Below are positions 1-61,766 of a stretch of DNA of 61,766 nucleotides, piece by piece. Within the stretch, counting starts at the first letter, position 1. Each line of letters opens with the position of its first letter. The position numbers were made by a program, and so were the translations under genes. The stretch is from NCBI GenBank assembly GCA_001871125.1, contig MNXB01000005.1, positions 1 through 61,766 of the forward strand, given 5' to 3'. Source of the DNA: Elusimicrobia bacterium CG1_02_37_114 (GTDB taxonomy: Bacteria; Elusimicrobiota; Endomicrobiia; CG1-02-37-114). The notes beneath the pieces are model-generated. The model searched no databases, was not told the origin of the DNA, and saw only the letters and a program-made list of their open reading frames with translations.

Positions 1-272
1 AACAGGTTTTTCGGGAACCACAGTTTGGACATTTTGGCTTTTTTTTTGATACTTCCGCTTGAGTGTGATCACTACCGAAGCACGGTTCTCTGGTAACTCT
101 TGAATACGAGTCAAAGCTTTGAATCCTGGAAAATCATATGCTTGAGAAAGTCGTGTTATGTTCATACGTTTTTATACAATATTTCAAAGAGCATTTCAAG
201 ACTGAGTTTTTGAGAGGCTGTTTTCCGTCTACATACTATACTGATTCTATCCACTCAAAAAGGAGAAGAGCC
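1..272 (-). mobile_element. ISL3-family insertion sequence, left end and 5' part of transposase (runs off the window)
   Basis: On the minus strand the element starts GGCTCTTCTCC at 272, a typical ISL3 end, next to an AT-rich 8-mer (273-280, possible TSD). ATG at 165 gives MNITRLSQAYDFPGFK; a CPNCG zinc-finger motif follows in the -1 frame after an A9 run. Confidence 0.75.
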
Positions 273-1057
273 TTATTTATGTTTTGTTTCTTGATAAGTT
301 CATAAATCTTTTCCACTCTCTTTATATCGTGTAAAAAGTTATCTTCCGCTAAGTCAATGTATTTTTCTTCTATTTTTGACAGTTCCTCTACTACAGATTC
401 CGGACTTCGCGACAGATATTTTCCCTTCATAACTTTCCACAATGCACAGAAATTACATCTGAAAGGGCATCCTTTTGAAGTCATCATTGAAGCAACTGGA
501 CGCCAGGCACCTCTAAAATATTTATCCCTGTATTTTTTTGTCAACCCTCTATTTGGATAAGGCATTTTATCTAAATCTATATTTATATCCCTCGGTTTAG
601 TAAATACCGGATTTCCATTGTTGCGGATTGCCAACCCGGATATATATGAAAACCCCTGTTTTTTCGCATAAGCATTTACTAATTCTCTAAAAGTAATTTC
701 GCCTTCACCAATAACTATAATATCAATTGATTCTTTATTGAAATCATTTGGTAACATTGTAGCATGGTGTCCGCCGACAACTGTTAGAATTTTTTTATCG
801 TATGATTTAACCTTTTTTGAAATATCAATAATTTTATAGACATCTGTGGTATAACCGGTAATACCGACAATATCAGGTTTAAAATCAGCCAATTCTTTTT
901 CAAATACTGATTCCTCTATTCTCATATCAAGAATCTTCACATCATGTTCAGGTATTGATGCGGCAATTATCTCAAGGGCAAGAGGCTCTGTAAGATACGC
1001 TGTCCCCACACCTATTATATTTGGATTAATTGGTGGCTGAATTAGTAATATTTTCAT
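236..1057 (-). pseudogene. B12-binding radical SAM protein truncated by ISL3 insertion
   Basis: B12 domain (VVGGHHAT, GEGE) and CPFRCNFC motif. The SAM barrel breaks off after KKQNINK and the last 11 aa are read from the IS end. Confidence 0.85.
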
Positions 1058-2693
1058 TGATTCTGGTTATTATTTTTTTTATTTCCCTATGATTACCTGT
1101 TGAAAAATATTTTCTGCTCTTATCTCTGAATTCCATAGGTTGCATTCCTGCATATTTTGCTATCAATGCGGTATCACTTGTTACCTGTGTTAATATTCCA
1201 TTCTTTTCTAAAGTCTGGGCAAACAAACCTGTTTCCCGGACTAATTCTTTGTCTGTTTTATTGTTAATCTTAAAATAAGGCAGTGCCTTCCAAAGAATGG
1301 GGGGATAAATTATTTTCATTTTATACAACATCATCTGATTTAAAAATTCTTTCTCGTCAAGGATTTCAATGCCATATTTTTCACAATTTATAGTCCACTT
1401 TGTCCCGGGTATAAGAACAGGCGGGTCAACAATGACTGAATCAGGCCTTGTCTCTAATAAAAAATTCAATGTGTCCTGTTTTGTCTGTTCTGTTTCATTC
1501 GGTGCGGGGATTATTATACTTCCTGTTACATATATGCCTGTTTTTTTACAGGCATTTATTTTATTCTTCAGTTGTTCCACTTTCATTTTTTTGTTCATCA
1601 CTTCGTCCAGGAGTTTCTGGTTACCCGACTCAATACCAAACCAGAGAGAAAAACACCCAGAGTCTTTCATTAATTGAAAATCTTCAACAGATACTCCATT
1701 TCCTGAATTGGCAAAGGCGGTATATTCTACTTTCAGTTTTCTTTTCAGTATTTCTTCCGCTATTCCCTTAGCAAGGAGTTTAGGAGTATTAGACCCCGCA
1801 AACCTGAATACATTGATTCCATATTTATTTATAAGTCTTTCCATTTCATTTACTGCAGATTCAGGTGATTTTGTTTTCCATTTATTCCCGCTTTTTACCG
1901 GGTGCAGGCAGAAACTACAGTTATTCGGACAGCCCCTGCTTTCATCGGTAAATATAATTTTCAATTTTTGAGTGTCTCCCATAGAAAGATAGACTTCTTT
2001 ATCATATACCGGCAGAGGTAATTTATTTAAGTCGTCTATTATTTTTCTCGGAGTTGTTATAACTTTCCCATTTTCTTTGTAGATTAAATTAGGTATGTTT
2101 TCCAGATTCGTTTTACCCAGGACATAATCTGCGAGCATATTAATAACTTCTTCACCTTCGCCATATACAAGGACATCAAAAAGATTACACACATCAAGTA
2201 TCTTTTCCCTGAACCAGTCAACATGAGGTCCGCCTGCAAATATCGGCAGGGTGGGGAAATCTTTTTTTAATTGTTTTGCAATTGTTATGGAACCTTCAAA
2301 ACCATCACCCATCCAGAGTTTCATACCGACAAAATCAATGTTATGTTTTTTTACAATACTGCTAATTTCTATAGCAATTTCTTTTACTTTTTTCCTCTGT
2401 AACTGGTCTATTTCATTGTCTAATTTATGAAATATATCCAAATCTTTTTGCTTGGGTGACAGTTTTTGTTTCAAATTAACCAATATTCGTTTTATAACAT
2501 TCTCAATCCGGTCTTTGTATTCATACGGAAAAAGTTTTTCCACTATATCCACTGTAGCATAGTCCAGTATTATGGTCTTGTGACCTTTTGATATCAAAAC
2601 ACCTGCAAGATTTGCCAGTCCATTGTCAGGGACCAACATTCTCGGAGATTCAGGATAACCCGCATAATTTATCAATAGACTTTTAGTAAACAT
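1026..2693 (-). CDS. B12-binding radical SAM protein
   Basis: GGPH, GEGE, SRGCPNNCSFC and GIESG motifs. Confidence 0.9.
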   Translation of the reverse strand: MFTKSLLINYAGYPESPRMLVPDNGLANLAGVLISKGHKTIILDYATVDIVEKLFPYEYKDRIENVIKRILVNLKQKLSPKQKDLDIFHKLDNEIDQLQRKKVKEIAIEISSIVKKHNIDFVGMKLWMGDGFEGSITIAKQLKKDFPTLPIFAGGPHVDWFREKILDVCNLFDVLVYGEGEEVINMLADYVLGKTNLENIPNLIYKENGKVITTPRKIIDDLNKLPLPVYDKEVYLSMGDTQKLKIIFTDESRGCPNNCSFCLHPVKSGNKWKTKSPESAVNEMERLINKYGINVFRFAGSNTPKLLAKGIAEEILKRKLKVEYTAFANSGNGVSVEDFQLMKDSGCFSLWFGIESGNQKLLDEVMNKKMKVEQLKNKINACKKTGIYVTGSIIIPAPNETEQTKQDTLNFLLETRPDSVIVDPPVLIPGTKWTINCEKYGIEILDEKEFLNQMMLYKMKIIYPPILWKALPYFKINNKTDKELVRETGLFAQTLEKNGILTQVTSDTALIAKYAGMQPMEFRDKSRKYFSTGNHREIKKIITRINENITNSATN

Positions 2694-2702
2694 AGACTAC
2701 TT

Positions 2703-2731
2703 TTGACTTTATCCTTAAATTGATGTATAAT
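2703..2731 (+). promoter_or_regulatory. sigma-70 promoter of TA cassette 1
   Basis: TTGACT-17 nt-TATAAT, followed by SD GAGGTG. Confidence 0.75.
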
Positions 2732-2750
2732 AATTACAGAGGTGATAATT

Positions 2751-2930
2751 ATGACAACTATTCAAGAAGCAATTAAAGTAATTCGTGTAAATAAAATATC
2801 TATCCCTGAAAAGAAAAAAGGATTGGCTCGTCAATTGCTTGGGAAATTTAAAGGTATAATTCCCGAAAGTAAAACTGGTTGTGAGTTTATTCGAGAGATA
2901 AGGAATTCGCTCCATGGAAAAGTCAAATAA
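2751..2930 (+). CDS. putative antitoxin (VapB-like)
   Basis: Small ORF with SD; overlaps the downstream PIN-type gene. Confidence 0.6.
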   Translation: MTTIQEAIKVIRVNKISIPEKKKGLARQLLGKFKGIIPESKTGCEFIREIRNSLHGKVK

Positions 2931-3099
2931 AATTTTAATTTTTGATACAGAATTACTTGACCCTTTTGATGCTATACTATTGGCTATTGCCATTTCTTCT
3001 AAACCTCATCTGTTAATCTCTCGTGATAAATCATTTCTTAAAATAGCTTCAAACTACATTCCATCTTCTATTCCTGAAGATTTTACTTCTACTTCATAA
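2914..3099 (+). pseudogene. PIN/VapC toxin with internal deletion
   Basis: N-terminal ILIFDT motif joined directly to C-terminal DPFDAILLA...ISRDKSF motifs; only 61 aa. Confidence 0.65.
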
Positions 3100-4508
3100 A
3101 CAGTTTCATATTGTTTAGTGTTTTTTGTAACTTCTTCATTTATTCTAATATTATTGATTATAAGATGGCTATAGGCAATATTATTTGCATTTAGATTTAT
3201 CATTATAGGGGATATTCTATCATATTGTCTGACATTTGTTTTGTTCCACAAATTCCATAGATTCCTGAGCCTTTTAAAAATTGATTCATAACTAAATACC
3301 TGCCGTTGAACCCACCAAAACCCTTTTTCTAAAGTTTCCGGGCTAATTAGTTTAGGTTTAAAACAGGCATGCATACTGTCATATAATTCCCAATTCTGAT
3401 GTAATATTCTGTTTTCATTTTTTAATCTTTCAAATAATCTGGTCCCCGGATAAGGTGTTAATATATGAAAAGCTCCAGCAGAAATATTGGATTCATCAAA
3501 AAACCTTACCATATCTTCAAATACATATTCATCATCACAGTCATATCCAAAAATAAATGAACCATACATTTCAATGCCATAGGACTGTATTTTATTGATA
3601 TATTCAATATATTTCTCAGGGCCATAGGATTTATCTTTGTTCATTTGTTTTAAATTTTCTTCAGATAATGATTCCAGTCCAATAACGATTCTTTTGCAAC
3701 CGCTTTCGGCTAATAATTTCATCAATCCTTCTTCTTTAGCCAGACTGATAGGTAATGAAGCTTGGAATGTTGTCTTTAGGGGTATAAGTCTGATTAACAG
3801 TTCTTTAAGGTATCTTTTATTCGCCATCAGGTTATCGTCTCCAAAAAACAATAGATTTCTTCCCATACTTTTTAGCATTTCAACTTCCCTGATTACTGAT
3901 TCTATGGGTTTTGACCTGATTTTATTTCCTAAAAATATTTTAATTGAACAAAATTCACAGTCATAAGGACATCCCCGCGTGGTTTCAATAGTTGGTGTTG
4001 AATAATATTCGTTTCTTAATAAATCCCAGCGGGGGATTGGCTGATTTTTTAAATCAGGTTTTTGTTCAGAATGGTAGAATTTTTTAAGATTACCTTCCTT
4101 AAAATCATTGATTAAACCTCCCCAGACATTTTCCGCCTCTCCTATAACAACGCAGTCAGAATGTTGTATTGCCTCTTCAGGTAGGACAGACGGATGAATG
4201 CCACCCAGTACCACTTTTACTCCTCTCCTGCGAAATTCATCTGCAATTTGGTATGCTCTGACTGCCAGAGCAGTATATGCACTAATACCCACCATGTCAA
4301 CTTTCTCATCAAAATTTATTTCTTCAATATTTTCATCAATAATTGTTATCTCTGCAATAGGAGGAGTTAAACCTGCTATTAATGGTAAATTTAGTCTTGC
4401 AATGCCATACATTTTCCTGCCTGTGACCAGTGACCAAAAATCCTGATTCCACCAGCCCAATCCATCTTTGTTAACAGTGTCTTTAGGTGCTATTAGTTTT
4501 AGTTTCAT
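3054..4508 (-). CDS. B12-binding radical SAM protein
   Basis: GGIHPS, GEAE, TRGCPYDCEFC, GLES and TPYPGT motifs; SD GAGGAG. Confidence 0.92.
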   Translation of the reverse strand: MKLKLIAPKDTVNKDGLGWWNQDFWSLVTGRKMYGIARLNLPLIAGLTPPIAEITIIDENIEEINFDEKVDMVGISAYTALAVRAYQIADEFRRRGVKVVLGGIHPSVLPEEAIQHSDCVVIGEAENVWGGLINDFKEGNLKKFYHSEQKPDLKNQPIPRWDLLRNEYYSTPTIETTRGCPYDCEFCSIKIFLGNKIRSKPIESVIREVEMLKSMGRNLLFFGDDNLMANKRYLKELLIRLIPLKTTFQASLPISLAKEEGLMKLLAESGCKRIVIGLESLSEENLKQMNKDKSYGPEKYIEYINKIQSYGIEMYGSFIFGYDCDDEYVFEDMVRFFDESNISAGAFHILTPYPGTRLFERLKNENRILHQNWELYDSMHACFKPKLISPETLEKGFWWVQRQVFSYESIFKRLRNLWNLWNKTNVRQYDRISPIMINLNANNIAYSHLIINNIRINEEVTKNTKQYETVYEVEVKSSGIEDGM

Positions 4509-4534
4509 AATATTTCGCTCCTCTTGACTATTCC

Positions 4535-4563
4535 TTGACAGAATTTTTCCTTTATGTTATAAT
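4535..4563 (+). promoter_or_regulatory. consensus sigma-70 promoter of TA cassette 2
   Basis: TTGACA-17 nt-TATAAT with extended -10 TG. Confidence 0.85.
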
Positions 4564-4583
4564 TATTGTTAGAGGTGACTAAA

Positions 4584-4799
4584 ATGCAACAAACCATTGA
4601 TATACCAAAAGTTGAATTCATTACAACTCCAAAAGGAACACCTAAGTCGGTAGTTCTGGATATCAAAGATTGGAAAAGAATTGTTGAAACATTAAAGATT
4701 ATATCCAGTAAAGAATTAATGCTTTCTCTAACTCGTGCAAAAAACCAACTGCGAGATGGTATAAAACCATTAAGTTTGAAGGAGACCTTCAATTTATAG
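4584..4799 (+). CDS. antitoxin (Phd/YefM-like)
   Basis: FITTPKGTPKSVVLDIKDW pattern; SD GAGGTG; upstream of a RelE-like gene. Confidence 0.7.
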   Translation: MQQTIDIPKVEFITTPKGTPKSVVLDIKDWKRIVETLKIISSKELMLSLTRAKNQLRDGIKPLSLKETFNL

Positions 4800-5112
4800 A
4801 ACATTTTTCCTACCTGAATTTCAAAAGCAACTTAAAAGGTATTCCTCGCTAAAAAAGATTTTGCTCAAAAAAATCAATCTTCTGTCACAGAATCCATATA
4901 AGAATTGCAAAAGTGAATTTCTTGTTGGTGAACTTAAGGGACTGCGTTCTGCACGAATTACAAAATCATTTAGGGTTATTTTTTCTGTTTGTGAAGAATG
5001 TAGAACAAAGAAATTCCAGCAATTTATTGGTTGCTCTATGTCTCTATGTAATAGCATGGATTCAAAGACAATCATTTTTCTTACTTTCGGCCCCCATGAA
5101 AAAGTTTATTAG
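4792..5112 (+). CDS. RelE/StbE-family toxin with Cys-rich insert; probable ATT start
   Basis: LVGELKGLRSARITKSFRVIF and FGPHEKVY motifs. The frame is open upstream to ATT 4792, 7 nt after SD AGGAG. Confidence 0.75.
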   Translation: MYRTFFLPEFQKQLKRYSSLKKILLKKINLLSQNPYKNCKSEFLVGELKGLRSARITKSFRVIFSVCEECRTKKFQQFIGCSMSLCNSMDSKTIIFLTFGPHEKVY

Positions 5113-5707
5113 AGTTTATTTGGAATAAACTCCATTTTATTAATAAAAATTTTGGGAGAGGCAATATTGCCGATGTTTCTTTCTGGTATTCAATATATTC
5201 TTCACCGAATTTTTCAATAAGTGCTTTTTCTTCAAGGTGAATTCTTATTAAAGTTAATGTTAAGTATCCAATAAATGTCCACACAAATGTAAAATAAGCA
5301 TTGGCAATAATAGGAGCGATTAATATATCAAGTATACTAGTTAAATATGCAGGATGTCTTAAATATTTATAAGGCCCTGCCTTTATAAGTTCGTGTTTCT
5401 CTCTTATTTCAATATTCGGACTCCAAAATTTACCCAAATTTTTTACCGACCAGTATTTAAGTAGAAATCTAATTATAATGAGAAATAGTCCTAAACTAAC
5501 AACAAAAATATTTATTTTTCGTTGAATAACAAAGTATTCTACAAATGTACTGGTGAGCATCAATATATAAAATATTAATACAACGGGGAAAATCCATTTG
5601 TATTTAATCTGTCCTGTTTCTTTCCTCTTGTTGTTAAGGAATACTTCAGTAAATCCTATAGCAGTTCCAATAGTAAACAGTAAGATTAGAAAAACAGTAA
5701 AATTCAT
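5081..5707 (-). CDS. isoprenylcysteine carboxylmethyltransferase (ICMT/Ste14)-family membrane protein
   Basis: GPYKYLRHPAY and EEKALIEKFGEEY motifs; ATGA overlap with the ketosynthase stop. Confidence 0.9.
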   Translation of the reverse strand: MNFTVFLILLFTIGTAIGFTEVFLNNKRKETGQIKYKWIFPVVLIFYILMLTSTFVEYFVIQRKINIFVVSLGLFLIIIRFLLKYWSVKNLGKFWSPNIEIREKHELIKAGPYKYLRHPAYLTSILDILIAPIIANAYFTFVWTFIGYLTLTLIRIHLEEKALIEKFGEEYIEYQKETSAILPLPKFLLIKWSLFQINSNKLFHGGRK

Positions 5708-7005
5708 ATTGCACATTGGGTATATTCGTAAGGTAAATAGTTTCTCACTTGTCCGTTGTAATATTTTTCATCTTTATATTTTCTTATTGCCATTGAGATA
5801 TTGTTCCCGCCGGCTCCGAATGAATTAATTAATGCTGTGTTTATTTCTCTGCTGTTACGTGCTTTATTGGGGATATAATCAAGGTCGCATTCAGGGTCCT
5901 GCTCTTCATAGTTTATAGTCGGCGGAAGCCAGTTTGTATCAACTGCCAAAACTGAAGTTATAAATTGCAAACTTGCACTTGCAGACAATGACTGTCCTAT
6001 CATTGATTTAATGGAACTTATAGGTATTCTGTAAGCACACTCTCCCAGTGTAGATTTTATAGCATTTGTCTCTCTTTTATCAGCGACAACGGAAGAACTT
6101 CCGTGAGCATTGATGTAGTCTATTTCTTCAGGGGACACCTTTGCATCTTCCATGCATAATTTTATTGTTCTGGAGACATTCTTGCCCGTGGGTTCCATTT
6201 TGAAAATACTGTATGAATCATTTGTTACACCGTATCCGGCAATTTCAACGTATATCTTTGCCTTTCTTTCTAATGCATGGTCCAGTTTTTCTAATATTAC
6301 TATTCCCGCCCCTTCTCCCAGGATATATCCGTCCCTGTTTTTTTCAAATGGCCTGCTCGCTTTTGTCGGGTCGCCATTCCTTTTGCTAAGGACCTGTGAA
6401 GCACAGAAAGATTCAAAAGTTACAGGGAACAGAGGAGCCTCAGCCCCGCCGGCTATCATTATGTCTGCCCTGCCATTTGATATAATGTCATAAGCATGAG
6501 CAATCGCACTCAGTCCTGCGGAACAGCCCGTGGATATTGTTGTGTTGATTCCATTTATATTGAATTCAATTGCAATAATACCTACCGCAGAATTGGAATT
6601 CATTGACATAACAGAGAACGGACTAATTTTATCCATACCCTTGGTATAAAATACACAGCATTCCTTTTCTGCTATTTCAAGTCCTCCGATTGCGGTACCC
6701 AAAGAAATCCCTGCCCTATAACTGTCATTTATTTTCAGAGCAGAATCTTCTACAGCCATACGCGTAGAGGCTAAAGCAAATTGAGTAAACCTGCTCAGGC
6801 GGTTCGCCATTTTTCTGTCCATATAGTTTGCCGGGTTAAAATCAGAAATTTCACCCGCTACTTTAGAAGGATATTGAGAGATGTCAAAAGTGCTGATTTT
6901 TTTTATGCCTGATATACCACTTGTAAGTGCATGCCAGTAAGCATCTTTGCCGATGCCATTGGGAGATATTGCTCCTATTCCTGTGACTACTACTCTGGGT
7001 TTCAT
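5704..7005 (-). CDS. beta-ketoacyl-ACP synthase II (FabF)-like ketosynthase with atypical active site
   Basis: RVVVTGIG, TGCSAG, ASRPF, GEGAG and YINAHG motifs; KSMIGQ replaces KSMxGH. Confidence 0.9.
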   Translation of the reverse strand: MKPRVVVTGIGAISPNGIGKDAYWHALTSGISGIKKISTFDISQYPSKVAGEISDFNPANYMDRKMANRLSRFTQFALASTRMAVEDSALKINDSYRAGISLGTAIGGLEIAEKECCVFYTKGMDKISPFSVMSMNSNSAVGIIAIEFNINGINTTISTGCSAGLSAIAHAYDIISNGRADIMIAGGAEAPLFPVTFESFCASQVLSKRNGDPTKASRPFEKNRDGYILGEGAGIVILEKLDHALERKAKIYVEIAGYGVTNDSYSIFKMEPTGKNVSRTIKLCMEDAKVSPEEIDYINAHGSSSVVADKRETNAIKSTLGECAYRIPISSIKSMIGQSLSASASLQFITSVLAVDTNWLPPTINYEEQDPECDLDYIPNKARNSREINTALINSFGAGGNNISMAIRKYKDEKYYNGQVRNYLPYEYTQCAI

Positions 7006-7023
7006 TGGGTAACCTCAATATAG

Positions 7024-7040
7024 AGCAAATTTTCTGCCAG
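7024..7040 (-). promoter_or_regulatory. candidate sigma-54 (-24/-12) promoter
   Basis: CTGGCAGAAAATTTGCT fits GG-N10-GC; lies between a sigma-54 activator gene and the ketosynthase. Confidence 0.6.
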
Positions 7041-7140
7041 GTCAATAAGAAAAAGATAAAATTGGCATTAGATGAAACAACCTTGAGTAATCAGTTGTTT
7101 TTTCATTGACGGTTATTTTATAGTAAATTGGTGAGGTCGT

Positions 7141-7172
7141 ATAGTTTTTGTGCAGTCTGCACATAAAACTAT
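7141..7172. promoter_or_regulatory. palindrome; candidate enhancer (UAS) or terminator
   Basis: ATAGTTTT-TGTGCAG-T-CTGCACA-T-AAAACTAT, about 100-130 bp upstream of the -24 box. Confidence 0.45.
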
Positions 7173-8560
7173 GTCTTGTTTTGATGTTTAGGTTGGAACT
7201 TCCTTAATCCCAATAAATTTATTTTCCAAATCAGCGTATTGCGATGGATGTTCAGTAACTTGGCGGCATTAGTCTGGTTCCAGTTAGTCTTTTCCAGTAC
7301 GCCAAGTATATATTGTGTTTCAAATTGGTGGACTGCACCTTTGAATAATTTCTTTGGTTTTATACCCTTTTCTTCGCTGATTAGAATATCCAGGGGCAGT
7401 CTTTTGTGAGAGATGATTTTTTCTTTTCCTAAAGTTACAAGCCTTTCAGTGATATTCTGTAATTCCCGGACATTGCCAGGCCAGTTGTAATCTATTAAAT
7501 AGTTCATTGCTTGTTTTGAAATGTCCTGTATGTCCTTATTAAACATTTTACTATACATTTGAAGGAAATAATTCGCCAACATTGGAATATCTGATTTTCG
7601 TTCTCTTAACGGAGGCAGGGAAAGGGGGATAACATTCAATCTGTAATACAGGTCTTCCCTGAATGCGTTCTCTTTAACTGCTTTCTTAAGGTCAATATTT
7701 GTTGCCGAAATTATTCTTATGTCAATCTTAATCGTTTTCTGACTGCCCAATCTCTGGATTTCTCTTTCCTGGATTGCTCTTAGAATTTTTCCCTGCATAG
7801 CCATATCCATATTGCTGATTTCATCCAGGAACAAAGTCCCTGTATTTGCCAGTTCAAATCTGCCTAATTTTTGTGTCGTAGCGTCGGTAAAAGCACCCCT
7901 CTCATGTCCGAACAATTCGCTCTCTAATAAATTCTCCGGGATGGATGCACAGTCAACCGTAACAAAAGGTCTGTCTTTCCTCGGACTGTGGAAATGGATA
8001 GAGCGGGCAACCAGTTCTTTTCCTGTTCCGCTTTCCCCGTTTATCAGGACAGTCGTATCACCCTTGGCTACATCTGTAATCATATCATATACTTTCTTCA
8101 TATTTTCATCACTGCCGACAATATCGTCAAACATAAACGGTGGACTTAACTCGGACTTGAGATATTCAACTTCTCTGAGAAGCCCCTGCCTTTCTATTGC
8201 TTTCCTGATGGATTCCAGTAGTTCATCCACATCAAATGGTTTGGTTATGTAATCATAGGCGCCTAATTTCATTGCTTCAATTGCAGTTTTAACAGTCTTT
8301 ATGGCAGTGACCATAATAATATCTATGTTTTTACCCAACTCCTTTATTTTACGCAGGACATCCATACCGTCCATCTCCGGCATAAGTATATCCAGGAGTA
8401 CTACGTTTATATCCTCTTTCTTTATTTTATCCAGTGCGATTTCACCGCTGTTTGTTGCAAGAACATTATAATTATCTTCAAGTGCAACCTTAAAGGACTC
8501 TATTACACTCTGGTTATCATCAATAACTAAAACTGTAGGTAAAAATTTTTCTTCAGTCAT
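7169..8560 (-). CDS. sigma-54-dependent response regulator (NtrC/AtoC family)
   Basis: Receiver domain, GESGTGKE, ESELFGHERGAFTDA, WPGNVREL and Fis-type HTH. Confidence 0.95.
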   Translation of the reverse strand: MTEEKFLPTVLVIDDNQSVIESFKVALEDNYNVLATNSGEIALDKIKKEDINVVLLDILMPEMDGMDVLRKIKELGKNIDIIMVTAIKTVKTAIEAMKLGAYDYITKPFDVDELLESIRKAIERQGLLREVEYLKSELSPPFMFDDIVGSDENMKKVYDMITDVAKGDTTVLINGESGTGKELVARSIHFHSPRKDRPFVTVDCASIPENLLESELFGHERGAFTDATTQKLGRFELANTGTLFLDEISNMDMAMQGKILRAIQEREIQRLGSQKTIKIDIRIISATNIDLKKAVKENAFREDLYYRLNVIPLSLPPLRERKSDIPMLANYFLQMYSKMFNKDIQDISKQAMNYLIDYNWPGNVRELQNITERLVTLGKEKIISHKRLPLDILISEEKGIKPKKLFKGAVHQFETQYILGVLEKTNWNQTNAAKLLNIHRNTLIWKINLLGLRKFQPKHQNKT

Positions 8561-8576
8561 ACACAAATCCTTTCAC

Positions 8577-8673
8577 GTAGCTATTCGGTGAACCATGGTA
8601 AAAACTTGGAATAGACCCTTTAGGGTCATTTACGAGGCTAAAGCCTCTATTCCAACATAGTTCAGTGAGTTAT
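8577..8673. mobile_element. MITE copy 1
   Basis: Near-identical to 16813-16934; flanked by the duplication CCTTTCAC (8569-8576 and 8674-8681). Confidence 0.75.
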
Positions 8674-8680
8674 CCTTTCA

Positions 8681-8953
8681 CTATGCACCGTGTTCAAGTA
8701 AATTGAGTATCTCGTCCTTTTTTTCAATTATAATCTTTATATCTTTTGCGGTTAACCCGACAATCTTACTCATTTTCATTTCGCTGTCCCCTTCCCCTTT
8801 CCAGTAGGACCTTTTTTCTAACTTTGGTTTTCTTTTGTTCCAGCTGACAACCCGCAGGATATATACGTCTTTGTCGGTCTCTTCTTTATCCAGCACAAGC
8901 AATATATCTTCTGTCAATTCTCTTATTTTTCTACCTGTTTTTTTCCCCGGCAT
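8681..8953 (-). CDS. PC4/YdbC-like ssDNA-binding small protein
   Basis: LRVVSWNKRKPKLEKRSYW...GLT pattern. Confidence 0.6.
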   Translation of the reverse strand: MPGKKTGRKIRELTEDILLVLDKEETDKDVYILRVVSWNKRKPKLEKRSYWKGEGDSEMKMSKIVGLTAKDIKIIIEKKDEILNLLEHGA

Positions 8954-8970
8954 TTCTAACCCCCTAACTT

Positions 8971-9037
8971 AATCCCTCTTTATCCCCCTTTATTCCTACG
9001 GAACCTACTTCGGTCAAAGGGGGAGTGATGGGGGATT
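8971..9037. repeat. REP-like palindrome carrying a ~20-bp mini-insert
   Basis: TCCCCCTTT...AAAGGGGGA arms enclose TCCTACGGAACCTACTTCGG. Confidence 0.55.
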
Positions 9038-10301
9038 ACCCAATTTTATCAAAACTGGTATAAGATTTGAGTGCGGACGGTATGGTTATTGACCCGTCAG
9101 TATTCTGATAATTTTCCAGAATTGCAGCAAATATCCTGCCCACAGCCAACCCCGAACCGTTTATTGTATGGACATATTTTTTGTTATTTTCTGTTCGGAC
9201 CTTTATATTCAGCCTTCTTGACTGAAAATCCCTGCAGTTACTGCAGCTTGAAACCTCACGCCACATTTTTTCGCCCGGCATCCATACTTCCAGGTCGTAT
9301 GTTTTTGCTGAAGTAAACCCCAAATCGGCACCGCAGAGTTCAATAACCCTGTAAGGCAGTTTGAGTTGTTTTAAAACATCTTCTGCATCGTTTAATAATT
9401 TTTCAAGTTCATCCGCTGAATCTTCAGGTTTAGTAAACTTGAACAGTTCAACTTTATTAAACTGGTGGTTGCGGATTAATCCTTTTGTATCCTTGCCGTA
9501 TGAACCCGCTTCCCGGCGGAAACACGCTGAATAAGAGACATATTTTTTCGGCAGTGCGTCTTTATCAAATATTTCATCAGAATGCAAGTTTGCTATTGTT
9601 ACTTCTGCTGTCGGTATGAGATAAAATTCATCGTCTGCACATTTGAATACTTCCTCTTTGAATTTAGGTAACTGCCCCGTGCCTGTAATTGATTTTTTAT
9701 TGACCAGGTAAGGTGTCATAACTTCTGTGTAACCGTGCTGTTTTGTATGCAAATCAAGCATAAACGAAATAATTGCACGTTCAAGTACAGCACCGCGGTC
9801 TTTCAACACTGCAAACCTTGAAGATGACATTTTCGTTGCAATTTCAAAATCAATTATACCTAATTTTGAACCGAGTTCCCAGTGTGGTTTTGGTTTATCT
9901 AATTTCTGTTCGCCGGTTTCTAAATTTTCACGGATTTTTTTGTTGTCTTTTTCTGATTTACCTGTCGGCACACTCTCATCGGGTAGATTTGGTACGGTCA
10001 GCATAAACTCTTCTATTTTATTTTCCAAGTCTAATAATATTTTTTCTTTGTTTTGTATTGTTTCCCGGATTTCTTCCGTCTCTTTCATAAGTTTTTCTGC
10101 GGGTTTCTTTTCCTTCTTTAATAGTCCAACCTGTTCAGAAGTTTTCTTGCGTTTTTCACGGAGTGCATCTATTTCACTGATAAGTTTCCGCCTCCCGCTG
10201 TCCCACTCCAGAAGTTCAGAAAAGTCTATCTTTATCCCGCGTGTGCTCAATCTCTCTTCTACTTCTTCCCTGTTTTCTCTTATAAACTTCAAATCTAACA
10301 T
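9036..10301 (-). CDS. serS: serine--tRNA ligase
   Basis: [24 protein letters not shown] and EVSSCSNC motifs. Confidence 0.98.
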
Positions 10302-10304
10302 ATT

Positions 10305-11711
10305 TTAACCTTTTATTACTCCTACAGGCGACATCCTCACAACTTTCTTTGATATACCTGCCTGATGGCACACTTCAACAACCATATTCACGTCTTTATA
10401 TGCTTCCGGCGCCTCTTCGGCAAGCGTCTTATATTCCCTCGCCTGAACAATTATACCTTCTTTAGCAAGTCTCTGTTTCAGTTCACCGCCGGAAACCCGC
10501 CTCAAAGCTTCCGTTCTGCTCATTGTCCGTCCTGCCCCATGACAGGTTGACCCCCAGGTTTCATCTAAAGCTTTCTGTGTCCCGACCAAAACGTATGAAT
10601 TTGTTCCCATACTGCCCGGGATGATTACCGGCTGTCCCGGGAATGCACGCGTTGCACCTTTGCGGTGGACGATAAGTTTTCTTTTCTTACCCTCAACATT
10701 ATGCTCTTCAATCTTGCCTATGTTATGTGCAACATCATACACAAGTTCAAGCCCAATATCTTTTGGTGACATCCCCATTACCTGCATAAAACTTTCCCTT
10801 GTCCAGTGAGTTATACACTGTCTGTTAGCCCAGGCATAGTTTGCCGCTGAGGACATTGCAGAGAAATAATCCTTCCCTTCATCCGAAGTTACTGGTGCGC
10901 ATACGAGCTGTCTGTCAGGGATTGAAATATTGTATTTTTTTAAGGCATTCTGTAATATTTTTATATAATCGTCACAGACCTGGTAGCCTAACCCGCGGGA
11001 ACCCGTGTGAATCATTATCGTGACCTGTCCTTTAAATAGTCCCATAGAGTTAGCTGCCTGTTCGTCATAAACTTCGTCAATTACCTGTATTTCAAGAAAA
11101 TGGTTACCCGCACCGAGTGTCCCTAACTGTTCTCTCCCGCGTTCCAGTGCTCTCTGTGAAACTTTTGAAGGGTCAGCAGAACTCATCTGCCCCTGGTCTT
11201 CAGTATGAGATAAATCTTCCTGATTACCGAACCCCTTTTTTACAGACCACTTAGAACCTTCTTCAAGAACTTTCATAACTTCGTTACGGTTTAAATTTAT
11301 TTTACCCGTTGACCCCACACCCGACGGTATATTGGTAAATAAAGTAGATATAAGTTTTTCTAATTTTGGGGACACATCACTTAATTCCAAATTTGTCCTG
11401 AGTAACCGCACCCCACAATTTATATCGTACCCGATTCCTCCAGGAGAAATAACTCCTGTATCATAATCAAATCCTGCAACGCCGCCTATCGGGAACCCAT
11501 ATCCCCAGTGTATATCAGGCATAGCAAGTGACCTGCCGACTATGCCCGGCAGATAAGTTACATTTGACACCTGGTTACTTGCCTTATCATGGACAATATG
11601 CTCCAGCATCTTTTCTGAAGCATAAATCATCCCTTCAGTCCGCATACCGCCGGATTTCGGCATCAACCACCGCCAGTCATCAATTTTTTTCAGTCCATGA
11701 TATTCAGTCAT
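10305..11711 (-). CDS. rtcB: RNA ligase RtcB
   Basis: MPDIHWGYGFPIG, DINCG, GAGNHF, HTGSRG, HRKGAT and HGAGR motifs. Confidence 0.97.
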   Translation of the reverse strand: MTEYHGLKKIDDWRWLMPKSGGMRTEGMIYASEKMLEHIVHDKASNQVSNVTYLPGIVGRSLAMPDIHWGYGFPIGGVAGFDYDTGVISPGGIGYDINCGVRLLRTNLELSDVSPKLEKLISTLFTNIPSGVGSTGKINLNRNEVMKVLEEGSKWSVKKGFGNQEDLSHTEDQGQMSSADPSKVSQRALERGREQLGTLGAGNHFLEIQVIDEVYDEQAANSMGLFKGQVTIMIHTGSRGLGYQVCDDYIKILQNALKKYNISIPDRQLVCAPVTSDEGKDYFSAMSSAANYAWANRQCITHWTRESFMQVMGMSPKDIGLELVYDVAHNIGKIEEHNVEGKKRKLIVHRKGATRAFPGQPVIIPGSMGTNSYVLVGTQKALDETWGSTCHGAGRTMSRTEALRRVSGGELKQRLAKEGIIVQAREYKTLAEEAPEAYKDVNMVVEVCHQAGISKKVVRMSPVGVIKG

Positions 11712-11724
11712 AGCAAACACATCC

Positions 11725-12027
11725 TTAGTAAAAATCTAAACAGTTATAATCCTCGTCAGTCAACCCATATTTTTTTAACATTTTAAAATTCTCAAGAAAT
11801 ACTCCTCTTTCTTGATGGTAGTTTTCGGGATGATACTTAGAAACGCAATCGGCATAACTGTTGAGTAATGTCAAAAGGTTTTTCTTTGTCATGTTTTTTA
11901 TTTCTAAATTAGGACAGTATTCCTCTTTTGCTTCTAAGAGATTTCTCATTGCTTCTTCATATTTAATAAAAAGAACCGCTTCATCAGGATTTATTCTTGC
12001 TTTTTTCAATAAACTTACCGCTTTCAT
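11725..12027 (-). CDS. hypothetical protein
   Basis: 100-aa ORF with SD GAGGTG, 13 bp upstream of rtcB. Confidence 0.65.
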   Translation of the reverse strand: MKAVSLLKKARINPDEAVLFIKYEEAMRNLLEAKEEYCPNLEIKNMTKKNLLTLLNSYADCVSKYHPENYHQERGVFLENFKMLKKYGLTDEDYNCLDFY

Positions 12028-12196
12028 TTTCGTTCACCTCATTTACAATATTTAAATCCTTTAATTAATTCAATCTTTAATATTTTTTTCCATTTGGTCT
12101 TGATATATGTCCATTTATTCTGTGCTTATCATAAACATCAAAAACATCTTTACAGAATTTAATCATTCTTATACACCACGACCCCACACCGCACAT

Positions 12197-13006
12197 CTAT
12201 AATTGTCTCTTTTGAAAATTTCCTCTTTTAATATTTTCTCTATCTTGTATCAGAAAAGATTCTTTCATTCTTCCAGAATCTATTAATTGATAGGCACTTT
12301 TCATCTTTGTTTTAACAATCCCTGCCTCTCTCCCTGATTTTATTATAATTTCCCTGATTTCAGAATCACTTACACCGCTGGTATCACGGTACTCCGACTT
12401 AGTCGAAAAAAATTTACGAAGACTTTTCGCGAGGACTCTGAATTCATTCTTGGTTATGGTACGTTCTAAACTCCTTATCATTTGCTTCATAATGGGTAGT
12501 ACTCGGGGGTCACGCATTAGTCCCGGTGATTCCATAAGAGTTATCCAATTAAACCATTCCCCTACCCAATTAATATCTTCCCACTTATGTCTTCCTAGTT
12601 GGTAACAATAATGCAAATGATCATATTTCTTACCTTCCCGCCGTGCTTTTGTTGTTGCTCCCACATCTGTTTTTTGGGTACCCCTTGGAAGTAATTCCAA
12701 AGGACAATGCTGTCTTATTGCCTGCCATATATAGCCATTATTCACATCTTCAGGATTTACAAGGGATTTATCATCAACAAAAGATAATTTTTCCCCCAAA
12801 GCATGCCATTTCTTTAAGGCATTTGCATTTAAAGTTCCTTCTCTTTTCATTTCTTTAAGTATATGGTTCATCTTTTGCTCAAGATACTTATCCAATCTTC
12901 TGGCTTTTTCCATATCATCTCTAGTAATTTTACCCTCTCCTAAGAAGGGGGTCATTATAATTTCTTTACCATTTATTATTGCTTTTCTTCTAACTATAAC
13001 AGCCAT
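12197..13006 (-). CDS. hypothetical helical protein, partner of the GHKL ATPase
   Basis: 269 aa, 3 bp downstream of the ATPase gene; Trp-rich segment loosely reminiscent of DUF1016 N-terminal domains. Confidence 0.7.
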   Translation of the reverse strand: MAVIVRRKAIINGKEIIMTPFLGEGKITRDDMEKARRLDKYLEQKMNHILKEMKREGTLNANALKKWHALGEKLSFVDDKSLVNPEDVNNGYIWQAIRQHCPLELLPRGTQKTDVGATTKARREGKKYDHLHYCYQLGRHKWEDINWVGEWFNWITLMESPGLMRDPRVLPIMKQMIRSLERTITKNEFRVLAKSLRKFFSTKSEYRDTSGVSDSEIREIIIKSGREAGIVKTKMKSAYQLIDSGRMKESFLIQDRENIKRGNFQKRQL

Positions 13007-13009
13007 TTT

Positions 13010-15004
13010 TCAAATTTCCTCATAATATTTACTTTTTATTTCGGCCATTTTACCTGAAATCTCAAAATAGGCATCTTTGGGGTCTTTTAATATCTTACTT
13101 GAATCAAGAGGATGATAATCTGGAGTGCCATCTTCTTTATCTGGTCTATTAAGAATGAAATCAATGCTACCTTCTAAAAAGATCTCAAACAGGTAATCAG
13201 TTTGTAATTCTTTATCTTCTTCAACTTGCTTATAACATGAGTGCATGATATTATAATATAGAATTGGTTCCTCTCCAAGAATTCCCGTAGTAATCCATTG
13301 TCTTTTTTCAATGCCTTCTTTATTTGTAAAATCATCCGGATGTGTTTCAAAAGGCAAACGAAACTCTGGGTCTTTTTCAATCCATAGTATTTTTGAAAGA
13401 GAATCTATTTCTAAATTATTAACTTCATTTATTAAGCGAATTTTTAACCGATATTCTCCTGGGTCTGGGAATACACTCTTTGAAAAGATAATACTGAATG
13501 TACCAATCGATTTAGGCTTTAAATATGGAGTAATATCAATGTTTTTTTCATCATGCAATATATTTATTTCTCTGTCGCCAAAGAGCATAAAGATTCTTAA
13601 CCGTCCTTTTAGATGTTCATTTGTTTTATTAAATATTCTAACCTCAAAATCTTTGATTTCTTCTTCCCAATTTATCCTTGGTGCTATCTCAGGGTCTGGA
13701 AAATTAAAATTATGCAACATTATTCCTATTAGTTTATTAGACGGTGGTAGCGGAGATGGTGGAGGTGGTTTAACTATCCCACCCTTTCTACCGAATAAAT
13801 CAAGGTCTTTAGCATATTTTGATAAATATCTTAATGCATCAATTTCAGCTGATGAACGTATCTGCTTCCTCCTTTCACGCGGGTCTATTCCTATCCCAAT
13901 TTTTTTATAACCAAATTCTCTAAGTTCTTCTTTTATATATTCCTTTATTGCTTTGGGAACTGCTCTTCGCCATATTAAATCATAATGATTTGGATTCTGA
14001 TTGTAGTTCTTTCTCAATTCTCTATCTAAATCTCTATCGAATTCTATAAATCCATAAATATTGTCAGTTATATCAAGAGGAACACCTTCCATGTTTATTG
14101 AGGTTATCTTCATATTGTTATGGATAATAGTAACTCCCCTAAATTGTTCTGGTATCTCCCCTCCTTTTTTGTAAGCTATTTGGAGATGCTTTATTTTAAA
14201 TCGCTCTCCACTTAATAATTTTATTTCATCATTATTTTTAATCCATACCTTGATTTTGTCAGTATCTTTTGATGGTATGGGAAATAGTTTCGGTATTTTT
14301 GCAACTTTATCATAATCGGATGTCTTAACACGAATCTTAACTCTTTCTTTTTCTATTGCACGAAACCAAGTTTCTTCAATAGCAGTTATGAAATTACCAT
14401 TTTCGATTTCATCACATAATTCTTTAATGGGGTTAACTATTATTATCCTTGTTCCAAGCTTAGATAATGGTTCAAGGCCTGTAAGCTCTTTCGGTTCACC
14501 GCGCCCATCCTCTTCATCCCAATGAAGCATTGGACAATCTGTTTTTGTTGCCCGTGTTGCACCCAATCGATAAGTATCATCCTCTCTAAGACTGTCATAG
14601 TACATAGAGTAATCTGCTGATGCTGCTAAAAATACAAATTTTCCTTGTCCTCTTGCACCAATAGCGTCTTGATTCGATGTTGTAAAACCAAAACCTTCAA
14701 ATCTCGCCCAATGGTCTGATTCCTCAAGAGTCTCGTATTCTTCTGTTCCCAATACTTTACCAGTAAGGCCATTTGTATTGGAATCAGTCATTGTGAAAAA
14801 AGTGCCTTTTTTATTCTTTACCAACTCAAAAGTAAACTCAACAGGCACGGTTTTATTAGCCGTATGAAAAGCGTTTTGTATAGCATCCTTTTGAGCCCCG
14901 TGAGGAATCCCCAACGGATAATTATCAGCTATAGTTGTACAAATACTTACATAATCAGCTGGTCTATGGCGTCCCTTTGAAAAATCTAATTTTACCTCCG
15001 ACAT
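13010..15004 (-). CDS. GHKL (MORC/MutL/Hsp90-like) ATPase-domain protein
   Basis: DAIQNA (N-box), DSNTNGL (G1), GARGQGKF (G2) and GTRIII motifs; Pro-rich linker; SD AGGAGG. Confidence 0.75.
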   Translation of the reverse strand: MSEVKLDFSKGRHRPADYVSICTTIADNYPLGIPHGAQKDAIQNAFHTANKTVPVEFTFELVKNKKGTFFTMTDSNTNGLTGKVLGTEEYETLEESDHWARFEGFGFTTSNQDAIGARGQGKFVFLAASADYSMYYDSLREDDTYRLGATRATKTDCPMLHWDEEDGRGEPKELTGLEPLSKLGTRIIIVNPIKELCDEIENGNFITAIEETWFRAIEKERVKIRVKTSDYDKVAKIPKLFPIPSKDTDKIKVWIKNNDEIKLLSGERFKIKHLQIAYKKGGEIPEQFRGVTIIHNNMKITSINMEGVPLDITDNIYGFIEFDRDLDRELRKNYNQNPNHYDLIWRRAVPKAIKEYIKEELREFGYKKIGIGIDPRERRKQIRSSAEIDALRYLSKYAKDLDLFGRKGGIVKPPPPSPLPPSNKLIGIMLHNFNFPDPEIAPRINWEEEIKDFEVRIFNKTNEHLKGRLRIFMLFGDREINILHDEKNIDITPYLKPKSIGTFSIIFSKSVFPDPGEYRLKIRLINEVNNLEIDSLSKILWIEKDPEFRLPFETHPDDFTNKEGIEKRQWITTGILGEEPILYYNIMHSCYKQVEEDKELQTDYLFEIFLEGSIDFILNRPDKEDGTPDYHPLDSSKILKDPKDAYFEISGKMAEIKSKYYEEI

Positions 15005-15170
15005 ATTTGCCTCCTGAATCTTAAATCTAATTTTATCTGCACTACTATAATTTGTTTACTCATTTATTTTCTTCTCATAAATTAAAGAACTCCTTAATAT
15101 CTACTTAACTGTTTTACAACTTCTATATGGTAGAAAATTTGTTGCTTTATCAAGGATAGAACTCTTTCTC

Positions 15171-15425
15171 TTATTGCTTGTTTGACATATTATAGTGCTT
15201 GCTATTGATAATTTGATTTACGCATAGACTGCAAATACTCTTCAGATTAGTAAAGTCTTCGTTTTTTGGAATTTTCCAATATCCCTCTTTATCATGTCCG
15301 TACTTATTGTAATGTCTGAAGCATTTCTCACACAGTAAATGTCCATCAGTTTGATGAAACACTTGCTCTCCTTTCAATACATGGACACAAACTACTACTA
15401 AGTTATCGCTCATAAATTTACTCAT
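15171..15425 (-). CDS. small Cys/His-rich hypothetical protein
   Basis: CVH, CEKC and CSLC motifs suggest zinc binding. Confidence 0.5.
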   Translation of the reverse strand: MSKFMSDNLVVVCVHVLKGEQVFHQTDGHLLCEKCFRHYNKYGHDKEGYWKIPKNEDFTNLKSICSLCVNQIINSKHYNMSNKQ

Positions 15426-15590
15426 TGTTCTGAAAATTTTTCAATCCACCCTATTTTTTGTCTAACTCTTTTATTCTGTATTTTCTCTAATGTAGTTATT
15501 GCCATGGTATTTAAATGAAATCCTGTGTTATTTCCTGAGATTATTTTACCACTTTTATTGTAATTAGTCAACTTATAAAATTTCAAGAAA

Positions 15591-15641
15591 GCCCGATGAA
15601 TCGGGCAACTCCAGGAATTCCCCGATAAAACTGGACGCTAC
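15591..15641. repeat. degenerate REP-like palindromes
   Basis: GCCCGATGAATCGGGC and GGACGCTAC, shared with the repeats near 17116 and 25326. Confidence 0.55.
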
Positions 15642-15709
15642 AAAAATAATTTTATTCCTTTGTAAATCCTTCAAAAATTTTGATATAATTGAAGATGGAG
15701 GAATTCTTT

Positions 15710-16156
15710 ATGGAATTAACCCAGGAAGAAATACAGTGGCTTTATAGAAATCTGAGGAGTGTTGATTTTTTTGCAGACGCAAACGTAGATGATATTGACC
15801 TTTTGTTGAGAACACAGGTTCATAAATATTCTTACAAAAAAGGGCAGAAAATTTGTAAACAGGGCACACCGGGAGACGCATTCTTTATGATTTATAAAGG
15901 AAAAGTTTCAGTGACAGTATCCAAAGGGCTTTTCCAGAAAACCAAGGTGACTGAACTCGGTCCGGGTCAGTTTTTCGGTGAGATGGCATTGATATCCAAT
16001 GAGCCAAGAACAGCAACGGTTATTGCTGATGAATGGACAGAGTGTTTTGCTATCTTAAAGTTTGATTTCAATATGTTTGTTTCTGACAAACCTTTGTTTG
16101 CCCAGAAAGTCCGTTCAGCAACAGCACAAAGAAAATTTGAATTGCAACAGAAATGA
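15710..16156 (+). CDS. stand-alone cyclic nucleotide-binding domain protein
   Basis: QGTPGDAFFMI and GQFFGEMAL...PRTATV motifs; SD GGAGG. Confidence 0.92.
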   Translation: MELTQEEIQWLYRNLRSVDFFADANVDDIDLLLRTQVHKYSYKKGQKICKQGTPGDAFFMIYKGKVSVTVSKGLFQKTKVTELGPGQFFGEMALISNEPRTATVIADEWTECFAILKFDFNMFVSDKPLFAQKVRSATAQRKFELQQK

Positions 16157-16169
16157 TTATAGAAAATCC

Positions 16170-16198
16170 TTGACAAGTTATAGAAAGTATGTTATACT
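16170..16198 (+). promoter_or_regulatory. sigma-70 promoter
   Basis: TTGACA-17-TATACT with TG extension. Confidence 0.75.
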
Positions 16199-16231
16199 TA
16201 TATTAAGCAATACTGAAAAACAGGGGGCAAT

Positions 16232-16519
16232 ATGAGAACAACAACCATACGACCTATAGGTCCAAGGAATCAAGTAACTCTACCTGCAGAAATAATAAAA
16301 CACTTCCGAATACACCCTCATGATTTGGTCAGTTTTAGTATAACAAAAGAAGGTCTCTTAATGAAACCTGTGGTAGTACTTGAAAAAAATGAAGTTTGGG
16401 AAGAAGGCGAACTAGATGCTATTGAAAAAATAATTGATAAACAAATCAAAGCAGGTGAATATGTTGAATTTTCCGATATGTCAAAGGCAGATTCATTTTT
16501 GAAGAAGAAAATAAAATGA
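16232..16519 (+). CDS. AbrB/MazE-family antitoxin
   Basis: IGPRNQVTLPAEI motif; ATGA overlap with the toxin. Confidence 0.85.
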   Translation: MRTTTIRPIGPRNQVTLPAEIIKHFRIHPHDLVSFSITKEGLLMKPVVVLEKNEVWEEGELDAIEKIIDKQIKAGEYVEFSDMSKADSFLKKKIK

Positions 16520-16794
16520 GAATTAGATATCTAACCTCTTTTACCCGAACCTTCGAATATCTATCTCAACAAGAACAAACAAAAACAGCCGACACTATTT
16601 CTGAGTTGGTAAACTTTTTAGATAAAAAAACCCATCCTTCTAAGGGTCTGGGTGTTAAAAAATTAAGAAAAAATCTTTACGAGGTGCGAGTTAACATCAA
16701 GACAAGGATCTTATTTAAGATTTTGCCCGATTTAATTGCGTTTGTAATTATCGGTTCTCACGACGAAATTAAAAGATATCTAAACAATCTATAA
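16516..16794 (+). CDS. RelE/ParE-family toxin
   Basis: GLGVKKL, LYEVRV, RILF and IGSHDEI motifs. Confidence 0.8.
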   Translation: MRIRYLTSFTRTFEYLSQQEQTKTADTISELVNFLDKKTHPSKGLGVKKLRKNLYEVRVNIKTRILFKILPDLIAFVIIGSHDEIKRYLNNL

Positions 16795-16812
16795 CTCTTG
16801 GTTTTTTCTAAG

Positions 16813-16934
16813 GTAACTATTCAGTGAACCATGGTAAAAACTTGGAATAGACCCTTTAGGGTCATTTATCCGCAGGATTATCTTATTTACGAGGCTAAAG
16901 CCTCTATTCCCAACATACTTCAGTGAGCAGTTAC
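16813..16934. mobile_element. MITE copy 2 with terminal inverted repeats and 8-bp TSD
   Basis: Ends GTAACTATTCAGTGAA ... TTCAGTGAGCAGTTAC; TSD TTTCTAAG at 16805-16812 and 16935-16942. Confidence 0.8.
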
Positions 16935-16952
16935 TTTCTAAGGAAGGTTTTA

Positions 16953-17038
16953 TGCCGGGAGAGGGAATCGAACCCTCACTCCGTCAAAACGGAACTGGTT
17001 TTTGAGACCAGCCTGTCTACCAATTCCAGCACCCCGGC
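16953..17038 (-). tRNA. tRNA-Leu(CAA)
   Basis: Cloverleaf with long variable arm; anticodon arm CTGGT-CTCAAAA-ACCAG; CCA not encoded. Confidence 0.95.
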
Positions 17039-17106
17039 GTATATTCGTTTGCAGTAATAAGTTTATCAAAATAATTAAAATTTTTCAATGTAGAAATTAT
17101 AAATAA

Positions 17107-17139
17107 TTTGATAATCGTCCCGATGAATCGGGACGCTAC
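17107..17139. repeat. GTAG-type REP
   Basis: TTTGATAATCGTCCCGATGAATCGGGACGCTAC. Confidence 0.6.
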
Positions 17140-17153
17140 TGTTAGCGGGGAAT

Positions 17154-18977
17154 TTATTCAACGGTAACTGATTTGGCTAAATTGCGTGGTTTGTCCACAT
17201 CACAGCCAAGTTTTACAGCAACATGATAAGCTAATAACTGCAGTGGTACAGCAGTAACTATTGGTGTAATATCTTCCTGGCAGGCAGGGATATAAATAAC
17301 ATCGCTGGCGATTTCAGCAATTTTTTTATCACCTTCAGTAGCAATGGCAATGACAATCCCTTTTCTGGCAATCACTTCCTGGACATTGTTCAACATCTTG
17401 TCATAAAGTTCGTCTTTTGGAATTAAACATACTACCGGCATATCCTGGTTTATAAGCGAAATGGGTCCGTGTTTTATTTCTCCCGCAGGATAACCTGTGG
17501 CATGTATGTAAGATATTTCCTTTAGTTTCAATGTCCCTTCCAGAGCATTGGGATAATTTACTCCCCTGCCCAAAAATATGAAGTCGCGTTTTTGATAATA
17601 CTTCTCTGCACATTTCAGAATGATATCCTGTTTTTTCAAGACCTTATCAATTGCATCCGGTATTTGTTTCAGTTTTTCAATTTTATTTTCCAGATTTTCT
17701 TCAGTAAGTATATAGTTGAGTTTTGCTAAATATAATGTGAAAAGATAAAGCGTTGTTAACTGTGCAGTATATGCTTTTGTTGAAGCCACTCCTATCTCAG
17801 GCCCTGCCATAATCGGTAATATCCCGTCGGATTCCCTTGCGATTGTACTGCTTGTGACATTGACTATAGAGAGAACCTTAACGAATTTACTTTTACCTTC
17901 ACGGATACCCGCGAGAGTATCCGCTGTTTCACCCGACTGTGATATGGCAAGCATCAGAGTATCTCCCTCGGCGATCGGGTTTCTATACCTGAATTCCGAA
18001 GAGACGTCAACTTCCGTGTGGATATGCGCATATTTTTCAAGCCAGTATTTTGCAACCATCCCTGCATGCCAGGAAGTACCGCATGCCTGGATAATAATCC
18101 TTTTGACTTTGGCAAGATATTGTTTGTCCAGGTTCATTTCATCCAGTATAATTTTGCTGTTTTTTATTCTTTCATGCAGGATTTTTTCAATCACCCTGGG
18201 TTGTTCGTTTATTTCCTTCAGCATGAAGTAATCATAGTTGCCTTTATCCAGCCGGGAGATTTCTATATCAACTGTTTCAACCTTTTTTTCAATAATTTTA
18301 CCCTCAAGGTTCATTACTTTTACCTTGTCCTTTGTTATTACAGCAATTTCATTGTCTTTCAGATACATAACCTTGCGGGTAAGCGGTAAAATAGCAGGTA
18401 TATCGGAAGCAACAAAATTTTCTCCGTTACCCAAACCTATAATCAGAGGACCCCCGAGTTTTACACAGATAATTTTGTCAGGTTCTTTTTCGCTTAAAAC
18501 ACAGATGGCATACGCTCCTTTTAGTTCCTTAACCGCCCTACAGACAGCTTTTTCTAAATTGGCGTCCATAAATTTTTCTATGAGATGTGGAATGACTTCA
18601 GTATCTGTTTCTGATTCAAAGACATGCCCTTCTTTTATGAGATTTTCCTTTAAATCCTGATAATTTTCTATTATACCGTTATGCACAACTGCAATTTGTT
18701 TTTTGCAATCGGTATGGGGATGAGCATTTATTTCTGTCGGTTCACCGTGTGTTGCCCATCTCGTATGTCCTATCCCGATGTTTCCTCCAAGGGGTTTGAG
18801 GTTCAAGGATTCAGCCAGTTTTTTAAGTTGTCCTTCTTTTTTCCGTATGTCCAGTTCGCCCTCAAGGATGGTTGCTATCCCGGCAGAATCATAACCGCGG
18901 TACTCAAGCCTTTCCAGTCCTACGAGTAAGACCGAATCTACATATTTATTGCCCACATAACCTATTATTCCACACAT
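17154..18977 (-). CDS. glmS: glutamine--fructose-6-phosphate aminotransferase
   Basis: MCGIIG, GHTRWATHG and PRNLAKSVTVE motifs. Confidence 0.98.
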   Translation of the reverse strand: MCGIIGYVGNKYVDSVLLVGLERLEYRGYDSAGIATILEGELDIRKKEGQLKKLAESLNLKPLGGNIGIGHTRWATHGEPTEINAHPHTDCKKQIAVVHNGIIENYQDLKENLIKEGHVFESETDTEVIPHLIEKFMDANLEKAVCRAVKELKGAYAICVLSEKEPDKIICVKLGGPLIIGLGNGENFVASDIPAILPLTRKVMYLKDNEIAVITKDKVKVMNLEGKIIEKKVETVDIEISRLDKGNYDYFMLKEINEQPRVIEKILHERIKNSKIILDEMNLDKQYLAKVKRIIIQACGTSWHAGMVAKYWLEKYAHIHTEVDVSSEFRYRNPIAEGDTLMLAISQSGETADTLAGIREGKSKFVKVLSIVNVTSSTIARESDGILPIMAGPEIGVASTKAYTAQLTTLYLFTLYLAKLNYILTEENLENKIEKLKQIPDAIDKVLKKQDIILKCAEKYYQKRDFIFLGRGVNYPNALEGTLKLKEISYIHATGYPAGEIKHGPISLINQDMPVVCLIPKDELYDKMLNNVQEVIARKGIVIAIATEGDKKIAEIASDVIYIPACQEDITPIVTAVPLQLLAYHVAVKLGCDVDKPRNLAKSVTVE

Positions 18978-20419
18978 CTCTTATTACCCTTTCCGATATT
19001 CTGTATGCACTCCATTCCTTCAGCCTTCGGCAGTATATATTTAATATTTTGAATCTCACCGTTTTTATTTTTGAGTTTTCTTATCCGTTGTTTAACCAAT
19101 ACCGAATGTTGAATACACATATCCGGTTCAATTATTGAACCGAAAATATAACTCGTTCCTTTTATCAGACATCTGTCTCCGATACGCACAGGGAATTCAT
19201 CACTGCCTGTTATATTTACCCCTGTCTCAATTCGGACATTATCACCCAGTGTCGTGTTTCCTTTAATAATGTTTCCGCCCACCATCTCCGTTTCCCTGCC
19301 TATTATCAGGGTTTGTTCAGGATATGTTGAAATGTGAACCCCCTCTCCTACCTTTACATTCTCGCTTAAAATAATATTGCCGTCAAGGCAGGCGTTCCTG
19401 CCGATAGTTATTCCTTTATTTATTTTCACTCCTTTAGAAATATAACAACCACTGCCTATGAATATATCCAGGGGACCAATTTTTTTATCTAATTTTATAA
19501 TGTCATTTATAACCTCTTCCGCAATGAAGAAATCCTCTTCGTCTTCAATGGATATTATGTCTTTTAATATTTCGTAATAGTTCTGCCTGACTATTGACTC
19601 CATTTTTTTCAATGTGCTTTTGTTATTGAACCCTAACAGCATTTCACTATTCTTTGACTGGAAACAGCCCACTTTCAACCCGGATTTGTTGAATATACTC
19701 ACTAAATCCGTCATATAAATTTCGCCCTGCACATTTTCTGCTTTAATTTTATTTATGTATTTCATTAGTTTTCCTGCCCTGAAGGCAAGAATACCTGAAT
19801 CAAATTCATTGTTTTTCAGCAGTTCGGTTTTTGTGAAAGCGTAAGGTTTTCCGTGATAATAACTCACGCACTCTCTCTTAGAGTTCAGTTTCAAAATATC
19901 CTTATGTTGAAGAATTTCTATAACCTCACCGGCACCTTCACCAGATTCAGGAACCCTCACTATACGACCATAATAGTTTGTTTCCACCGGTCCCTCGTAG
20001 GTGCCCGAAAGGAGCATCATATCGTAATCCGAATTTTCAAAAGATTTCCTGAAGTCATTTACTAACCAGCTTTTAAGAAGACCCGTGTCACCCGGGAAAA
20101 CATAGACATTGCCTGTCCAACTTTTCGGTATTTTTTTGACTGCTGTCTGTAAAGCATGTCCTGTCCCCCTCTGAACCTTCTGGTATGCAAAGACAGTGTT
20201 TTTTTTCTTGCCGACCAGTTCCATTACATCATTTGCTTTTTGCCCTATAACAATAACCTGGTTGTGACAGCCAAGCCCGTCTTCTACTGACCCGGAGACC
20301 CGCAAAACAGAAGGGATACCCCATATAGTATGCGCTACCTTGGGTGTTTCTGATTTAATCCTCTTGCCGTGCCCGGCGGCAAGAATGACCGCAATACTTT
20401 GTTTTTTTACCTTGTTCAT
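18965..20419 (-). CDS. glmU: GlmU-like nucleotidyltransferase with hexapeptide repeats
   Basis: ILAAGHGKRIKS.PK, GTGHA, YGRI and QGEIYMTD motifs; C-terminal beta-helix is divergent. Confidence 0.8.
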   Translation of the reverse strand: MNKVKKQSIAVILAAGHGKRIKSETPKVAHTIWGIPSVLRVSGSVEDGLGCHNQVIVIGQKANDVMELVGKKKNTVFAYQKVQRGTGHALQTAVKKIPKSWTGNVYVFPGDTGLLKSWLVNDFRKSFENSDYDMMLLSGTYEGPVETNYYGRIVRVPESGEGAGEVIEILQHKDILKLNSKRECVSYYHGKPYAFTKTELLKNNEFDSGILAFRAGKLMKYINKIKAENVQGEIYMTDLVSIFNKSGLKVGCFQSKNSEMLLGFNNKSTLKKMESIVRQNYYEILKDIISIEDEEDFFIAEEVINDIIKLDKKIGPLDIFIGSGCYISKGVKINKGITIGRNACLDGNIILSENVKVGEGVHISTYPEQTLIIGRETEMVGGNIIKGNTTLGDNVRIETGVNITGSDEFPVRIGDRCLIKGTSYIFGSIIEPDMCIQHSVLVKQRIRKLKNKNGEIQNIKYILPKAEGMECIQNIGKGNKRCVE

Positions 20420-21930
20420 ACCATTATTGATTTTGTTTGTTGAATCAGTTTATTTACTTTTTTATACGTTTCAAACATTTTTCCTTCAATTTTTCCTTCA
20501 GCAATTATGCGAACCAGCGGTTCGGTATTGGAGGCACGGACATGAATCCAGGAATTATCCTTAAATAATATTTTATATCCATCCGAATTATTTATTGAAT
20601 CAACAGAATTGTTTTTTTCATAGTAGTCACGGACTAATCTGAGTTTTAACTTCGGGTTTGCCAGCCTGAGCTTTCTTTTTATTAAAACATACGGGGGGAT
20701 TTCTTTTTCAAGTTCTGCAATGCTTTTCCCGCTTTCGGCAATATAACAGAGCAATAATGCCATGCCTACCGTAGAATTTCTGCCATAATTAACCGTGCCA
20801 AGAATTGTTCCGCCGTTACCTTCTGCACCGAAAACTGTTTTGTTGTTTATCATAGCATTGACTACATTTATTTCACCGACAGGTGTCCTGGAGATTTCTA
20901 TGCCATAGTGACCTGCAATTTCTTCCCAGGCACCTGTAGTGGATAAATTTACTGGTATACATTTTATATATTTTTTCTTGTTATCTTTTTGTAATTCTAA
21001 TAAAAATTTACCTGCCAGAAGTGGTGTGTATTCTTCATTTCTTAAAGGCATTGCCACAAGTCTGTCCTGGTCAGGGTCAAAGGCAAAACCAATGTCTGCG
21101 TTGAATTTTTGTATTGCTGATTTGAGAATTGCAAGGTGCTGCGGTATGGGTTCTAAAGGTCGGTTTGATTGTTCTATGGCATTGTTGTTGAGGACAATAA
21201 TGTTCTGAGGCAATATACCGATGGACAGTAAAAAGCTTTTTGGGAACTCGGCGCCGGATCTACTGCATGCGTCAATTATTACTTTAAATTCTTTTCCCCT
21301 TATTTTATCAAAGACCTGTGTGCCTTTACCTTTTTGCCCGCAGCATAAATCAATGACGTTTTTTACTTTTCTGAGCACGTCCCGGTTGTATCCGGTTAGG
21401 ACATCCTTTCTTATTTTTGGTAAAACGGTTCCCGGTTTAAATCTAAAATTAATTTCCTTATCGGTTCTATCAAATTTGTCAATGATTTTTTGCATCTGTT
21501 CCGGCTTAAGCAATGTTCCGTAATCATTGTTGTTTTTACCGGATATAAGTTTTATGCCATTCCATTCTATCGGGTTGTGGCTTGCTGTTATGATTATACC
21601 ACCCTGTGCTTTATAATTAATTATCGCCCACTGAATCATCGGTGTCGTTGCGGTCCCGAGATATATCAATTCAAACTTTTGTCTTTCCTTTTTGGAAATG
21701 TCTTCTATAGCAGAAAAAACACCTTGTAGCAGGATATTGCCGGACAGTTTCGGGTCTTTTCCGATAACAATCTTTATAGGTCTATTCCCCGAAGCATTTT
21801 TAACTAAATATTCACCGTAGAATGCAAGAGCAATCTTATATGCTTCAACGAGAGTTATTGATTTACCTACAATCCCTCTTATTCCGGATAAAGATTTTAT
21901 TAATTCTGACATTATTGTTCTATGCCTCAA
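20416..21930 (-). CDS. phosphoglucosamine mutase / phosphohexomutase
   Basis: ITASHNP, FDPDQDR and RASNTEP motifs; in an operon with glmU-glmS. Confidence 0.88.
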   Translation of the reverse strand: MRHRTIMSELIKSLSGIRGIVGKSITLVEAYKIALAFYGEYLVKNASGNRPIKIVIGKDPKLSGNILLQGVFSAIEDISKKERQKFELIYLGTATTPMIQWAIINYKAQGGIIITASHNPIEWNGIKLISGKNNNDYGTLLKPEQMQKIIDKFDRTDKEINFRFKPGTVLPKIRKDVLTGYNRDVLRKVKNVIDLCCGQKGKGTQVFDKIRGKEFKVIIDACSRSGAEFPKSFLLSIGILPQNIIVLNNNAIEQSNRPLEPIPQHLAILKSAIQKFNADIGFAFDPDQDRLVAMPLRNEEYTPLLAGKFLLELQKDNKKKYIKCIPVNLSTTGAWEEIAGHYGIEISRTPVGEINVVNAMINNKTVFGAEGNGGTILGTVNYGRNSTVGMALLLCYIAESGKSIAELEKEIPPYVLIKRKLRLANPKLKLRLVRDYYEKNNSVDSINNSDGYKILFKDNSWIHVRASNTEPLVRIIAEGKIEGKMFETYKKVNKLIQQTKSIMV

Positions 21931-22086
21931 CTGTTTGCATAACTGCTTTCTCCAATATATACATTATACAAACATATACAGGAAAAATCAAAAAATTTGA
22001 AAAATTAATAAAAAAGTAGTACAATAGTAGTAGAAATATAAAGAATTTACTTTGTTAAGGCTCATAAATTTTTAGCATTTCACTAT

Positions 22087-22269
22087 ATGGACAGAATTTA
22101 TAAAATTGGTAAAGAAGAATTAGCCCAGTTTTCCAAAATTAACCTTCATCAACGACTGAAACAGGCAAGTTGTGCTTTGAGATTATATTATTCTGTGCAC
22201 CCAATACTTTTCCCACAGTACAAATTTTACAAGTCACTTAAACAATTTTTTAAACATGGGAAACAATAA
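22087..22269 (+). CDS. small hypothetical partner of the nucleotidyltransferase
   Basis: 60 aa; overlaps the downstream gene. Confidence 0.45.
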   Translation: MDRIYKIGKEELAQFSKINLHQRLKQASCALRLYYSVHPILFPQYKFYKSLKQFFKHGKQ

Positions 22270-22723
22270 ATTTTTTAGACCTGATTTTAAAACCTTGTGC
22301 GAATTATTAAATAGATATAAAGTCAGATATCTGGTATTTGGCGCGTGGGCAGGGATAATATACGGGCTTCCAAGAACTACTTTAGACGTGGATATAATCA
22401 TTGATAAAACAGAAGAAAATTGTCAGAAGTTGATTGAATCATTATCAAATATAGGTGCCGGTATAGCAAAAGAATTAACTCCAAACGAAATATTAAAGAC
22501 AAAGGTCTTTATGTTTGCCGATATGATTAAGGTTGATATTTTCACCGAAACCTACGGTGTAAAAAATTTTAATGAAGTTTATAAAAGAAGTAAAGAAGTA
22601 AATTTCGAGGGTATAAAAATACCTGTGATTTCATACAAGGATTTTCTAAAAACCAAAAATACTGACCGACCAAAAGACAAAGAAGACCTAAAAATTTTAA
22701 AGAAACTTAAAGTCAAATTCTGA
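22256..22723 (+). CDS. nucleotidyltransferase-fold protein (TA-like)
   Basis: YLVFGA, PRTTLDVD and RPKDKEDL motifs. Confidence 0.8.
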   Translation: MGNNKFFRPDFKTLCELLNRYKVRYLVFGAWAGIIYGLPRTTLDVDIIIDKTEENCQKLIESLSNIGAGIAKELTPNEILKTKVFMFADMIKVDIFTETYGVKNFNEVYKRSKEVNFEGIKIPVISYKDFLKTKNTDRPKDKEDLKILKKLKVKF

Positions 22724-22738
22724 AGTTTTTCGGTGTTT

Positions 22739-23431
22739 CTATTCAAGATAAGCATTGAATAGAAGTTCTATTTTATCGAGAGCGTCTTCCTCTAATGAAA
22801 AAGTCACCGAACCTGCAAAACAATCAAGTATAACTACCGCATTAATACTTGCATCCTTAATTTTTATATTCCTGAGCCTTTTACAAAAATTTTTGTTAAC
22901 TGTTTGAATATCCGCATAAATTTCAACGAGTTTTTTTAATTCCCAGTCCGGCTCCTTACCGTGTCTTGCCAGGAAATACTGCGCCAATAGATACATGGAT
23001 AAAACGCGGTACTTCGTTTCGTCTATTGTCGCAAACGGCAGATGAAAACGAACCATAGGCTTCAGTTTTTCCATAATGGGACAGCCGGTTGTAACCATAT
23101 ATATGCCCATGAGGGAACTTATACCCTGCTGTAATGTGGTGTGTTTCGTATATTTCCTTGCCTCGGTCTCAATGTATATATCAACTTCCTCATAGGAATT
23201 TGAGCCGCTGAAGAAATCAATTAAATCAACAAGGTTTATTGCTAGCGGGCAAAATTTATGCTGGTTCTCATTCAGGGGACAATTAGAGCATTTAGAATAT
23301 TTTAATTCTGTCCATTCGGGGTATGATTTCTTTTCTTCTGATATTAAATTCAGGGTTTTATCGTCAAGTTTAACAGTAAATTCTTTCTCTGTGCCGTTAC
23401 TTAATGTAAATTTATAGCGATAGGTAAGCAT
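22739..23431 (-). CDS. conserved Cys-rich hypothetical protein
   Basis: CSNCPL...CPLA, GCP and RFHLPF motifs; in an operon with the aldolase-like gene. Confidence 0.75.
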   Translation of the reverse strand: MLTYRYKFTLSNGTEKEFTVKLDDKTLNLISEEKKSYPEWTELKYSKCSNCPLNENQHKFCPLAINLVDLIDFFSGSNSYEEVDIYIETEARKYTKHTTLQQGISSLMGIYMVTTGCPIMEKLKPMVRFHLPFATIDETKYRVLSMYLLAQYFLARHGKEPDWELKKLVEIYADIQTVNKNFCKRLRNIKIKDASINAVVILDCFAGSVTFSLEEDALDKIELLFNAYLE

Positions 23432-23433
23432 TT

Positions 23434-24399
23434 CTAATCTTCGCCTTCTTTAGTAAGTTCTTCGTATAATTTACGAAATTCAAACTTTTCAGATGCACCA
23501 TCATCCATTTCCATTAGTTTTATTGCTATTTCAGGATGTTGGTTTAGTGTGCCGGTTATCATATATGGAATGGTGTATCCCCAGGAAATTTCTTTGGCAA
23601 GTGGCAATATTTCCTTGGTTATAATATCTAAGAGTGGACGGATATCAAATTTAGGATTTTTTAAGAAACTTATCAGGAGTTCAATCGGACAGTTCCCGGC
23701 AGCACGTCCAAGTCCGTATAATGTGCCGTCAAGGTAGTTGGCACCGCGGATAATACCGGCAATAGTGTTGGCAAATCCTAACTGCTGATGGTTATGGCAG
23801 TGAACCCCGATTTCCTTGTTCTTCAGGTATTTTCTATATTTATCTACAAAAAAATCAATGTCTTCACTGTAAAGAGCTCCGAAACTATCCACTATATAAC
23901 AGGCTGTTATTTTTGTTTCTGCTTCTATTTGCTGCAGTGCCTCGTCAAGGTCACGCTCCAGGGCCTGTGATATAGCCATAATATTAATGGTTGCCGTATA
24001 TCCTTTATCAGTGGCATTGTTTGCAAGTTTAATCGCTTTATCAACGTCCTTGACATAAGTCGCAATGCGTATTACATCCACGACACTTTCTTTTTTTGGA
24101 AGAACATCGTCGGCAACTGCCTTATGGGCATCCTGCATAACTGCAATTTTTGTTTTATCTGATTTTATACCGTCCACCACTTTTTTAAGATTTTCTTCAT
24201 CGCAGAAACGCCACAGTCCGTATTCATCTACAGAGAACATTTTTTTGCTGTTCCTGTAGCCGAGTTCAACAATGTCCACGCCTGCAGCGCAAACTGCTTT
24301 ATAGACATTTCTGACAGTTTCAACTGAAAATTTTGATTTGTTCATCAACCCGCCGTCGCGGATAGTGCAATCAATTACTTTAATCTGCGGTCTGTACAA
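23434..24399 (-). CDS. DRE-TIM metallolyase (aldolase/HMGL-like)
   Basis: DCTIRDGG, VDSFG, HCHNH and GRAAGNCP motifs. Confidence 0.88.
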   Translation of the reverse strand: MYRPQIKVIDCTIRDGGLMNKSKFSVETVRNVYKAVCAAGVDIVELGYRNSKKMFSVDEYGLWRFCDEENLKKVVDGIKSDKTKIAVMQDAHKAVADDVLPKKESVVDVIRIATYVKDVDKAIKLANNATDKGYTATINIMAISQALERDLDEALQQIEAETKITACYIVDSFGALYSEDIDFFVDKYRKYLKNKEIGVHCHNHQQLGFANTIAGIIRGANYLDGTLYGLGRAAGNCPIELLISFLKNPKFDIRPLLDIITKEILPLAKEISWGYTIPYMITGTLNQHPEIAIKLMEMDDGASEKFEFRKLYEELTKEGED

Positions 24400-24414
24400 T
24401 TTTTATCTCCTTTT

Positions 24415-25254
24415 CTAATATCTACCGATTTCGCCGGTAGTTCTTTCTCTGTCTAATATCTTTTTTCCTTCTTCAAACGCAGACTGGACAATTTCGTCTT
24501 TGGAATCCCAGACCCTGCTTTCAAAGGAACGTTTCTCAACCGATTCAAGAAATTTTTTGAATTCGTTAAAATAACTGCCGTATATATGGTAGGAATCCGA
24601 GAAATCCACATATCGCCCGACTTTTACTTCTTTTTTTATCTTTTTTGATATTTCTTCGGCGATGTGTCTCTGGAGGTCAGTCAGTGCAAAAATATTCATA
24701 AAAGCAGCTTTATATGCATCTCTTGAACGCCAGTTTGTGTTCATATTCAGAACAGGAGCATTATTTTCATCATAGGATAACCTGCACCACACTCTCTGCA
24801 GGCAGGGCGGATCGTCTGTTTGAGGGTCAGCGGTTGGTATCCAGGTGATTGCATTTGCTCTTCTTGTATAATCTGTTTTGGAAAGTGAATTTATTATATA
24901 TGTTATCTGGTCAAAAGACTCATAATCAAACAATCTCTTGTGATAAGTATAAGTCCATTTACCTTCCTTGGGATTTATCCAGTAGTCGTGGACACCGTTT
25001 ACAACTTCCTGCCTGTATATTTCAAGGTTTTCAAGTCCTGCCGGGAAATTTTTATGTATCCGCGGTTCAGCAAAAGGCTCTTCTATTACCATAACCATCG
25101 TGACGTCTCTGCTCGGCGGGTCATCGGGTTTATCATACTGGGTTTTTAAAATAGCACCTTTTGACCAGGTTTCAATCAGTGACTTTTCCCACACCTCGGG
25201 TATTGTTTTCCCGGAAACAGTTAGGACAGGAATATTGCCTTTATTTTCTGTCAT
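24415..25254 (-). CDS. thyA: thymidylate synthase, archaeal-like ThyA
   Basis: PPCLQ, WRSRDAYKAAFMN and SYHIY motifs. Confidence 0.8.
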   Translation of the reverse strand: MTENKGNIPVLTVSGKTIPEVWEKSLIETWSKGAILKTQYDKPDDPPSRDVTMVMVIEEPFAEPRIHKNFPAGLENLEIYRQEVVNGVHDYWINPKEGKWTYTYHKRLFDYESFDQITYIINSLSKTDYTRRANAITWIPTADPQTDDPPCLQRVWCRLSYDENNAPVLNMNTNWRSRDAYKAAFMNIFALTDLQRHIAEEISKKIKKEVKVGRYVDFSDSYHIYGSYFNEFKKFLESVEKRSFESRVWDSKDEIVQSAFEEGKKILDRERTTGEIGRY

Positions 25255-25316
25255 ATCAGAGGTTCTCCTTTATTTCATTATATCATATTTTTTAACGTAT
25301 AAGAAATTAAAAAATG

Positions 25317-25423
25317 TTTGATAATCGTCCATCTGAAGATGGACGCTACCAGAAGTAGGTTACTCCAGTAACAGTAGCGTCCAGTTTTAACCAACAGTAG
25401 GTTCTTTAGGAACTGGACGATTT
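25317..25423. repeat. REPIN: two inverted GTAG-type REPs, the second carrying a 21-bp insert
   Basis: CGTCCATCTGAAGATGGACGCTAC ... GTAGCGTCCAGTT..AACTGGACG. Confidence 0.65.
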
Positions 25424-25432
25424 CTTGGCTGT

Positions 25433-27037
25433 TCAATAGGCATTAAACCGGAGAAGTATCTTAAATGATGAAGACACGGCCGGTTTCAGAACAGTTACTT
25501 CAGAAGGATAGTCGGGTCCCGGACCCAAGCCTGCAATCAGTTCGTCTTTACCGTCACCATCTATATCGCCGGCGGCAACGTTTAAACCGTAAGCATAGCG
25601 CAGGTCAGGATAAACAATAGTGTCAAATATGAAGTTCAGGTTTCCGTCAAGGACGGTAAGAAAAGAATTGTTACACTCGTGTACCCCGTATCCCCTGACG
25701 ATTTCGTCATACCCGTCACCGTTTATATCACCGGAATTCAAAATTACACCCGCATCCCAGCCGTTGCGTTCCTTTGGTAGCGGCAGCCGACTTATTTCGT
25801 TACCCTCAAAATCTATTATTTTTAAATTTGTATCGCTCCGGTTGAGATAAACAAGCCCTATAGCCATTTCAGCTTTCTTATCTCCGGTAAAATTGCCGCA
25901 GGTTACATTTATACCGTGTCTCATCGTACCATCAGCTCTCATATCCCTGTTGTAAGGGTAAAGTGTTTTTATTTTTTTCCCGTTGCCCGTCCATATTTTT
26001 AGTTCAGGAAAACACGTAAGACCCGGAGCAGTTCCTACAACTATTTCGTCTTTCCCGTTACCGTCAAAATCACCGGAGGCAACCTCTGCACCGTAATCTT
26101 TCCACCTGCTGAAAGCCCTGAACGACAGGATTTCTTTCCCTTCCCAGTCAAAGACTTTGACTATTGCTTTGTTCCCCGGGCTGATGCCGGGGCTTACAAT
26201 TATTTCTTTTTTCCCGTCCCCATCAATATCACCGACTGCAATGTTAATCCCAAACTTGGTTTTCTTATCAAAAGCAAAAAAACTGCTGATTTCATTTCCT
26301 TTTGAATCAAAAACCTTTATTAAAGAATCATTTTCTGAAGAGGGTCCCCTGCCTGTAATTATTTCTATCTTGCCATCACCATTTACATCCCCACAAGCTA
26401 CTTTAACGCCACTGCCATAATAATAAACACAAATGGTTTCTACCGGCCCGAACTTGAGATTGGCAACCAATCCCGGAACAAGGTAGGACTGCAGGAAAAT
26501 ACTGACTATTCCATGGCATAATCCCAGGGTAAAAATGTTTCTGTTGCGCGAGAAAAGATAAGACCAGATAATTCCGCCGAAAAAAGTAATAATCATCAAA
26601 GGAATGTTTAATGCATGGAGCCAGCTGAAAATTATAGCAGTCCCCAGTATGGATAAAAACCTGTTATTCAACGCACGGTCCAGACGTATATAAAAGAAAC
26701 CCTGGGTAATAAACTGCTGAATGATTCCCCAGGAAATCCAGTACATAATGAATTTTAGATTCACAGGCCATATAGGGAACTGGTAGTGATTGTTTAATGC
26801 AATGATTAGTCCTACCGAAAGAATAATTATTATAGAAACTTTCCACAGTTCACTAAAGAAATTATCAAACCTTACCCCGAGGTCATATAACCGTTCCCTG
26901 TGCAGGTAAAATGAAAGGACGATAAAGCCGAAACATAGCACAATAGTCAGGGGAAGGAGGAGTCGCTGCATCCTGAATAGCCACATATACGAGAAATATA
27001 TTATTAAAGGCGGGAATATTTCAATGATTTTACCCAT
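25433..27037 (-). CDS. fusion of a CPBP (Abi/CAAX)-like membrane domain and FG-GAP repeats
   Basis: N-terminal TM helices with QQF..QG, FSWLH and HG; multiple GDxDGDGxxE repeats. Confidence 0.8.
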   Translation of the reverse strand: MGKIIEIFPPLIIYFSYMWLFRMQRLLLPLTIVLCFGFIVLSFYLHRERLYDLGVRFDNFFSELWKVSIIIILSVGLIIALNNHYQFPIWPVNLKFIMYWISWGIIQQFITQGFFYIRLDRALNNRFLSILGTAIIFSWLHALNIPLMIITFFGGIIWSYLFSRNRNIFTLGLCHGIVSIFLQSYLVPGLVANLKFGPVETICVYYYGSGVKVACGDVNGDGKIEIITGRGPSSENDSLIKVFDSKGNEISSFFAFDKKTKFGINIAVGDIDGDGKKEIIVSPGISPGNKAIVKVFDWEGKEILSFRAFSRWKDYGAEVASGDFDGNGKDEIVVGTAPGLTCFPELKIWTGNGKKIKTLYPYNRDMRADGTMRHGINVTCGNFTGDKKAEMAIGLVYLNRSDTNLKIIDFEGNEISRLPLPKERNGWDAGVILNSGDINGDGYDEIVRGYGVHECNNSFLTVLDGNLNFIFDTIVYPDLRYAYGLNVAAGDIDGDGKDELIAGLGPGPDYPSEVTVLKPAVSSSFKILLRFNAY

Positions 27038-27053
27038 AGGTTCACTTGATGCG

Positions 27054-27592
27054 TTACTTACTCAATGTCTCGTACACTGCTTCTGTAATTGCTAGATGAC
27101 CTGTGAGATTCGGATGTACCGGTTCAGCACAGTTGGCAGCAGTTCAAGGACCTGCTTTCTGAAGGAATCATCCGATTTTTCTGTGCTGATATAGAAAGGG
27201 TCTATTAATAGTATCCCGCATTTTGGAAATTTTTTCTTTGTCCGCACCAGAATATCATTATATACAGACTTAAATATATTGGGAGGGACAGCATCCGGTG
27301 CCTGGTTTAAGGTAGCATGTAAATCATTAATCCCGATTTTTATTGACAGCCAGTCAATCTTGTGCGGGAATACGTCATCGCTCCAGCGGCACTGTAAATC
27401 TGTTATTTTATTCCCGCCGATGCCTTTGTTGATTATTGAGATTTTCTTTTCGGGTTCGCGGAGAGTAACAAAATCAGCAAAAAATTTTACATAGCCGTTT
27501 CCAAGCGGGCACGCTGCATCCCGTCTTCCGCAATCAGTGATGCTATCCCCGATAAAGAGGATTGTTTGTCCGTCTTTGATTTTTAGTACCAT
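27054..27592 (-). pseudogene. SGNH/GDSL hydrolase with internal deletion and frameshift
   Basis: GDSITD, GIGGN and GIND blocks are in frame. The catalytic block EPVHPNLTGH lies in another frame after about 27131 and ends at 27054. Confidence 0.8.
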
Positions 27593-27884
27593 CGTAGTTT
27601 CCTTTCATTATTTTAATATACATAACAGAACCGACTTTCTATCTTTTTTTACCGTATATTTACTCCATATTTGAGAAAAACAACTACTTTTATTATACTT
27701 TTATTTGAAAAAATAGGCAAGATCTATAGATAGTATATTGAACTCGGTTTTTGAAATGATTTCTATAAAAAATGATGGAATATGGAGTAACACGATTTCT
27801 AAAGGATCTCAAAGAATAACATTATTCTTTAACCCAAAATGATTACCGCAATAGTGGTATTAAAGTTAGATTAACTAATTTTAT

Positions 27885-28928
27885 TCAATCCCATTGATCT
27901 ATAAATATTACAATATCGTTATTATTTAAAAGACTATTGAATGATTTGTGGTAATATTTGTAGTTAAATTCCAGTTCTTTATATAAAGGGCCTGTAAAAT
28001 TTTTGATATTAGAAAGAATATCTTTATTGTCATTAAATGATTTTAATAGTTCTTGTAATTTTTTTTGTAATTCTTTATCTTCTATTCGAATATCTATAAA
28101 TTCAACAAGATCCCCCTTTTCATTACTACGTAAATATAATATTGTGGCTCTATAAAAATGTAATCTTTTTAAGTATTTATCTCTAATATTAGTCAAATAA
28201 ACTGCTATACCTTTTGGTGTAGAAGTAGTTGTAATAGGTATCATTTGTACTTTTTTTTCTTCACTTTCTGCTAATCCTTGTATAGAATTAAACATATTTT
28301 CTTTAGTAATATTTGTTTTATCATAATTCATTAAATCGTAATACATTTTATTAAAATTTTCCATATAAACAAATTCGCTCCTAAAGTGCGGAGAATATTT
28401 AATTACAGCATTAAATTCATCTTTCGATATATTAGGATTTAAATTTATATAAATAGTGTCTTCGCAAGAATCATGTATAGTTATTGTTTCATAGCTTCCG
28501 GCTTTTAATTTTTTAATAGTGTTTTTGGGCAAATTAGATACCTCTCCTGCACCTGAAAACCGTACCCAAGAAATCAGAGTTATTTTTTCTGTTTCATCCA
28601 AGGGTATTTTTTCCATATCTTCTTTTATAACCATATTTCCAATATTTTTAAATGAATAGATATCTTTCACAAAAATGATACTTCCTTTATCTCCTCTGCT
28701 TACTATAAGTTCATCTTTAATATCTAGTTTTTGTGAACCTCCTTCTTTTGTATCTGAAGTAGTTACTGAGTCAGAGCCGTATATAGGCGCATATCCTATT
28801 TTATTATTTCCATCTTTAAATCTTATTTCTACTTTAGCCATTGTATAACAATGTGGGCAATCTCCTAAAGAATATGAATTTAAAAATACAAGCATGACTG
28901 GAATAACTAATAAAAATATTCTTTTCAT
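27885..28928 (-). CDS. secreted hypothetical protein, very AT-rich
   Basis: Signal-peptide-like N-terminus, CPHC motif, SD GGAGG. Confidence 0.75.
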   Translation of the reverse strand: MKRIFLLVIPVMLVFLNSYSLGDCPHCYTMAKVEIRFKDGNNKIGYAPIYGSDSVTTSDTKEGGSQKLDIKDELIVSRGDKGSIIFVKDIYSFKNIGNMVIKEDMEKIPLDETEKITLISWVRFSGAGEVSNLPKNTIKKLKAGSYETITIHDSCEDTIYINLNPNISKDEFNAVIKYSPHFRSEFVYMENFNKMYYDLMNYDKTNITKENMFNSIQGLAESEEKKVQMIPITTTSTPKGIAVYLTNIRDKYLKRLHFYRATILYLRSNEKGDLVEFIDIRIEDKELQKKLQELLKSFNDNKDILSNIKNFTGPLYKELEFNYKYYHKSFNSLLNNNDIVIFIDQWD

Positions 28929-29094
28929 TTTGATTCCTCCAAAAAAGAACGAAAGTTACACTAATCAATCTGAATTTATCAGTCAAATATTTTAACAAGA
29001 TGTTAGCGTGCAAGTTTTGGTGATTACCGCAACTCTCATCTGGAAATCCATACTCCAATTTTACATCTTTTTGAAAGATAGGTCAAATATGGAA

Positions 29095-29243
29095 AACCGA
29101 TGAATCGGTAACCGCGCCTTCATCCGGATCCTCTCCCATCAAGGGAGAAGTAAAATAAAGAGATTATCGGTGGTAATGTTGAAATTATGAAAGAAGGTAA
29201 AGATTAGTGGATGGGATTGCCAGGCTACCGCTCGCAATGACAA
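29095..29243. repeat. cluster of REP-like palindrome remnants
   Basis: CCGATGAATCGG; CTCCCATCAAGGGAG; GATTGCCA...CTCGCAATGAC. Confidence 0.45.
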
Positions 29244-29257
29244 AAGTCAATTATATT

Positions 29258-29470
29258 TTATTTTGATCCATTTCTTTTTTTTAAAACTATTCTGCTATCT
29301 GGCATAAGATAATAGATGTTTCCTTGCAATGAAAAAGGCGTGGGTATACCAAGTCTTTTATTCTCTTCTATTATTTTATGATAAGTTTTATTAGCTTTAG
29401 CCATAACGTCTATTAAATTCTTATAAAGTTTTAATGGTAAATTGCTATTCTTTTTTGTATTCTTAGACAT
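29258..29470 (-). CDS. small partner of the zeta-toxin-like ATPase
   Basis: Overlaps the ATPase stop; EENKRLGIP motif typical of such partners. Confidence 0.6.
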   Translation of the reverse strand: MSKNTKKNSNLPLKLYKNLIDVMAKANKTYHKIIEENKRLGIPTPFSLQGNIYYLMPDSRIVLKKRNGSK

Positions 29471-30014
29471 TTCTTAAAACCTCCTTAAAAACATCAAATT
29501 CAGAGTTGTCAATTATGTATAATTCTTTTTTATTACCAGCAACTATATTTTTAGGTTCTAATTCATTATTGTTTATGATAGTCCATTCATCAGCAAAAAA
29601 CCTGTAACAGGTCCAAAAATTCTGGATACTTCTACGATAACGTCTTTCTACATCTATGTCTGATACGAAATGCCCGCCCTTTTTTACCCGTTCTTTAATT
29701 CTTTCTAACAATAATTCAATTGGATATGCAAAAAGATAATAAATTGTAATTCTATATTGTTCTTTTTTTAAGTATTCAAACCTCTTCAATAATCCTTTAC
29801 CTGACATTGTAGTCTCAAATGAGAAATCTTTGTTCTGAGAAATACACAGATCTATCATTTTAAGAGATTTCTGACCTGCTTCAATATATGATAGGTTCTC
29901 TGTTTTCTTTATGTCATCTGCATTAATAAACTGAATATTATGTTCAAGAATACTTTTTGCAAGGGTCGTTTTACCAGTTCCATTGGCACCAGAAAAAACT
30001 AAAACTTTTGACAT
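29463..30014 (-). CDS. zeta-toxin-like P-loop ATPase
   Basis: GANGTGKTT, FINAD, FETT and RVKKGGH motifs. Confidence 0.85.
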   Translation of the reverse strand: MSKVLVFSGANGTGKTTLAKSILEHNIQFINADDIKKTENLSYIEAGQKSLKMIDLCISQNKDFSFETTMSGKGLLKRFEYLKKEQYRITIYYLFAYPIELLLERIKERVKKGGHFVSDIDVERRYRRSIQNFWTCYRFFADEWTIINNNELEPKNIVAGNKKELYIIDNSEFDVFKEVLRNV

Positions 30015-30033
30015 CTTCTTTATCCTTATCTTT

Positions 30034-30891
30034 TTAATTATCTGGTTTGAATAATTTCTGCATTTCCTGTATGAAAGGTGCGGTTTTTGATTTGGAACTA
30101 TACGGCACAAAGTTTTTTCCTTTCAAGCCGGGTAAGATATCGTCCAGTCCGATAGATGAGACTTCTTCTATCTTTTCGTCACCTATTGACCTGAGCACAA
30201 GTGTTATTGTGCCTTTTTGGCTGGCAAATGTTAAAAGAGATGATTCCTGTGGAGTTAAAGCAAGCGTCATAACGGTCGGTTCTTTTTCCTGTTGTATTAC
30301 TGCCGGTAATTCCGCTTTTCTGCCATCATCAGATTTATCAGATGAGCCTATAATTTTCTTGCCGACACTGATAACTTCAATATTTTGTAGCAGTGTTAAT
30401 GTTATACTTGCCGACTTATTTTTGTCTTCATAATCAAATGTGCACAGTATATTTACCCTGTTTCCGGGACGAATCAGACCGCCGAAAGTTGACAGTTCAT
30501 CCACTGGTATTGCGATTGCAGTTTTTCCTTCAGGAATTGCTACTGTCAATCCTCTTTCTTCGTACATACCTATCAATTTAGTCTTTGTAATTTGCTCATT
30601 ACTCAAAATTGGCAGGGTTGTTGCATAAATGGGATTGCCTTTCTCATCCACAAGGTCGGAGATAGAAGTCAGGGCACCCGGCTGGACAAATTCTTTGGGG
30701 GTTTTTACTATCTGTACCAGTTTGTCTTTGAGTAGTGTCCCGCGCGGGATATATCCTTTAGATACAACTACCGGGACAGGTTTCGTTGCCTGCTGATATT
30801 TTTCTTCTAATGAATTGAGATAAAACCAGCATAAGATACCCGCGATGATACCGCATGCCAATGCTATTATCAGTGTTTTCTTTAGTGCCAT
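30034..30891 (-). CDS. cpaB: Flp pilus assembly protein CpaB/RcpC
   Basis: N-terminal TM helix, SAF domain, IRPGNRVNI and LLQNIEVISVG. Start moved to ATG 30891 behind SD AGGAG. Confidence 0.88.
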   Translation of the reverse strand: MALKKTLIIALACGIIAGILCWFYLNSLEEKYQQATKPVPVVVSKGYIPRGTLLKDKLVQIVKTPKEFVQPGALTSISDLVDEKGNPIYATTLPILSNEQITKTKLIGMYEERGLTVAIPEGKTAIAIPVDELSTFGGLIRPGNRVNILCTFDYEDKNKSASITLTLLQNIEVISVGKKIIGSSDKSDDGRKAELPAVIQQEKEPTVMTLALTPQESSLLTFASQKGTITLVLRSIGDEKIEEVSSIGLDDILPGLKGKNFVPYSSKSKTAPFIQEMQKLFKPDN

Positions 30892-30985
30892 AGTGTTTCT
30901 CCTAAACGGCAGCGAAGCATGTTTGCCGTTTACCCCAGCGAATTGTTTTATCCCTTGTGTTAGGGGATAAAACAGCGTGGGGTTG

Positions 30986-31426
30986 TCAGCTTTGTGAATT
31001 GTAATACCAGCTATTGTTGTAACATTCACTACGCGCTGAAATAGTGAATGGTTTGGGGAACCCCGGTATATTATATAACAATCTGGGCAATGTCAGGTTG
31101 TAGTTAATACTTACTGAACTTGGCCCCCAGAAATTATTTATGTGGACATCAATATTTTCCTGCCTGATATCATTTAATAAATGTTTTTCAGTAGTAAGGT
31201 AATCAACGATTTCGCCTTTAACCTGGTTTTCGTTGTAATTAGCATGAACGATGAGAAAGACACCGTGTCGCGCTGCCTGGGTAAGTATAATCCATGTTAT
31301 AAAAATACGGGCAAAAAATGTTATAGTTACAAGAAATAATACAAAGAGTGGTATTGCGAATAATGTTTCGACACAAGTTTGTCCAGAGGACTTGCATGCC
31401 GGGATTCCGCATTTGTTAATGTTGAT
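30986..31426 (-). CDS. TadE-like pseudopilin, absent from the ORF track; non-canonical ATC/ATT start
   Basis: Open frame of 146 codons: SSGQTCVETLFAIPLFVLFL...QAARHG. SD AGGAGG lies 5 nt before ATC. Confidence 0.75.
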   Translation of the reverse strand: MNINKCGIPACKSSGQTCVETLFAIPLFVLFLVTITFFARIFITWIILTQAARHGVFLIVHANYNENQVKGEIVDYLTTEKHLLNDIRQENIDVHINNFWGPSSVSINYNLTLPRLLYNIPGFPKPFTISARSECYNNSWYYNSQS

Positions 31427-32312
31427 AAAGACCTCCTACGGGGACTAACTGTGCGTCCCAGCCTTTCCCTGCTAAAAAAGGCAAATATTCTGATGCGGCG
31501 TATATACCGAGACGTTTACCTTTTTCAGGGAACATAGGCCCTATATCGTTGTAAGGTCTTGATGCAGCGACAGTATATATCTCCGGCATTTTTTTGATAT
31601 TAAAGAAATTTTTTCCGAAAGGATACCCCGGACTTGATTTTTTATATGCTGTGATTATTTGTTTCTTCTTATGAAAATTTTCACTTTGCTCATACCACCG
31701 GTCAGCATTTCTTTCCAGTATACCGCAAAATTGCGGCGGTACAGGTATAGGCCCAAAACCAATTCCAGGTATTATGCCCCATACTGTTCCCCAGTACCAT
31801 ATCTCACCTTTGTTTCTTTCCAGTCCCAATGAAAAACTGCCCGGGGTAGTTAGTATTCCATCCGCTCCTGTCGGTTCACCCCTGCTGTTGAATTCCTGCC
31901 TTCTGGCAACACTCCGGGCATACTGGAAGGCAAGTCCACCGCCATAGGCTTTGTTTATCCCCCCCTGTATTTTTTTAATACCGTCTATATATTGTTTTGC
32001 AGCTTTTGCTCCCCAGTCACAGGGTAGGTAAGGTAGTGGTGTAGGCCACCATACAAACTTAGGGAGGCCTAAAGTAAAAACTGGAATACCAAGCGAGGCG
32101 TTCAATGGGCCTATCATATTCAGTCCCCTTGCTCTGATACAGGCTGCAGTTTGAGCAGCGCAATCGGCAGCATTTTGCATCATTATGCGGTCCTTGACCA
32201 TTTTACCGATGTTAATTAGCATTAGCCATAACATTGAAAGCGAAATAACGCTTAATAATACAAAAACAATAATCTGTCCTTTTTGATTTTTTCTATTCAT
32301 CATTTTTTGCAC
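31416..32312 (-). CDS. TadG-like (Tad domain) protein
   Basis: KGQII, TM helix, MQNAADCAA. Confidence 0.75.
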   Translation of the reverse strand: MQKMMNRKNQKGQIIVFVLLSVISLSMLWLMLINIGKMVKDRIMMQNAADCAAQTAACIRARGLNMIGPLNASLGIPVFTLGLPKFVWWPTPLPYLPCDWGAKAAKQYIDGIKKIQGGINKAYGGGLAFQYARSVARRQEFNSRGEPTGADGILTTPGSFSLGLERNKGEIWYWGTVWGIIPGIGFGPIPVPPQFCGILERNADRWYEQSENFHKKKQIITAYKKSSPGYPFGKNFFNIKKMPEIYTVAASRPYNDIGPMFPEKGKRLGIYAASEYLPFLAGKGWDAQLVPVGGLYQH

Positions 32313-32733
32313 CTGGATATGATTTATCTAAATATTCTTCTGCAGGTGAGTTTATCATCCTGCAGGCAGCACTGCCGGGTAACAAGCGGAGATTGAATAG
32401 AGAGAAAAAAGCCGGGAACATTACTTCTTGCATGTAATTGATCCTTGCGGTTGTAATTTTAAGATTTCCTTCTATCGGCGTTTCAATTATTTGTGGAACG
32501 GGTATGGCCCGGATGCCTGTTTTAAAGACATAAATCACTGATGCCTGCGGGTTTTTTCTAACTATGTTTGCCCGGCAGGCAGCCTGTGCGGCATCAAATG
32601 CTATTATACGGTTGGTTGAGATAATAAAGATCTGGACAAGGCCGAAATACATACCCATTACGAATAAAATAATCAGCGTCGTTTCAACCAAAGATTGTCC
32701 CGAAGTTGTCCTAAACTCCGTTAAAGGATTCAT
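32293..32733 (-). CDS. TadE-like pseudopilin
   Basis: GQSLVE, hydrophobic stretch, AAQAACR. Confidence 0.75.
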   Translation of the reverse strand: MNPLTEFRTTSGQSLVETTLIILFVMGMYFGLVQIFIISTNRIIAFDAAQAACRANIVRKNPQASVIYVFKTGIRAIPVPQIIETPIEGNLKITTARINYMQEVMFPAFFSLFNLRLLPGSAACRMINSPAEEYLDKSYPGAKNDE

Positions 32734-32912
32734 GGAAAAGTTCCCCGCACTATTCCTGTCCGCACATCCGCAATTCTATAAAAATATCCCGATAAAGCTT
32801 TTGAAAATAGTTTGTTAATGCCCAATGTCATAAAGCAAATCATCCAGACAAGAAGTATGTATTCCACCAATGCTTGCCCGTTTGACAGGCGGACCTGCCC
32901 GTTTTTATTCAT
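32730..32912 (-). CDS. Flp-like minor pilin
   Basis: GQALVEYILL motif. Confidence 0.7.
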   Translation of the reverse strand: MNKNGQVRLSNGQALVEYILLVWMICFMTLGINKLFSKALSGYFYRIADVRTGIVRGTFP

Positions 32913-32915
32913 TAT

Positions 32916-33662
32916 TTATGTTTCTTCTAAAATGGTTGGTGTTACAAATATAACAATTGAGGTTTTTTTGGTAATTATTTTGTTTTTGCCAAATAGCACA
33001 CCCAATACCGGAATATCAGCTAATAACGGCACACCAACTTTTATTCTTTCTTTTCTTGTCTGGTTCAACCCGGCTATTGTTATAGTCGCACCGGATTTTA
33101 TGTTCAACTCTGAACTGATTGACCTTGAAAGTATTCCCGGGACAATGTTGCCACTGAGACTAACAAATACACTTTCATCAGGACAGGACACTTCTGATTT
33201 GAGTTCAACATCAATGGAATCCTCTGATTTTATAACTGGTTTTATTTCTAAGACAACCCCGTACTTTTTAAATTGAACACTTACCTGCCCGTTCGCTCCG
33301 GCAACAATGTAAGGTATCTCCCCGCCGGCGTTAAAACTTGCAGTTGTATTGTTCTTTGTTACTAATTTAGGATTTGCAAGAAGGTCAGCAGCACCTTTTT
33401 CCATAAGTAATTTAAGGTCAGCGTATATCCTGGTTAATCTTGTAAAATCACCGACAGCAAAAACGCCGGGGATACTGCTTTCCTCTGCTCTTATTGCATC
33501 AATCCAGTTGATTCCGAACTGGTGGGATAGGTTGGTATCCACTTCAACTATTTCAACAGCTATCTGCACAAGTTTTTCTTCCGCATGGACATAAGACGTG
33601 AATCCTGCAATAGTAGTTAAAAATATTATCTTGAAATATTTTAACATTAGTTGGTTACTCAA
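32916..33662 (-). CDS. compact secretin (RcpA/CpaC-like)
   Basis: LANPKLV, GGEIPY, GVPLLADIPVLGVLF and IFVTP motifs. Confidence 0.88.
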   Translation of the reverse strand: MSNQLMLKYFKIIFLTTIAGFTSYVHAEEKLVQIAVEIVEVDTNLSHQFGINWIDAIRAEESSIPGVFAVGDFTRLTRIYADLKLLMEKGAADLLANPKLVTKNNTTASFNAGGEIPYIVAGANGQVSVQFKKYGVVLEIKPVIKSEDSIDVELKSEVSCPDESVFVSLSGNIVPGILSRSISSELNIKSGATITIAGLNQTRKERIKVGVPLLADIPVLGVLFGKNKIITKKTSIVIFVTPTILEET

Positions 33663-33664
33663 AA

Positions 33665-33847
33665 TTATTGAAACTTTTCACCAGCAGACTTTGCTGAACT
33701 TACCTCGTTTTCTATTGTTTCTGCCGTGTCTTTGTAGGACTTACTGACTTTCTTGCCGAAAATTTTTAGTGCTGCAATGACAAGTATTGCAATCAAAGCA
33801 ACAATAAGTATGTATTCAACCAGTCCCTGACCCGCTCTTTTCTTCAT
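33665..33847 (-). CDS. Flp-type major pilin
   Basis: GQGLVEYILIVALIA motif. Confidence 0.85.
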   Translation of the reverse strand: MKKRAGQGLVEYILIVALIAILVIAALKIFGKKVSKSYKDTAETIENEVSSAKSAGEKFQ

Positions 33848-34185
33848 TTTATTTTCACCCCCTCTAAATTTTTATAGTTTTCCATAAGTTGTTTTACCTG
33901 TTCTTTATAAGCTTCAGGAACCCCTTCACCTATTTCCGGAGATGAGAGTTGCTGTTTGCTTTTTTGTGTTATTTGTTCAGAAATAAAAGCGATTAACAGG
34001 CCCACAATAGCAGAAATCAGTAAAATTAATAAAGCAGCTTTAAATTCTAATGGGGATATAAAAATACGTTTTCTTTTAAGTTTTTTATTGTGAGAGTTAT
34101 GGATATGTTTTGGTGCCACCGGTAGTTTGCCGGGTGAAACCCACACTTTGTTGTGGAGGTCCCCCAAATTATCGTTGTTTTTCAT
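33844..34185 (-). CDS. hypothetical single-pass membrane protein
   Basis: One TM segment; ATGA overlap with the pilin gene. Confidence 0.6.
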   Translation of the reverse strand: MKNNDNLGDLHNKVWVSPGKLPVAPKHIHNSHNKKLKRKRIFISPLEFKAALLILLISAIVGLLIAFISEQITQKSKQQLSSPEIGEGVPEAYKEQVKQLMENYKNLEGVKIK

Positions 34186-34201
34186 CCGAAAATGCCTCTC
34201 A

Positions 34202-34918
34202 TTATGGAGTCCCCGACGGATTCTCTGCAGGGACTTCCCCTTCAGGTTCTTTTGCCGTGCCGGGCAGAGGTTTACCCGATATAGCAGCCATTCTTATTTG
34301 TGCTTTCTGTGACCATGTTTCTCCGGGGTAAAGTGTCACAAGTTTTTCATAAGTTTGCATTGCGTCATTCAATGCTCCGGTAAATTCATAGACTCTCGCC
34401 AGTGATTCATAAGTTCTTCCTGTAACATAGTGGTCCGGGAATTTATCAATAAGTTCTTTGTACGTGTTTATCGCTTCCTGGTAATTGTCCAGGGACTCCA
34501 ATGAATTACCCATACCTAAATATGCAGAGGGCATAATGTCCCCCGGTTTCCCAATTTTTATAATTTCTTTGTAAATATCTATGGCCTGTTTATAGTCTCT
34601 GTTCTTGTATAGTATGTCAGCTTTGCTTAATCGTGCATATTGTGCCGATGTTGAGTTTCCAGCCTGTTGTATTATCTGGTTGAGCAGGTCTAAACCCTGA
34701 TTTATTAGATTATTCTGTATATATCCCTGTGCCATTGAAAGTTTATCCCAGGAAGTTTCCTTGATACTTTTTTGTTTGGAAAAAATGTATACGGTAAGTG
34801 CTGTAGCTATAATAACTACTGCTGATACGGAGATAACAACTTCCCTGTGTTTTTTTATCCAGTCAATTGCAGTAAGTATTGCGTCAGTGAGGTCAATCTT
34901 TTTATCCTGGCGATCCAT
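34202..34918 (-). CDS. TPR membrane protein (YfgM-like)
   Basis: N-terminal TM helix followed by TPR repeats. Confidence 0.8.
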   Translation of the reverse strand: MDRQDKKIDLTDAILTAIDWIKKHREVVISVSAVVIIATALTVYIFSKQKSIKETSWDKLSMAQGYIQNNLINQGLDLLNQIIQQAGNSTSAQYARLSKADILYKNRDYKQAIDIYKEIIKIGKPGDIMPSAYLGMGNSLESLDNYQEAINTYKELIDKFPDHYVTGRTYESLARVYEFTGALNDAMQTYEKLVTLYPGETWSQKAQIRMAAISGKPLPGTAKEPEGEVPAENPSGTP

Positions 34919-34935
34919 TTTTTAATTCGCAAATA

Positions 34936-35010
34936 TGCCCCTGGCCGGATTCGAACCGTCAGTCTTCTCCTTAGGAGGGAGCCGCTCTATCCAGATTGAG
35001 CTACAGGGGC
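34936..35010 (-). tRNA. tRNA-Arg(CCT)
   Basis: Cloverleaf with anticodon loop CTCCTAA; two stem mismatches. Confidence 0.85.
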
Positions 35011-35011
35011 G

Positions 35012-35527
35012 CTAATATTTTATCAGGGAATATATTTTATAGCCCTTAAGTTTTTGGCGAGGTTTCAGAAACGACAGTTCTATAATAAAAGCTAACCCGA
35101 CAATTTTTCCGCCAAGTTTCTCAACTATTTCTGCGACAGATTTTGCAGTCCCGCCTGTTGCAAGCACATCATCAACAATCAGTACGTTTTCACCCTGTCT
35201 TATAGCGTCCTTATGGATTTCAAGCGTGTCCTGACCATACTCAAGGTTATATGTTATACTGATGGTTTCATACGGTAATTTACCCTTTTTTCGGACAGGG
35301 ACAAAGCCACAATTAAGTTTATATGCCACCGCGCTTCCGAATATAAAACCGCGAGATTCCATACTTACGACCCTATGGATTTTTTTGTTTTTGAAATGAG
35401 ATGAAAGTTTATCCACGGTTTGCTTAAATGCTTTGTTATTGTTTAACAAAGGCGTGATGTCTTTGAAAACAATACCTTTTTTTGGAAAATCAGGCACATC
35501 CCGTATAACTTTTTTCAGGTTTTCCAT
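35012..35527 (-). CDS. apt: adenine phosphoribosyltransferase
   Basis: PDFPKKGIVFKDITPLL and VDDVLATGGT motifs. Confidence 0.97.
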   Translation of the reverse strand: MENLKKVIRDVPDFPKKGIVFKDITPLLNNNKAFKQTVDKLSSHFKNKKIHRVVSMESRGFIFGSAVAYKLNCGFVPVRKKGKLPYETISITYNLEYGQDTLEIHKDAIRQGENVLIVDDVLATGGTAKSVAEIVEKLGGKIVGLAFIIELSFLKPRQKLKGYKIYSLIKY

Positions 35528-35530
35528 TTT

Positions 35531-36358
35531 TTATATAAACCTCATTTTATATGCAATCCATTGTAGTCTTTTCTGTGCACGTTTTTCTAATTGACGGATA
35601 CGTTCTCTGGATAAATGGAATTTTTTACCAAGTTGTTCTAATGTTAATATTTTGTTATCTTTTAAGCCAAAACGTAATTCAAGTATCCTGCGTTCACGGG
35701 GTGGAAGTTGACCGAGAGCTTTATCCATTTCATCATAGGTTCTTAGTGAAGCAATTAGATTTTCCGGGGTATCGGTGCTTGAGTCTTTCAGGACATCCTT
35801 AACAAAAAGTTCACCATCTTCGTCAATGGGTGTTTCAAGAGAACCTATCCCGTGCGATATTTCAATTGTATCAGTTATGTTCTTGAGCTGTTTAACTGAA
35901 AAATTTAATTCCTGCGCCATTTCGGCTAATGTAGGGGACCTGCCAAGTTCACCATGGAGATGTTCCCAGTTTTTTATCCATTTCTTTAATGATTCCCAGA
36001 TATGAGACGGTATTCGGATAGTTTTAGATTGCTCTTCAATCGCACGACGGATGGATTGTTCAATCCAGTAAGTCGCATAGGTTGATAGTAAAACTTTTTT
36101 TCCTGGTTTGTATTTTTTGATTGCACGCATAAGTCCGAGGTTACCTTCTTCTACTAAATCCAGTAAATCTATCCCCGGTCGGCAATATTTTTTTGCTAAG
36201 GGTAATACCAGATGCAGGTTTGATTCTATTATTTTTTTTGTCGCTTTAGAATTGCCCTTTTTTGCCTTTAAGAAAAGTTTTTTGAATTCCTGCTTGGACA
36301 GTTTAGGAATTTTATCCACCCTTGAAAGATATGTGTCTGCAATACCCCTTATTCTCAT
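35531..36358 (-). CDS. RpoD/RpoS-like sigma-70 factor lacking region 1.1
   Basis: DLVEEGNLGL, STYATYWI, TIRIP and SRERIRQLE motifs. Confidence 0.92.
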   Translation of the reverse strand: MRIRGIADTYLSRVDKIPKLSKQEFKKLFLKAKKGNSKATKKIIESNLHLVLPLAKKYCRPGIDLLDLVEEGNLGLMRAIKKYKPGKKVLLSTYATYWIEQSIRRAIEEQSKTIRIPSHIWESLKKWIKNWEHLHGELGRSPTLAEMAQELNFSVKQLKNITDTIEISHGIGSLETPIDEDGELFVKDVLKDSSTDTPENLIASLRTYDEMDKALGQLPPRERRILELRFGLKDNKILTLEQLGKKFHLSRERIRQLEKRAQKRLQWIAYKMRFI

Positions 36359-36369
36359 AATGAGCCCAT

Positions 36370-37074
36370 TCAGGTCACAAGCGTTACGCCAAACACAAAA
36401 TTGTCAAAAAGAGTTTTTATATTACCGATATTGACAATAAACAAATCAATTTTAATGTCCGGTGATAACAGGACTCTCCAGCCGAAGTTTGATTCATTGG
36501 TGGATGAATTCCAGTCCAATAAAAAATATGAATGTTTTGTTGGGTAACCAACACACAAGAACTGATTTAATTCCCATTCCTCTTTATTCATAAGAGAGTT
36601 GCTATAGTTCATTCCTGTCTGCAATACAGCGTTAGCTAGATTACTGAAATCTCTGGCTACAACCAGATAATATTCCTGGTGCTGTTTATAATATATTCCA
36701 AATGAAAAGTCCAGTGGTTGATTAAATGGATGTTGTCTTCGTAGAAGATGATATTTTGTATGGATTGCCATTTCAGACATTTTTTGTTTGAATAAATCTA
36801 TGGTGAAGTCCCTGTATTCTTTCAGGTCAACGGCCACCCCCGCTTCGCATTGTGAATTAAATCCATAGTTAAAGCCAATATAAAATTTATGAAGTCCGAA
36901 AGTAAATTCCCTTTCGTTTACAGTATACGGGGAAGGTGTAAGTATGTTGCCCGTGTAGCCATATAAACTCTGTGCATTAACAAGGTATCCATAGGTATCC
37001 TGCTTGCCAAAGGAATAACTTGCACTACAAACTATCAATACATAAAAAGCCAGAGCATAAATAGTTTTTAAAAT
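36370..37074 (-). CDS. exported, probably outer-membrane protein (YjbH-like N-terminus); probable ATT start
   Basis: YGYTGNILTPS motif and beta-strand character. SD GGAGG 7 nt before ATT 37074 gives a complete signal peptide. Confidence 0.6.
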   Translation of the reverse strand: MLKTIYALAFYVLIVCSASYSFGKQDTYGYLVNAQSLYGYTGNILTPSPYTVNEREFTFGLHKFYIGFNYGFNSQCEAGVAVDLKEYRDFTIDLFKQKMSEMAIHTKYHLLRRQHPFNQPLDFSFGIYYKQHQEYYLVVARDFSNLANAVLQTGMNYSNSLMNKEEWELNQFLCVGYPTKHSYFLLDWNSSTNESNFGWRVLLSPDIKIDLFIVNIGNIKTLFDNFVFGVTLVT

Positions 37075-37295
37075 TATATACCCTCCATGCCCATAACAAT
37101 TTCAGATATTTATAATTTCCTAATACTTTGAAAAATTATACTACTTAAATACAAAAAAGTCAATAACAATATACATTTTTTGTTTTTAATCTTGCAAATT
37201 TAATAAAAAAAATGTAAAATCTAAATGTCCATAAGGATAAGAGACAATATCTTTATTTCATACATATCGTATAGAAAATTGGGCAAATACTAAAG

Positions 37296-37685
37296 ATGAA
37301 CAAAATCCTGATAGTTGATGATGATGAAGAAATTGTAAGCTTTCTAGAAGTTGTTCTTCAACAGAAAAACTATCAGGTAATCACCGCTTGCAATGGACAG
37401 GAAGGATTAAAAAAAGCCAAGGAGAATATACCTGACCTGGCACTGGTAGACATTATGATGCCGATTATGAATGGTCATGAATTATGTGAAAAGTTAAAGG
37501 ACGACCCGGACACTAAACATATTCCGATAATTATAATAACTGGTAGGGAGATGTTAGACGATGAAGTTGATAAAATACTGGAAAGAAGGGCTGATTGGTA
37601 TATGCCAAAACCCTTTGATATTAAATATTTGTTAGAGAAAATAGAAAGTCTCATTATTAAGAAACAGAGACTCAACCCCAGATAA
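37296..37685 (+). CDS. single-domain response regulator
   Basis: ILIVDDD, DIMMP and PKPF motifs. Confidence 0.93.
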   Translation: MNKILIVDDDEEIVSFLEVVLQQKNYQVITACNGQEGLKKAKENIPDLALVDIMMPIMNGHELCEKLKDDPDTKHIPIIIITGREMLDDEVDKILERRADWYMPKPFDIKYLLEKIESLIIKKQRLNPR

Positions 37686-37708
37686 AAAATTTTTTTTGGG
37701 GGGGGGTA

Positions 37709-37737
37709 TTTACATTTTCATTATAATATGCTATAAT
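37709..37737 (+). promoter_or_regulatory. csp promoter
   Basis: TTTACA-17-TATAAT with TG extension; long 5' UTR as is typical of csp genes. Confidence 0.6.
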
Positions 37738-37887
37738 TATAGCGTTGTGAAGTTTGAAATTACAGAATTCTTCATGTTTACAATTCCAATGGAGCTGTAT
37801 TTCTCACCAGAAATCAGTATCATTTCTTGTAAAACAATCTTGTAATATTTTCAAAAAATTAGCTTCACATGGGTAGGTGATTTTTTA

Positions 37888-38085
37888 ATGAAGGGCACAG
37901 TAAAATGGTTCAATTCTGGTAAGGGATATGGATTCATTTCAACCGAAGAGGGCAAGGACATATTTGTACACTTCTCATCAATTAAGGGAGATGGTTACAA
38001 AAGCCTTAATGAGGGAGACAAGGTTGAATTCGAAATAACTACCGACCAGAAGGGTGACAAGGCAAAAGATGTTGTAAGGATATAA
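37888..38085 (+). CDS. cold-shock protein
   Basis: GTVKWFN, KGYGFI and DIFVHFS motifs. Confidence 0.97.
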
Positions 38086-38108
38086 GAGTCTCGTATCTTA
38101 CACAAATA

Positions 38109-38144
38109 AAAAGCCATCCTGATTAATTTCAGGATGGTTTTTTT
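38109..38144 (+). terminator. Rho-independent terminator
   Basis: GCCATCCTGA/TCAGGATGGT stem followed by a T-run. Confidence 0.85.
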
Positions 38145-38169
38145 ATTCTTTACGGTCTTCAGGTTCCAA

Positions 38170-38199
38170 TTGACAAAAATAGTTTATGTATGTTATAAT
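38170..38199 (+). promoter_or_regulatory. sigma-70 promoter
   Basis: TTGACA-18-TATAAT with TG extension. Confidence 0.6.
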
Positions 38200-38252
38200 A
38201 AGACGTAGAATATAAATAAATCAGAACATACAATAAGATTCAGGGAGGAGCG

Positions 38253-38860
38253 ATGAAAAAGTATTGATAATCGTTGGAATTGTAGTTGTGTTGCTTGTTG
38301 CAGGAATTATTTTTATGTCAAGTTTGGTACCGGACATAAAAAAGTTTGAATATTTAAACTCTCCGCAGATAAGCAGTAAGGCAGACCAGAAAATGATAGT
38401 TGTTGAAGTTACCGGTGATCCGAGCACCGCCGGTAAGAAAGAAATCGGGGTCCTGTTTAAGATGTTCTTTACATTAAAAGGCAAAAACAAAGATATGAAA
38501 ATGGTATCGTTGCGAGCACGCTGGCCGAAGCCTGTCGAAACACCCAGGGAACAGTGGCTGGGTATATGGGCTATGCCAATATCCGAAAACGTAACGGAAC
38601 TTCCTGATATAAAAAGCGATGTAGCCATTAAAATAGATACCTGGAAGTATGGCGAAGTTGCTGAAATACTGCATCTCGGTCCCTACAGCGAAGAGGCGGT
38701 TACAATCGAAAAACTTATAAACCACATAAAAAGCAGCGGTTACGTTACATCTGGACCTCATGAAGAGGAATATTTGAAGGGACCCGGTATGCCGTTTATA
38801 AAACCAAAGGACTATGCTACAATAATCAGGTATCAGGTGAAAAAAGTAAAAGGCAAGTAA
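38253..38860 (+). CDS. GyrI-like small-molecule-binding protein; 1-nt frameshift just after ATG
   Basis: ILHLGPYSEE and GPHEEEYL motifs. The SD-led ATG 38253 is out of frame with the body (TTG 38264). Confidence 0.75.
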
Positions 38861-38928
38861 TTGTCATAATTTTGTAATTTTGGGGACACATCACTTAATT
38901 ATTTTTAGGTTATAGAGAAACAGCCGAT

Positions 38929-39210
38929 TTAAATGTATTTTTGAAGAGTAGCATAGAAGTTTTCGTGAGTTGCTATAGCGTATAAATAAACCGTCGCTTC
39001 TTTGCTGTTATATTCGTAAGCAAGCAGGTAGAGCTGATGGTGGATTTTGAATTTATGAACCCTTATATATGAAAGTGCGCCTTTTTTCTGTTCACCTAAA
39101 AGAGGGTTGACTGTAATTTTCCGTAATTCTTCTTTAATAACAGACTGTTCTTTAGGGTAGAATTTCTTGTACTGGCGTTCAAATTTTGGGAGAGCTTTCA
39201 GGTCAGCCAT
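38929..39210 (-). CDS. RelE/ParE-family toxin
   Basis: NPLLGEQKKGAL.YIRVHKF and HENFY motifs. Confidence 0.88.
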   Translation of the reverse strand: MADLKALPKFERQYKKFYPKEQSVIKEELRKITVNPLLGEQKKGALSYIRVHKFKIHHQLYLLAYEYNSKEATVYLYAIATHENFYATLQKYI

Positions 39211-39431
39211 TATATTTTAAAAGGTTTTGCCAGTCCTAAGGCCTTTTCTGTCCGGGCTTCTTCTATATCCTTTATGAATTGCAGGGGTAAATCCGGGTTA
39301 TCCTCTGAGATTAAGGCAAGCTCAATGAACCGTTCAATGAGATTACTAATGCTCCGATGCTCCATTTTGGCTCTTATTTGAACTTTATGCCTGATTTGAT
39401 CAGGCAACCTGATGCTCGTTATGTTACTCAT
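39210..39431 (-). CDS. RHH-type antitoxin
   Basis: TSIRLPD, RSIS and DNPDLP.FI motifs. Confidence 0.82.
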   Translation of the reverse strand: MSNITSIRLPDQIRHKVQIRAKMEHRSISNLIERFIELALISEDNPDLPLQFIKDIEEARTEKALGLAKPFKI

Positions 39432-39478
39432 GGTTACACTCTCCTTTTTGTCGTTTACAATGTATTACATCCTAATAC

Positions 39479-39507
39479 ATTATAATACAGATATTGATAT
39501 TTGTCAA
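39479..39507 (-). promoter_or_regulatory. consensus sigma-70 promoter of the TA pair
   Basis: TTGACA-17-TATAAT. Confidence 0.8.
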
Positions 39508-39573
39508 GAGTTTTTTAAAGAAGTGTTTTTTTAAACGTTTTTTAAGACCGTAGGTTCGAACCTGCAGTTAAGG

Positions 39574-39648
39574 GGTGAGTGAGGGGACTTGAACCCCCAG
39601 CCTTCTGGGCCACAGCCAAACGCTCTAACCAATTGAGCTACACTCACC
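39574..39648 (-). tRNA. tRNA-His(GTG)
   Basis: Encoded G-1, discriminator C, anticodon loop CTGTGGC. Confidence 0.93.
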
Positions 39649-39705
39649 ACGTCTGAACCTTTTCCTAAGAGGTAATAACAAATAAATTAATGTTTTCAAA
39701 AAATA

Positions 39706-39991
39706 TGGGCCTGGTGAGAGTCGAACTCACAACCCCCTGCTTAGCATGCCACACTTAATTACTTAAGCTTTCGGAATGACCGAAATTGTGGTCTGGACTA
39801 TGTCTTCACCATTTCAGGTGTATGGCGTATAGTCTCTGAGGACTCCTATTAAACAATAGGTTGCCTGCAAATAATCCAGATAAAAAATCATCTGGACTTC
39901 CTTGCATATAGCCACATCCATTCTATGTATTTTATTCTACATAGAAGCTCCTTTTGAAGGCAGGTGCTCTATCCAGCTGAGCTACAGGCCC
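39706..39991 (-). tRNA. tRNA-Arg(TCT) split by a group I intron (exons 39957-39991 and 39706-39744)
   Basis: Joined exons give a perfect cloverleaf with anticodon arm CCTGC-CTTCTAA-GCAGG. Confidence 0.92.
39745..39956 (-). ncRNA. group I self-splicing intron, 212 nt
   Basis: Follows an exon U and ends in G. R element CAGAGACTA, S element AAGACATAGTCC; pairings P1-P9 can be drawn. Confidence 0.92.
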
Positions 39992-40013
39992 ATTGTATTT
40001 CAAACAACAAAAA

Positions 40014-40086
40014 TCGGGGCGGTGGGATTTGAACCCACGACCTCACGGTCCCAAACCGTGCGCGCTACCAGCTGCGCCACGCCCCG
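40014..40086 (-). tRNA. tRNA-Pro(TGG)
   Basis: Cloverleaf; anticodon arm CACGG-TTTGGGA-CCGTG. Confidence 0.95.
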
Positions 40087-40099
40087 AGATATTGAAAAG

Positions 40100-40128
40100 A
40101 TTATATCATACTTTGCTGATTATTTCAA
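40100..40128 (-). promoter_or_regulatory. promoter of the tRNA Pro-Arg-His operon
   Basis: TTGAAA-17-TATAAT with TG extension, overlapping the rdgB 3' end. Confidence 0.65.
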
Positions 40129-40714
40129 GTAGGAGTGCTTTTGCTTTGGTGAATGCCTCTGCACGGTGGCTGATTTCATTTTTTAGTGTAGTTCCTAATT
40201 CGGCAAAGGTTTTATTGTGGTTTATTGGAATGAATACAGGGTCGTAGCCAAACCCGTAATCTCCGAACTCTTCAGTGGCAATATGCCCTTCTATTTTTCC
40301 TTCGGTAATAATGGTATCTTTCCCGGGCTGGCTTATGGCAACAGTACATCTGAACCTGGCGGTTCTTTTTTCAAAAGGGACACCTTCAAGTAGAGACAGC
40401 AGTTTTTTGTTGTTGTCAGCGTAAGTGCATCCGGCGCCGGCAAACCGTGCTGATAGCACACCCGGTTGTCCGTTTAAATAATCCACTTCCAGTCCGCTAT
40501 CGTCTGATATACTTAATAATTTAGTTACCTCAGCGGTGATTTCAGATTTCTTTTTTGCATTTTCTTCAAATGTTAATCCGTCTTCATCAATTTTTTTTAT
40601 TTCCGGAAACTGTGACAATGATAGGACATCTACATCAAGACTTGACAGGTCTTCTAAAAATGTCAGTATTTCTTTTAACTTATCCTGATTGTTGGTGGCT
40701 ACGACTATATACAT
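40106..40714 (-). CDS. rdgB: XTP/dITP diphosphatase
   Basis: ATNNQDK, DDSGL, GFGYDPVF and SHR motifs. Confidence 0.95.
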   Translation of the reverse strand: MYIVVATNNQDKLKEILTFLEDLSSLDVDVLSLSQFPEIKKIDEDGLTFEENAKKKSEITAEVTKLLSISDDSGLEVDYLNGQPGVLSARFAGAGCTYADNNKKLLSLLEGVPFEKRTARFRCTVAISQPGKDTIITEGKIEGHIATEEFGDYGFGYDPVFIPINHNKTFAELGTTLKNEISHRAEAFTKAKALLLEIISKV

Positions 40715-40726
40715 TTTTTTGAGGAG

Positions 40727-41437
40727 TTAATCCTTCAGGATTTTACTTACAATTTTCCTCTGGGACTTAATAATTTTTCTTATACCTTTTCTGGCAAGTA
40801 ATAACATTCTGACTAATTCTTCCTGGCTGAACGTTTTTCCTTCAGCGGTGGACTGGACCTCTACGAATTTACCTCTGCCTGTTATCACGACGTTCATGTC
40901 AACCTGTGCTCTGTTATCCTCTTTTTCACACAGGTCTAATATTATCTTATCATCAACGATTCCTATGCTTACCGCTCCCAGATAATCCTTCAGGGGCAGT
41001 TTGGTGAATGCTCCGTCTTTCCTGAGTTTTGCAAGTGCCATGGTTAATGCTATGAATGCTCCGTTTATGGACGCTGTCCTTGTACCACCATCAGCCTGCA
41101 GGACATCACAATCAAGGGTTATTGTCCGTCTGCCAAGTTTTTCCAAATCAACCACAGCCCGCAGTGACCGTCCTATTAACCTTTGTATTTCCTGTGTCCT
41201 GCCTGAATTTACTGATTTTCTTCTTGAAGTTCTCTTACTACCTGCACGTGGAAGCATACCGTATTCAGCTGTTATCCAGCCGATATTTTTTTCTTCGCAG
41301 AACGGCGGGACCCTGTCTTCTCCGATGGTAGCAGTGCATAAAACTTTTGTATTGCCCATCTGGAATAAACAGGAGCCCTCGGTGTGTTTCATATAGTCCG
41401 GAATAATTTTAATTTTTCTAAGTTTTGTTTTCAACAT
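40727..41437 (-). CDS. rph: ribonuclease PH
   Basis: TAEYGMLPR, EIQRLIGRSLR and DGGTRTA motifs. Confidence 0.97.
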   Translation of the reverse strand: MLKTKLRKIKIIPDYMKHTEGSCLFQMGNTKVLCTATIGEDRVPPFCEEKNIGWITAEYGMLPRAGSKRTSRRKSVNSGRTQEIQRLIGRSLRAVVDLEKLGRRTITLDCDVLQADGGTRTASINGAFIALTMALAKLRKDGAFTKLPLKDYLGAVSIGIVDDKIILDLCEKEDNRAQVDMNVVITGRGKFVEVQSTAEGKTFSQEELVRMLLLARKGIRKIIKSQRKIVSKILKD

Positions 41438-41454
41438 TGCCTCCTTTACTTTAT

Positions 41455-42336
41455 TTATTCTATATTACTGAATATCTTATTGAGTTCTTTGAGAGTTTTA
41501 TCCATGCTGAATGATTTTCTCTCTCCAAGCGTCAAAACATCGAGAAGTTCGGCTTCAATGCGTGAGTTCATATCGCTGATTTCTTTTTCTGAACGTCCCA
41601 TATTGGTGCGGTATTTTTTAAGATTTCCGTCAAATTTATCTTCGGATAGTTTTCTTTTAAACAAATCCAGTAGTTCTTTATCATTGAAGTTAAAACCCGT
41701 CCTGATTAAATATCCAAGGTCATAAAAATCGCGGGGTGCTACAGTAAGACGTGTAGCAGCTGCCCGCATTTTTTCTGCGACAAGTTCCTTAATCGCAAGG
41801 CAACTGACCATTCCTCCTTCAAACAACGGTTCTTTCGTAAAAGGGTGCAGGAATTTATGGTTAATTTTCTGTCTTGATACTGTCAGGAGCGGATTAAACC
41901 GTAATCCCATCTCAAGTTTTATTGATTGTTTTTTATTCAGGACAACGGAATTATAGTCAACATAAAAAATATATTGAGTGGACTGGTTAAACCCGGATTT
42001 GTCAATATTTTCAATCCTCATATTGAACTTTTCGGCATATTCCCTGATTTTATTTTTTACCGGTTTAATTAGATTACTGCGGATTGTACGTGTAATCTCA
42101 CCTGCAGGCAATATCATTGAAAAATCCAAATCCTCGCTTAAGCGATAATAGGAGTAATATATTTTACTCAGGCAAGTCCCTCCCTTGAAAATAAGATTAT
42201 CATTTAGACTATTAATATCTGAAAGCAGAAGCGTAATGTAATAATCTTTTTCCAAAAGATTTAACGGAAATCCACTTTGTGCCGAAGTCCTTTCAAGCAA
42301 TTTTAAAAACTCTTCCCTGTTATTGTGCATCATCAA
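41455..42336 (-). CDS. AbiEii-family nucleotidyltransferase toxin (type IV TA)
   Basis: EKDY, FKGGT, RLSEDLDF and RDFYD motifs. Confidence 0.93.
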   Translation of the reverse strand: MMMHNNREEFLKLLERTSAQSGFPLNLLEKDYYITLLLSDINSLNDNLIFKGGTCLSKIYYSYYRLSEDLDFSMILPAGEITRTIRSNLIKPVKNKIREYAEKFNMRIENIDKSGFNQSTQYIFYVDYNSVVLNKKQSIKLEMGLRFNPLLTVSRQKINHKFLHPFTKEPLFEGGMVSCLAIKELVAEKMRAAATRLTVAPRDFYDLGYLIRTGFNFNDKELLDLFKRKLSEDKFDGNLKKYRTNMGRSEKEISDMNSRIEAELLDVLTLGERKSFSMDKTLKELNKIFSNIE

Positions 42337-43105
42337 TAATAATTCTCCATTGCGGATTAATCGTGCCCTTTCGTGATTTAGAAGCGTATAAAGTAATTAA
42401 CGCAGTATTTCTTATACTTCTCATTAACGGGGATAGCAGGGCGTTTGACACACCGCATTTTTCAAGAAAATACCCTATACGTTTACGCGTAGAAATGCCG
42501 GGGAATTTAAGAGCATAGCTTATAAGCCTCTTAATATTGGTATCTTTGTTGCTTACCTGTTTTTTTATTATTTCAAAAACATTCTTTAGACTGCCTATGG
42601 GGTCAGGGAAGTAAACCAAATCAACGAGCGTTCTTTCCCGATCGCTGACCAGGACTTCCGAATTTTGAATTTTTATTTTAGTAAGCCCGTACATCCGGCA
42701 CGGTGAAACCTTCAACAGTTTAAAAGATACACCGGATATGATACGTTCCCTCTGGAGCGAAGTATTTAATACATAAAATGTTTGAAAAATCTGTTCTGTA
42801 AAACCATAGTAATTATACATCATTGAATAACCTACATAATAGTTACCTTTAGGAAAGAGAACAGGGGGAATCAGGAATTCATTAATTCGGGTTCCATCGG
42901 GACCCGCTTCAAGCGGAGAAAAATAATATACCCCTCTCGTAATGGGTTTTAAAATCCCCTTTTTCTTCAATTGGTAAATAACCTGGCGGGTTAATACTAA
43001 CTTTCCGAAAAGACGATTAAACTGTTCATTCGTAATAATGCTGACCTTTTCGTAAGTTAATCGGGCTATAACCTCTGATTCTTTAGGACCTAAATATTGA
43101 GGCAT
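42320..43105 (-). CDS. AbiEi-family antitoxin / transcriptional regulator
   Basis: N-terminal wHTH, YYGFTEQ, SDRERTLVD and KRIGY motifs. Confidence 0.88.
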   Translation of the reverse strand: MPQYLGPKESEVIARLTYEKVSIITNEQFNRLFGKLVLTRQVIYQLKKKGILKPITRGVYYFSPLEAGPDGTRINEFLIPPVLFPKGNYYVGYSMMYNYYGFTEQIFQTFYVLNTSLQRERIISGVSFKLLKVSPCRMYGLTKIKIQNSEVLVSDRERTLVDLVYFPDPIGSLKNVFEIIKKQVSNKDTNIKRLISYALKFPGISTRKRIGYFLEKCGVSNALLSPLMRSIRNTALITLYASKSRKGTINPQWRIIIDDAQ

Positions 43106-43227
43106 TGTATTTATATTTACCTTGTTCGTTTAATAAACGATTAACGTAAATATTTATACAATATAAAAAATGAAAAGTCAAATTTTTAGATATTAATGGT
43201 CGCTGTCCCTATTTTTCCTGCCGCACA

Positions 43228-43728
43228 TCAGCGGTAGTTGATAAACTGGAGGGGCAGAGGGAAATCAATGCTTTTCAGATAAGTTATTACTGCCTGCAGG
43301 TCATCCTTTTTTGCCGAGGACACCCGCACCTTTATATCATCAATCTGTGCCTGGATGCTTCTCATGTTTAAATCCTTGATAATTTTCACAAGGTCTTTTG
43401 CTTTGTCCCTGGGCAGGCCCATGACAATATCAATGTTCTGGCGGACGGTGTCCCCTGTGGCTTTTTCGGGATTTTTTATGTCCAGGGCTTTTGGGGAAAC
43501 CCCCCGCTTTGCCAGTTTGCCGGATAAAAGTTCCCGCACAACGCGAAGTTTATAATCATCATCCGAAATAATCGTGACTTTCTTTGCCGTGCGGTCGAAA
43601 TCTATGGAAGATTTGCTGTTCTTGAAATCAAACCTCTGCGCAATTTCCTTAAGCGCCTGGTTTACTGCATTGTCGAATTCCTGCATGTTGACTTCTGAAA
43701 CGATGTCAAAGGAAAAATTGTTAGCCAT
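43228..43728 (-). CDS. yajQ: YajQ nucleotide-binding protein
   Basis: SFDIVS, RFDFK, KKDDLQ and LQFINYR motifs. Confidence 0.95.
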   Translation of the reverse strand: MANNFSFDIVSEVNMQEFDNAVNQALKEIAQRFDFKNSKSSIDFDRTAKKVTIISDDDYKLRVVRELLSGKLAKRGVSPKALDIKNPEKATGDTVRQNIDIVMGLPRDKAKDLVKIIKDLNMRSIQAQIDDIKVRVSSAKKDDLQAVITYLKSIDFPLPLQFINYR

Positions 43729-43756
43729 TTTATTTGCCCTTTCTCCCTCACCAAAT

Positions 43757-44896
43757 TCACTGAAATAATTCGCCTTTGAAAGATTTTTGCATGAGGGAAT
43801 TGAATAAATTATTGAGTTCTTTTTCTGACTCTTTTTGTTTTTCTTTTAGTTTTTCTACTTTTTGGACAATATCAGCAAATTTATGCTGAAGTTCTATCGG
43901 AGGAACCACTAATTGAATACGTTCCATAATGTCCATAGTAAGATATTTAGTATTTGAACCGATTGATCTATTTTTAAGAATATTTAATTGGTTTTCAAGA
44001 GAAATTTTAAAAAATTCATACGAATTATTAGAGTCTTTCAAAGTAAGAATGTAAGTTCTTTGATAAGCATTGAATTTACCTTTGTAATGCTTAACTGAAT
44101 ATTCTGCGGTTGCATTATTCCCTGACAAAATAAGTGCTTCTTGATCAAAAGCAAAATCATTAATCGCAAATGTTTTTCTTGAACAAGTAAAAAATGGATA
44201 TAAACCATTTTCTTTAGCTGCATTTGCATTCAACTTACCTGTTTTAATATAGAATATTTCGGTCATGTTTTTTATTAAATATGTTTCTTTAAACATTTTG
44301 AGGAAAGTAGATTTGAGGAATTCGTCGGTGAGACGGTTTGCTTCTTTGCGTTTTTCTATAGATGATTCGCATTTTTCAAGAATTGAAGCTGTTTTTTGTT
44401 GAATATTAAGATCTGGTAATGAAATTTTTATAGATTTTATATCTTGCTGGTTTAGACTTGACTGGTTTACTGCTTTCTTACATCTCGTACTGAAATATTC
44501 TCTAATATTATTAGATTTTAGTAAATATAAAAGATATTTTGGAAAAGCTATATTTTGTCGTGGTCTTAGAAGTAGTAGATTAATACCGTGTATTAAAACT
44601 TCTGGTATTCCTTCATAAATAGCAGTTTTACCGATATGTTCTGTTGAGTTTATATGGCTAAATAAAATGTCGCCATTTTGTAGTCTATATCTTTCCAAAT
44701 CCGCATCTAAAATTTGCGAATATTTGACTCTTTCAATATCAATAACTCCATTTGAAATGGTCTCAATCCTAGTGATAGGATAACCTATCATTTTTTCACT
44801 CTGTTTTACGTTAATACCATTCCTTATAAATTCAATTACCTCTTCCAATTTGTAATTTTTCAATTGATTGTCTCTTACTTTATGGTATTTAAACAA
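43757..44896 (-). CDS. hsdS: type I R-M specificity subunit
   Basis: Two TRDs with conserved LPD..Q and PP..LQ..F repeats. Confidence 0.9.
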   Translation of the reverse strand: MFKYHKVRDNQLKNYKLEEVIEFIRNGINVKQSEKMIGYPITRIETISNGVIDIERVKYSQILDADLERYRLQNGDILFSHINSTEHIGKTAIYEGIPEVLIHGINLLLLRPRQNIAFPKYLLYLLKSNNIREYFSTRCKKAVNQSSLNQQDIKSIKISLPDLNIQQKTASILEKCESSIEKRKEANRLTDEFLKSTFLKMFKETYLIKNMTEIFYIKTGKLNANAAKENGLYPFFTCSRKTFAINDFAFDQEALILSGNNATAEYSVKHYKGKFNAYQRTYILTLKDSNNSYEFFKISLENQLNILKNRSIGSNTKYLTMDIMERIQLVVPPIELQHKFADIVQKVEKLKEKQKESEKELNNLFNSLMQKSFKGELFQ

Positions 44897-46398
44897 TTGG
44901 TTATTTCTTCAATATTTCTTTCTATTTCCTTTTCTAATTCTGATACATGTCTCATTATCATTTCTGGTTTTTCGTATTGGATTTCTTCGTATTCAATGGG
45001 TTTGTAACGGGAAATGGATAGGTCAAAATTGTTTTTCTTTATTTCCTCGTAGTCAACCCAGAGCCATTTTTCACCTTTCTTGGGTTGCTTGTTTTTATTT
45101 CTTGTTTTCCATTTTTCTATTATGTCGGGGATATCGTTCTGTTCAATCTTCGTTCTTTTATCATCAAGAGAATATCCGTCTGCCTGCATATCGTAGAACC
45201 ATACTTTACCTGTCTTTTCACCTTTTGTAAATACAAGAACAGCAGTTGAAACACCGGCGTAGGGCTTGAACACTCCTGATGGCATTGAAATAATTGCTTC
45301 AAGTCCACATTTTTCAAGTATCATTTTTCTTATTTCAACATGAGCATTGCTTGAACCAAAAAGGACACCGTCAGGAACGATTACGCCGCATCGTCCTCCG
45401 GGAATAAGCATGTTTACAAAAAGATTTAGGAATAAAAGTTCTGTTTTAGGGGTTTTACTTTTTCCTGTTATTGTTAAATCCTCTGCAATATCACTCCTGT
45501 CAACATTTCCTTTAAATGGAGGATTTGCAAGGATTATATCATATAAGTTTCTTTCCCTGAAACTTTTTGAGAGCGTATCCGCATACCTGACATTAGGGTT
45601 TCCGATACCGTGAAGAACCATATTCATCAAACCAATCCTTACCATTGTTGTGTCAAAATCATACCCGTAAAAAGTCTTATTCCACAGGAAATTCCAGTGT
45701 TTTTTATCAACTATTTTATCACCAATCAATTTATGCGGTGCACCATCTTCGTCATATTCCATGCTTTCAGGATCAGTGTTTTCTTTTAAAATATGGTTAT
45801 ACGCACCTATTAAAAAACCGGAAGTTCCACAGGCAGGGTCGCAAATCTTATTGCCAAGTTTCGGGTCAACAAGTTCAACAATCATTCTTATTATATGTCT
45901 TGGGGTACGGAATTGCCCGTTTTTACCGGATTGGGAAATTTCACTTAAAAGGTATTCATATATATCCCCCTGGATATCTATTCCCTGGCTGGAAATATTT
46001 AATTCGTCTATAATTTTTACTGCTTCCTGCAAAAGTGATGGTCGGGGGATGAGGAATACAGCATCTTTCATTGATTCTGAATAAAAATTGCCTTCACCTT
46101 TAAGTTCTTTTATAAACTGGAAAACAACTTCCCTGACATGTTTGAGCATTGTTTCAGCGTCAAAATGCATCCAGTGAGACCAGCGACAATTATCCTGCCC
46201 TTTAAAAATAGATGTATAACTCTGTCCCCTTCTCTGGGCAGAATTCTTTTGTTGGTTATCCATATCCTCAAGTCGTTTCATAAAAATAAGATAGGACATC
46301 TGTTCAATAGCAGTAAGGGGATTGGCAATACCACCCTCCCAGAACATTTTCCAGAGTTTATCTATTTTACTTTTTACTTCAGGATGAGCGTTTAACAT
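44875..46398 (-). CDS. hsdM: type I R-M methyltransferase subunit
   Basis: GQFRTPRH, DPACGTSGF and NPPF motifs. Confidence 0.95.
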   Translation of the reverse strand: MLNAHPEVKSKIDKLWKMFWEGGIANPLTAIEQMSYLIFMKRLEDMDNQQKNSAQRRGQSYTSIFKGQDNCRWSHWMHFDAETMLKHVREVVFQFIKELKGEGNFYSESMKDAVFLIPRPSLLQEAVKIIDELNISSQGIDIQGDIYEYLLSEISQSGKNGQFRTPRHIIRMIVELVDPKLGNKICDPACGTSGFLIGAYNHILKENTDPESMEYDEDGAPHKLIGDKIVDKKHWNFLWNKTFYGYDFDTTMVRIGLMNMVLHGIGNPNVRYADTLSKSFRERNLYDIILANPPFKGNVDRSDIAEDLTITGKSKTPKTELLFLNLFVNMLIPGGRCGVIVPDGVLFGSSNAHVEIRKMILEKCGLEAIISMPSGVFKPYAGVSTAVLVFTKGEKTGKVWFYDMQADGYSLDDKRTKIEQNDIPDIIEKWKTRNKNKQPKKGEKWLWVDYEEIKKNNFDLSISRYKPIEYEEIQYEKPEMIMRHVSELEKEIERNIEEITNCLNTIK

Positions 46399-46467
46399 AT
46401 AAAAAATTCCTTAAAATGGATTTATTTAGAACAACCATGGTTTTAATGGGGTAATAACTAATATATA

Positions 46468-46564
46468 ATACCCTATTTAATTAGAATTATACCCTATTTT
46501 AGCGTTAATGTCAATAGGGTATTTAAAATATATTTTGCCCCATTTAAACATCAATTACCCTATT
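46468..46564 (-). promoter_or_regulatory. hsdM promoter with repeated ATACCCTATT boxes
   Basis: TTGACA(46514)-17-TATAAT(46491). Boxes at 46468, 46489, 46513 (inverted) and 46556 (9-mer). Confidence 0.7.
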
Positions 46565-47599
46565 TTTCTCCCACTTTGCATTTCTACCAATACCAGAGGA
46601 CTTTATTTTGTTTTCATCTCTTAGCTGGCGCAATATTTTTCTAATCATATCACGAGTAACATTCGGACAGTTTTTTTCAAGGTCTGAAATTGAGAAAGGT
46701 TTTATAAATCTATCTATTGCGGATTTAACTTGTTCTGTTTTGGAGCCTTTGCCTTTAAATGAACCAACTCGTGATTCAAATTCTTTATAAGCGGCAATGA
46801 GCACACCGTAAAAGTAATTAAACCATGGAAAAATATCATGTTGTGATTGGTGCCATTCTTTTGAAGAAGATTCAAGGGCATCGTAATAACTTGATTTAGA
46901 TTGTTCAATAATCCTTTCAATACTTATGTATTTTCCGACCTTATAGCCTTTTTGGTATAAGAGTAACAGAGTCAATAATCTTGATATTCTGCCATTTCCG
47001 TCTTTGAAAGGATGAATACACAGAAAATCAAATACGAAAAGCGGTATTAGTACAAGAGGGTCATTGTATTCATTTTCTGAATAGTCCTTATATAAAGAAA
47101 TAAGTTTGTTCATGTATTCTGGTGTTTCAAAAGCAGCTACTGGTTTAAATTTTAAGACCCTAGTACCATCGGGATACTTGTCAACAATTTCGTTGTCCCA
47201 TTTTTTCCAGGAACCTGACGGGATATCGGTGTATCTATACAGCATTGAATGAAACTGTAAAATTACATTTTCTAATACCGGAATGTCTTCGTGAGATTGA
47301 TGTATAAGATTAAGTACGTCCCTGTATCCTGCAATTTCCTGTTCCGGCCTTACTTTTGGTTTAGCATTTGCCTTGACTATAGCTTCTATCCGGTTGTGTT
47401 GAGCTATAATACCTTCTATTCTATTTGAAGATTCTGTGCTTTCAACTATTGCACTTTCAAGTAACTTCTCAAGAATATCAGGGGACTGCCTGATATAGAG
47501 TTCTTGCTTGCCCTTATATTCGCCGATAGCTCTGAGTGTTGATATTATCTCGCTTGGAAATTTTAATTGTTTAAAATAATTTTCTTCAAATGATTTCAT
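46544..47599 (-). CDS. Fic-family protein with C-terminal HTH
   Basis: HPFKDGNGRISR motif; STESSNRIEG inhibitory-helix motif. Confidence 0.93.
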   Translation of the reverse strand: MKSFEENYFKQLKFPSEIISTLRAIGEYKGKQELYIRQSPDILEKLLESAIVESTESSNRIEGIIAQHNRIEAIVKANAKPKVRPEQEIAGYRDVLNLIHQSHEDIPVLENVILQFHSMLYRYTDIPSGSWKKWDNEIVDKYPDGTRVLKFKPVAAFETPEYMNKLISLYKDYSENEYNDPLVLIPLFVFDFLCIHPFKDGNGRISRLLTLLLLYQKGYKVGKYISIERIIEQSKSSYYDALESSSKEWHQSQHDIFPWFNYFYGVLIAAYKEFESRVGSFKGKGSKTEQVKSAIDRFIKPFSISDLEKNCPNVTRDMIRKILRQLRDENKIKSSGIGRNAKWEKNRVIDV

Positions 47600-47608
47600 A
47601 ATTACCCC

Positions 47609-50410
47609 TTATTGTATTCTTATACTGTTGAATATCCCAACTATTTCCTTCAATTCGTTTTCATCAAACAGACGAACTGCTGCATCAGTTCCAAAAGATG
47701 TAAATGGCGGTTCAAAAAAGTCGTTATATTCAATATGTTTCTTTTTGGCAAAAACATTTTTGACTGTTCTTAAGAACCTTATTTGTTCTGCAGTTAGTGG
47801 GGTTCTGTTATTTCTTTCCACTATATACGTATTGAAAGATTCATTTATTAAATCTTCGGGTTCGGGGAATTTGTATATTCCGAGTACAAATTTTATAAAC
47901 TGGGTAAATGTGCCGTATGGTTTATTGTATATTTTCCTGAAATTGTCTTCTGTAACGTACAGTTCCGGACTGTTCAGTGTCTTTTCTAGTTCAAAAATGT
48001 CCTGCTCTGAGATTGGTTGGTTATTTTTTATTTTCTGCAGGGTCGGGTGTCTGCCTGCAAGTTCAAGAATCTTATTTTCCACTTTTTCCCTGTAAGAATG
48101 AACATAGTCTCCTTCTCCTTCAGGTCCGAAAGCAATCCATTTTCTTTCAATGACATCGTCTCCAATATCAAGTCTTACAATTTCTCTTTCCTGAATAAGT
48201 TTATATTTCATGATTTCGGTAAGATGTTCCTTAAGAAATTCACATTTATCATGGGTAAGTTGAGACCAGAATTCATCCGATAAAGCTTTCTTGATTTCAT
48301 TTCCCTTTTTTCTTACTGCATTCAGGTTCATCGGAAGGCGTTTTATGTCATCTATTATCGATTTTTCAAAGAGTTCAATATCTTCCTGATTATTTAATAA
48401 TACGGACAAAGCAAGTTTTTCGGTTTTTAGAATAAACTGTTCCTGAAAAAGGTTGAAATCAGATTTATACTTCATCAAAGGAGCTATGCTTTTCTCCAGG
48501 AATTCAAAGGATTCGTCATCAAGGTCCTGCCAGACATTGGAGGAAAGTGCTTTGTCTATGTTTTTTCTGCTTTCTTTTATAGTGATGGAATTTTCCGGCA
48601 GGGTTTTAATGTCATTGATTACTTCTTCTTTTACTCTTTTAAAGCACTCTTTATCATCGTTTGTTTTAAATATTTTTAATTTCTTTAACCTTGTTATGAA
48701 TATTTTGCATGGTATCGGGTACTGGACAGCCGGGGCTTCCCCCTCAGGTTTTTCACCAAAATACTCAAAGTTACTCCAGTGGTCTATAATCATAAATCTG
48801 TCTTTTTCCGTACACCAGGGTTTTCTTTTTGATAAATCTTTTTCAAGGGTTCGTGTTCCTCTGCCAATCATCTGCCAGAATTTAATTTTACTGAATACAG
48901 GTTTGGCAAAAACAAGGTTACATATTTCTCTGATATCTATCCCTGTGTCAAGCATATCGACGGAAATGGCAACTCTTGGAAAGTTTTCATCTTTAAATTT
49001 CTCTATCAGCTTTAGGGGTCTTTCCATTTTTGAATCTATTATATCTACCAATCTACCCTTATATTCGGGGTATAATCTATTAAATATTTCCCATAACCTT
49101 TTTGCATGATTATGCGAGAGTGCAAATATTATTGATTTAGAAGGTATAACTCCCGAATCATCTTTAATACAGACTTCCATAAACTCCCTGACCAATGATT
49201 CATTTGTACCTGCATTTGTTACATTCTTCTCTATTTCAGTACCTTCAAAATCTATATCTTCCAGCGTATAACCTTCTTCAACAAGTTTTTTCTGTATACT
49301 GGGTGGTAATTCGTTGCCTTTAATGCCCTTTATCTGGAAATTTGTTTTTGCAGAATAAGGGGGTCTGAAATCAACAAGAACTTTATTTTTAACAGCTTCA
49401 TCAAATGAGTAATTGAAAACCGGAGTATCGTTCTCACATTCAAAATATTTGAAAGTATCTCTATCAATGTAATCACTGGGTGTAGCCGTAAGCCCGACAT
49501 GGATGGAATGGAAATAACTTAAGACATCTTTCCATTTATTGTAAATAGAACGGTGACATTCATCAGAAATGATTACATCAAAAAATCCGGGTGATACTTT
49601 ATGGAAACATCCCATCATTGTCTGGATTGTAGAAACATATAATCTGCAGGATGTATCAATCTCTCCTCCCCTTATGTAGTGCCTTGATTCATTTGGTAAG
49701 TGTTGTTTAAACCCATCCCCGAAAGACTGTACGGCAAGAGCCTCTCTATCTACAAGAAAAAGCACTTTCTCTGCCCAACCTGCTTTTATAAGTACATCTA
49801 TTAATGCCATTACAGTCCTTGTTTTACCGGTACCCGTAGCCATAACTAAAAGAAATTTCCGTTTATTTTTTTTAAGACCATCAAAAATTCTTTTCAATGC
49901 CTCTATCTGGTAGTCCCTGTCAATAATTTCTGGTTTAATTTGTATAGTACAGGGGTCTTTCCTGAAAGTATTCTGATAACGTATACGTTCAAGTTCGGTT
50001 TTATTGAAGAAACCATGTACCATTACGGGGGCATATCTTTGCCTGTTCCAGTACCATATTTCATATCCATTGGTTAAAAATATCAGGGGATCAACATTGT
50101 GTATTTTCTTTATTCCGTCAGCATAGTCTTCTGCCTGCTGTTTACCTGAAACGGGGTCCCGGGAGGTTCGTTTTGCTTCAATAATAGCCAGGGGTTCAGA
50201 AGCCCTATCCAATAAAAGATAATCAGAAAAACCAGATGGATTAATCTCTGGTTGGTTCTGGGCTATGCTTGATTTTTTATAACCTGCTCCTGTAATCTCA
50301 AACTCTTCTACAACCTCGGATGAGTTACTAATATTCCAACCAGCTTTAGTTAATAAATCGTCAATAATTTTTTTTCTTGTTTGATTTTCTGTTAAATTTT
50401 CTTTAAACAT
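47609..50410 (-). CDS. hsdR: type I R-M restriction subunit (EcoAI/EcoEI-like)
   Basis: SDY...IEAK nuclease motif, MATGTGKT, DECHRS, LTATP and QMIGRGTR. Confidence 0.93.
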   Translation of the reverse strand: MFKENLTENQTRKKIIDDLLTKAGWNISNSSEVVEEFEITGAGYKKSSIAQNQPEINPSGFSDYLLLDRASEPLAIIEAKRTSRDPVSGKQQAEDYADGIKKIHNVDPLIFLTNGYEIWYWNRQRYAPVMVHGFFNKTELERIRYQNTFRKDPCTIQIKPEIIDRDYQIEALKRIFDGLKKNKRKFLLVMATGTGKTRTVMALIDVLIKAGWAEKVLFLVDREALAVQSFGDGFKQHLPNESRHYIRGGEIDTSCRLYVSTIQTMMGCFHKVSPGFFDVIISDECHRSIYNKWKDVLSYFHSIHVGLTATPSDYIDRDTFKYFECENDTPVFNYSFDEAVKNKVLVDFRPPYSAKTNFQIKGIKGNELPPSIQKKLVEEGYTLEDIDFEGTEIEKNVTNAGTNESLVREFMEVCIKDDSGVIPSKSIIFALSHNHAKRLWEIFNRLYPEYKGRLVDIIDSKMERPLKLIEKFKDENFPRVAISVDMLDTGIDIREICNLVFAKPVFSKIKFWQMIGRGTRTLEKDLSKRKPWCTEKDRFMIIDHWSNFEYFGEKPEGEAPAVQYPIPCKIFITRLKKLKIFKTNDDKECFKRVKEEVINDIKTLPENSITIKESRKNIDKALSSNVWQDLDDESFEFLEKSIAPLMKYKSDFNLFQEQFILKTEKLALSVLLNNQEDIELFEKSIIDDIKRLPMNLNAVRKKGNEIKKALSDEFWSQLTHDKCEFLKEHLTEIMKYKLIQEREIVRLDIGDDVIERKWIAFGPEGEGDYVHSYREKVENKILELAGRHPTLQKIKNNQPISEQDIFELEKTLNSPELYVTEDNFRKIYNKPYGTFTQFIKFVLGIYKFPEPEDLINESFNTYIVERNNRTPLTAEQIRFLRTVKNVFAKKKHIEYNDFFEPPFTSFGTDAAVRLFDENELKEIVGIFNSIRIQ

Positions 50411-51107
50411 AATTTTCTCGTTTACATTTATCAAAACTAAAATATTCAATTTTACCAAATATTATATGGTCAAGGAATTTAATATTCATTAGTTTTAATG
50501 CTTCCTTTAATGCTTTTGTGAAAACCTCATCTTCTTTAGTTGGAGTAGAATCCCCTGATGGATGATTGTGAATACAGATAATTCCTGAAGCATACTTTTG
50601 TAGGGCTTTTGAAATAATTTCTCTGATAATCGGATTTGTACCAGTCGGCGTTCCTTTAGAGATTTCAATAGTGTCAGTTATAGTATTTTTTGAATTTAGC
50701 AAAATTATTTCAAAGATTTCATTCTTTAAGTTACTCATCCTTGCCTTAAATAATTTAACAACGTCTTCAGTAAATTCTACTTTAGTAAGTTCTATTTTTC
50801 TTTCAGTAGCGTTGAAACGTCTTGCAATCTCTAAAGTCGCTTTTATTTTCGTGATTTTTGTTTTCCCGAGTCCCTTGAATTCTTTCCAGTCTCTGATATC
50901 AGTATGGCTCATATTTTGAAAAGTTTTGAATTTCAGAACAATTTTTCTTGCTAAATCTACAGCGCTTTCTCCCTTAGTTCCTGAACTTAACAATATCGCA
51001 AGCAGTTCAGTATCAGTTAAAGTATGCGACCCATATTTAACAAGTTTTTCACGAGGCCTATCTTCTTCGGGCCATGATTTTATTGATTTGAAATGATTTT
51101 CTATCAT
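50403..51107 (-). CDS. radC: RadC (JAB domain) protein
   Basis: RPREKL, HNHPSGD and LDHII motifs. Confidence 0.93.
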   Translation of the reverse strand: MIENHFKSIKSWPEEDRPREKLVKYGSHTLTDTELLAILLSSGTKGESAVDLARKIVLKFKTFQNMSHTDIRDWKEFKGLGKTKITKIKATLEIARRFNATERKIELTKVEFTEDVVKLFKARMSNLKNEIFEIILLNSKNTITDTIEISKGTPTGTNPIIREIISKALQKYASGIICIHNHPSGDSTPTKEDEVFTKALKEALKLMNIKFLDHIIFGKIEYFSFDKCKRENYV

Positions 51108-51142
51108 TATAGTTAAACGTTGCCCCTGCAATTTTGTTAATT

Positions 51143-53839
51143 TTATTGCAGGCTGGCAAGTCTATTTCTTATGCGGGTTATATTTTCCTGTGTTTCTTTG
51201 CTGTAAAGTTTTATTTTTTCCACCTGGTCTTTTGGTGCGTTTGTTATAAATTTTTCATTCTCAAGTTTGCTGTTAAGAGACCGGAGCCTGGCATTAAGTT
51301 CTTCTTCGGTCTTTTTTAATCTTGCTGTTTCTTTTTCAATGTCTATTATCCCTTCAAGTATCACATAAATTTCCATCCCGCTTAAGACAATTACTGCCGA
51401 ATGCAATGGTTTCTGGCTGTAGCGTGAAATTTTATCAACTTTAGCCATTAACCGGAGGTTCGGGAGATATTTTTCTAAGATAGAAATTTTATTTTCCTCG
51501 TTTGTTCTGACTATAATCTCAAATAATTTCTTCGGCGGGACGTTCAGTTCTGTCCGCAGAGTCCTTATGTTCTGAATTACAGCTATTATCAGTTCAACTT
51601 CTTTTATGTCTTCCGGAAAAATCTTTTTTTCGTCAAATTCAGGGAAGGGGGAAACCATTATGGATTCTGCGGAAAGCAGGTTTTTATCACCGGGCTGTGA
51701 TTTCAGTAGTTGATATATTTCTTCGGTAATGAACGGCATTATCGGATGGAGTAATTTCAGCGTCCCTACAAGCACTTCTACCAGGACTGTCTGGCAGACA
51801 ACTTTTTCAGGGCTGTCCGTGCTTAATTTAGGCTTGGTAAGTTCTATATACCAGTCACAGAATTTTGACCAGAAGAAGTCATAAATTAATCTGACTGTTT
51901 CATTGATGTTAAATCTTTCTAATGACGAATGGACATTTTTTGCCAGTAAATTGTATTCATTGAGAATCCATTTATCCATATTGGCGAGTTTTGAATTTTC
52001 AACAGGAGAATAAGAGAATCCCTCAAGGTTCATTAATATATACCTTGTCGCATTCCATATTTTGTTGCATAAATTACGGCCGATTTCACATTTTTCTTTG
52101 GAGAACAGAACGTCCTGTCCTGTTGGTGCAAGATATACAATAGTAAACCTCAATGCATCCGCACCGTATTCGTCAATTATGTCCAGGGGGTCAGGCGAAT
52201 TTCCGAGTGATTTACTCATTTTCCTGCCTTTGATATCCCTGACGATACTTGTAAAATAGACATCTCTGAAAGGCACATCGTCCATAAACTCCAGCCCTGA
52301 CATAATCATCCTTGCCACCCAGAAGAAAATTATGTCGGGCCCGGTAACGAGAGTATTGGTTGGATAGAAATATTTTAAGTCCTCGTTTTCTTTTGGCCAG
52401 CCCAAAGTAGAAAATGGCCACAGCCAGGAAGAAAACCATGTGTCAAGCACATCAGAGTCCTGAACTATATCGGTACCCGAACAATTCGGACATCTGTCCG
52501 GATGTTCCATTGATACTATGGGAGGGCATTTTGTATTTTCGCCCTCTTTCGAGGACTTCGCATTTGATGCTACGCAGTAATAAACGGGTATTCTGTGTCC
52601 CCACCACAACTGTCGGGAAATACACCAATCCCTTATATTTTCCATCCAGTGCTGATAAACCTTAACCCATCTTTCCGGATAGAATTTGATTTTTTTATCC
52701 AGCACAACTTCTAAAGCTTTCTGTGCCAACGGTTTCATTTTCACAAACCACTGGTCTGAAAGATAGGGTTCAATGACTGTATTGCAGCGGTAACAGTGTC
52801 CTACTGCATTGGTGTGTTTTTCAGTTTTTAAAAGTAATCCCTGACTTTCCAAATCGTCGAGTATCTTTTTCCTGCATTCATAACGGTCAAGTCCCCGGTA
52901 CTGTTCGGGAGCATTTTCGTTCATTTTACCGGTTTCATCCATCACGGTTATCTGCCGGAGATTATGACGCAGTCCAATCTGGAAGTCATTGGGGTCATGT
53001 GCTGGTGTCACTTTAACTATCCCTGTGCCGAATTGCGGGTCAACAAAGTTATCTGCTATAACTCTTATTTTTCTGTCTGTCAGGGGGAGCACAACTTCTT
53101 TATTTATCAAATCTTTGTATCTTTCATCCGAAGGATTGACAGCTACCGCAGTATCACCCAACATTGTTTCGGGTCTTGTCGTTGCAACGGTTACAGAATC
53201 GCTGCTGTCTGCAATGGGATATTTTACATACCAAAGGTTTCCGTCGTGGTCACGGTATTCTACCTCATCATCACTTAATGCTGTCCGGCATCTCGGACAC
53301 CAGTTGACTATATATTTCCCTTTGTAGATTAACCCTTTATTATACAGTTCAACGAATACTCTCCTGACTGCAAAAGAAAGACCTTCATCCATCGTGAACC
53401 GTTCACGTGTCCAGTCACAGGATGTCCCTAAATATTTCAATTGTTTAATTATTGTTCCGCCGTACTGTTCTTTCCATTCCCACATTTTCTTAATGAATTC
53501 TTCCCTGCCGAGTTTTTCCTTTGTCAGACCTTTTTCGGCAAGAGATTTTTCCACCACGTTCTGGGTGGCTATGCCTGCATGGTCAGTTCCCGGAATCCAG
53601 CAGGCTTCATAACCCGCCATCCTTTTCCACCGTATAAATATGTCCTGGATGGTGTTATTCAGGACATGTCCGAGGGTGAGAATGCCGGTAATGTTGGGCG
53701 GGGGGATAACTATCGTATAGGGTTTCTTATTGCGTGTGACTTTAGCATGAAAGAACCCTTTCTCTTCCCAGAATTTATACCATTTGGATTCAATAGTTTT
53801 AGGGTTATATATTTTCTGAATTTCCATGTGTTCTGTCAT
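51143..53839 (-). CDS. valS: valine--tRNA ligase
   Basis: PPPNITG, DHAGIATQ, ATTRPET and KMSKS motifs. Confidence 0.98.
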   Translation of the reverse strand: MTEHMEIQKIYNPKTIESKWYKFWEEKGFFHAKVTRNKKPYTIVIPPPNITGILTLGHVLNNTIQDIFIRWKRMAGYEACWIPGTDHAGIATQNVVEKSLAEKGLTKEKLGREEFIKKMWEWKEQYGGTIIKQLKYLGTSCDWTRERFTMDEGLSFAVRRVFVELYNKGLIYKGKYIVNWCPRCRTALSDDEVEYRDHDGNLWYVKYPIADSSDSVTVATTRPETMLGDTAVAVNPSDERYKDLINKEVVLPLTDRKIRVIADNFVDPQFGTGIVKVTPAHDPNDFQIGLRHNLRQITVMDETGKMNENAPEQYRGLDRYECRKKILDDLESQGLLLKTEKHTNAVGHCYRCNTVIEPYLSDQWFVKMKPLAQKALEVVLDKKIKFYPERWVKVYQHWMENIRDWCISRQLWWGHRIPVYYCVASNAKSSKEGENTKCPPIVSMEHPDRCPNCSGTDIVQDSDVLDTWFSSWLWPFSTLGWPKENEDLKYFYPTNTLVTGPDIIFFWVARMIMSGLEFMDDVPFRDVYFTSIVRDIKGRKMSKSLGNSPDPLDIIDEYGADALRFTIVYLAPTGQDVLFSKEKCEIGRNLCNKIWNATRYILMNLEGFSYSPVENSKLANMDKWILNEYNLLAKNVHSSLERFNINETVRLIYDFFWSKFCDWYIELTKPKLSTDSPEKVVCQTVLVEVLVGTLKLLHPIMPFITEEIYQLLKSQPGDKNLLSAESIMVSPFPEFDEKKIFPEDIKEVELIIAVIQNIRTLRTELNVPPKKLFEIIVRTNEENKISILEKYLPNLRLMAKVDKISRYSQKPLHSAVIVLSGMEIYVILEGIIDIEKETARLKKTEEELNARLRSLNSKLENEKFITNAPKDQVEKIKLYSKETQENITRIRNRLASLQ

Positions 53840-53856
53840 TCTAATCCCACGTATTC

Positions 53857-54048
53857 TGTCATTCTGAGTTCACACAGCCTGTGTCGTAATCCCATTGGAA
53901 TCCCGAACTTGTTCGGGGGGGGGAGTTGCTCAAGTTTGTGTTCGGGTAGTACTATCAAGTTTTGTCATGTTTTGATTTCTTTTGTTATTTTTTAGCCCCA
54001 ACAAGTTGGGGAATCCGGTTGCGACACAGTCTGGCAACGAAGAATCTC
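53857..54048. mobile_element. nested MITE (53875-54033) inside a REP-like element
   Basis: TIRs CAGCCTGTGTCGTAA / TTGCGACACAGTCTG (13/15 match), internal palindromes, flanked by GTCATTCTGAG...GAAGAATCTC. Confidence 0.55.
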
Positions 54049-54118
54049 ATTTTACAAGATTATAAATCTTTTTGCAAATTGAGTAAATTTGTAGTATAAT
54101 CAATTGTATAGGAATTTG

Positions 54119-54200
54119 CCAACAGTAGGTTCCTTAGGAAAAAACGCACCTTAAAAGGTGCGGCTACCAGTTAATGGTAGTCGCAGGCTTTAGCCTGCGT
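54119..54200. repeat. 21-bp unit plus REPIN
   Basis: CCAACAGTAGGTTCCTTAGGA; CGCACCTTAAAAGGTGCGGCTAC ... GTAGTCGCAGGCTTTAGCCTGCG. Confidence 0.6.
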
Positions 54201-54449
54201 TAATTTATAAATAGAATTAATGAAAACCAGATATACAAATATAAATTTAGTTCAACAGAGGAACAAAAGGAAAGGGAATTTCATACCAAAACAGATAGAC
54301 AAATCATTCACTCTGGTTAGAAAAAGGATTGGTAAAAAGAAAGATACCTCTTTGGAAAGAGTTCAGCGAACGGAATCAGTTAATGCTATCCACTGCATCC
54401 AGAAGTGGTTGACATGTAGTGGGTTTATATATACTCTTTAAGGTGAAAG

Positions 54450-55205
54450 ATGAAGACAAAAGTAATTTATAAACGAAAAAGAAATAAACAGATTTTTGTA
54501 AAAGAAGGTATAATCTCTACTCTGGCTTACCAGCCAGCTATTAATAAAATTTATAACATGGACTGCATAGAAGGAATGAAAAAAATTCCCAATAACAGCA
54601 TTGACTTGATAATTACCGACCCACCTTATGGATTAAACAAAAATGATGTTCGAAATGATACTGATTTAAGTCTTTTTTATAATGTTATGCCCGAATGCGA
54701 TAGAGTCTTAAAAAAACATAGTTTCTTTATTACATTTTTTAGCACGAAATTTTTACCACAATTATTTAAGGATAACCCATTCAATTATTTTTGGCAAATT
54801 GTTTTATATTGTCCTGAAGGAAGAGTTCGTTCTCCCATTGGATATACAAAATACATGTCTTGCTTTATTTTTAAAAAAGGAAATCCTAAAATTATTCGGT
54901 GGAATAAAGATATATTTATAGATACTCCTGGGAAAATGGTTGAGCCTGATGAAGGATATATAGATCACCCCACACCAAAACCTAAACATTTTATAAAAGA
55001 AATCTTAAAAATGTTTTCAAATGAGAACGACTTAATTTTGGATCCTTTTATAGGAAGTGGTAGCACTGCTGTAGCGTGTCTTCAACTTAATAGAAGATTT
55101 ATTGGTTTTGAAATTGAAGAGAAATATTACAAACTCGCTCTCGGAAGAATCCAAAAAGCATTAGGGTCGGTTATAAAAGAATCGGGAAATGGTAATTTAA
55201 AATAA
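54450..55205 (+). CDS. beta-class N4/N6 DNA methyltransferase
   Basis: TDPPY precedes HPTPKP and DPFIGSGST. Confidence 0.92.
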   Translation: MKTKVIYKRKRNKQIFVKEGIISTLAYQPAINKIYNMDCIEGMKKIPNNSIDLIITDPPYGLNKNDVRNDTDLSLFYNVMPECDRVLKKHSFFITFFSTKFLPQLFKDNPFNYFWQIVLYCPEGRVRSPIGYTKYMSCFIFKKGNPKIIRWNKDIFIDTPGKMVEPDEGYIDHPTPKPKHFIKEILKMFSNENDLILDPFIGSGSTAVACLQLNRRFIGFEIEEKYYKLALGRIQKALGSVIKESGNGNLK

Positions 55206-55214
55206 GAAATAAAA

Positions 55215-55964
55215 ATGGATTATGCAATTAAAGAAAACAATATTTTATTAACCATACCCGCTACTAATGCCGGTAAATTCAGATTTAAAAAAAGAAAGAG
55301 CAGATTAGATTTCGGTGAAACATTTTCTACAAGAAAATGTCCTTTTGATGAGCAAACATACTTAGAATGGCAAATTAGTTACGATATTCCTATTAAAGAT
55401 ATTGAAAAAGGCAAAAAAGGGACAAAATTAACAAGCAAGCATTTTGTTGGAAGTAACGGGAAAGAAAAGTATCCCTATGAATTATCAGAAATATTTTTTA
55501 AGGCGATGGAGTTAAAATTAATTACTGAAAAAGAAGTTAAAGATTTACTTAATGAAATAAGTCGTTATAAAAGTTTTATAGATGAAAAAGATATAACCAT
55601 TGAACATCATTCAAAGATTACCATAAACGGAATAAACTTTGAAGAAACAAGTATTAAGTTGCCGACACTTTTCATGATCGAAACCTTGGACAATACGCAG
55701 ATAGAGGTGTCTATTGAAAAGCAACAATATGCCTCTGGCGTTCAGCCGATGGTTTATTTTTGCATACCCTTAAAGGCATTCAAGAATTCATCAGTGCTTT
55801 ATGGCAAATCATCCATTTCTGGCGATAAACTTGACTACGTTATTAACAAAAACAATGTTTTAAATCTTGTTTTTATGATGAAAGTGTTTGGAATGGCATC
55901 CAAAAGACACAATCACGATATTGTCAAAATACTTGAAACACTTCTTGAAATTATTAATAGGTGA
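55215..55964 (+). CDS. R.PabI-family (HALFPIPE) restriction DNA glycosylase
   Basis: GKFRFK.R, YLEWQISYD, YELSE, QPMVY and HNHD motifs. Confidence 0.75.
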   Translation: MDYAIKENNILLTIPATNAGKFRFKKRKSRLDFGETFSTRKCPFDEQTYLEWQISYDIPIKDIEKGKKGTKLTSKHFVGSNGKEKYPYELSEIFFKAMELKLITEKEVKDLLNEISRYKSFIDEKDITIEHHSKITINGINFEETSIKLPTLFMIETLDNTQIEVSIEKQQYASGVQPMVYFCIPLKAFKNSSVLYGKSSISGDKLDYVINKNNVLNLVFMMKVFGMASKRHNHDIVKILETLLEIINR

Positions 55965-55970
55965 TAATTA

Positions 55971-57161
55971 ATGCAAGTCCATTTAGCAGAACATCTGCCG
56001 AAAAGTAAAAGAATCCAATTAGGCAGTTACTATACTCCCGAAGAACTTGTTAAATTGGTTCATGAGTTTATAAAACCTTACTTGGAAAACAAGAAAAAAG
56101 ATGTTATCTTGTTTGATAGTGCAGGGGGATGCGGGGCATTTTTATTCGGCATCAAGCAGAGCGATTATCGGATAGCGGATCGTGATTTAAAAGCCTGCGA
56201 GTTTCTCAAACAACATTTTAATCAACAGAAAGTTTTTCATACAAATTCTTTAAATGAAATCAACAGAGAAAAATATTTTATTTCTCCTTCTGCGTTTTTA
56301 ATTATGATAGGAAATCCACCTTATAATGATACAACATCAGAATTTAAGAACGGCGAAAAGGGACAAAATATATGCGATAAAGATTTATATGATAGAGATA
56401 TAGGTGTTTCATTCTTAAAGTCATATCATAAACTTAATGCTGATGTCGTTTGTGTGTTACATCCACTCTCATATTTAATAAAAGAATCTAATTTTGAGAG
56501 ATTACACGATTTTAAAGATAACTACAAGATAATAAGAGCTGAGATATTTTCTAGTGCATTGTTTCATGGAACAGGAACAAGTAAATTTCCAATATTGGTG
56601 GCTCTCTATGAAAAAAATGCAGATGGAATGACATTTAATTATATTAGGAATTTTAGATTTAACATATTAGATAGTGACAAAACATTTGTTTTATCCAATT
56701 TTAAAACTACTGATGGATATATTAATAAATACCCTCCACGCAAAAACGATATCCAAAAATCTCCTATTGGTTTGTATTATTATAGTTTTCGCGATATTAA
56801 TTCTTTAAAGAAAAACACCTCTTTTATGACAAAAGAACATCCCAACGGAATTGTGGTGACATTAGAGAATTTTTATAAGTATGCATATCTTTATTCGCTG
56901 AAAAATCTGTTTAATCCCGAAGATGCATGGTTATATGGAAATTTATCTCCTCTTGTCAATATAGAAGAAGTTGAACAAAATAAAGACCTTTATATCTTGT
57001 ATGCTATTAAAACTAATAAAGTTTTGAGAGAAATGGATAATTCCATTTTGAAGAAAGTTATTCATTATTATGAGATTACATTGAATAATATAGATGCTGT
57101 TGATAGGATAGAGAAAGAAATCAGAGATAGATTGGATAAATTAATTGCAATGGAAAAATAA
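55971..57161 (+). CDS. gamma-class N6-adenine DNA methyltransferase, likely cognate of the PabI-type enzyme
   Basis: LGSYYTP, DSAGGCGAF, then GNPPYND. Confidence 0.88.
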   Translation: MQVHLAEHLPKSKRIQLGSYYTPEELVKLVHEFIKPYLENKKKDVILFDSAGGCGAFLFGIKQSDYRIADRDLKACEFLKQHFNQQKVFHTNSLNEINREKYFISPSAFLIMIGNPPYNDTTSEFKNGEKGQNICDKDLYDRDIGVSFLKSYHKLNADVVCVLHPLSYLIKESNFERLHDFKDNYKIIRAEIFSSALFHGTGTSKFPILVALYEKNADGMTFNYIRNFRFNILDSDKTFVLSNFKTTDGYINKYPPRKNDIQKSPIGLYYYSFRDINSLKKNTSFMTKEHPNGIVVTLENFYKYAYLYSLKNLFNPEDAWLYGNLSPLVNIEEVEQNKDLYILYAIKTNKVLREMDNSILKKVIHYYEITLNNIDAVDRIEKEIRDRLDKLIAMEK

Positions 57162-57256
57162 CAGAGAATCCACACGAGCAGATAACACGGGGTGAAAATA
57201 AGCGTGGATGGATATACATGCCCCGATTTATCGGGGCGGGGGGGTGCGACAAAAAA

Positions 57257-58129
57257 ATGACTAAACTGAAATTAGGATTACCAAAAGGAAGTCTGCAGGA
57301 GTCAACCATTGAACTGTTTTCCCGTGCAGGTATAAAAATATATACAAACGGGAGGTCATATAAGCCCGCCTGCGATGACGATAACCTTGATATAACGCTT
57401 ATCCGTGCACAGGAAATGCCGAAGTATGTTGAATTAGGCGTGTTTGATTGCGGAGTAACCGGTTATGACTGGATACTTGAGACAAATTCAAAAGTGAAAG
57501 AAGTATGTGAATTAATATACGCCAAGTCGGGCTTCCGTCCTGTCCGATGGGTGCTGGCGGTACCGGAGAATTCGTCAATAAGGTCTGTCAGGGACGTCCG
57601 AGGTAAAAGGATTGCCACTGAATTGGTGAATGTAGTTAAAAAATTTCTTAAGAAGAAAAAAGTTAGTGCAGAAGTGGAATTCTCCTGGGGTGCAACGGAA
57701 ATTAAGGCGCCGGATTTTGTTGACGCAATTGTTGAACTTACAGAGACGGGGTCGTCATTAAAGGCAAATAAACTGAAAATTATTGATGAGGTATTGGCAT
57801 CAACAACGAGATTTATCGCAGGTAATAATTCCTGGAGAATCCCCTCCAAAAGAGAAAAAATAGAAAACCTTGCTATATTGCTTAAGGGTGCTCTGACAGC
57901 AGAGAATATGGTTGGACTAAAAATGAATATGAAGGAAGGGGACTTAAACAGGATTCTGAAAATCTTACCCGCGCTCAAAAGACCTACGATATCTAAATTA
58001 ACCTTACCGGGATGGATTGCACTGGAAGTTGTTATAGAGGAAAATAAAGTCAAAGAAATCATACCGAAGTTAAAAAAATCTGGTGCGCAGGGTATAATTG
58101 AATATCCGCTTAATAAAGTTATACCCTGA
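57257..58129 (+). CDS. hisG: ATP phosphoribosyltransferase (long form)
   Basis: LGLPKGSL, RAQEMP, FSWGATE and TETGSSL motifs; C-terminal regulatory domain. Confidence 0.96.
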   Translation: MTKLKLGLPKGSLQESTIELFSRAGIKIYTNGRSYKPACDDDNLDITLIRAQEMPKYVELGVFDCGVTGYDWILETNSKVKEVCELIYAKSGFRPVRWVLAVPENSSIRSVRDVRGKRIATELVNVVKKFLKKKKVSAEVEFSWGATEIKAPDFVDAIVELTETGSSLKANKLKIIDEVLASTTRFIAGNNSWRIPSKREKIENLAILLKGALTAENMVGLKMNMKEGDLNRILKILPALKRPTISKLTLPGWIALEVVIEENKVKEIIPKLKKSGAQGIIEYPLNKVIP

Positions 58130-58143
58130 CGCTTGGGTTAGGA

Positions 58144-60837
58144 ATGAATCATCCTAAAAACAAACTCATATTATTTTGTTGTTTAATCTTTCTGTCCAAC
58201 ACAGGTTTTACCCGCCCGATTGAACAAATTCTTGAAACAATTGAAAAAGGCACTCCGGAGTCCCGTGCCAAAGCAGTCCAGGAACTCGTAGAACTCCGTA
58301 ATAACGAATATATACCCGTTATATTGAACCTCTTAAATGACCCGTCACCTGAAGTGCGGATAAGCGCTGTTTTAGGGCTAAAACAACTAAAAGCGAAGGA
58401 AACAACACAGAAACTAATAAATTCGTTATCCGACCCTTCTGTCAGTGTATGTAAAGAAATAAGAAATGTCCTTGCTGAATTTGCCAGCAGAGAAGAACTG
58501 GAAAAAGTTTTATTAGAGAATGATAAACCACAGGTCCGACAACAAATAGCAAAGCTTTTAGGTGAGCTGGGGAATAGAGAATCCGTCCCGGTACTAATCA
58601 ATGCATTGAAGGATAACGATTTTGTGAGATATTCTGCCGTTGAATCACTTGGCAGGACAGGTGACTACCTGGCAATACCGGAATTAGAAAAAGTTTTGTC
58701 TGATGTAGTTGGTGAGATAAGGCTTGAATCAGCGAAGTCACTTGCAAGACTAAAATCATACAGGTCTATTCCAAAAATCTTTGATTTACTTGAAGATAAA
58801 GACCCGATGGTAAGGAATGAAATTGAACCTGTGTTGCTGGAACTTGTCGCAGCGGAAAGCGTACTTTATTTTACCGAGGCAGTTATTAAAGATAGACGTC
58901 CAACTATCCGCAGGTTTTCCGCAAAAGCCCTGGGTGCTTTGAATGATAAATCCGTTACACCTTTATTGTTTCGGGCCGTGAAGGATAGCGACCCGACTGT
59001 TCGTAAGGAAGTGGTTAATTCACTTGCCATATTAGTTGATAAAACAATGCTGTTTAATCTGTGTTTATTGTTAGGTGAAAGAGATATAAATATACGCACG
59101 TATGCCGTTAACACACTTGCTAATCTGAAGGATTCGCGTGCTATACCGGGTTTATTGGATATGCTTAAAAGAGATAAAGAATTCAAAGAGACTGCACGGA
59201 ACACGATATTAGAAATATGCGATGAAACTATAACGGATTTCCTTGCCTTAGCAATAAAAGATAAAGATTTGAGCGTGCGCCTTTGTGTAGTTGAATGCAT
59301 TTCTAAATTAAAAGCAGTAAATCTTTTACCCGAACTTTCACAGGCGTTTGCCGACGAAAACAACCAGGAAGCCAAACTTACAATGCTGAAAACCATTAAA
59401 GAACTAAATGATAAAAAGGCATTGCCTGGCTTGCACCGTGCACTTATAGAAGAAAAAAGCATTGAAATTAAATTTGCAGTAATTGATGTCCTGAAACTCA
59501 TTGGAGATTACACTTCAATACCCCCGTTATTAGAATGCTTAAGAACAAACAATGAAATGCTTATTATGGATGCAGAGGAGTTATTAGATAACCTTGCAGA
59601 TATAAAAACGCTGCCGTTTTTTTATAAGGCGATTAAAGATAAAAACGTGGTAATCAGGACGTATGCAATGAAAGTAATCAAGAAATATCCTGTTAATGAA
59701 GTTTTAGCCGTTGTGCTGGAAGCCACCAGGGATAAGGATATATATATTCGTCGTGATGCAGTCATTATAATAGGTAGCATTGGTGACAAATCAGCAATAC
59801 CTGTATTGGAGAGAACACTTAAGGATAGTTATGATGAAATACGTCTTGAAACGGTAAAATCTCTGGCACAGATTGGTGACCCTGCAATAGTCCCTCTTAT
59901 AATGAAGTCCATGAAGGATAAGTTATCCGAAATAAGGTTAGAAGCAGTGAAGGTTTTTGCCGTCTATGCCAGTGAGGATACGGTGCCGTTTTTGGGAAAG
60001 CGGTTAAAAAAAGAGACAGACCCTTTTGTCATTGAGCAGATAATAGCGCTGTTAGAGAAATACGGGGATAGGTCAGTGACTAAAGCATTACTCCGTATGC
60101 TGAAAAACGATGAGCTGGTGGTTCGCAGTGCAAGCGTCCGTGCATTGGGTGGATTGAAAGACCCTTCAGCAATTAAACCCCTGAAAGACCAATATGTCAG
60201 TGAATATAGCTCGGAAGTCAAAGCCCAGATAATGAAGTCGTTGGCAAAACTTGGTGAAAAAGAGATGATACCGGAATTTATTGAACTGCTGCACGACCCT
60301 ATGGAAGAAACGAGAAATGCAGCACGGGAATCACTTGATTTGCTTATTGATAGTTCCTACAGTTCATACCTGGTTGAATCCCTGCATAATGAACATGTTG
60401 AAACAAGAAATTATTGTGCCGAGAAATTAAAGGAATACAAATCCGAGGAAATTACAAAAAAATTATTCTCTATGATAAAAACAGAAAAAGGACTTATCCG
60501 CAAGGAATTGATGGACCTTACAAATGACATCACTGATGGAAATAATATACCGGATTTTTTATTCTTAATTGATGTCCCCGAAACAAATAAAGACGCGGAA
60601 TTACAAATATGGGTATTAAAAAACCTTGGTAAATTTAGAGTTAAAGATAAAAACTCCGTTGCGTTTTTACTGCAATCTACGAAAAATGAAAATCTAAGTG
60701 TACGTAAAGAATCTGTGGAGTTACTCGGGGAAGTGGATTCACTGATAGCAAAGAGAACCCTTGAATACATTGCTTCAAACGATAGTTCGCTTGTGATAAG
60801 GAGCACCGCAGAAAAGGTATTAAAAAGGATTAAATAA
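58144..60837 (+). CDS. exported HEAT-repeat protein
   Basis: Signal-like N-terminus; many L.D....VR..A...LG repeats. Confidence 0.88.
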   Translation: MNHPKNKLILFCCLIFLSNTGFTRPIEQILETIEKGTPESRAKAVQELVELRNNEYIPVILNLLNDPSPEVRISAVLGLKQLKAKETTQKLINSLSDPSVSVCKEIRNVLAEFASREELEKVLLENDKPQVRQQIAKLLGELGNRESVPVLINALKDNDFVRYSAVESLGRTGDYLAIPELEKVLSDVVGEIRLESAKSLARLKSYRSIPKIFDLLEDKDPMVRNEIEPVLLELVAAESVLYFTEAVIKDRRPTIRRFSAKALGALNDKSVTPLLFRAVKDSDPTVRKEVVNSLAILVDKTMLFNLCLLLGERDINIRTYAVNTLANLKDSRAIPGLLDMLKRDKEFKETARNTILEICDETITDFLALAIKDKDLSVRLCVVECISKLKAVNLLPELSQAFADENNQEAKLTMLKTIKELNDKKALPGLHRALIEEKSIEIKFAVIDVLKLIGDYTSIPPLLECLRTNNEMLIMDAEELLDNLADIKTLPFFYKAIKDKNVVIRTYAMKVIKKYPVNEVLAVVLEATRDKDIYIRRDAVIIIGSIGDKSAIPVLERTLKDSYDEIRLETVKSLAQIGDPAIVPLIMKSMKDKLSEIRLEAVKVFAVYASEDTVPFLGKRLKKETDPFVIEQIIALLEKYGDRSVTKALLRMLKNDELVVRSASVRALGGLKDPSAIKPLKDQYVSEYSSEVKAQIMKSLAKLGEKEMIPEFIELLHDPMEETRNAARESLDLLIDSSYSSYLVESLHNEHVETRNYCAEKLKEYKSEEITKKLFSMIKTEKGLIRKELMDLTNDITDGNNIPDFLFLIDVPETNKDAELQIWVLKNLGKFRVKDKNSVAFLLQSTKNENLSVRKESVELLGEVDSLIAKRTLEYIASNDSSLVIRSTAEKVLKRIK

Positions 60838-60929
60838 TTTTAAAGGAGCCCCCATAGTTCTGCCTCATAGAGCGAGGCATAACTGACACGGGGGACAGGC
60901 AAAAAGACATTGACTAAGGAGGAAAAAAC

Positions 60930-61304
60930 ATGCCTAAAAAACGGATTCAACTTGAGTTGATTAAATTTACAATTTGTGTATTTTTTGTGTTGCTTTTTGT
61001 AACTGCGGTAAACTTTTATTCTTTTCTTTCTACGATGCTGCCGTCATCCCTTATACTTCAAAGCAAGGCGCGCATAATCATATTTGGTTTAGTGACCACT
61101 GTTCTGATATTTGGTATCACATGGATGTTAGTGCAGTGGTTTACCTACCGGACCATAGGTCCGATAGTGAGACTTGAACGGGAGATAAAGTCAATGGTAG
61201 ATAGCGGTGATTATCGTCCACTGACGGTGCGCAAAGGAGATATTCTGCAGGGATTGATAGAACACTTTAATTTACTCATTGAGAAACTTATTCAGAAAAG
61301 ATGA
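60930..61304 (+). CDS. small two-TM protein with HAMP-like tail
   Basis: Two TM helices, IGPIVRL...VRKGD; SD AGGAGG. Confidence 0.7.
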   Translation: MPKKRIQLELIKFTICVFFVLLFVTAVNFYSFLSTMLPSSLILQSKARIIIFGLVTTVLIFGITWMLVQWFTYRTIGPIVRLEREIKSMVDSGDYRPLTVRKGDILQGLIEHFNLLIEKLIQKR

Positions 61305-61766
61305 AGAGAATAATAGTCATTTCAGCGATTCTTCTGGCAGGAATATTGTTCAGTATAAACATTTATACCCAGGATAGTAGTCTTGATAATTTATTCAAAC
61401 GTCTTGAGCGTCCCGTCGGGCAAAAAAGCAAAACAGTTGAACCTGCAAAACCGTCAGCAGTCCGGACCGAACAGTCACCAGATGAAGAGGATAAATCCGT
61501 TATACACATTGAAAAAAAGACAACAACCGCTATAACGGTTGAAAAAATTCCCGGTATGGTCTATATACCACCGGGTGAATTTTTAATGGGCATAAACGAT
61601 GGGTTTGATTATGAGTTCCCGAGACATCAGGTTTATCTTGAGGGTTATTATATTGATAAATACGAAGTGACAAACGTCCAGTACAAGAGATTTATTATTT
61701 CAACAGAACACAAGCCCCCGCCTCACTGGAAAGGTATTAATTATCCGCAGGGACAGGATTACAGTC
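61301..61766 (+). CDS. FGE-sulfatase (SUMF1) domain protein, 5' partial
   Basis: Signal peptide, MVYIPPGEFLMG and YIDKYEVTNVQY motifs; runs off the window. Confidence 0.88.
   Translation, partial: MKRIIVISAILLAGILFSINIYTQDSSLDNLFKRLERPVGQKSKTVEPAKPSAVRTEQSPDEEDKSVIHIEKKTTTAITVEKIPGMVYIPPGEFLMGINDGFDYEFPRHQVYLEGYYIDKYEVTNVQYKRFIISTEHKPPPHWKGINYPQGQDYS

Follow-up and report, generated by a model that had tools for sequence, protein, structure and literature searches.

The window analysed here, one whole contig (C121) of 61,766 nt, carries at its left end one copy of a recurrent, conserved cluster type that is patchily distributed and does not represent a chance neighbourhood. In this cluster type, a gene for an activator (REC-AAA+-HTH) is followed by a -24/-12 promoter, a gene for a FabF-like ketosynthase (KS) with an altered active site, termed KS-Q, and one for an ICMT-family methyltransferase. 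These are accompanied by one to four B12 radical SAM genes per locus, drawn from three recurrent types (A, B and C), and the locus ends with a 7TM-GAF histidine kinase and a second regulator pair, both of which are located on contig C119 in the present genome. As an altered KS occurs together with methyl-adding enzymes and with a sensor and switch of its own, the product is probably a modified lipid. We regard a methylated, fatty-acyl-derived small lipid, serving either as a signal or as a membrane component, as the most likely product, with a confidence that is about even.

The earlier note had listed an activator, a KS, an ATGA-coupled ICMT and three divergent B12 radical SAM genes on one strand, and on the basis of the ORF list and Pfam all six are indeed present where it had placed them, on the minus strand. 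The co-oriented run it described holds with regard to strand, but its contiguity is broken by two plus-strand toxin-antitoxin-like cassettes. Likewise, all three proteins are of the B12 radical SAM type by Pfam, but the gene at 236..1057 is a 5' fragment cut by an insertion sequence (IS). The expected continuation of the pathway to the left of this element was found, the window being a whole contig, on the separate contig C119, which carries the rest of rSAM_A, a fourth B12 radical SAM gene, the 7TM-GAF histidine kinase and the further regulator pair.

Orthologues of KS (E ≤ 1e-135) and of rSAM_A (at least 53% identity) were found in 11 and 10, respectively, of 401 genomes of the phylum. Ten genomes contain both, adjacent wherever the contig permits and in nine of them in the same locus, while in the tenth (G041) the two genes lie at the ends of two contigs; the eleventh KS-containing genome (G117) features a cluster with a 30%-identical A-like gene. 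In addition, KS adjoins rSAM_A in five records with labels outside the phylum (L142, L144, L146, L148 and L149, the last labelled Candidatus Kuenenia), together with activator, ICMT or kinase. The co-occurrence of homologues in other genomes, on which the earlier proposal had depended, is thus documented by ten genomes and five records of other label. Several uncultured groundwater bacteria are among the hosts. The pathway had also been called undescribed; no characterised pathway was found to match it, NCBIfam equivalog cut-offs are unreached, and no description of the cluster was found in the literature. rSAM_B and rSAM_C are each confined to some of the loci, no ICMT gene was found in L116 or in L119 and L121, the latter two stopping at a contig end, and a ThiF-family gene is present in three loci (L005, L117 and L213). 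An ORF resembling an outer-membrane channel (ESM Atlas score 0.98) comes after KS in two loci and is noted as a lead only. The variation in content between loci, together with the interruption of a core radical SAM gene in the present genome, counts against the methylated-lipid reading.

KS (5704..7005; ketoacyl-synt, 165.6 bits; Ketoacyl-synt_C, 104.8 bits) shares fold and length with FabF and shows 45-47% identity to bona fide FabFs, among them the copy in its own genome; its closest solved structure is Bacillus subtilis FabF (4ls5, E 8.5e-122). KS has kept the active-site Cys, the first His and, in the KSM motif, the Lys. In the alignment, however, the second catalytic His is replaced by Gln, with KSMIGQ at FabF KSMTGH and G[ALQM]GGNN at FabF GFGG[HK]N, and unlike in FabF the gate Phe of GFGG is Ala, Leu, Gln, Met or Val. 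KS-Q proteins form a separate, monophyletic clade (15 rows, SH-aLRT 98), the score on TIGR03150 fabF (479.8) falls slightly below the cut-off of 493.75, and the neighbours are radical SAM, ICMT and regulator genes instead of acpP and fab genes. Gln in place of the second His occurs in every aligned cluster KS except that of L149 and, among the best 120 database relatives, in 70, which include all of those at least 53% identical that matched the pattern. FabF-type enzymes no longer condense once their second His is mutated, and KS-Q might be a poor condensing enzyme or a non-condensing protein, e.g., an acyl carrier or transferase.

The combination of a FabF paralogue with several B12 radical SAM genes had earlier been likened to ladderane-type clusters. 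A ladderane-like or otherwise cyclised fatty-acid pathway, by analogy with anammox bacteria, would also accord with the related locus in the Candidatus Kuenenia-labelled record and with weak TIGR04072 matches (45-102 bits), but we consider this proposal close to refuted and the resemblance unsupported. The anammox cluster is described as being defined by a dedicated ACP, amxFabZ, an amxFabF2/mutant-FabF pair and a phytoene-desaturase-like enzyme (10.64898/2026.05.19.726425; PMC13459092). None of these was found: neither FabZ nor a phytoene-desaturase-like gene nor a KS/mutant-KS pair turned up in the scans of the window and of related loci, and no ACP was found in any of the 18 cluster stretches (17 loci and the first 16 kb of the window). 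Every TIGR04072 score in the genome lies below the cut-off of 360, the radical SAM proteins of the cluster are not members of this family, and the hosts are not anammox bacteria. In anammox 'Cluster I' (KustE3603-3608), catalytically altered FabF paralogues likewise adjoin a B12 radical SAM gene (10.64898/2026.05.19.726425; PMC13459092; PMC2649909). The present cluster, however, is devoid of the dedicated ACP, FabZ, KS/CLF-like pair and desaturase-like gene, and whereas amxFabFmut loses the catalytic Cys, KS-Q retains it.

That no ACP is visible in the window had already been stated and was confirmed, PF00550 matches in the genome being confined to C56 and C54. C56 also carries the housekeeping pair acpP-fabF with the second, canonical fabF. 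In the annotated loci, neither reductase nor dehydratase was seen and neither acyltransferase nor thioesterase was recognised; the lack of a recognised thioesterase or acyltransferase in the cluster for release or transfer of the KS product counts against a methylated lipid.

The ICMT gene (5081..5707) is translationally coupled to that for KS, its ATG overlapping the KS stop codon as ATGA. The protein, an integral-membrane SAM methyltransferase, scores 69.2 bits on PF04140 (cut-off 24), matches the solved ICMT 4a2n with residues 6-183 (E 2.5e-18) and stays below the cut-off of the isopcys_mtase equivalog (97.3 vs. 160). Orthologues with 36-50% identity are present in 12 related loci. A condensing-enzyme gene directly followed by that for an ICMT-family membrane methyltransferase is also found for BpsA/BpsB and DquA/DquB, pairs of a type III PKS and an ICMT-like methyltransferase for alkylpyrone and resorcinol lipids with fatty-acyl-derived starter; BpsB and DquB are reported, or proposed, to act on the lipid product (PMC9827899). 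In contrast to BpsA and DquA, the condensing enzyme of the present cluster is a FabF-type KS, and the cluster adds B12 radical SAM enzymes, a kinase and an activator of its own as well as sigma-54 control.

The three radical SAM translations of the window all contain a CxxxCxxC motif and score above the cut-offs for Radical_SAM and B12-binding (the latter with 48.7, 45.8 and 77.3 bits for 3054-4508, 1026-2693 and 236-1057, respectively). They are divergent, with 25-28% identity to the rSAM_A type where BLAST aligns, and none of the cluster radical SAM proteins reaches an NCBIfam equivalog cut-off. rSAM_C (3054..4508, 484 aa; Radical_SAM 74.1 bits, DUF4070 in the tail 23.2 bits) is intact, with orthologues of 52-58% identity in L116, L143, L144, L146 and L213 and a 54%-identical paralogue at C119:453-1814. 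rSAM_B (1026..2693, 555 aa; Radical_SAM 72.4 bits), likewise intact, has orthologues in nine related loci (44-69% identity) and only remote relatives among solved structures (nearest 9ccb, E 1.4e-15). rSAM_A (236..1057; Radical_SAM 32.4 bits) represents the most constant radical SAM protein of the cluster type, and its fragment is 50-67% identical to full-length orthologues of related loci. It is HpnR-like, i.e., it shares the domain order of this hopanoid C-3 methylase, a class B radical SAM enzyme, which is its best-scoring named family; yet neither the fragment (137.5 bits) nor an intact orthologue over its full length (239 bits) comes near the cut-off of 650. Squalene-hopene cyclase was not found in the genome, which is 96% complete, so hopanoids are not the substrate of rSAM_A, and on both counts a hopanoid cluster was rejected. 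B12 radical SAM enzymes also perform ring contractions, cyclisations and other reactions; methylation by those of the cluster is an assumption.

ICMT-family enzymes usually act on peptide C-termini, and within NCBIfam rSAM_B scores best on the RiPP enzyme ApyD (144.6 bits), with rSAM_ocin_1 at 96.9 bits. Together with the ThiF-family gene of three loci, this would fit maturation of a ribosomal peptide or lipopeptide that is C-methylated by the B12 radical SAM enzymes, activated by ThiF, methylated at its C-terminal carboxyl by ICMT and provided by KS with an added or extended acyl group. We judge this very improbable. The scores are far under the cut-offs (750 and 281.85, respectively), most loci lack ThiF, which the query used did not find in the window genome either, and there is no constant gene for a protease, transporter or recognition element. 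Moreover, of 117 ORFs of 20-120 aa situated between the genes of 18 loci, none is similar to one in another locus (E ≤ 0.01), and therefore no conserved precursor gene is visible.

The activator (7169..8566; Response_reg 103.6, Sigma54_activat 241.9 and HTH_8 40.8 bits) is an NtrC-type response regulator and sigma-54 enhancer-binding protein with REC, AAA+ and Fis-type HTH domains and the loop motif GAFTDA. Its orthologues (43-68% identity) are encoded immediately upstream of KS in 14 loci, and its best NCBIfam matches all remain below cut-off (AtoC 470.2 vs. 714, PrsR 402.8 vs. 502.6). In line with the sigma-54 control suggested earlier, a putative sigma-54-type promoter precedes the operon beside the activator: TGGCAG-N5-TTGCT reads on the minus strand at 7024..7039, with TGGCAG-N5-TTGC ending 19 nt ahead of the start codon of KS. 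Eight of nine loci have this motif at a distance of 19-85 nt upstream of their KS gene. By the strict -24/-12 pattern, it stands before the first gene of the operon in 9 of 15 loci, and four others show near-matches; in 7 of 13 loci, one of them being that of C119 (4198-4212), a second motif of this kind occurs downstream of the kinase gene.

From one end to the other, the kinase aligns with the model for PrsK (positions 2-679, 152-202 bits, cut-off 300), which together with PrsR constitutes the PEP-CTERM/exosortase histidine kinase and sigma-54 activator. Both systems share a multi-TM, GAF, HisKA and HATPase architecture with an NtrC-type partner. Here, however, the genes under control are those for lipid-type enzymes, and exosortase (PF09721) was not found in the genome. 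In the Cqs and Phc systems, a fatty-acyl-derived small molecule, a fatty-acid methyl ester in the case of Phc, is made beside a polytopic membrane kinase, and in Cqs the signal is relayed to an NtrC-type sigma-54 activator. The likeness of CqsA/CqsS/LuxO and PhcB/PhcS to the cluster is one of layout only. LuxO is among the activator matches (373.7 bits, cut-off 800), but there is no CqsA-type or PhcB-type synthase, the cluster ORFs belonging to other Pfam families.

The sensor domain of the kinase is entirely membrane-embedded (HisKA_7TM), and DesK in Bacillus senses a physical property of the membrane. The operon could accordingly serve membrane remodelling, the 7TM kinase sensing such a property and inducing enzymes that change bulk lipids: KS-Q would act on chain length, the B12 radical SAM enzymes would introduce methyl branches into existing acyl chains by an oxygen-independent route, and the ICMT/PEMT-like protein would methylate a head group. 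The ICMT protein in fact also matches PEMT, a phospholipid methyltransferase (50 bits, cut-off 25), HpnR as nearest named family of rSAM_A methylates a membrane lipid, and more distant rSAM_A homologues (39-48% identity) occur singly in 63 loci of many phyla, surrounded by housekeeping genes, as might be the case for a general lipid-modifying enzyme. Nevertheless, we regard bulk remodelling as rather unlikely, as the patchy distribution (11 of 401) is more in keeping with an accessory trait than with core membrane homeostasis, two loci include the outer-membrane-channel-like gene, loss or disruption of the operon is evidently possible, and nothing ties the enzymes to phospholipid substrates.

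In the genome studied here, the locus is damaged. Homology of rSAM_A (273-aa ORF) to its 441-459-aa orthologues stops near residue 266; the remainder (residues about 302-445) resides at C119:5-379, and some 35 codons are unaccounted for. In the assembled sequence, the cut is made by the end of an ISL3-family element (1..272, minus strand), identified by contig matches, depth and an ORF for the transposase N-terminus (165..1) that runs off the contig. Positions 113-285 are 78% identical to C61:12067-12239, positions 244-278 have matches close to where contigs C36 and C93 end, and the 55-aa IS ORF shares 60% identity with an ORF of C61, there followed by a DDE_Tnp_ISL3 transposase (226.8 bits). 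Summed contig depth for 1-287 vs. the rest amounts to 1079 vs. 67 in run X2 and 334 vs. 35 in run X8. The cluster contigs of both runs break at position 273; in these two of four runs cluster contigs also extend 2372 nt to the left of 273 with sequence unlike the IS, and an uninterrupted rSAM_A allele may therefore coexist.

Between ICMT and rSAM_C, the plus strand carries a Phd/YefM-like antitoxin (4566-4799; TIGR01552 phd_fam 21.1 bits, cut-off 20.8) and a RelE/YoeB/ParE-like toxin frame (4780-5112), for which all matches are below cut-off (YafQ 25.9, Txe/YoeB 21.7, ParE_toxin E 0.0072) and which has no ATG, GTG or TTG start before 4861. A second, weaker plus-strand pair of short ORFs (2742-2930 and 2914-3099) sits between rSAM_C and rSAM_B; the only match for either is a PIN-domain tail in 2914-3099 (E 0.009, 17.1 bits, below cut-off), and 2742..3099 is possibly a decayed VapBC-like toxin-antitoxin pair. 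With rSAM_A split, opposite-strand cassettes between operon genes, and both ThiF and the adjoining sigma-54-like gene of relatives missing, this copy may be a decaying, functionless remnant, whatever the intact cluster does elsewhere. We consider this possible, albeit on the doubtful side: KS, ICMT, rSAM_B, rSAM_C, activator and kinase are intact open frames, the promoter is intact, an undisturbed rSAM_A may coexist as outlined above, and several relatives are without one or another radical SAM type, so that the pathway might survive without A.

For the methylated-lipid reading, the following course is proposed. The kinase with its membrane-buried sensor would phosphorylate the activator, which would open the sigma-54 promoter. 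KS-Q would draw on the acyl-ACP pool of housekeeping metabolism for an acyl chain and condense this with malonyl-ACP, its Gln acting as Asn does in Cys-His-Asn condensing enzymes, and with no reductase at hand the product would remain a lipid of the beta-keto or pyrone type. Unactivated carbons would be methylated by the B12 radical SAM enzymes, and the membrane-bound ICMT would O-methylate a carboxyl or enol oxygen, comparable to what is reported or proposed for BpsB and DquB on alkylpyrones. The resulting lipid would either feed back to the kinase as a signal or alter the membrane. The chances appear evenly balanced that the organism thus holds one copy of a conserved operon that is turned on via a dedicated two-component and sigma-54 circuit and builds a methylated lipid from the cell's own fatty-acid intermediates.

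The window represents the entire contig C121 of a genome of 2.09 Mb in 130 contigs with a completeness of ~96%, and the public runs containing this stretch are labelled as groundwater or aquifer metagenomes. Relatives of its genes, where named, bear the label Elusimicrobia or Elusimicrobiota. The genes considered here lie on the minus strand throughout. They begin with an NtrC-type activator (7169-8566), whose receiver, sigma-54-interaction AAA+ and Fis-type HTH domains all score above cut-off, followed by a -24/-12 motif, TGGCAG-N5-TTGCT (7039-7024), of which the TGGCAG-N5-TTGC portion ends 19 nt before the start codon of a gene for a FabF-like ketosynthase (KS, 5704-7005) with ketoacyl-synt and Ketoacyl-synt_C domains. 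The ATG of an ICMT-family methyltransferase gene (5081-5707) overlaps the KS stop codon (ATGA), and genes for three B12-binding radical SAM proteins, rSAM_C (3054-4508), rSAM_B (1026-2693) and a fragment of rSAM_A (236-1057), complete the set. In place, common orientation and family the six genes, including the ATGA coupling and the divergence of the three radical SAM proteins, are as the earlier note had read them. Its supposition that the cluster extends beyond an insertion sequence (IS) is likewise correct, as another contig of the same genome, C119, carries rSAM_A residues ~302-445 (C119:5-379), a fourth B12-rSAM with 54% identity to rSAM_C (C119:453-1814), a histidine kinase with HisKA_7TM, GAF, HisKA and HATPase domains (C119:1857-4055), a second sigma-54-type motif, TGGCAG-N5-TTGC (C119:4198-4212), a REC-HTH_8 regulator (C119:4380-4958) and a second kinase (C119:4961-6208). 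Four of the genome's six genes with a B12-binding domain reside in this locus.

Orthologues of the KS (54-66% identity, E<=1e-135) are present in 11 of the 401 genomes of a phylum sample and those of rSAM_A (at least 53% identity) in ten. Ten genomes contain both, nine of them in one shared locus and the tenth (G041) at the ends of two contigs. The eleventh KS-containing genome (G117) has a cluster whose A-like gene is just 30% identical, together with two copies of rSAM_B and one of rSAM_C. The recurrent gene order comprises, in most loci, a short sigma-54-like ORF, then the activator, the promoter, the KS, a variable set, the 7TM-GAF kinase and finally a single-domain or HTH-bearing regulator with a second kinase. 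The variable set is drawn from ICMT, rSAM_A (sometimes duplicated), rSAM_B, rSAM_C, a ThiF-family gene (three loci) and an unassigned ORF of 316 aa (two loci). When an rSAM_A alignment was run against one genome per species of bacteria and archaea, eight records labelled as Elusimicrobiota or Endomicrobiales showed identical gene orders and were not counted again. Two short fragments were also retrieved, along with five records of other labels (one Planctomycetota MAG, two unclassified 'bacterium' MAGs, one Clostridia and one Candidatus Kuenenia) in which the KS adjoins rSAM_A together with the activator, ICMT or kinase. Co-occurrence of homologues elsewhere, on which the earlier note had staked its cluster, is therefore established by the ten genomes with both genes and the five records from outside the phylum label, and the gene set is more than a chance neighbourhood: it is a real, conserved cluster. 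Since the families bearing it are scattered within the phylum, the trait is accessory, repeatedly gained or lost.

The 316-aa ORF located after the KS in two related loci (L116:8540-9490 and L214:9889-10353) has no Pfam match. By its ESM Atlas features it resembles outer-membrane channels of the Phenol_MetA_deg type (L116 ORF: score 0.98, 199 of 256 features), a predicted likeness that could serve as a lead for a hydrophobic compound crossing the outer membrane. A 90-aa ORF beside the activator (8681-8953) shares 66% identity with an ORF adjoining GlmS in the related locus L005; GlmS is encoded at 17154-18977 in the window, and the small ORF seems to reflect gene order shared locally between the chromosomes, not membership of the cluster.

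In the assembly of this genome, and unnoticed by the earlier note, rSAM_A is split by the IS: the homology of the window's fragment to orthologues of 441-459 aa ends near residue 266, and ~35 codons remain unaccounted for between C121 and C119. Leftward from ~272 lies the end of an insertion sequence that is repeated elsewhere in the genome; its N-terminal 55-aa ORF is 60% identical to an ORF on contig C61, where a DDE_Tnp_ISL3 transposase follows (226.8 bits). In contigs of four metagenome runs compared with the window, a kind of comparison that cannot tell whether the IS allele is fixed, the summed depth of positions 1-287 is 3 to 16 times that of the rest, and the cluster contigs break at 273. 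In run X2, for example, the summed depth is 1079 at 1-287 vs 67 for the rest; the ISL3-type element is present in multiple copies in the communities. In two of the four runs (X2 and X8) the cluster contig extends leftward from 273 for another 2372 nt of sequence unlike the IS, which would fit a coexisting allele of rSAM_A that is uninterrupted. This continuation and the intact frames of all other genes argue against simple decay of the operon. Plus-strand cassettes resembling toxin-antitoxin pairs have entered between the operon genes: the first consists of a Phd-like antitoxin (TIGR01552, 21.1 vs 20.8 bits) and a RelE/YoeB/ParE-like frame without a normal start, the second, weaker pair has only a PIN-domain tail in its second ORF (E 0.009). 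A ThiF gene was not found in this genome with the query from L005. A scan of metagenomes with rSAM_B gave no additional synteny and stopped short of the IS junction because nothing was retrieved but an identical fragment of 2172 bp and remote relatives.

Run contigs also form short joints at 7484-8250, with sides of 21-29 letters, that probably represent activator genes of other organisms. Within the activator gene near its 5' end (position 8475), three bases of the window are absent from the contigs of all four runs, i.e., the MAG and the run assemblies differ by one codon. Elsewhere in the window, a defence/mobile island (41455-57161) contains an AbiEii/AbiEi pair, a type I restriction-modification system of HsdS, HsdM and HsdR that encloses a Fic-domain gene, RadC, and an R.Pab1-like endonuclease accompanied by a type II methylase.

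With regard to the ketosynthase, the protein scores below the curated cut-off of the FabF equivalog TIGR03150 (479.8 vs 493.75 bits) and exceeds the threshold only for NF005589, a broader subfamily model (469.8 vs 387). It is a second copy, 45% identical to the fabF on contig C56. Because the housekeeping acpP-fabF pair is located on C56 and the window KS has no ACP neighbour, the latter lacks the genomic context of a housekeeping FabF with acpP and fab genes alongside. In agreement with the earlier note no ACP is encoded in the window; PP-binding has two matches in the genome, on C56 and C54. The second ACP (C54:29513-29767) was considered as a partner and rejected, as no link to the cluster was found. 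It sits near a contig end with masked bases, between two glucosamine-6-phosphate-deaminase-like (NagB-like) genes that are followed by a gene resembling ADP-forming acyl-CoA synthetases.

Within the catalytic triad, Cys and the first His are kept while the second His is replaced by Gln, in the window as well as in every aligned cluster orthologue except L149. An alignment with the C56 copy and other FabFs shows the active-site Cys, the first His (NAHGSSS) and Lys retained in all ten cluster KSs, which feature KSM[IV]GQ and G[LA]GGNN where the FabFs have KSMTGH and GFGG[HT]N, respectively; the same residue changes are visible against the solved FabF of B. subtilis. Phylogenetic analysis of 101 KS sequences, from which rows of less than 390 aa, rows containing X and duplicates had been removed, placed the cluster KSs in a single clade of 15 (SH-aLRT 98) nested among the FabFs, with the Kuenenia-labelled L149 as the sole member retaining His. 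Among the best 120 relatives in a collection of 5.8 billion proteins, 70 have Gln, 43 have His and seven do not match the pattern; Gln occurs in every pattern-matching protein of this set with at least 53% identity, and source names, where given, read beta-ketoacyl-ACP synthase II or 'family protein'. Condensing enzymes of the Cys-His-Asn type employ Asn in the role of the second His, and by analogy the Gln amide may take over this role here. The literature search found no paper combining 'Cys-His-Gln' with 'ketosynthase'. For annotation, members of the clade, which public records label plainly as FabF, should not be named housekeeping FabF. A different pair was noted in L082, a locus with an Omnitrophota label, in which a KS with a normal His lies beside a KS with Asn at that position and adjoins a B12 radical SAM gene (~3800-9300). 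The pair is reminiscent of the KS/chain-length-factor-like pair of anammox bacteria, and both sequences form long branches in the KS tree.

All three radical SAM proteins exhibit the features of class B, i.e., an N-terminal B12-binding domain and a core with CxxxCxxC: PF02310 and PF04055 are above cut-off in each, and the translations contain the motifs CPFRCNFC, CPNNCSFC and CPYDCEFC. They are mutually divergent (25-28% identity where alignable at all), and the nearest solved structures, OxsB, 9ccb, TokK, CysS and AprD4, are all remote (E 1e-6 to 1e-18). The best named match of rSAM_A is the hopanoid C-3 methylase HpnR (TIGR04367), an identity discarded since the fragment reaches 137.5 and an intact orthologue 239 of the 650 bits demanded; SQHop_cyclase_C, the squalene-hopene cyclase model, has no match in the ~96%-complete genome. 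Membership in a RiPP cluster was rejected as well, the best match of rSAM_B being ApyD at 144.6 vs 750 bits and no conserved precursor gene being visible. When 117 intergenic ORFs (20-120 aa) of 18 loci were compared, none resembled an ORF of another locus, a comparison that a very short or distant precursor could escape.

The earlier note had likened the cluster to those for ladderanes, and this resemblance does not hold. Five parts define the anammox ladderane cluster: an ACP of its own, a variant of FabZ, a heterodimer of FabF2 and mutant FabF, an enzyme resembling desaturases and a B12-rSAM (10.64898/2026.05.19.726425; PMC13459092; PMC2649909). The first four of these parts were not seen in Pfam scans covering the window and related loci, and tblastn detected no ACP in any of 18 cluster stretches. 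For TIGR04072, the scores of rSAM_A (45 bits), rSAM_B (98.2), rSAM_C (84.6) and the paralogue on C119 (102.2) stay far below the cut-off of 360, which no protein of the genome exceeds. Nor do the family scores of the cluster rSAMs match any of the enzymes listed in a review on radical SAM enzymes that modify lipids, published in 2026 (Tes, Mss, Gms, GrsA/B, Gmm, Cds, HpnH/J/P/R, Jaw5 and ladderane candidates). A description of the cluster was not found in the literature searched, which comprises few of the subscription journals; within this literature and by family scores no characterised pathway matched, and the term 'undescribed' used in the earlier note stands to that extent.

More distant homologues of rSAM_A (39-48% identity) were collected from 63 loci, with TetR regulators (11), YchF (8), KS (6), RecJ (5) and FeeM (2) as neighbours. 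As these neighbourhoods have no common partner, they do not reveal the substrate. Many phyla contain such homologues as stand-alone genes. Two records of Desulfobacterales or delta-proteobacteria have a gene for an N-acyl amino acid synthase of the FeeM type (136.2 bits) just upstream of the homologue (L150:173-1321 and L151:8961-9938), another hint that the rSAM_A family may act on acyl lipids.

The ICMT protein belongs to PF04140 (69.2 vs 24 bits) and matches structure 4a2n over residues 6-183 (E 2.5e-18). It remains below the cut-off of NF040696, the equivalog for protein-S-isoprenylcysteine O-methyltransferase (97.3 vs 160 bits), and also matches PEMT. In eukaryotic prenyl-protein processing, Rce1 and ICMT catalyse successive steps. 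A 534-aa protein with an Rce1-like CAAX protease domain and FG-GAP repeats is encoded in the window at 25433-27037, 20 kb from the ICMT gene, and no link between the two genes was seen.

The sigma-54 control proposed by the earlier note is upheld at the level of sequence by a conserved -24/-12 motif and the adjoining activator. Of the 15 loci in which the upstream region is present, nine have the strict pattern TGG[CT]A-N6-TTGC at a distance of 19-101 nt before the first operon gene, and near-matches were recognised by eye in four more (TTGGAA-N6-TTGC in L144 and L214, GGGCAC-N5-TTGC in L142 and L149); L115 and L148 have no convincing motif upstream of the operon. Across both strands of the 2.09-Mb genome the loose motif has 48 matches vs ~32 expected from a rough estimate assuming uniform composition, so that it is no commoner than chance would allow and the evidence resides in conserved position rather than in number. 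GG-N10-GC upstream of the first gene, conserved across orthologous loci, is what is expected of a sigma-54-dependent operon. The second motif, between the kinase and the next regulator, is found in seven of the 13 loci extending far enough (C119, L115, L116, L118, L120, L142 and L213), and its position upstream of the REC-HTH_8 regulator and second kinase suggests that the same activator may drive this downstream pair.

The activator has the features of NtrC-type sigma-54 enhancer-binding response regulators, with GAFTDA instead of the usual GAFTGA in its sigma-54-contact loop, a one-residue variant common to the Elusimicrobiota-type orthologues. GSFTDA or GAYTDA occurs in three relatives, GAFTGA in the Planctomycetota- and Kuenenia-labelled loci, and another activator of the same genome (on contig C5) also has GAFTDA. 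Directly upstream of the activator, eight related loci (L115, L116, L118, L119, L120, L121, L122 and L213) carry a gene for a short protein (330-420 aa) resembling sigma-54, which matches only Sigma54_DBD, at rpoN model positions ~184-434. As the match is confined to the portion of RpoN that binds DNA, the N-terminal region for interaction with the activator is either lacking or not recognisable. The window activator has no such neighbour; three ORFs of this kind are located elsewhere in the genome (C5, C3 and C33), with 35-38% identity to the cluster type in each case. Assignment to the regulators of PEP-CTERM systems was rejected: the alignment of the cluster kinase with the PrsK model (TIGR02916) spans the full length but scores 152-202 bits, below 300, the activator reaches 402.8 of 502.6 bits for PrsR (TIGR02915), and Exosortase_EpsH has no match in the genome. 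Judged by these alignments, kinase and activator are architectural relatives of PrsK/PrsR and not members.

That this conserved and patchily distributed operon makes a methylated lipid derived from fatty acids is, in our estimate, a statement with an even chance of being correct. The membrane-embedded kinase would phosphorylate the activator, which would open the sigma-54 promoter. The KS would draw on housekeeping acyl-ACP and malonyl-ACP, and its product would remain a beta-keto or pyrone-type lipid as the cluster encodes no reduction; in the annotated loci no reductase or dehydratase was seen, and no acyltransferase or thioesterase was recognised. The B12-rSAMs may then methylate unactivated carbons, and ICMT may O-methylate a carboxyl or enol. 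A condensing enzyme paired with an ICMT-like methyltransferase of the membrane has a precedent in BpsA/BpsB and DquA/DquB of the alkylpyrone lipids (PMC9827899). This pairing is all that the systems have in common: the KS has FabF-type and not chalcone-synthase-like domains, by which membership among the type III PKS plus ICMT clusters was rejected.

Two purposes remain under consideration. The product may be a diffusible lipid that is sensed by the adjoining kinase; the layout recalls CqsA/CqsS/LuxO and PhcB/PhcS, and the outer-membrane-channel-like ORF of two loci adds a weak hint. Alternatively, the enzymes may remodel membrane lipids anaerobically under the control of a membrane-sensing kinase, with which the PEMT match of the ICMT protein and the solitary distant rSAM_A homologues of many phyla are consistent. 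A more far-reaching version of the diffusible-lipid proposal, which we regard as improbable, is a self-contained lipid-signal circuit of an undescribed kind that combines lipid synthesis, sensing by the adjoining kinase and autoinduction, quorum-sensing-like, in Elusimicrobiota, Planctomycetota and neighbouring uncultured phyla. In such a circuit, the ketosynthase with its Cys-His-Gln triad, B12 radical SAM methylases of up to three kinds and the membrane O-methyltransferase would make, under anoxia, a small, methyl-decorated, volatile or membrane-soluble lipid. This would be sensed in the membrane by the 7TM-GAF kinase, which would act via the sigma-54 activator, in most relatives together with the short sigma-54 paralogue, and induce lipid synthesis as well as the downstream regulator pair.

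Taken together, the earlier proposal is partly supported: the cluster is real, conserved, so far undescribed, extends past the IS and is predicted to be sigma-54-controlled, and its product would be a lipid. Its broad kind, FAS-II-derived lipid clusters with radical SAM tailoring, is already known; distinctive are the clade of Cys-His-Gln ketosynthases, three recurrent unassigned types of B12-rSAM and a dedicated circuit of kinase, activator and sigma-54. Methyl-branched lipids serve as environmental biomarkers, so that a further pathway producing them would be of relevance to biomarker research. If the proposal is true, the cluster would provide an uncharacterised oxygen-independent route from ordinary fatty-acid intermediates to methyl-decorated lipids, substrates and reactions for enzyme families now without any, a test case for the capability of Cys-His-Gln ketosynthases and possibly the first small-molecule signalling or membrane-adaptation system of the Elusimicrobiota and other uncultured groundwater phyla.

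Follow-up and report, generated by a model that had tools for sequence, protein, structure and literature searches.

The anticodon loop of tRNA-Arg(UCU) in an Elusimicrobia bacterium is interrupted by a group I intron of a widespread family that targets the same site

The tRNA-Arg(UCU) gene found in the window, that is, the whole stretch of 61,766 nucleotides analysed here (contig MNXB01000005.1 of Elusimicrobia bacterium CG1_02_37_114), is interrupted after U34 by an insert of 212 nt. We regard it as highly probable that this insert is a working group I ribozyme intron, lodged in the anticodon loop of what is the only tRNA-Arg(UCU) gene of the genome. Its sequence and fold, its membership of an intron family and the status of its host gene as the sole copy in the assembly are what the analysis establishes.

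A sequence-only reading of this DNA had noticed two halves of tRNA-Arg(UCU) separated by 212 nt. The minus-strand coordinates were confirmed, and ARAGORN called Arg(tct) on the spliced sequence. The parts of the gene are as follows.

39991-39706, minus strand: whole split tRNA-Arg(UCU) gene, interrupted after U34 by the 212-nt insert
39957-39991, minus strand: 5' exon, 35 nt, ending ...CCUGCCUU, with U34 at base 39957 (ARAGORN on the spliced sequence)
39745-39956, minus strand: group I intron, 212 nt, first base C at 39956, terminal G (omega G) at 39745
39706-39744, minus strand: 3' exon, 39 nt, CUAAGCAGG...CCCA (ARAGORN on the spliced sequence)

The 5' exon holds the acceptor strand, the D arm, the 5' strand of the anticodon stem (...CCUGC) and C32 U33 U34. 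The 3' exon provides C35 U36 A37 A38, the 3' strand of the anticodon stem (CUAA-GCAGG), the variable loop, the T arm, the acceptor strand and the discriminator A, and CCA is not encoded. When run without introns, ARAGORN did not detect the gene at 39706-39991; with introns allowed, it miscalled it (39705-39992) as SeC(tca) with a 203-nt intron. Deletion of the 212 nt resulted in a tRNA-Arg(tct) call. We then moved both junctions together from -3 to +3, and among these seven shifts ARAGORN returned Arg(tct) at 0 and +1, and Ser(gct) or SeC(tca) at the other five. Because the first base of the intron and the first base of the 3' exon are both C, shift +1 yields the same mature sequence as shift 0. 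Thus, the earlier statement that only the join after U34 restores the loop holds in that this join does give Arg(tct), but is slightly too strong as to uniqueness. Shift 0 is singled out by the rule that a U precedes the 5' splice site and a G ends the intron. Indeed, the insert does end in G, as had been read, with G39745 followed by CUAAG on the side of the 3' splice site.

The proposal of a group I intron inserted after U34, within the anticodon loop, was borne out by the Rfam model RF00028, which matched the window at 39967-39779 of the minus strand with 59.5 bits (gathering cut-off 50, E 1.4e-12, model positions 1-253). Together with a P1 carrying a U.G pair at the 5' splice site, the omega G and a core supported by covariation, this score points to a group I intron. 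All the helices previously listed, namely P1 (CUUC/GGAG), P2, P3, P4, P5, P7 and P8, are perfectly paired in the sequence, as are the additional helices P6, P6a, P9, P9a and P9b.

We evaluated this structure on two alignments. The first comprised 21 rows, i.e. the Arg(UCU) intron and 20 compact family members picked by eye for diversity from 36 introns of at most 320 nt. The proposed structure gave 87.3% paired cells versus 34-44% when partners were slid by 1-3 columns, a comparison that is inflated since the structure was derived from the Arg(UCU) intron, itself an aligned row. In the same rows, 50 of the 66 pairs varied on both sides, and none of 500 shuffles matched any observed measure. 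In the second alignment, 34 sequences were aligned to the core covariance model R1, and the paired cells of P3, P4, P6, P6a and P8 given below are those of these 34 rows. Overall, the core helices P3, P4, P6, P7 and P8 were 89-100% paired with many both-side changes, as compared with the 34-44% of the slid controls.

39948-39959, minus strand: P1, exon C32 U33 U34 and intron C1 with the guide GGAG; U34.G at the 5' splice site; loop AAAA
39921-39946, minus strand: P2 hairpin, 9 bp; 9/9 pairs vary on both sides, 92.6% of cells paired; recovered by the energy fold
39911-39916, minus strand: P3, 5' strand (partner 39821-39826); 5/6 pairs vary on both sides, 98% paired in the model-guided alignment
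39821-39826, minus strand: P3, 3' strand, pairing with 39911-39916
39866-39906, minus strand: P4 (39901-39906 with 39866-39871), enclosing P5; 5/6 pairs vary on both sides, 100% paired
39875-39896, minus strand: P5 hairpin, perfect 7 bp here; the two closing pairs alone alignable across the family
39840-39865, minus strand: P6 (2 bp) and P6a hairpin; P6 100% and P6a 90.6% paired; site of the endonuclease ORF in relatives
39830-39836, minus strand: P7, 5' strand with bulged A (partner 39795-39800); 6 pairs, 100% paired, 3 invariant and 2 varying on both sides
39795-39800, minus strand: P7, 3' strand, pairing with 39830-39836
39807-39820, minus strand: P8 hairpin, 4 bp; 100% paired, 3/4 pairs vary on both sides
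39749-39791, minus strand: P9 (5 bp) enclosing P9a and P9b; P9b with 5/5 pairs varying on both sides, 96.9% paired

P1 was the same in 21/21 aligned rows, but the search pattern demanded it, so that its invariance provides no independent support. Distal P5 and P9a were 52-56% paired; their lengths vary, they could be aligned neither with MAFFT nor by model-guided alignment, and their support comes from the Arg(UCU) intron's own sequence and the energy fold. An independent feature is a GNRA-capped hairpin located just before the 3' end of the intron in 60 of 61 family rows; here, it is P9b, whose cap is a GUAA tetraloop. Energy folding of the intron RNA gave z = -5.1, with none of 200 shuffles reaching as low a value, and recovered P2, P4, P5, P6a, P8, P9a and P9b; the long-range P3 and the P7 pseudoknot are beyond what such folding can reveal. 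We conclude that the group I structure of the Arg(UCU) intron is more than chance.

No endonuclease ORF was found in the 212-nt intron, in line with the earlier reading, the longest ORFs on both strands being 33 and 35 aa. The compact P2-P9 layout without P5abc would agree with the IC3 subgroup. According to Williams 2020 (bioRxiv 10.1101/2020.01.27.920355), the four classical kinds of bacterial tRNA intron are classed as IC3 in the group I intron database that it cites. The description of the intron as compact and Azoarcus-sized also stood, with 212 nt versus the 205 nt given for the Azoarcus pre-tRNA-Ile intron in PMC13168695. Both introns lie in an anticodon loop and have no large peripheral domains. 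The Azoarcus intron differs in its host, Ile2, and in its insertion after loop position 5, and the two are likened by size and layout.

We looked for the same arrangement in species genomes, using a pattern (the D arm of a tRNA-Arg, then CUU-C-(A or C), then a GGRG guide) that an intronless gene cannot match. The scan yielded at least 120 stretches, of which 80 were listed. Among these 80, 58 were tRNA-Arg(UCU) genes interrupted at the same position by a related intron, as scored by a script that looked 191-666 nt downstream for G|CUA, for a 3' strand able to close the anticodon stem, and for a T loop. Since the script called for a G at the end of the intron, that base, like P1, gains no independent support from these loci. 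Among the matches listed, removing the insert restored an ARAGORN call of tRNA-Arg(tct) in 58/58. These split loci carry at least 11 phylum labels and include cultured Bacillus, Neobacillus, Exiguobacterium and Haematobacter, with Bacillus gaemokensis (L042), a Neobacillus sp. (L018) and Exiguobacterium mexicanum (L091) among the carriers. The R1 model matched 63 of the 80 listed loci; in the 22 loci without a detected 3' exon, it matched five and gave no match in 17. The window intron scored 114.9 bits on R1, among the highest of the family, its sequence being a training row of the model, and untrained members of the Bacillus group scored 98-104 bits.

Among the matches listed, family members cluster at two lengths: those without an ORF measure 191-311 nt, and the others about 580-670 nt. 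At the lower end, the introns of loci L088, L046, L079, L058 and L086 measure 191, 196, 197, 199 and 199 nt and score 92-102 bits on R1. Shorter than the 205-nt Azoarcus intron, they may be regarded, from sequence, as candidate very small self-splicing ribozymes.

The window intron shares its host gene, site and core with the Omnitrophota loci L052 and L079, the classmates G009, G114 and G117 and the Bacillus-group loci L042 and L049, and it begins in the same way (C A .. GGAG C). The highest identity, 80% across 202 columns, is to L052. Unlike G114, G117 and L021, it has no endonuclease ORF, nor does it contain the decayed remnant found in G009; its end reads ..GGCAUG versus ..GGUAAG in most family members. 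Thus, with its insertion between U34 and C35 of Arg(UCU), its high R1 score and its place inside the family tree, the window intron belongs to a widespread family targeting exactly this site.

From these observations we infer transcription, chemistry and splicing in the cell along the following lines. The tRNA-Arg(UCU) would probably be co-transcribed with its neighbours tRNA-Pro and tRNA-His. In the precursor, C32 U33 U34 and intron C1 would pair with the guide GGAG to form P1, so that the 5' splice site falls at the U34.G wobble. The P3-P8 core would fold, and P7, which we presume to be the guanosine-binding helix as in group I introns generally, would provide the guanosine pocket. Free guanosine would then attack after U34; the terminal G (39745) would subsequently occupy the pocket, and the freed 3'-OH of U34 would attack before C35. 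The joined exons would make up a 74-nt tRNA with the loop CU-UCU-AA, and U34 modification and AGA reading would be possible only after this joining.

The neighbourhood of the gene comprises the following features.

40100-40128, minus strand: promoter-like site (TTGAAA, 17 nt, TATAAT with TG; 11/12), a consensus match directly upstream of tRNA-Pro
40013-40087, minus strand: tRNA-Pro(UGG), upstream neighbour in the same cluster, 21 nt from the Arg gene
39572-39647, minus strand: tRNA-His(GUG), downstream neighbour, 58 nt from the Arg gene

The promoter-like site is likely to be the start of a Pro-Arg-His transcript, judging by its match and position. The Arg-His adjacency is the same in relatives without the intron, and the Pro-Arg-His order recurs in G001. 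A separate sigma-70-like promoter match (12/12; TTGACA, 17 nt, TATAAT) lies directly 3' of tRNA-His at 39479-39507 of the minus strand and points at the small ORFs 39431-39210 and 39210-38929.

We also checked related genomes for tRNA-Arg(TCT) with and without the insert, as had been suggested, and both forms were found. A DNA search of 40 relatives retrieved the classmate G009, which has a 426-nt insert at the same site of the same gene and is identical to L076 over the split gene. Seven other relatives examined have an uninterrupted Arg(tct), in six of the seven beside tRNA-His. All four genomes of the same order are among these seven, and since 4/4 have the intronless Arg(tct) next to tRNA-His, the window gene is orthologous to theirs.

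The locus is listed in 24 sequencing runs, none of them RNA, and the 20 that hold at least half of it are groundwater or aquifer DNA. Contigs from 4/4 further DNA runs carried the intron-bearing form across both junctions with 0-1 differences. No contig of these four runs skipped the 212 nt, i.e. none showed an intronless allele. A few joints and loose ends were considered as intronless alleles and rejected: their sides are short and their T arms different, so that they look like tRNA genes of other organisms.

Would translation depend on this intron? The assembly (2.09 Mb, 96% complete, 130 contigs) contains 44 uninterrupted tRNA genes, and its intact Arg tRNA genes are acg, ccg, cct and tcg. 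ARAGORN found no other Arg(tct) gene in this 96%-complete, 130-contig assembly, in which a second copy could have gone unassembled. AGA is the commonest Arg codon, at 37.6% of Arg codons and 16.8 per 1000 when counted in ORFs of 300 codons or more. Under standard decoding, the acg, ccg, cct and tcg tRNAs do not read AGA, and Arg(CCU) reads AGG. Because the split gene is the sole Arg(UCU) gene in the assembly and AGA is left unread by the other tRNAs, splicing would be needed for normal translation. This agrees with the earlier claim that, if this is the only copy, the frequent AGA codons require splicing, and the organism's commonest Arg codon would depend on an RNA-catalysed step. A pattern for intronless genes, which recovers 6 of 7 known intronless loci, matched in none of five other intron-bearing genomes, including complete Neobacillus, Exiguobacterium and Omnitrophota chromosomes. 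Thus, cultured, growing bacteria appear to rely on splicing of this family as well, and the pattern search suggests that the split gene is commonly the sole copy, also in cultured bacteria.

The idea that the intron is dead, the gene a pseudogene and AGA read otherwise has nothing direct in its favour, and we consider it very improbable: the core helices, the U.G pair, the terminal G and P7 are all intact, the R1 score is among the highest of the family even if that of a training row, and by general decoding rules no other tRNA in the set reads AGA, the top Arg codon. Still more remote, to the point of being hardly credible, is an assembly or binning artefact, in which the insert or the contig would be foreign to the organism. 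The genome is, as a matter of fact, a metagenome bin, and the nearest relatives of the intron bear other phylum labels; yet the gene lies inside a 61.8-kb contig with the Arg-His arrangement of its relatives, and the four other DNA runs span both junctions with 0-1 differences (for example, the piece 39601-39989). That a true group I intron splices here only with a host protein, such as a chaperone or a maturase-like factor, deserves more weight but is still quite unlikely. Many group I introns need protein helpers in cells, and this one is AT-rich (40% GC over the core) with short P6 and P8. Against such dependence stand the compact architecture, the complete core and the conserved P9b GNRA tetraloop, and the intron encodes no maturase. 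Similar compact introns, from Azoarcus and from Bartonella Arg(CCU) (PMC7717549), self-splice in vitro. Collectively, we retain the working ribozyme as the preferred reading.

Another question is whether a real intron after U34 of Arg(UCU) represents a new, undescribed host setting. Outside the table image, figures and supplements of Williams 2020, no text found in the literature names a group I intron in tRNA-Arg(UCU), and the database cited by that study lists four bacterial tRNA settings only: Leu, Arg (after loop position 5), fMet and Ile2. However, the setting is abundant in public genomes, cultured strains included. Moreover, Williams 2020 described 21 tRNA intron settings, 17 of them new, in 80,413 bacterial and 1,028 archaeal genomes, by means of RF00028 and ARAGORN with introns allowed, a pipeline that should detect the Arg(UCU) family. 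Under its nomenclature the present intron would be an Arg setting at position 3, and the four classical settings are written Leu.3Ug, Arg.5Ug, fMet.2Ug and Ile2.5Ug. We therefore find a new setting unlikely, and the earlier view of Arg(UCU) as an unusual or new host did not survive the finding that 58 of the 80 listed loci are this same split gene, in many phyla and in cultured strains. Since the setting is so common in public genomes, the window intron is judged a known kind of element in a host setting common in databases, and a modest discovery. A somewhat stronger, still rather improbable, case can be made for the broader proposal that the Arg(UCU) U34 introns form a large lineage within the bacterial tRNA introns, one never named or characterised at the bench, that reached at least 11 phylum labels by means of an endonuclease related to PDB 2OST.

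Two known systems come closest by host or site. The tRNA-Leu(UAA) intron of cyanobacteria and plastids (Leu.3Ug), written CUU/a...g/AAAA in Williams 2020, occupies the same loop position after U34 and the same CUU context as the window intron. Since both hosts present CUU, a CUU-reading guide could serve either of them. The Leu(UAA) intron differs in its tRNA and 3' exon and is likened by site; the Leu(UAA) gene of the window genome is intact. The tRNA-Arg(CCU) intron of alphaproteobacteria (Arg.5Ug; Agrobacterium, Bartonella BbgpI) is likewise a group I intron in the anticodon loop of an Arg tRNA, but its isoacceptor is CCU, not UCU, and it follows loop position 5, not 3. The window intron does not match this classical type, and the Arg(CCU) gene at 34936-35010 is intact. 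Among Arg introns, it is the CCU one, with its other site, that has been the subject of bench work (PMC7717549). Because the Arg(UCU) family is widespread, compact (191-311 nt without ORF), present in easily grown Bacillus relatives and equipped with a PD-(D/E)XK endonuclease, it offers a convenient model, apparently not yet tested, for work on ribozymes and homing.

Within the class, the exon-intron pattern was found in 4 of 122 genomes, from four families, and in none of the four genomes of the same order, so the distribution of the Arg(UCU) intron in the class is sporadic. The R1 model, which needs no exon, found six of the 122 at E <=0.001, four of which are the same Arg introns. The match in G115 has flanks that read, by eye, like 23S rRNA; that in G116 lies in a split gene whose exons mirror the tRNA-Asn of the window genome. 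In a maximum-likelihood tree of 61 introns, built on a short alignment, all four class members fell in a 10-row clade (support 100/100) that also holds Omnitrophota (3), Elusimicrobiota, a 'Deltaproteobacteria' MAG and Terriglobia (long branch). The window intron grouped with two Omnitrophota rows and the 'Deltaproteobacteria' row (98/85). This pattern would fit horizontal spread; we claim no donor, because the alignment is short, the labels are those of submitters and the bins are possibly mixed.

A vehicle for such spread may be found in the longer relatives. Twelve ORFs taken from among the 22 introns of more than 400 nt were compared with Pfam: eight matched the PD-(D/E)XK endonuclease PF11645 (E 1e-29 to 1e-40), one LAGLIDADG_3 and one HNH, slightly below cut-off, and the remaining two had no Pfam match. 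A profile of the eight PF11645 ORFs matched PDB 2OST, 'Putative endonuclease', at E 1.5e-7; a single-ORF search against solved structures gave no match. We take 2OST to be I-Ssp6803I, the PD-(D/E)XK homing endonuclease of the tRNA-fMet intron of the cyanobacterium Synechocystis. The likeness concerns the ORFs of relatives, which lie in the P6 region. At that position (39840-39865), the window intron has a 6-bp P6a hairpin only, and tblastn with the endonuclease of a relative gave matches confined to the stretch in which the relative's ORF runs into the ribozyme core. The ORFs of G114 and G117 are open and full-length by tblastn comparison with that of L021 (E 3e-69 and 7e-73), and the G009 intron holds two endonuclease fragments whose middle is lost (tblastn, E 5e-19 and 1.6e-13). 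Its RF00028 score of 25.8 bits is low because of about 200 extra nt, which are the decayed endonuclease gene. Within one class, one intron position thus spans the endonuclease life cycle: intact (G114, G117), decayed (G009) and absent (window). The best explanation of these sequences would be that homing, driven by a PD-(D/E)XK endonuclease whose gene lies in P6, is how the Arg(UCU) family spreads. Having no endonuclease gene, the window intron could not home on its own.

Other introns were noticed in the same genome. A second split gene, tRNA-Asn(GUU), lies at C102:18779-19097 of the plus strand (L001:1477-1795) and contains a 245-nt group I intron after U35 (CUGU|...G|UAA; RF00028 93.1 bits). 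The 96%-complete assembly showed no intact Asn gene, so AAU and AAC (51 per 1000 codons) would also depend on splicing. The 23S rRNA gene (C37:18381-22055, L002) contains two or more group I introns, located around C37:19635-19864 and 19881-20555, with RF00028 scores of 69.4 and 36 bits; one has an ORF with a LAGLIDADG-like motif by eye. They differ from the Arg family, as their R1 scores are only 42.7 and 28.7 bits, and R1 scores of the other introns of the genome lie within 28.7-42.7 bits. Under the broader proposal of a large, never-named lineage, translation here would be ribozyme-dependent at three points, namely Arg(UCU), Asn(GUU) and 23S rRNA.

There is also a consequence for annotation. 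Standard tRNA finders overlook or mislabel the split tRNA-Arg(UCU) gene, and automatic calls on tRNAs split by group I introns can err in the anticodon. With its split genes overlooked, the genome would seem to have no tRNAs for AGA and, given the second split gene, for AAU and AAC, an apparent absence that might be mistaken for incompleteness or for an unusual genetic code. Incidentally, in the classmate G116, whose Asn-type gene is similarly split (L146), ARAGORN with introns allowed labels that gene Thr(tgt).
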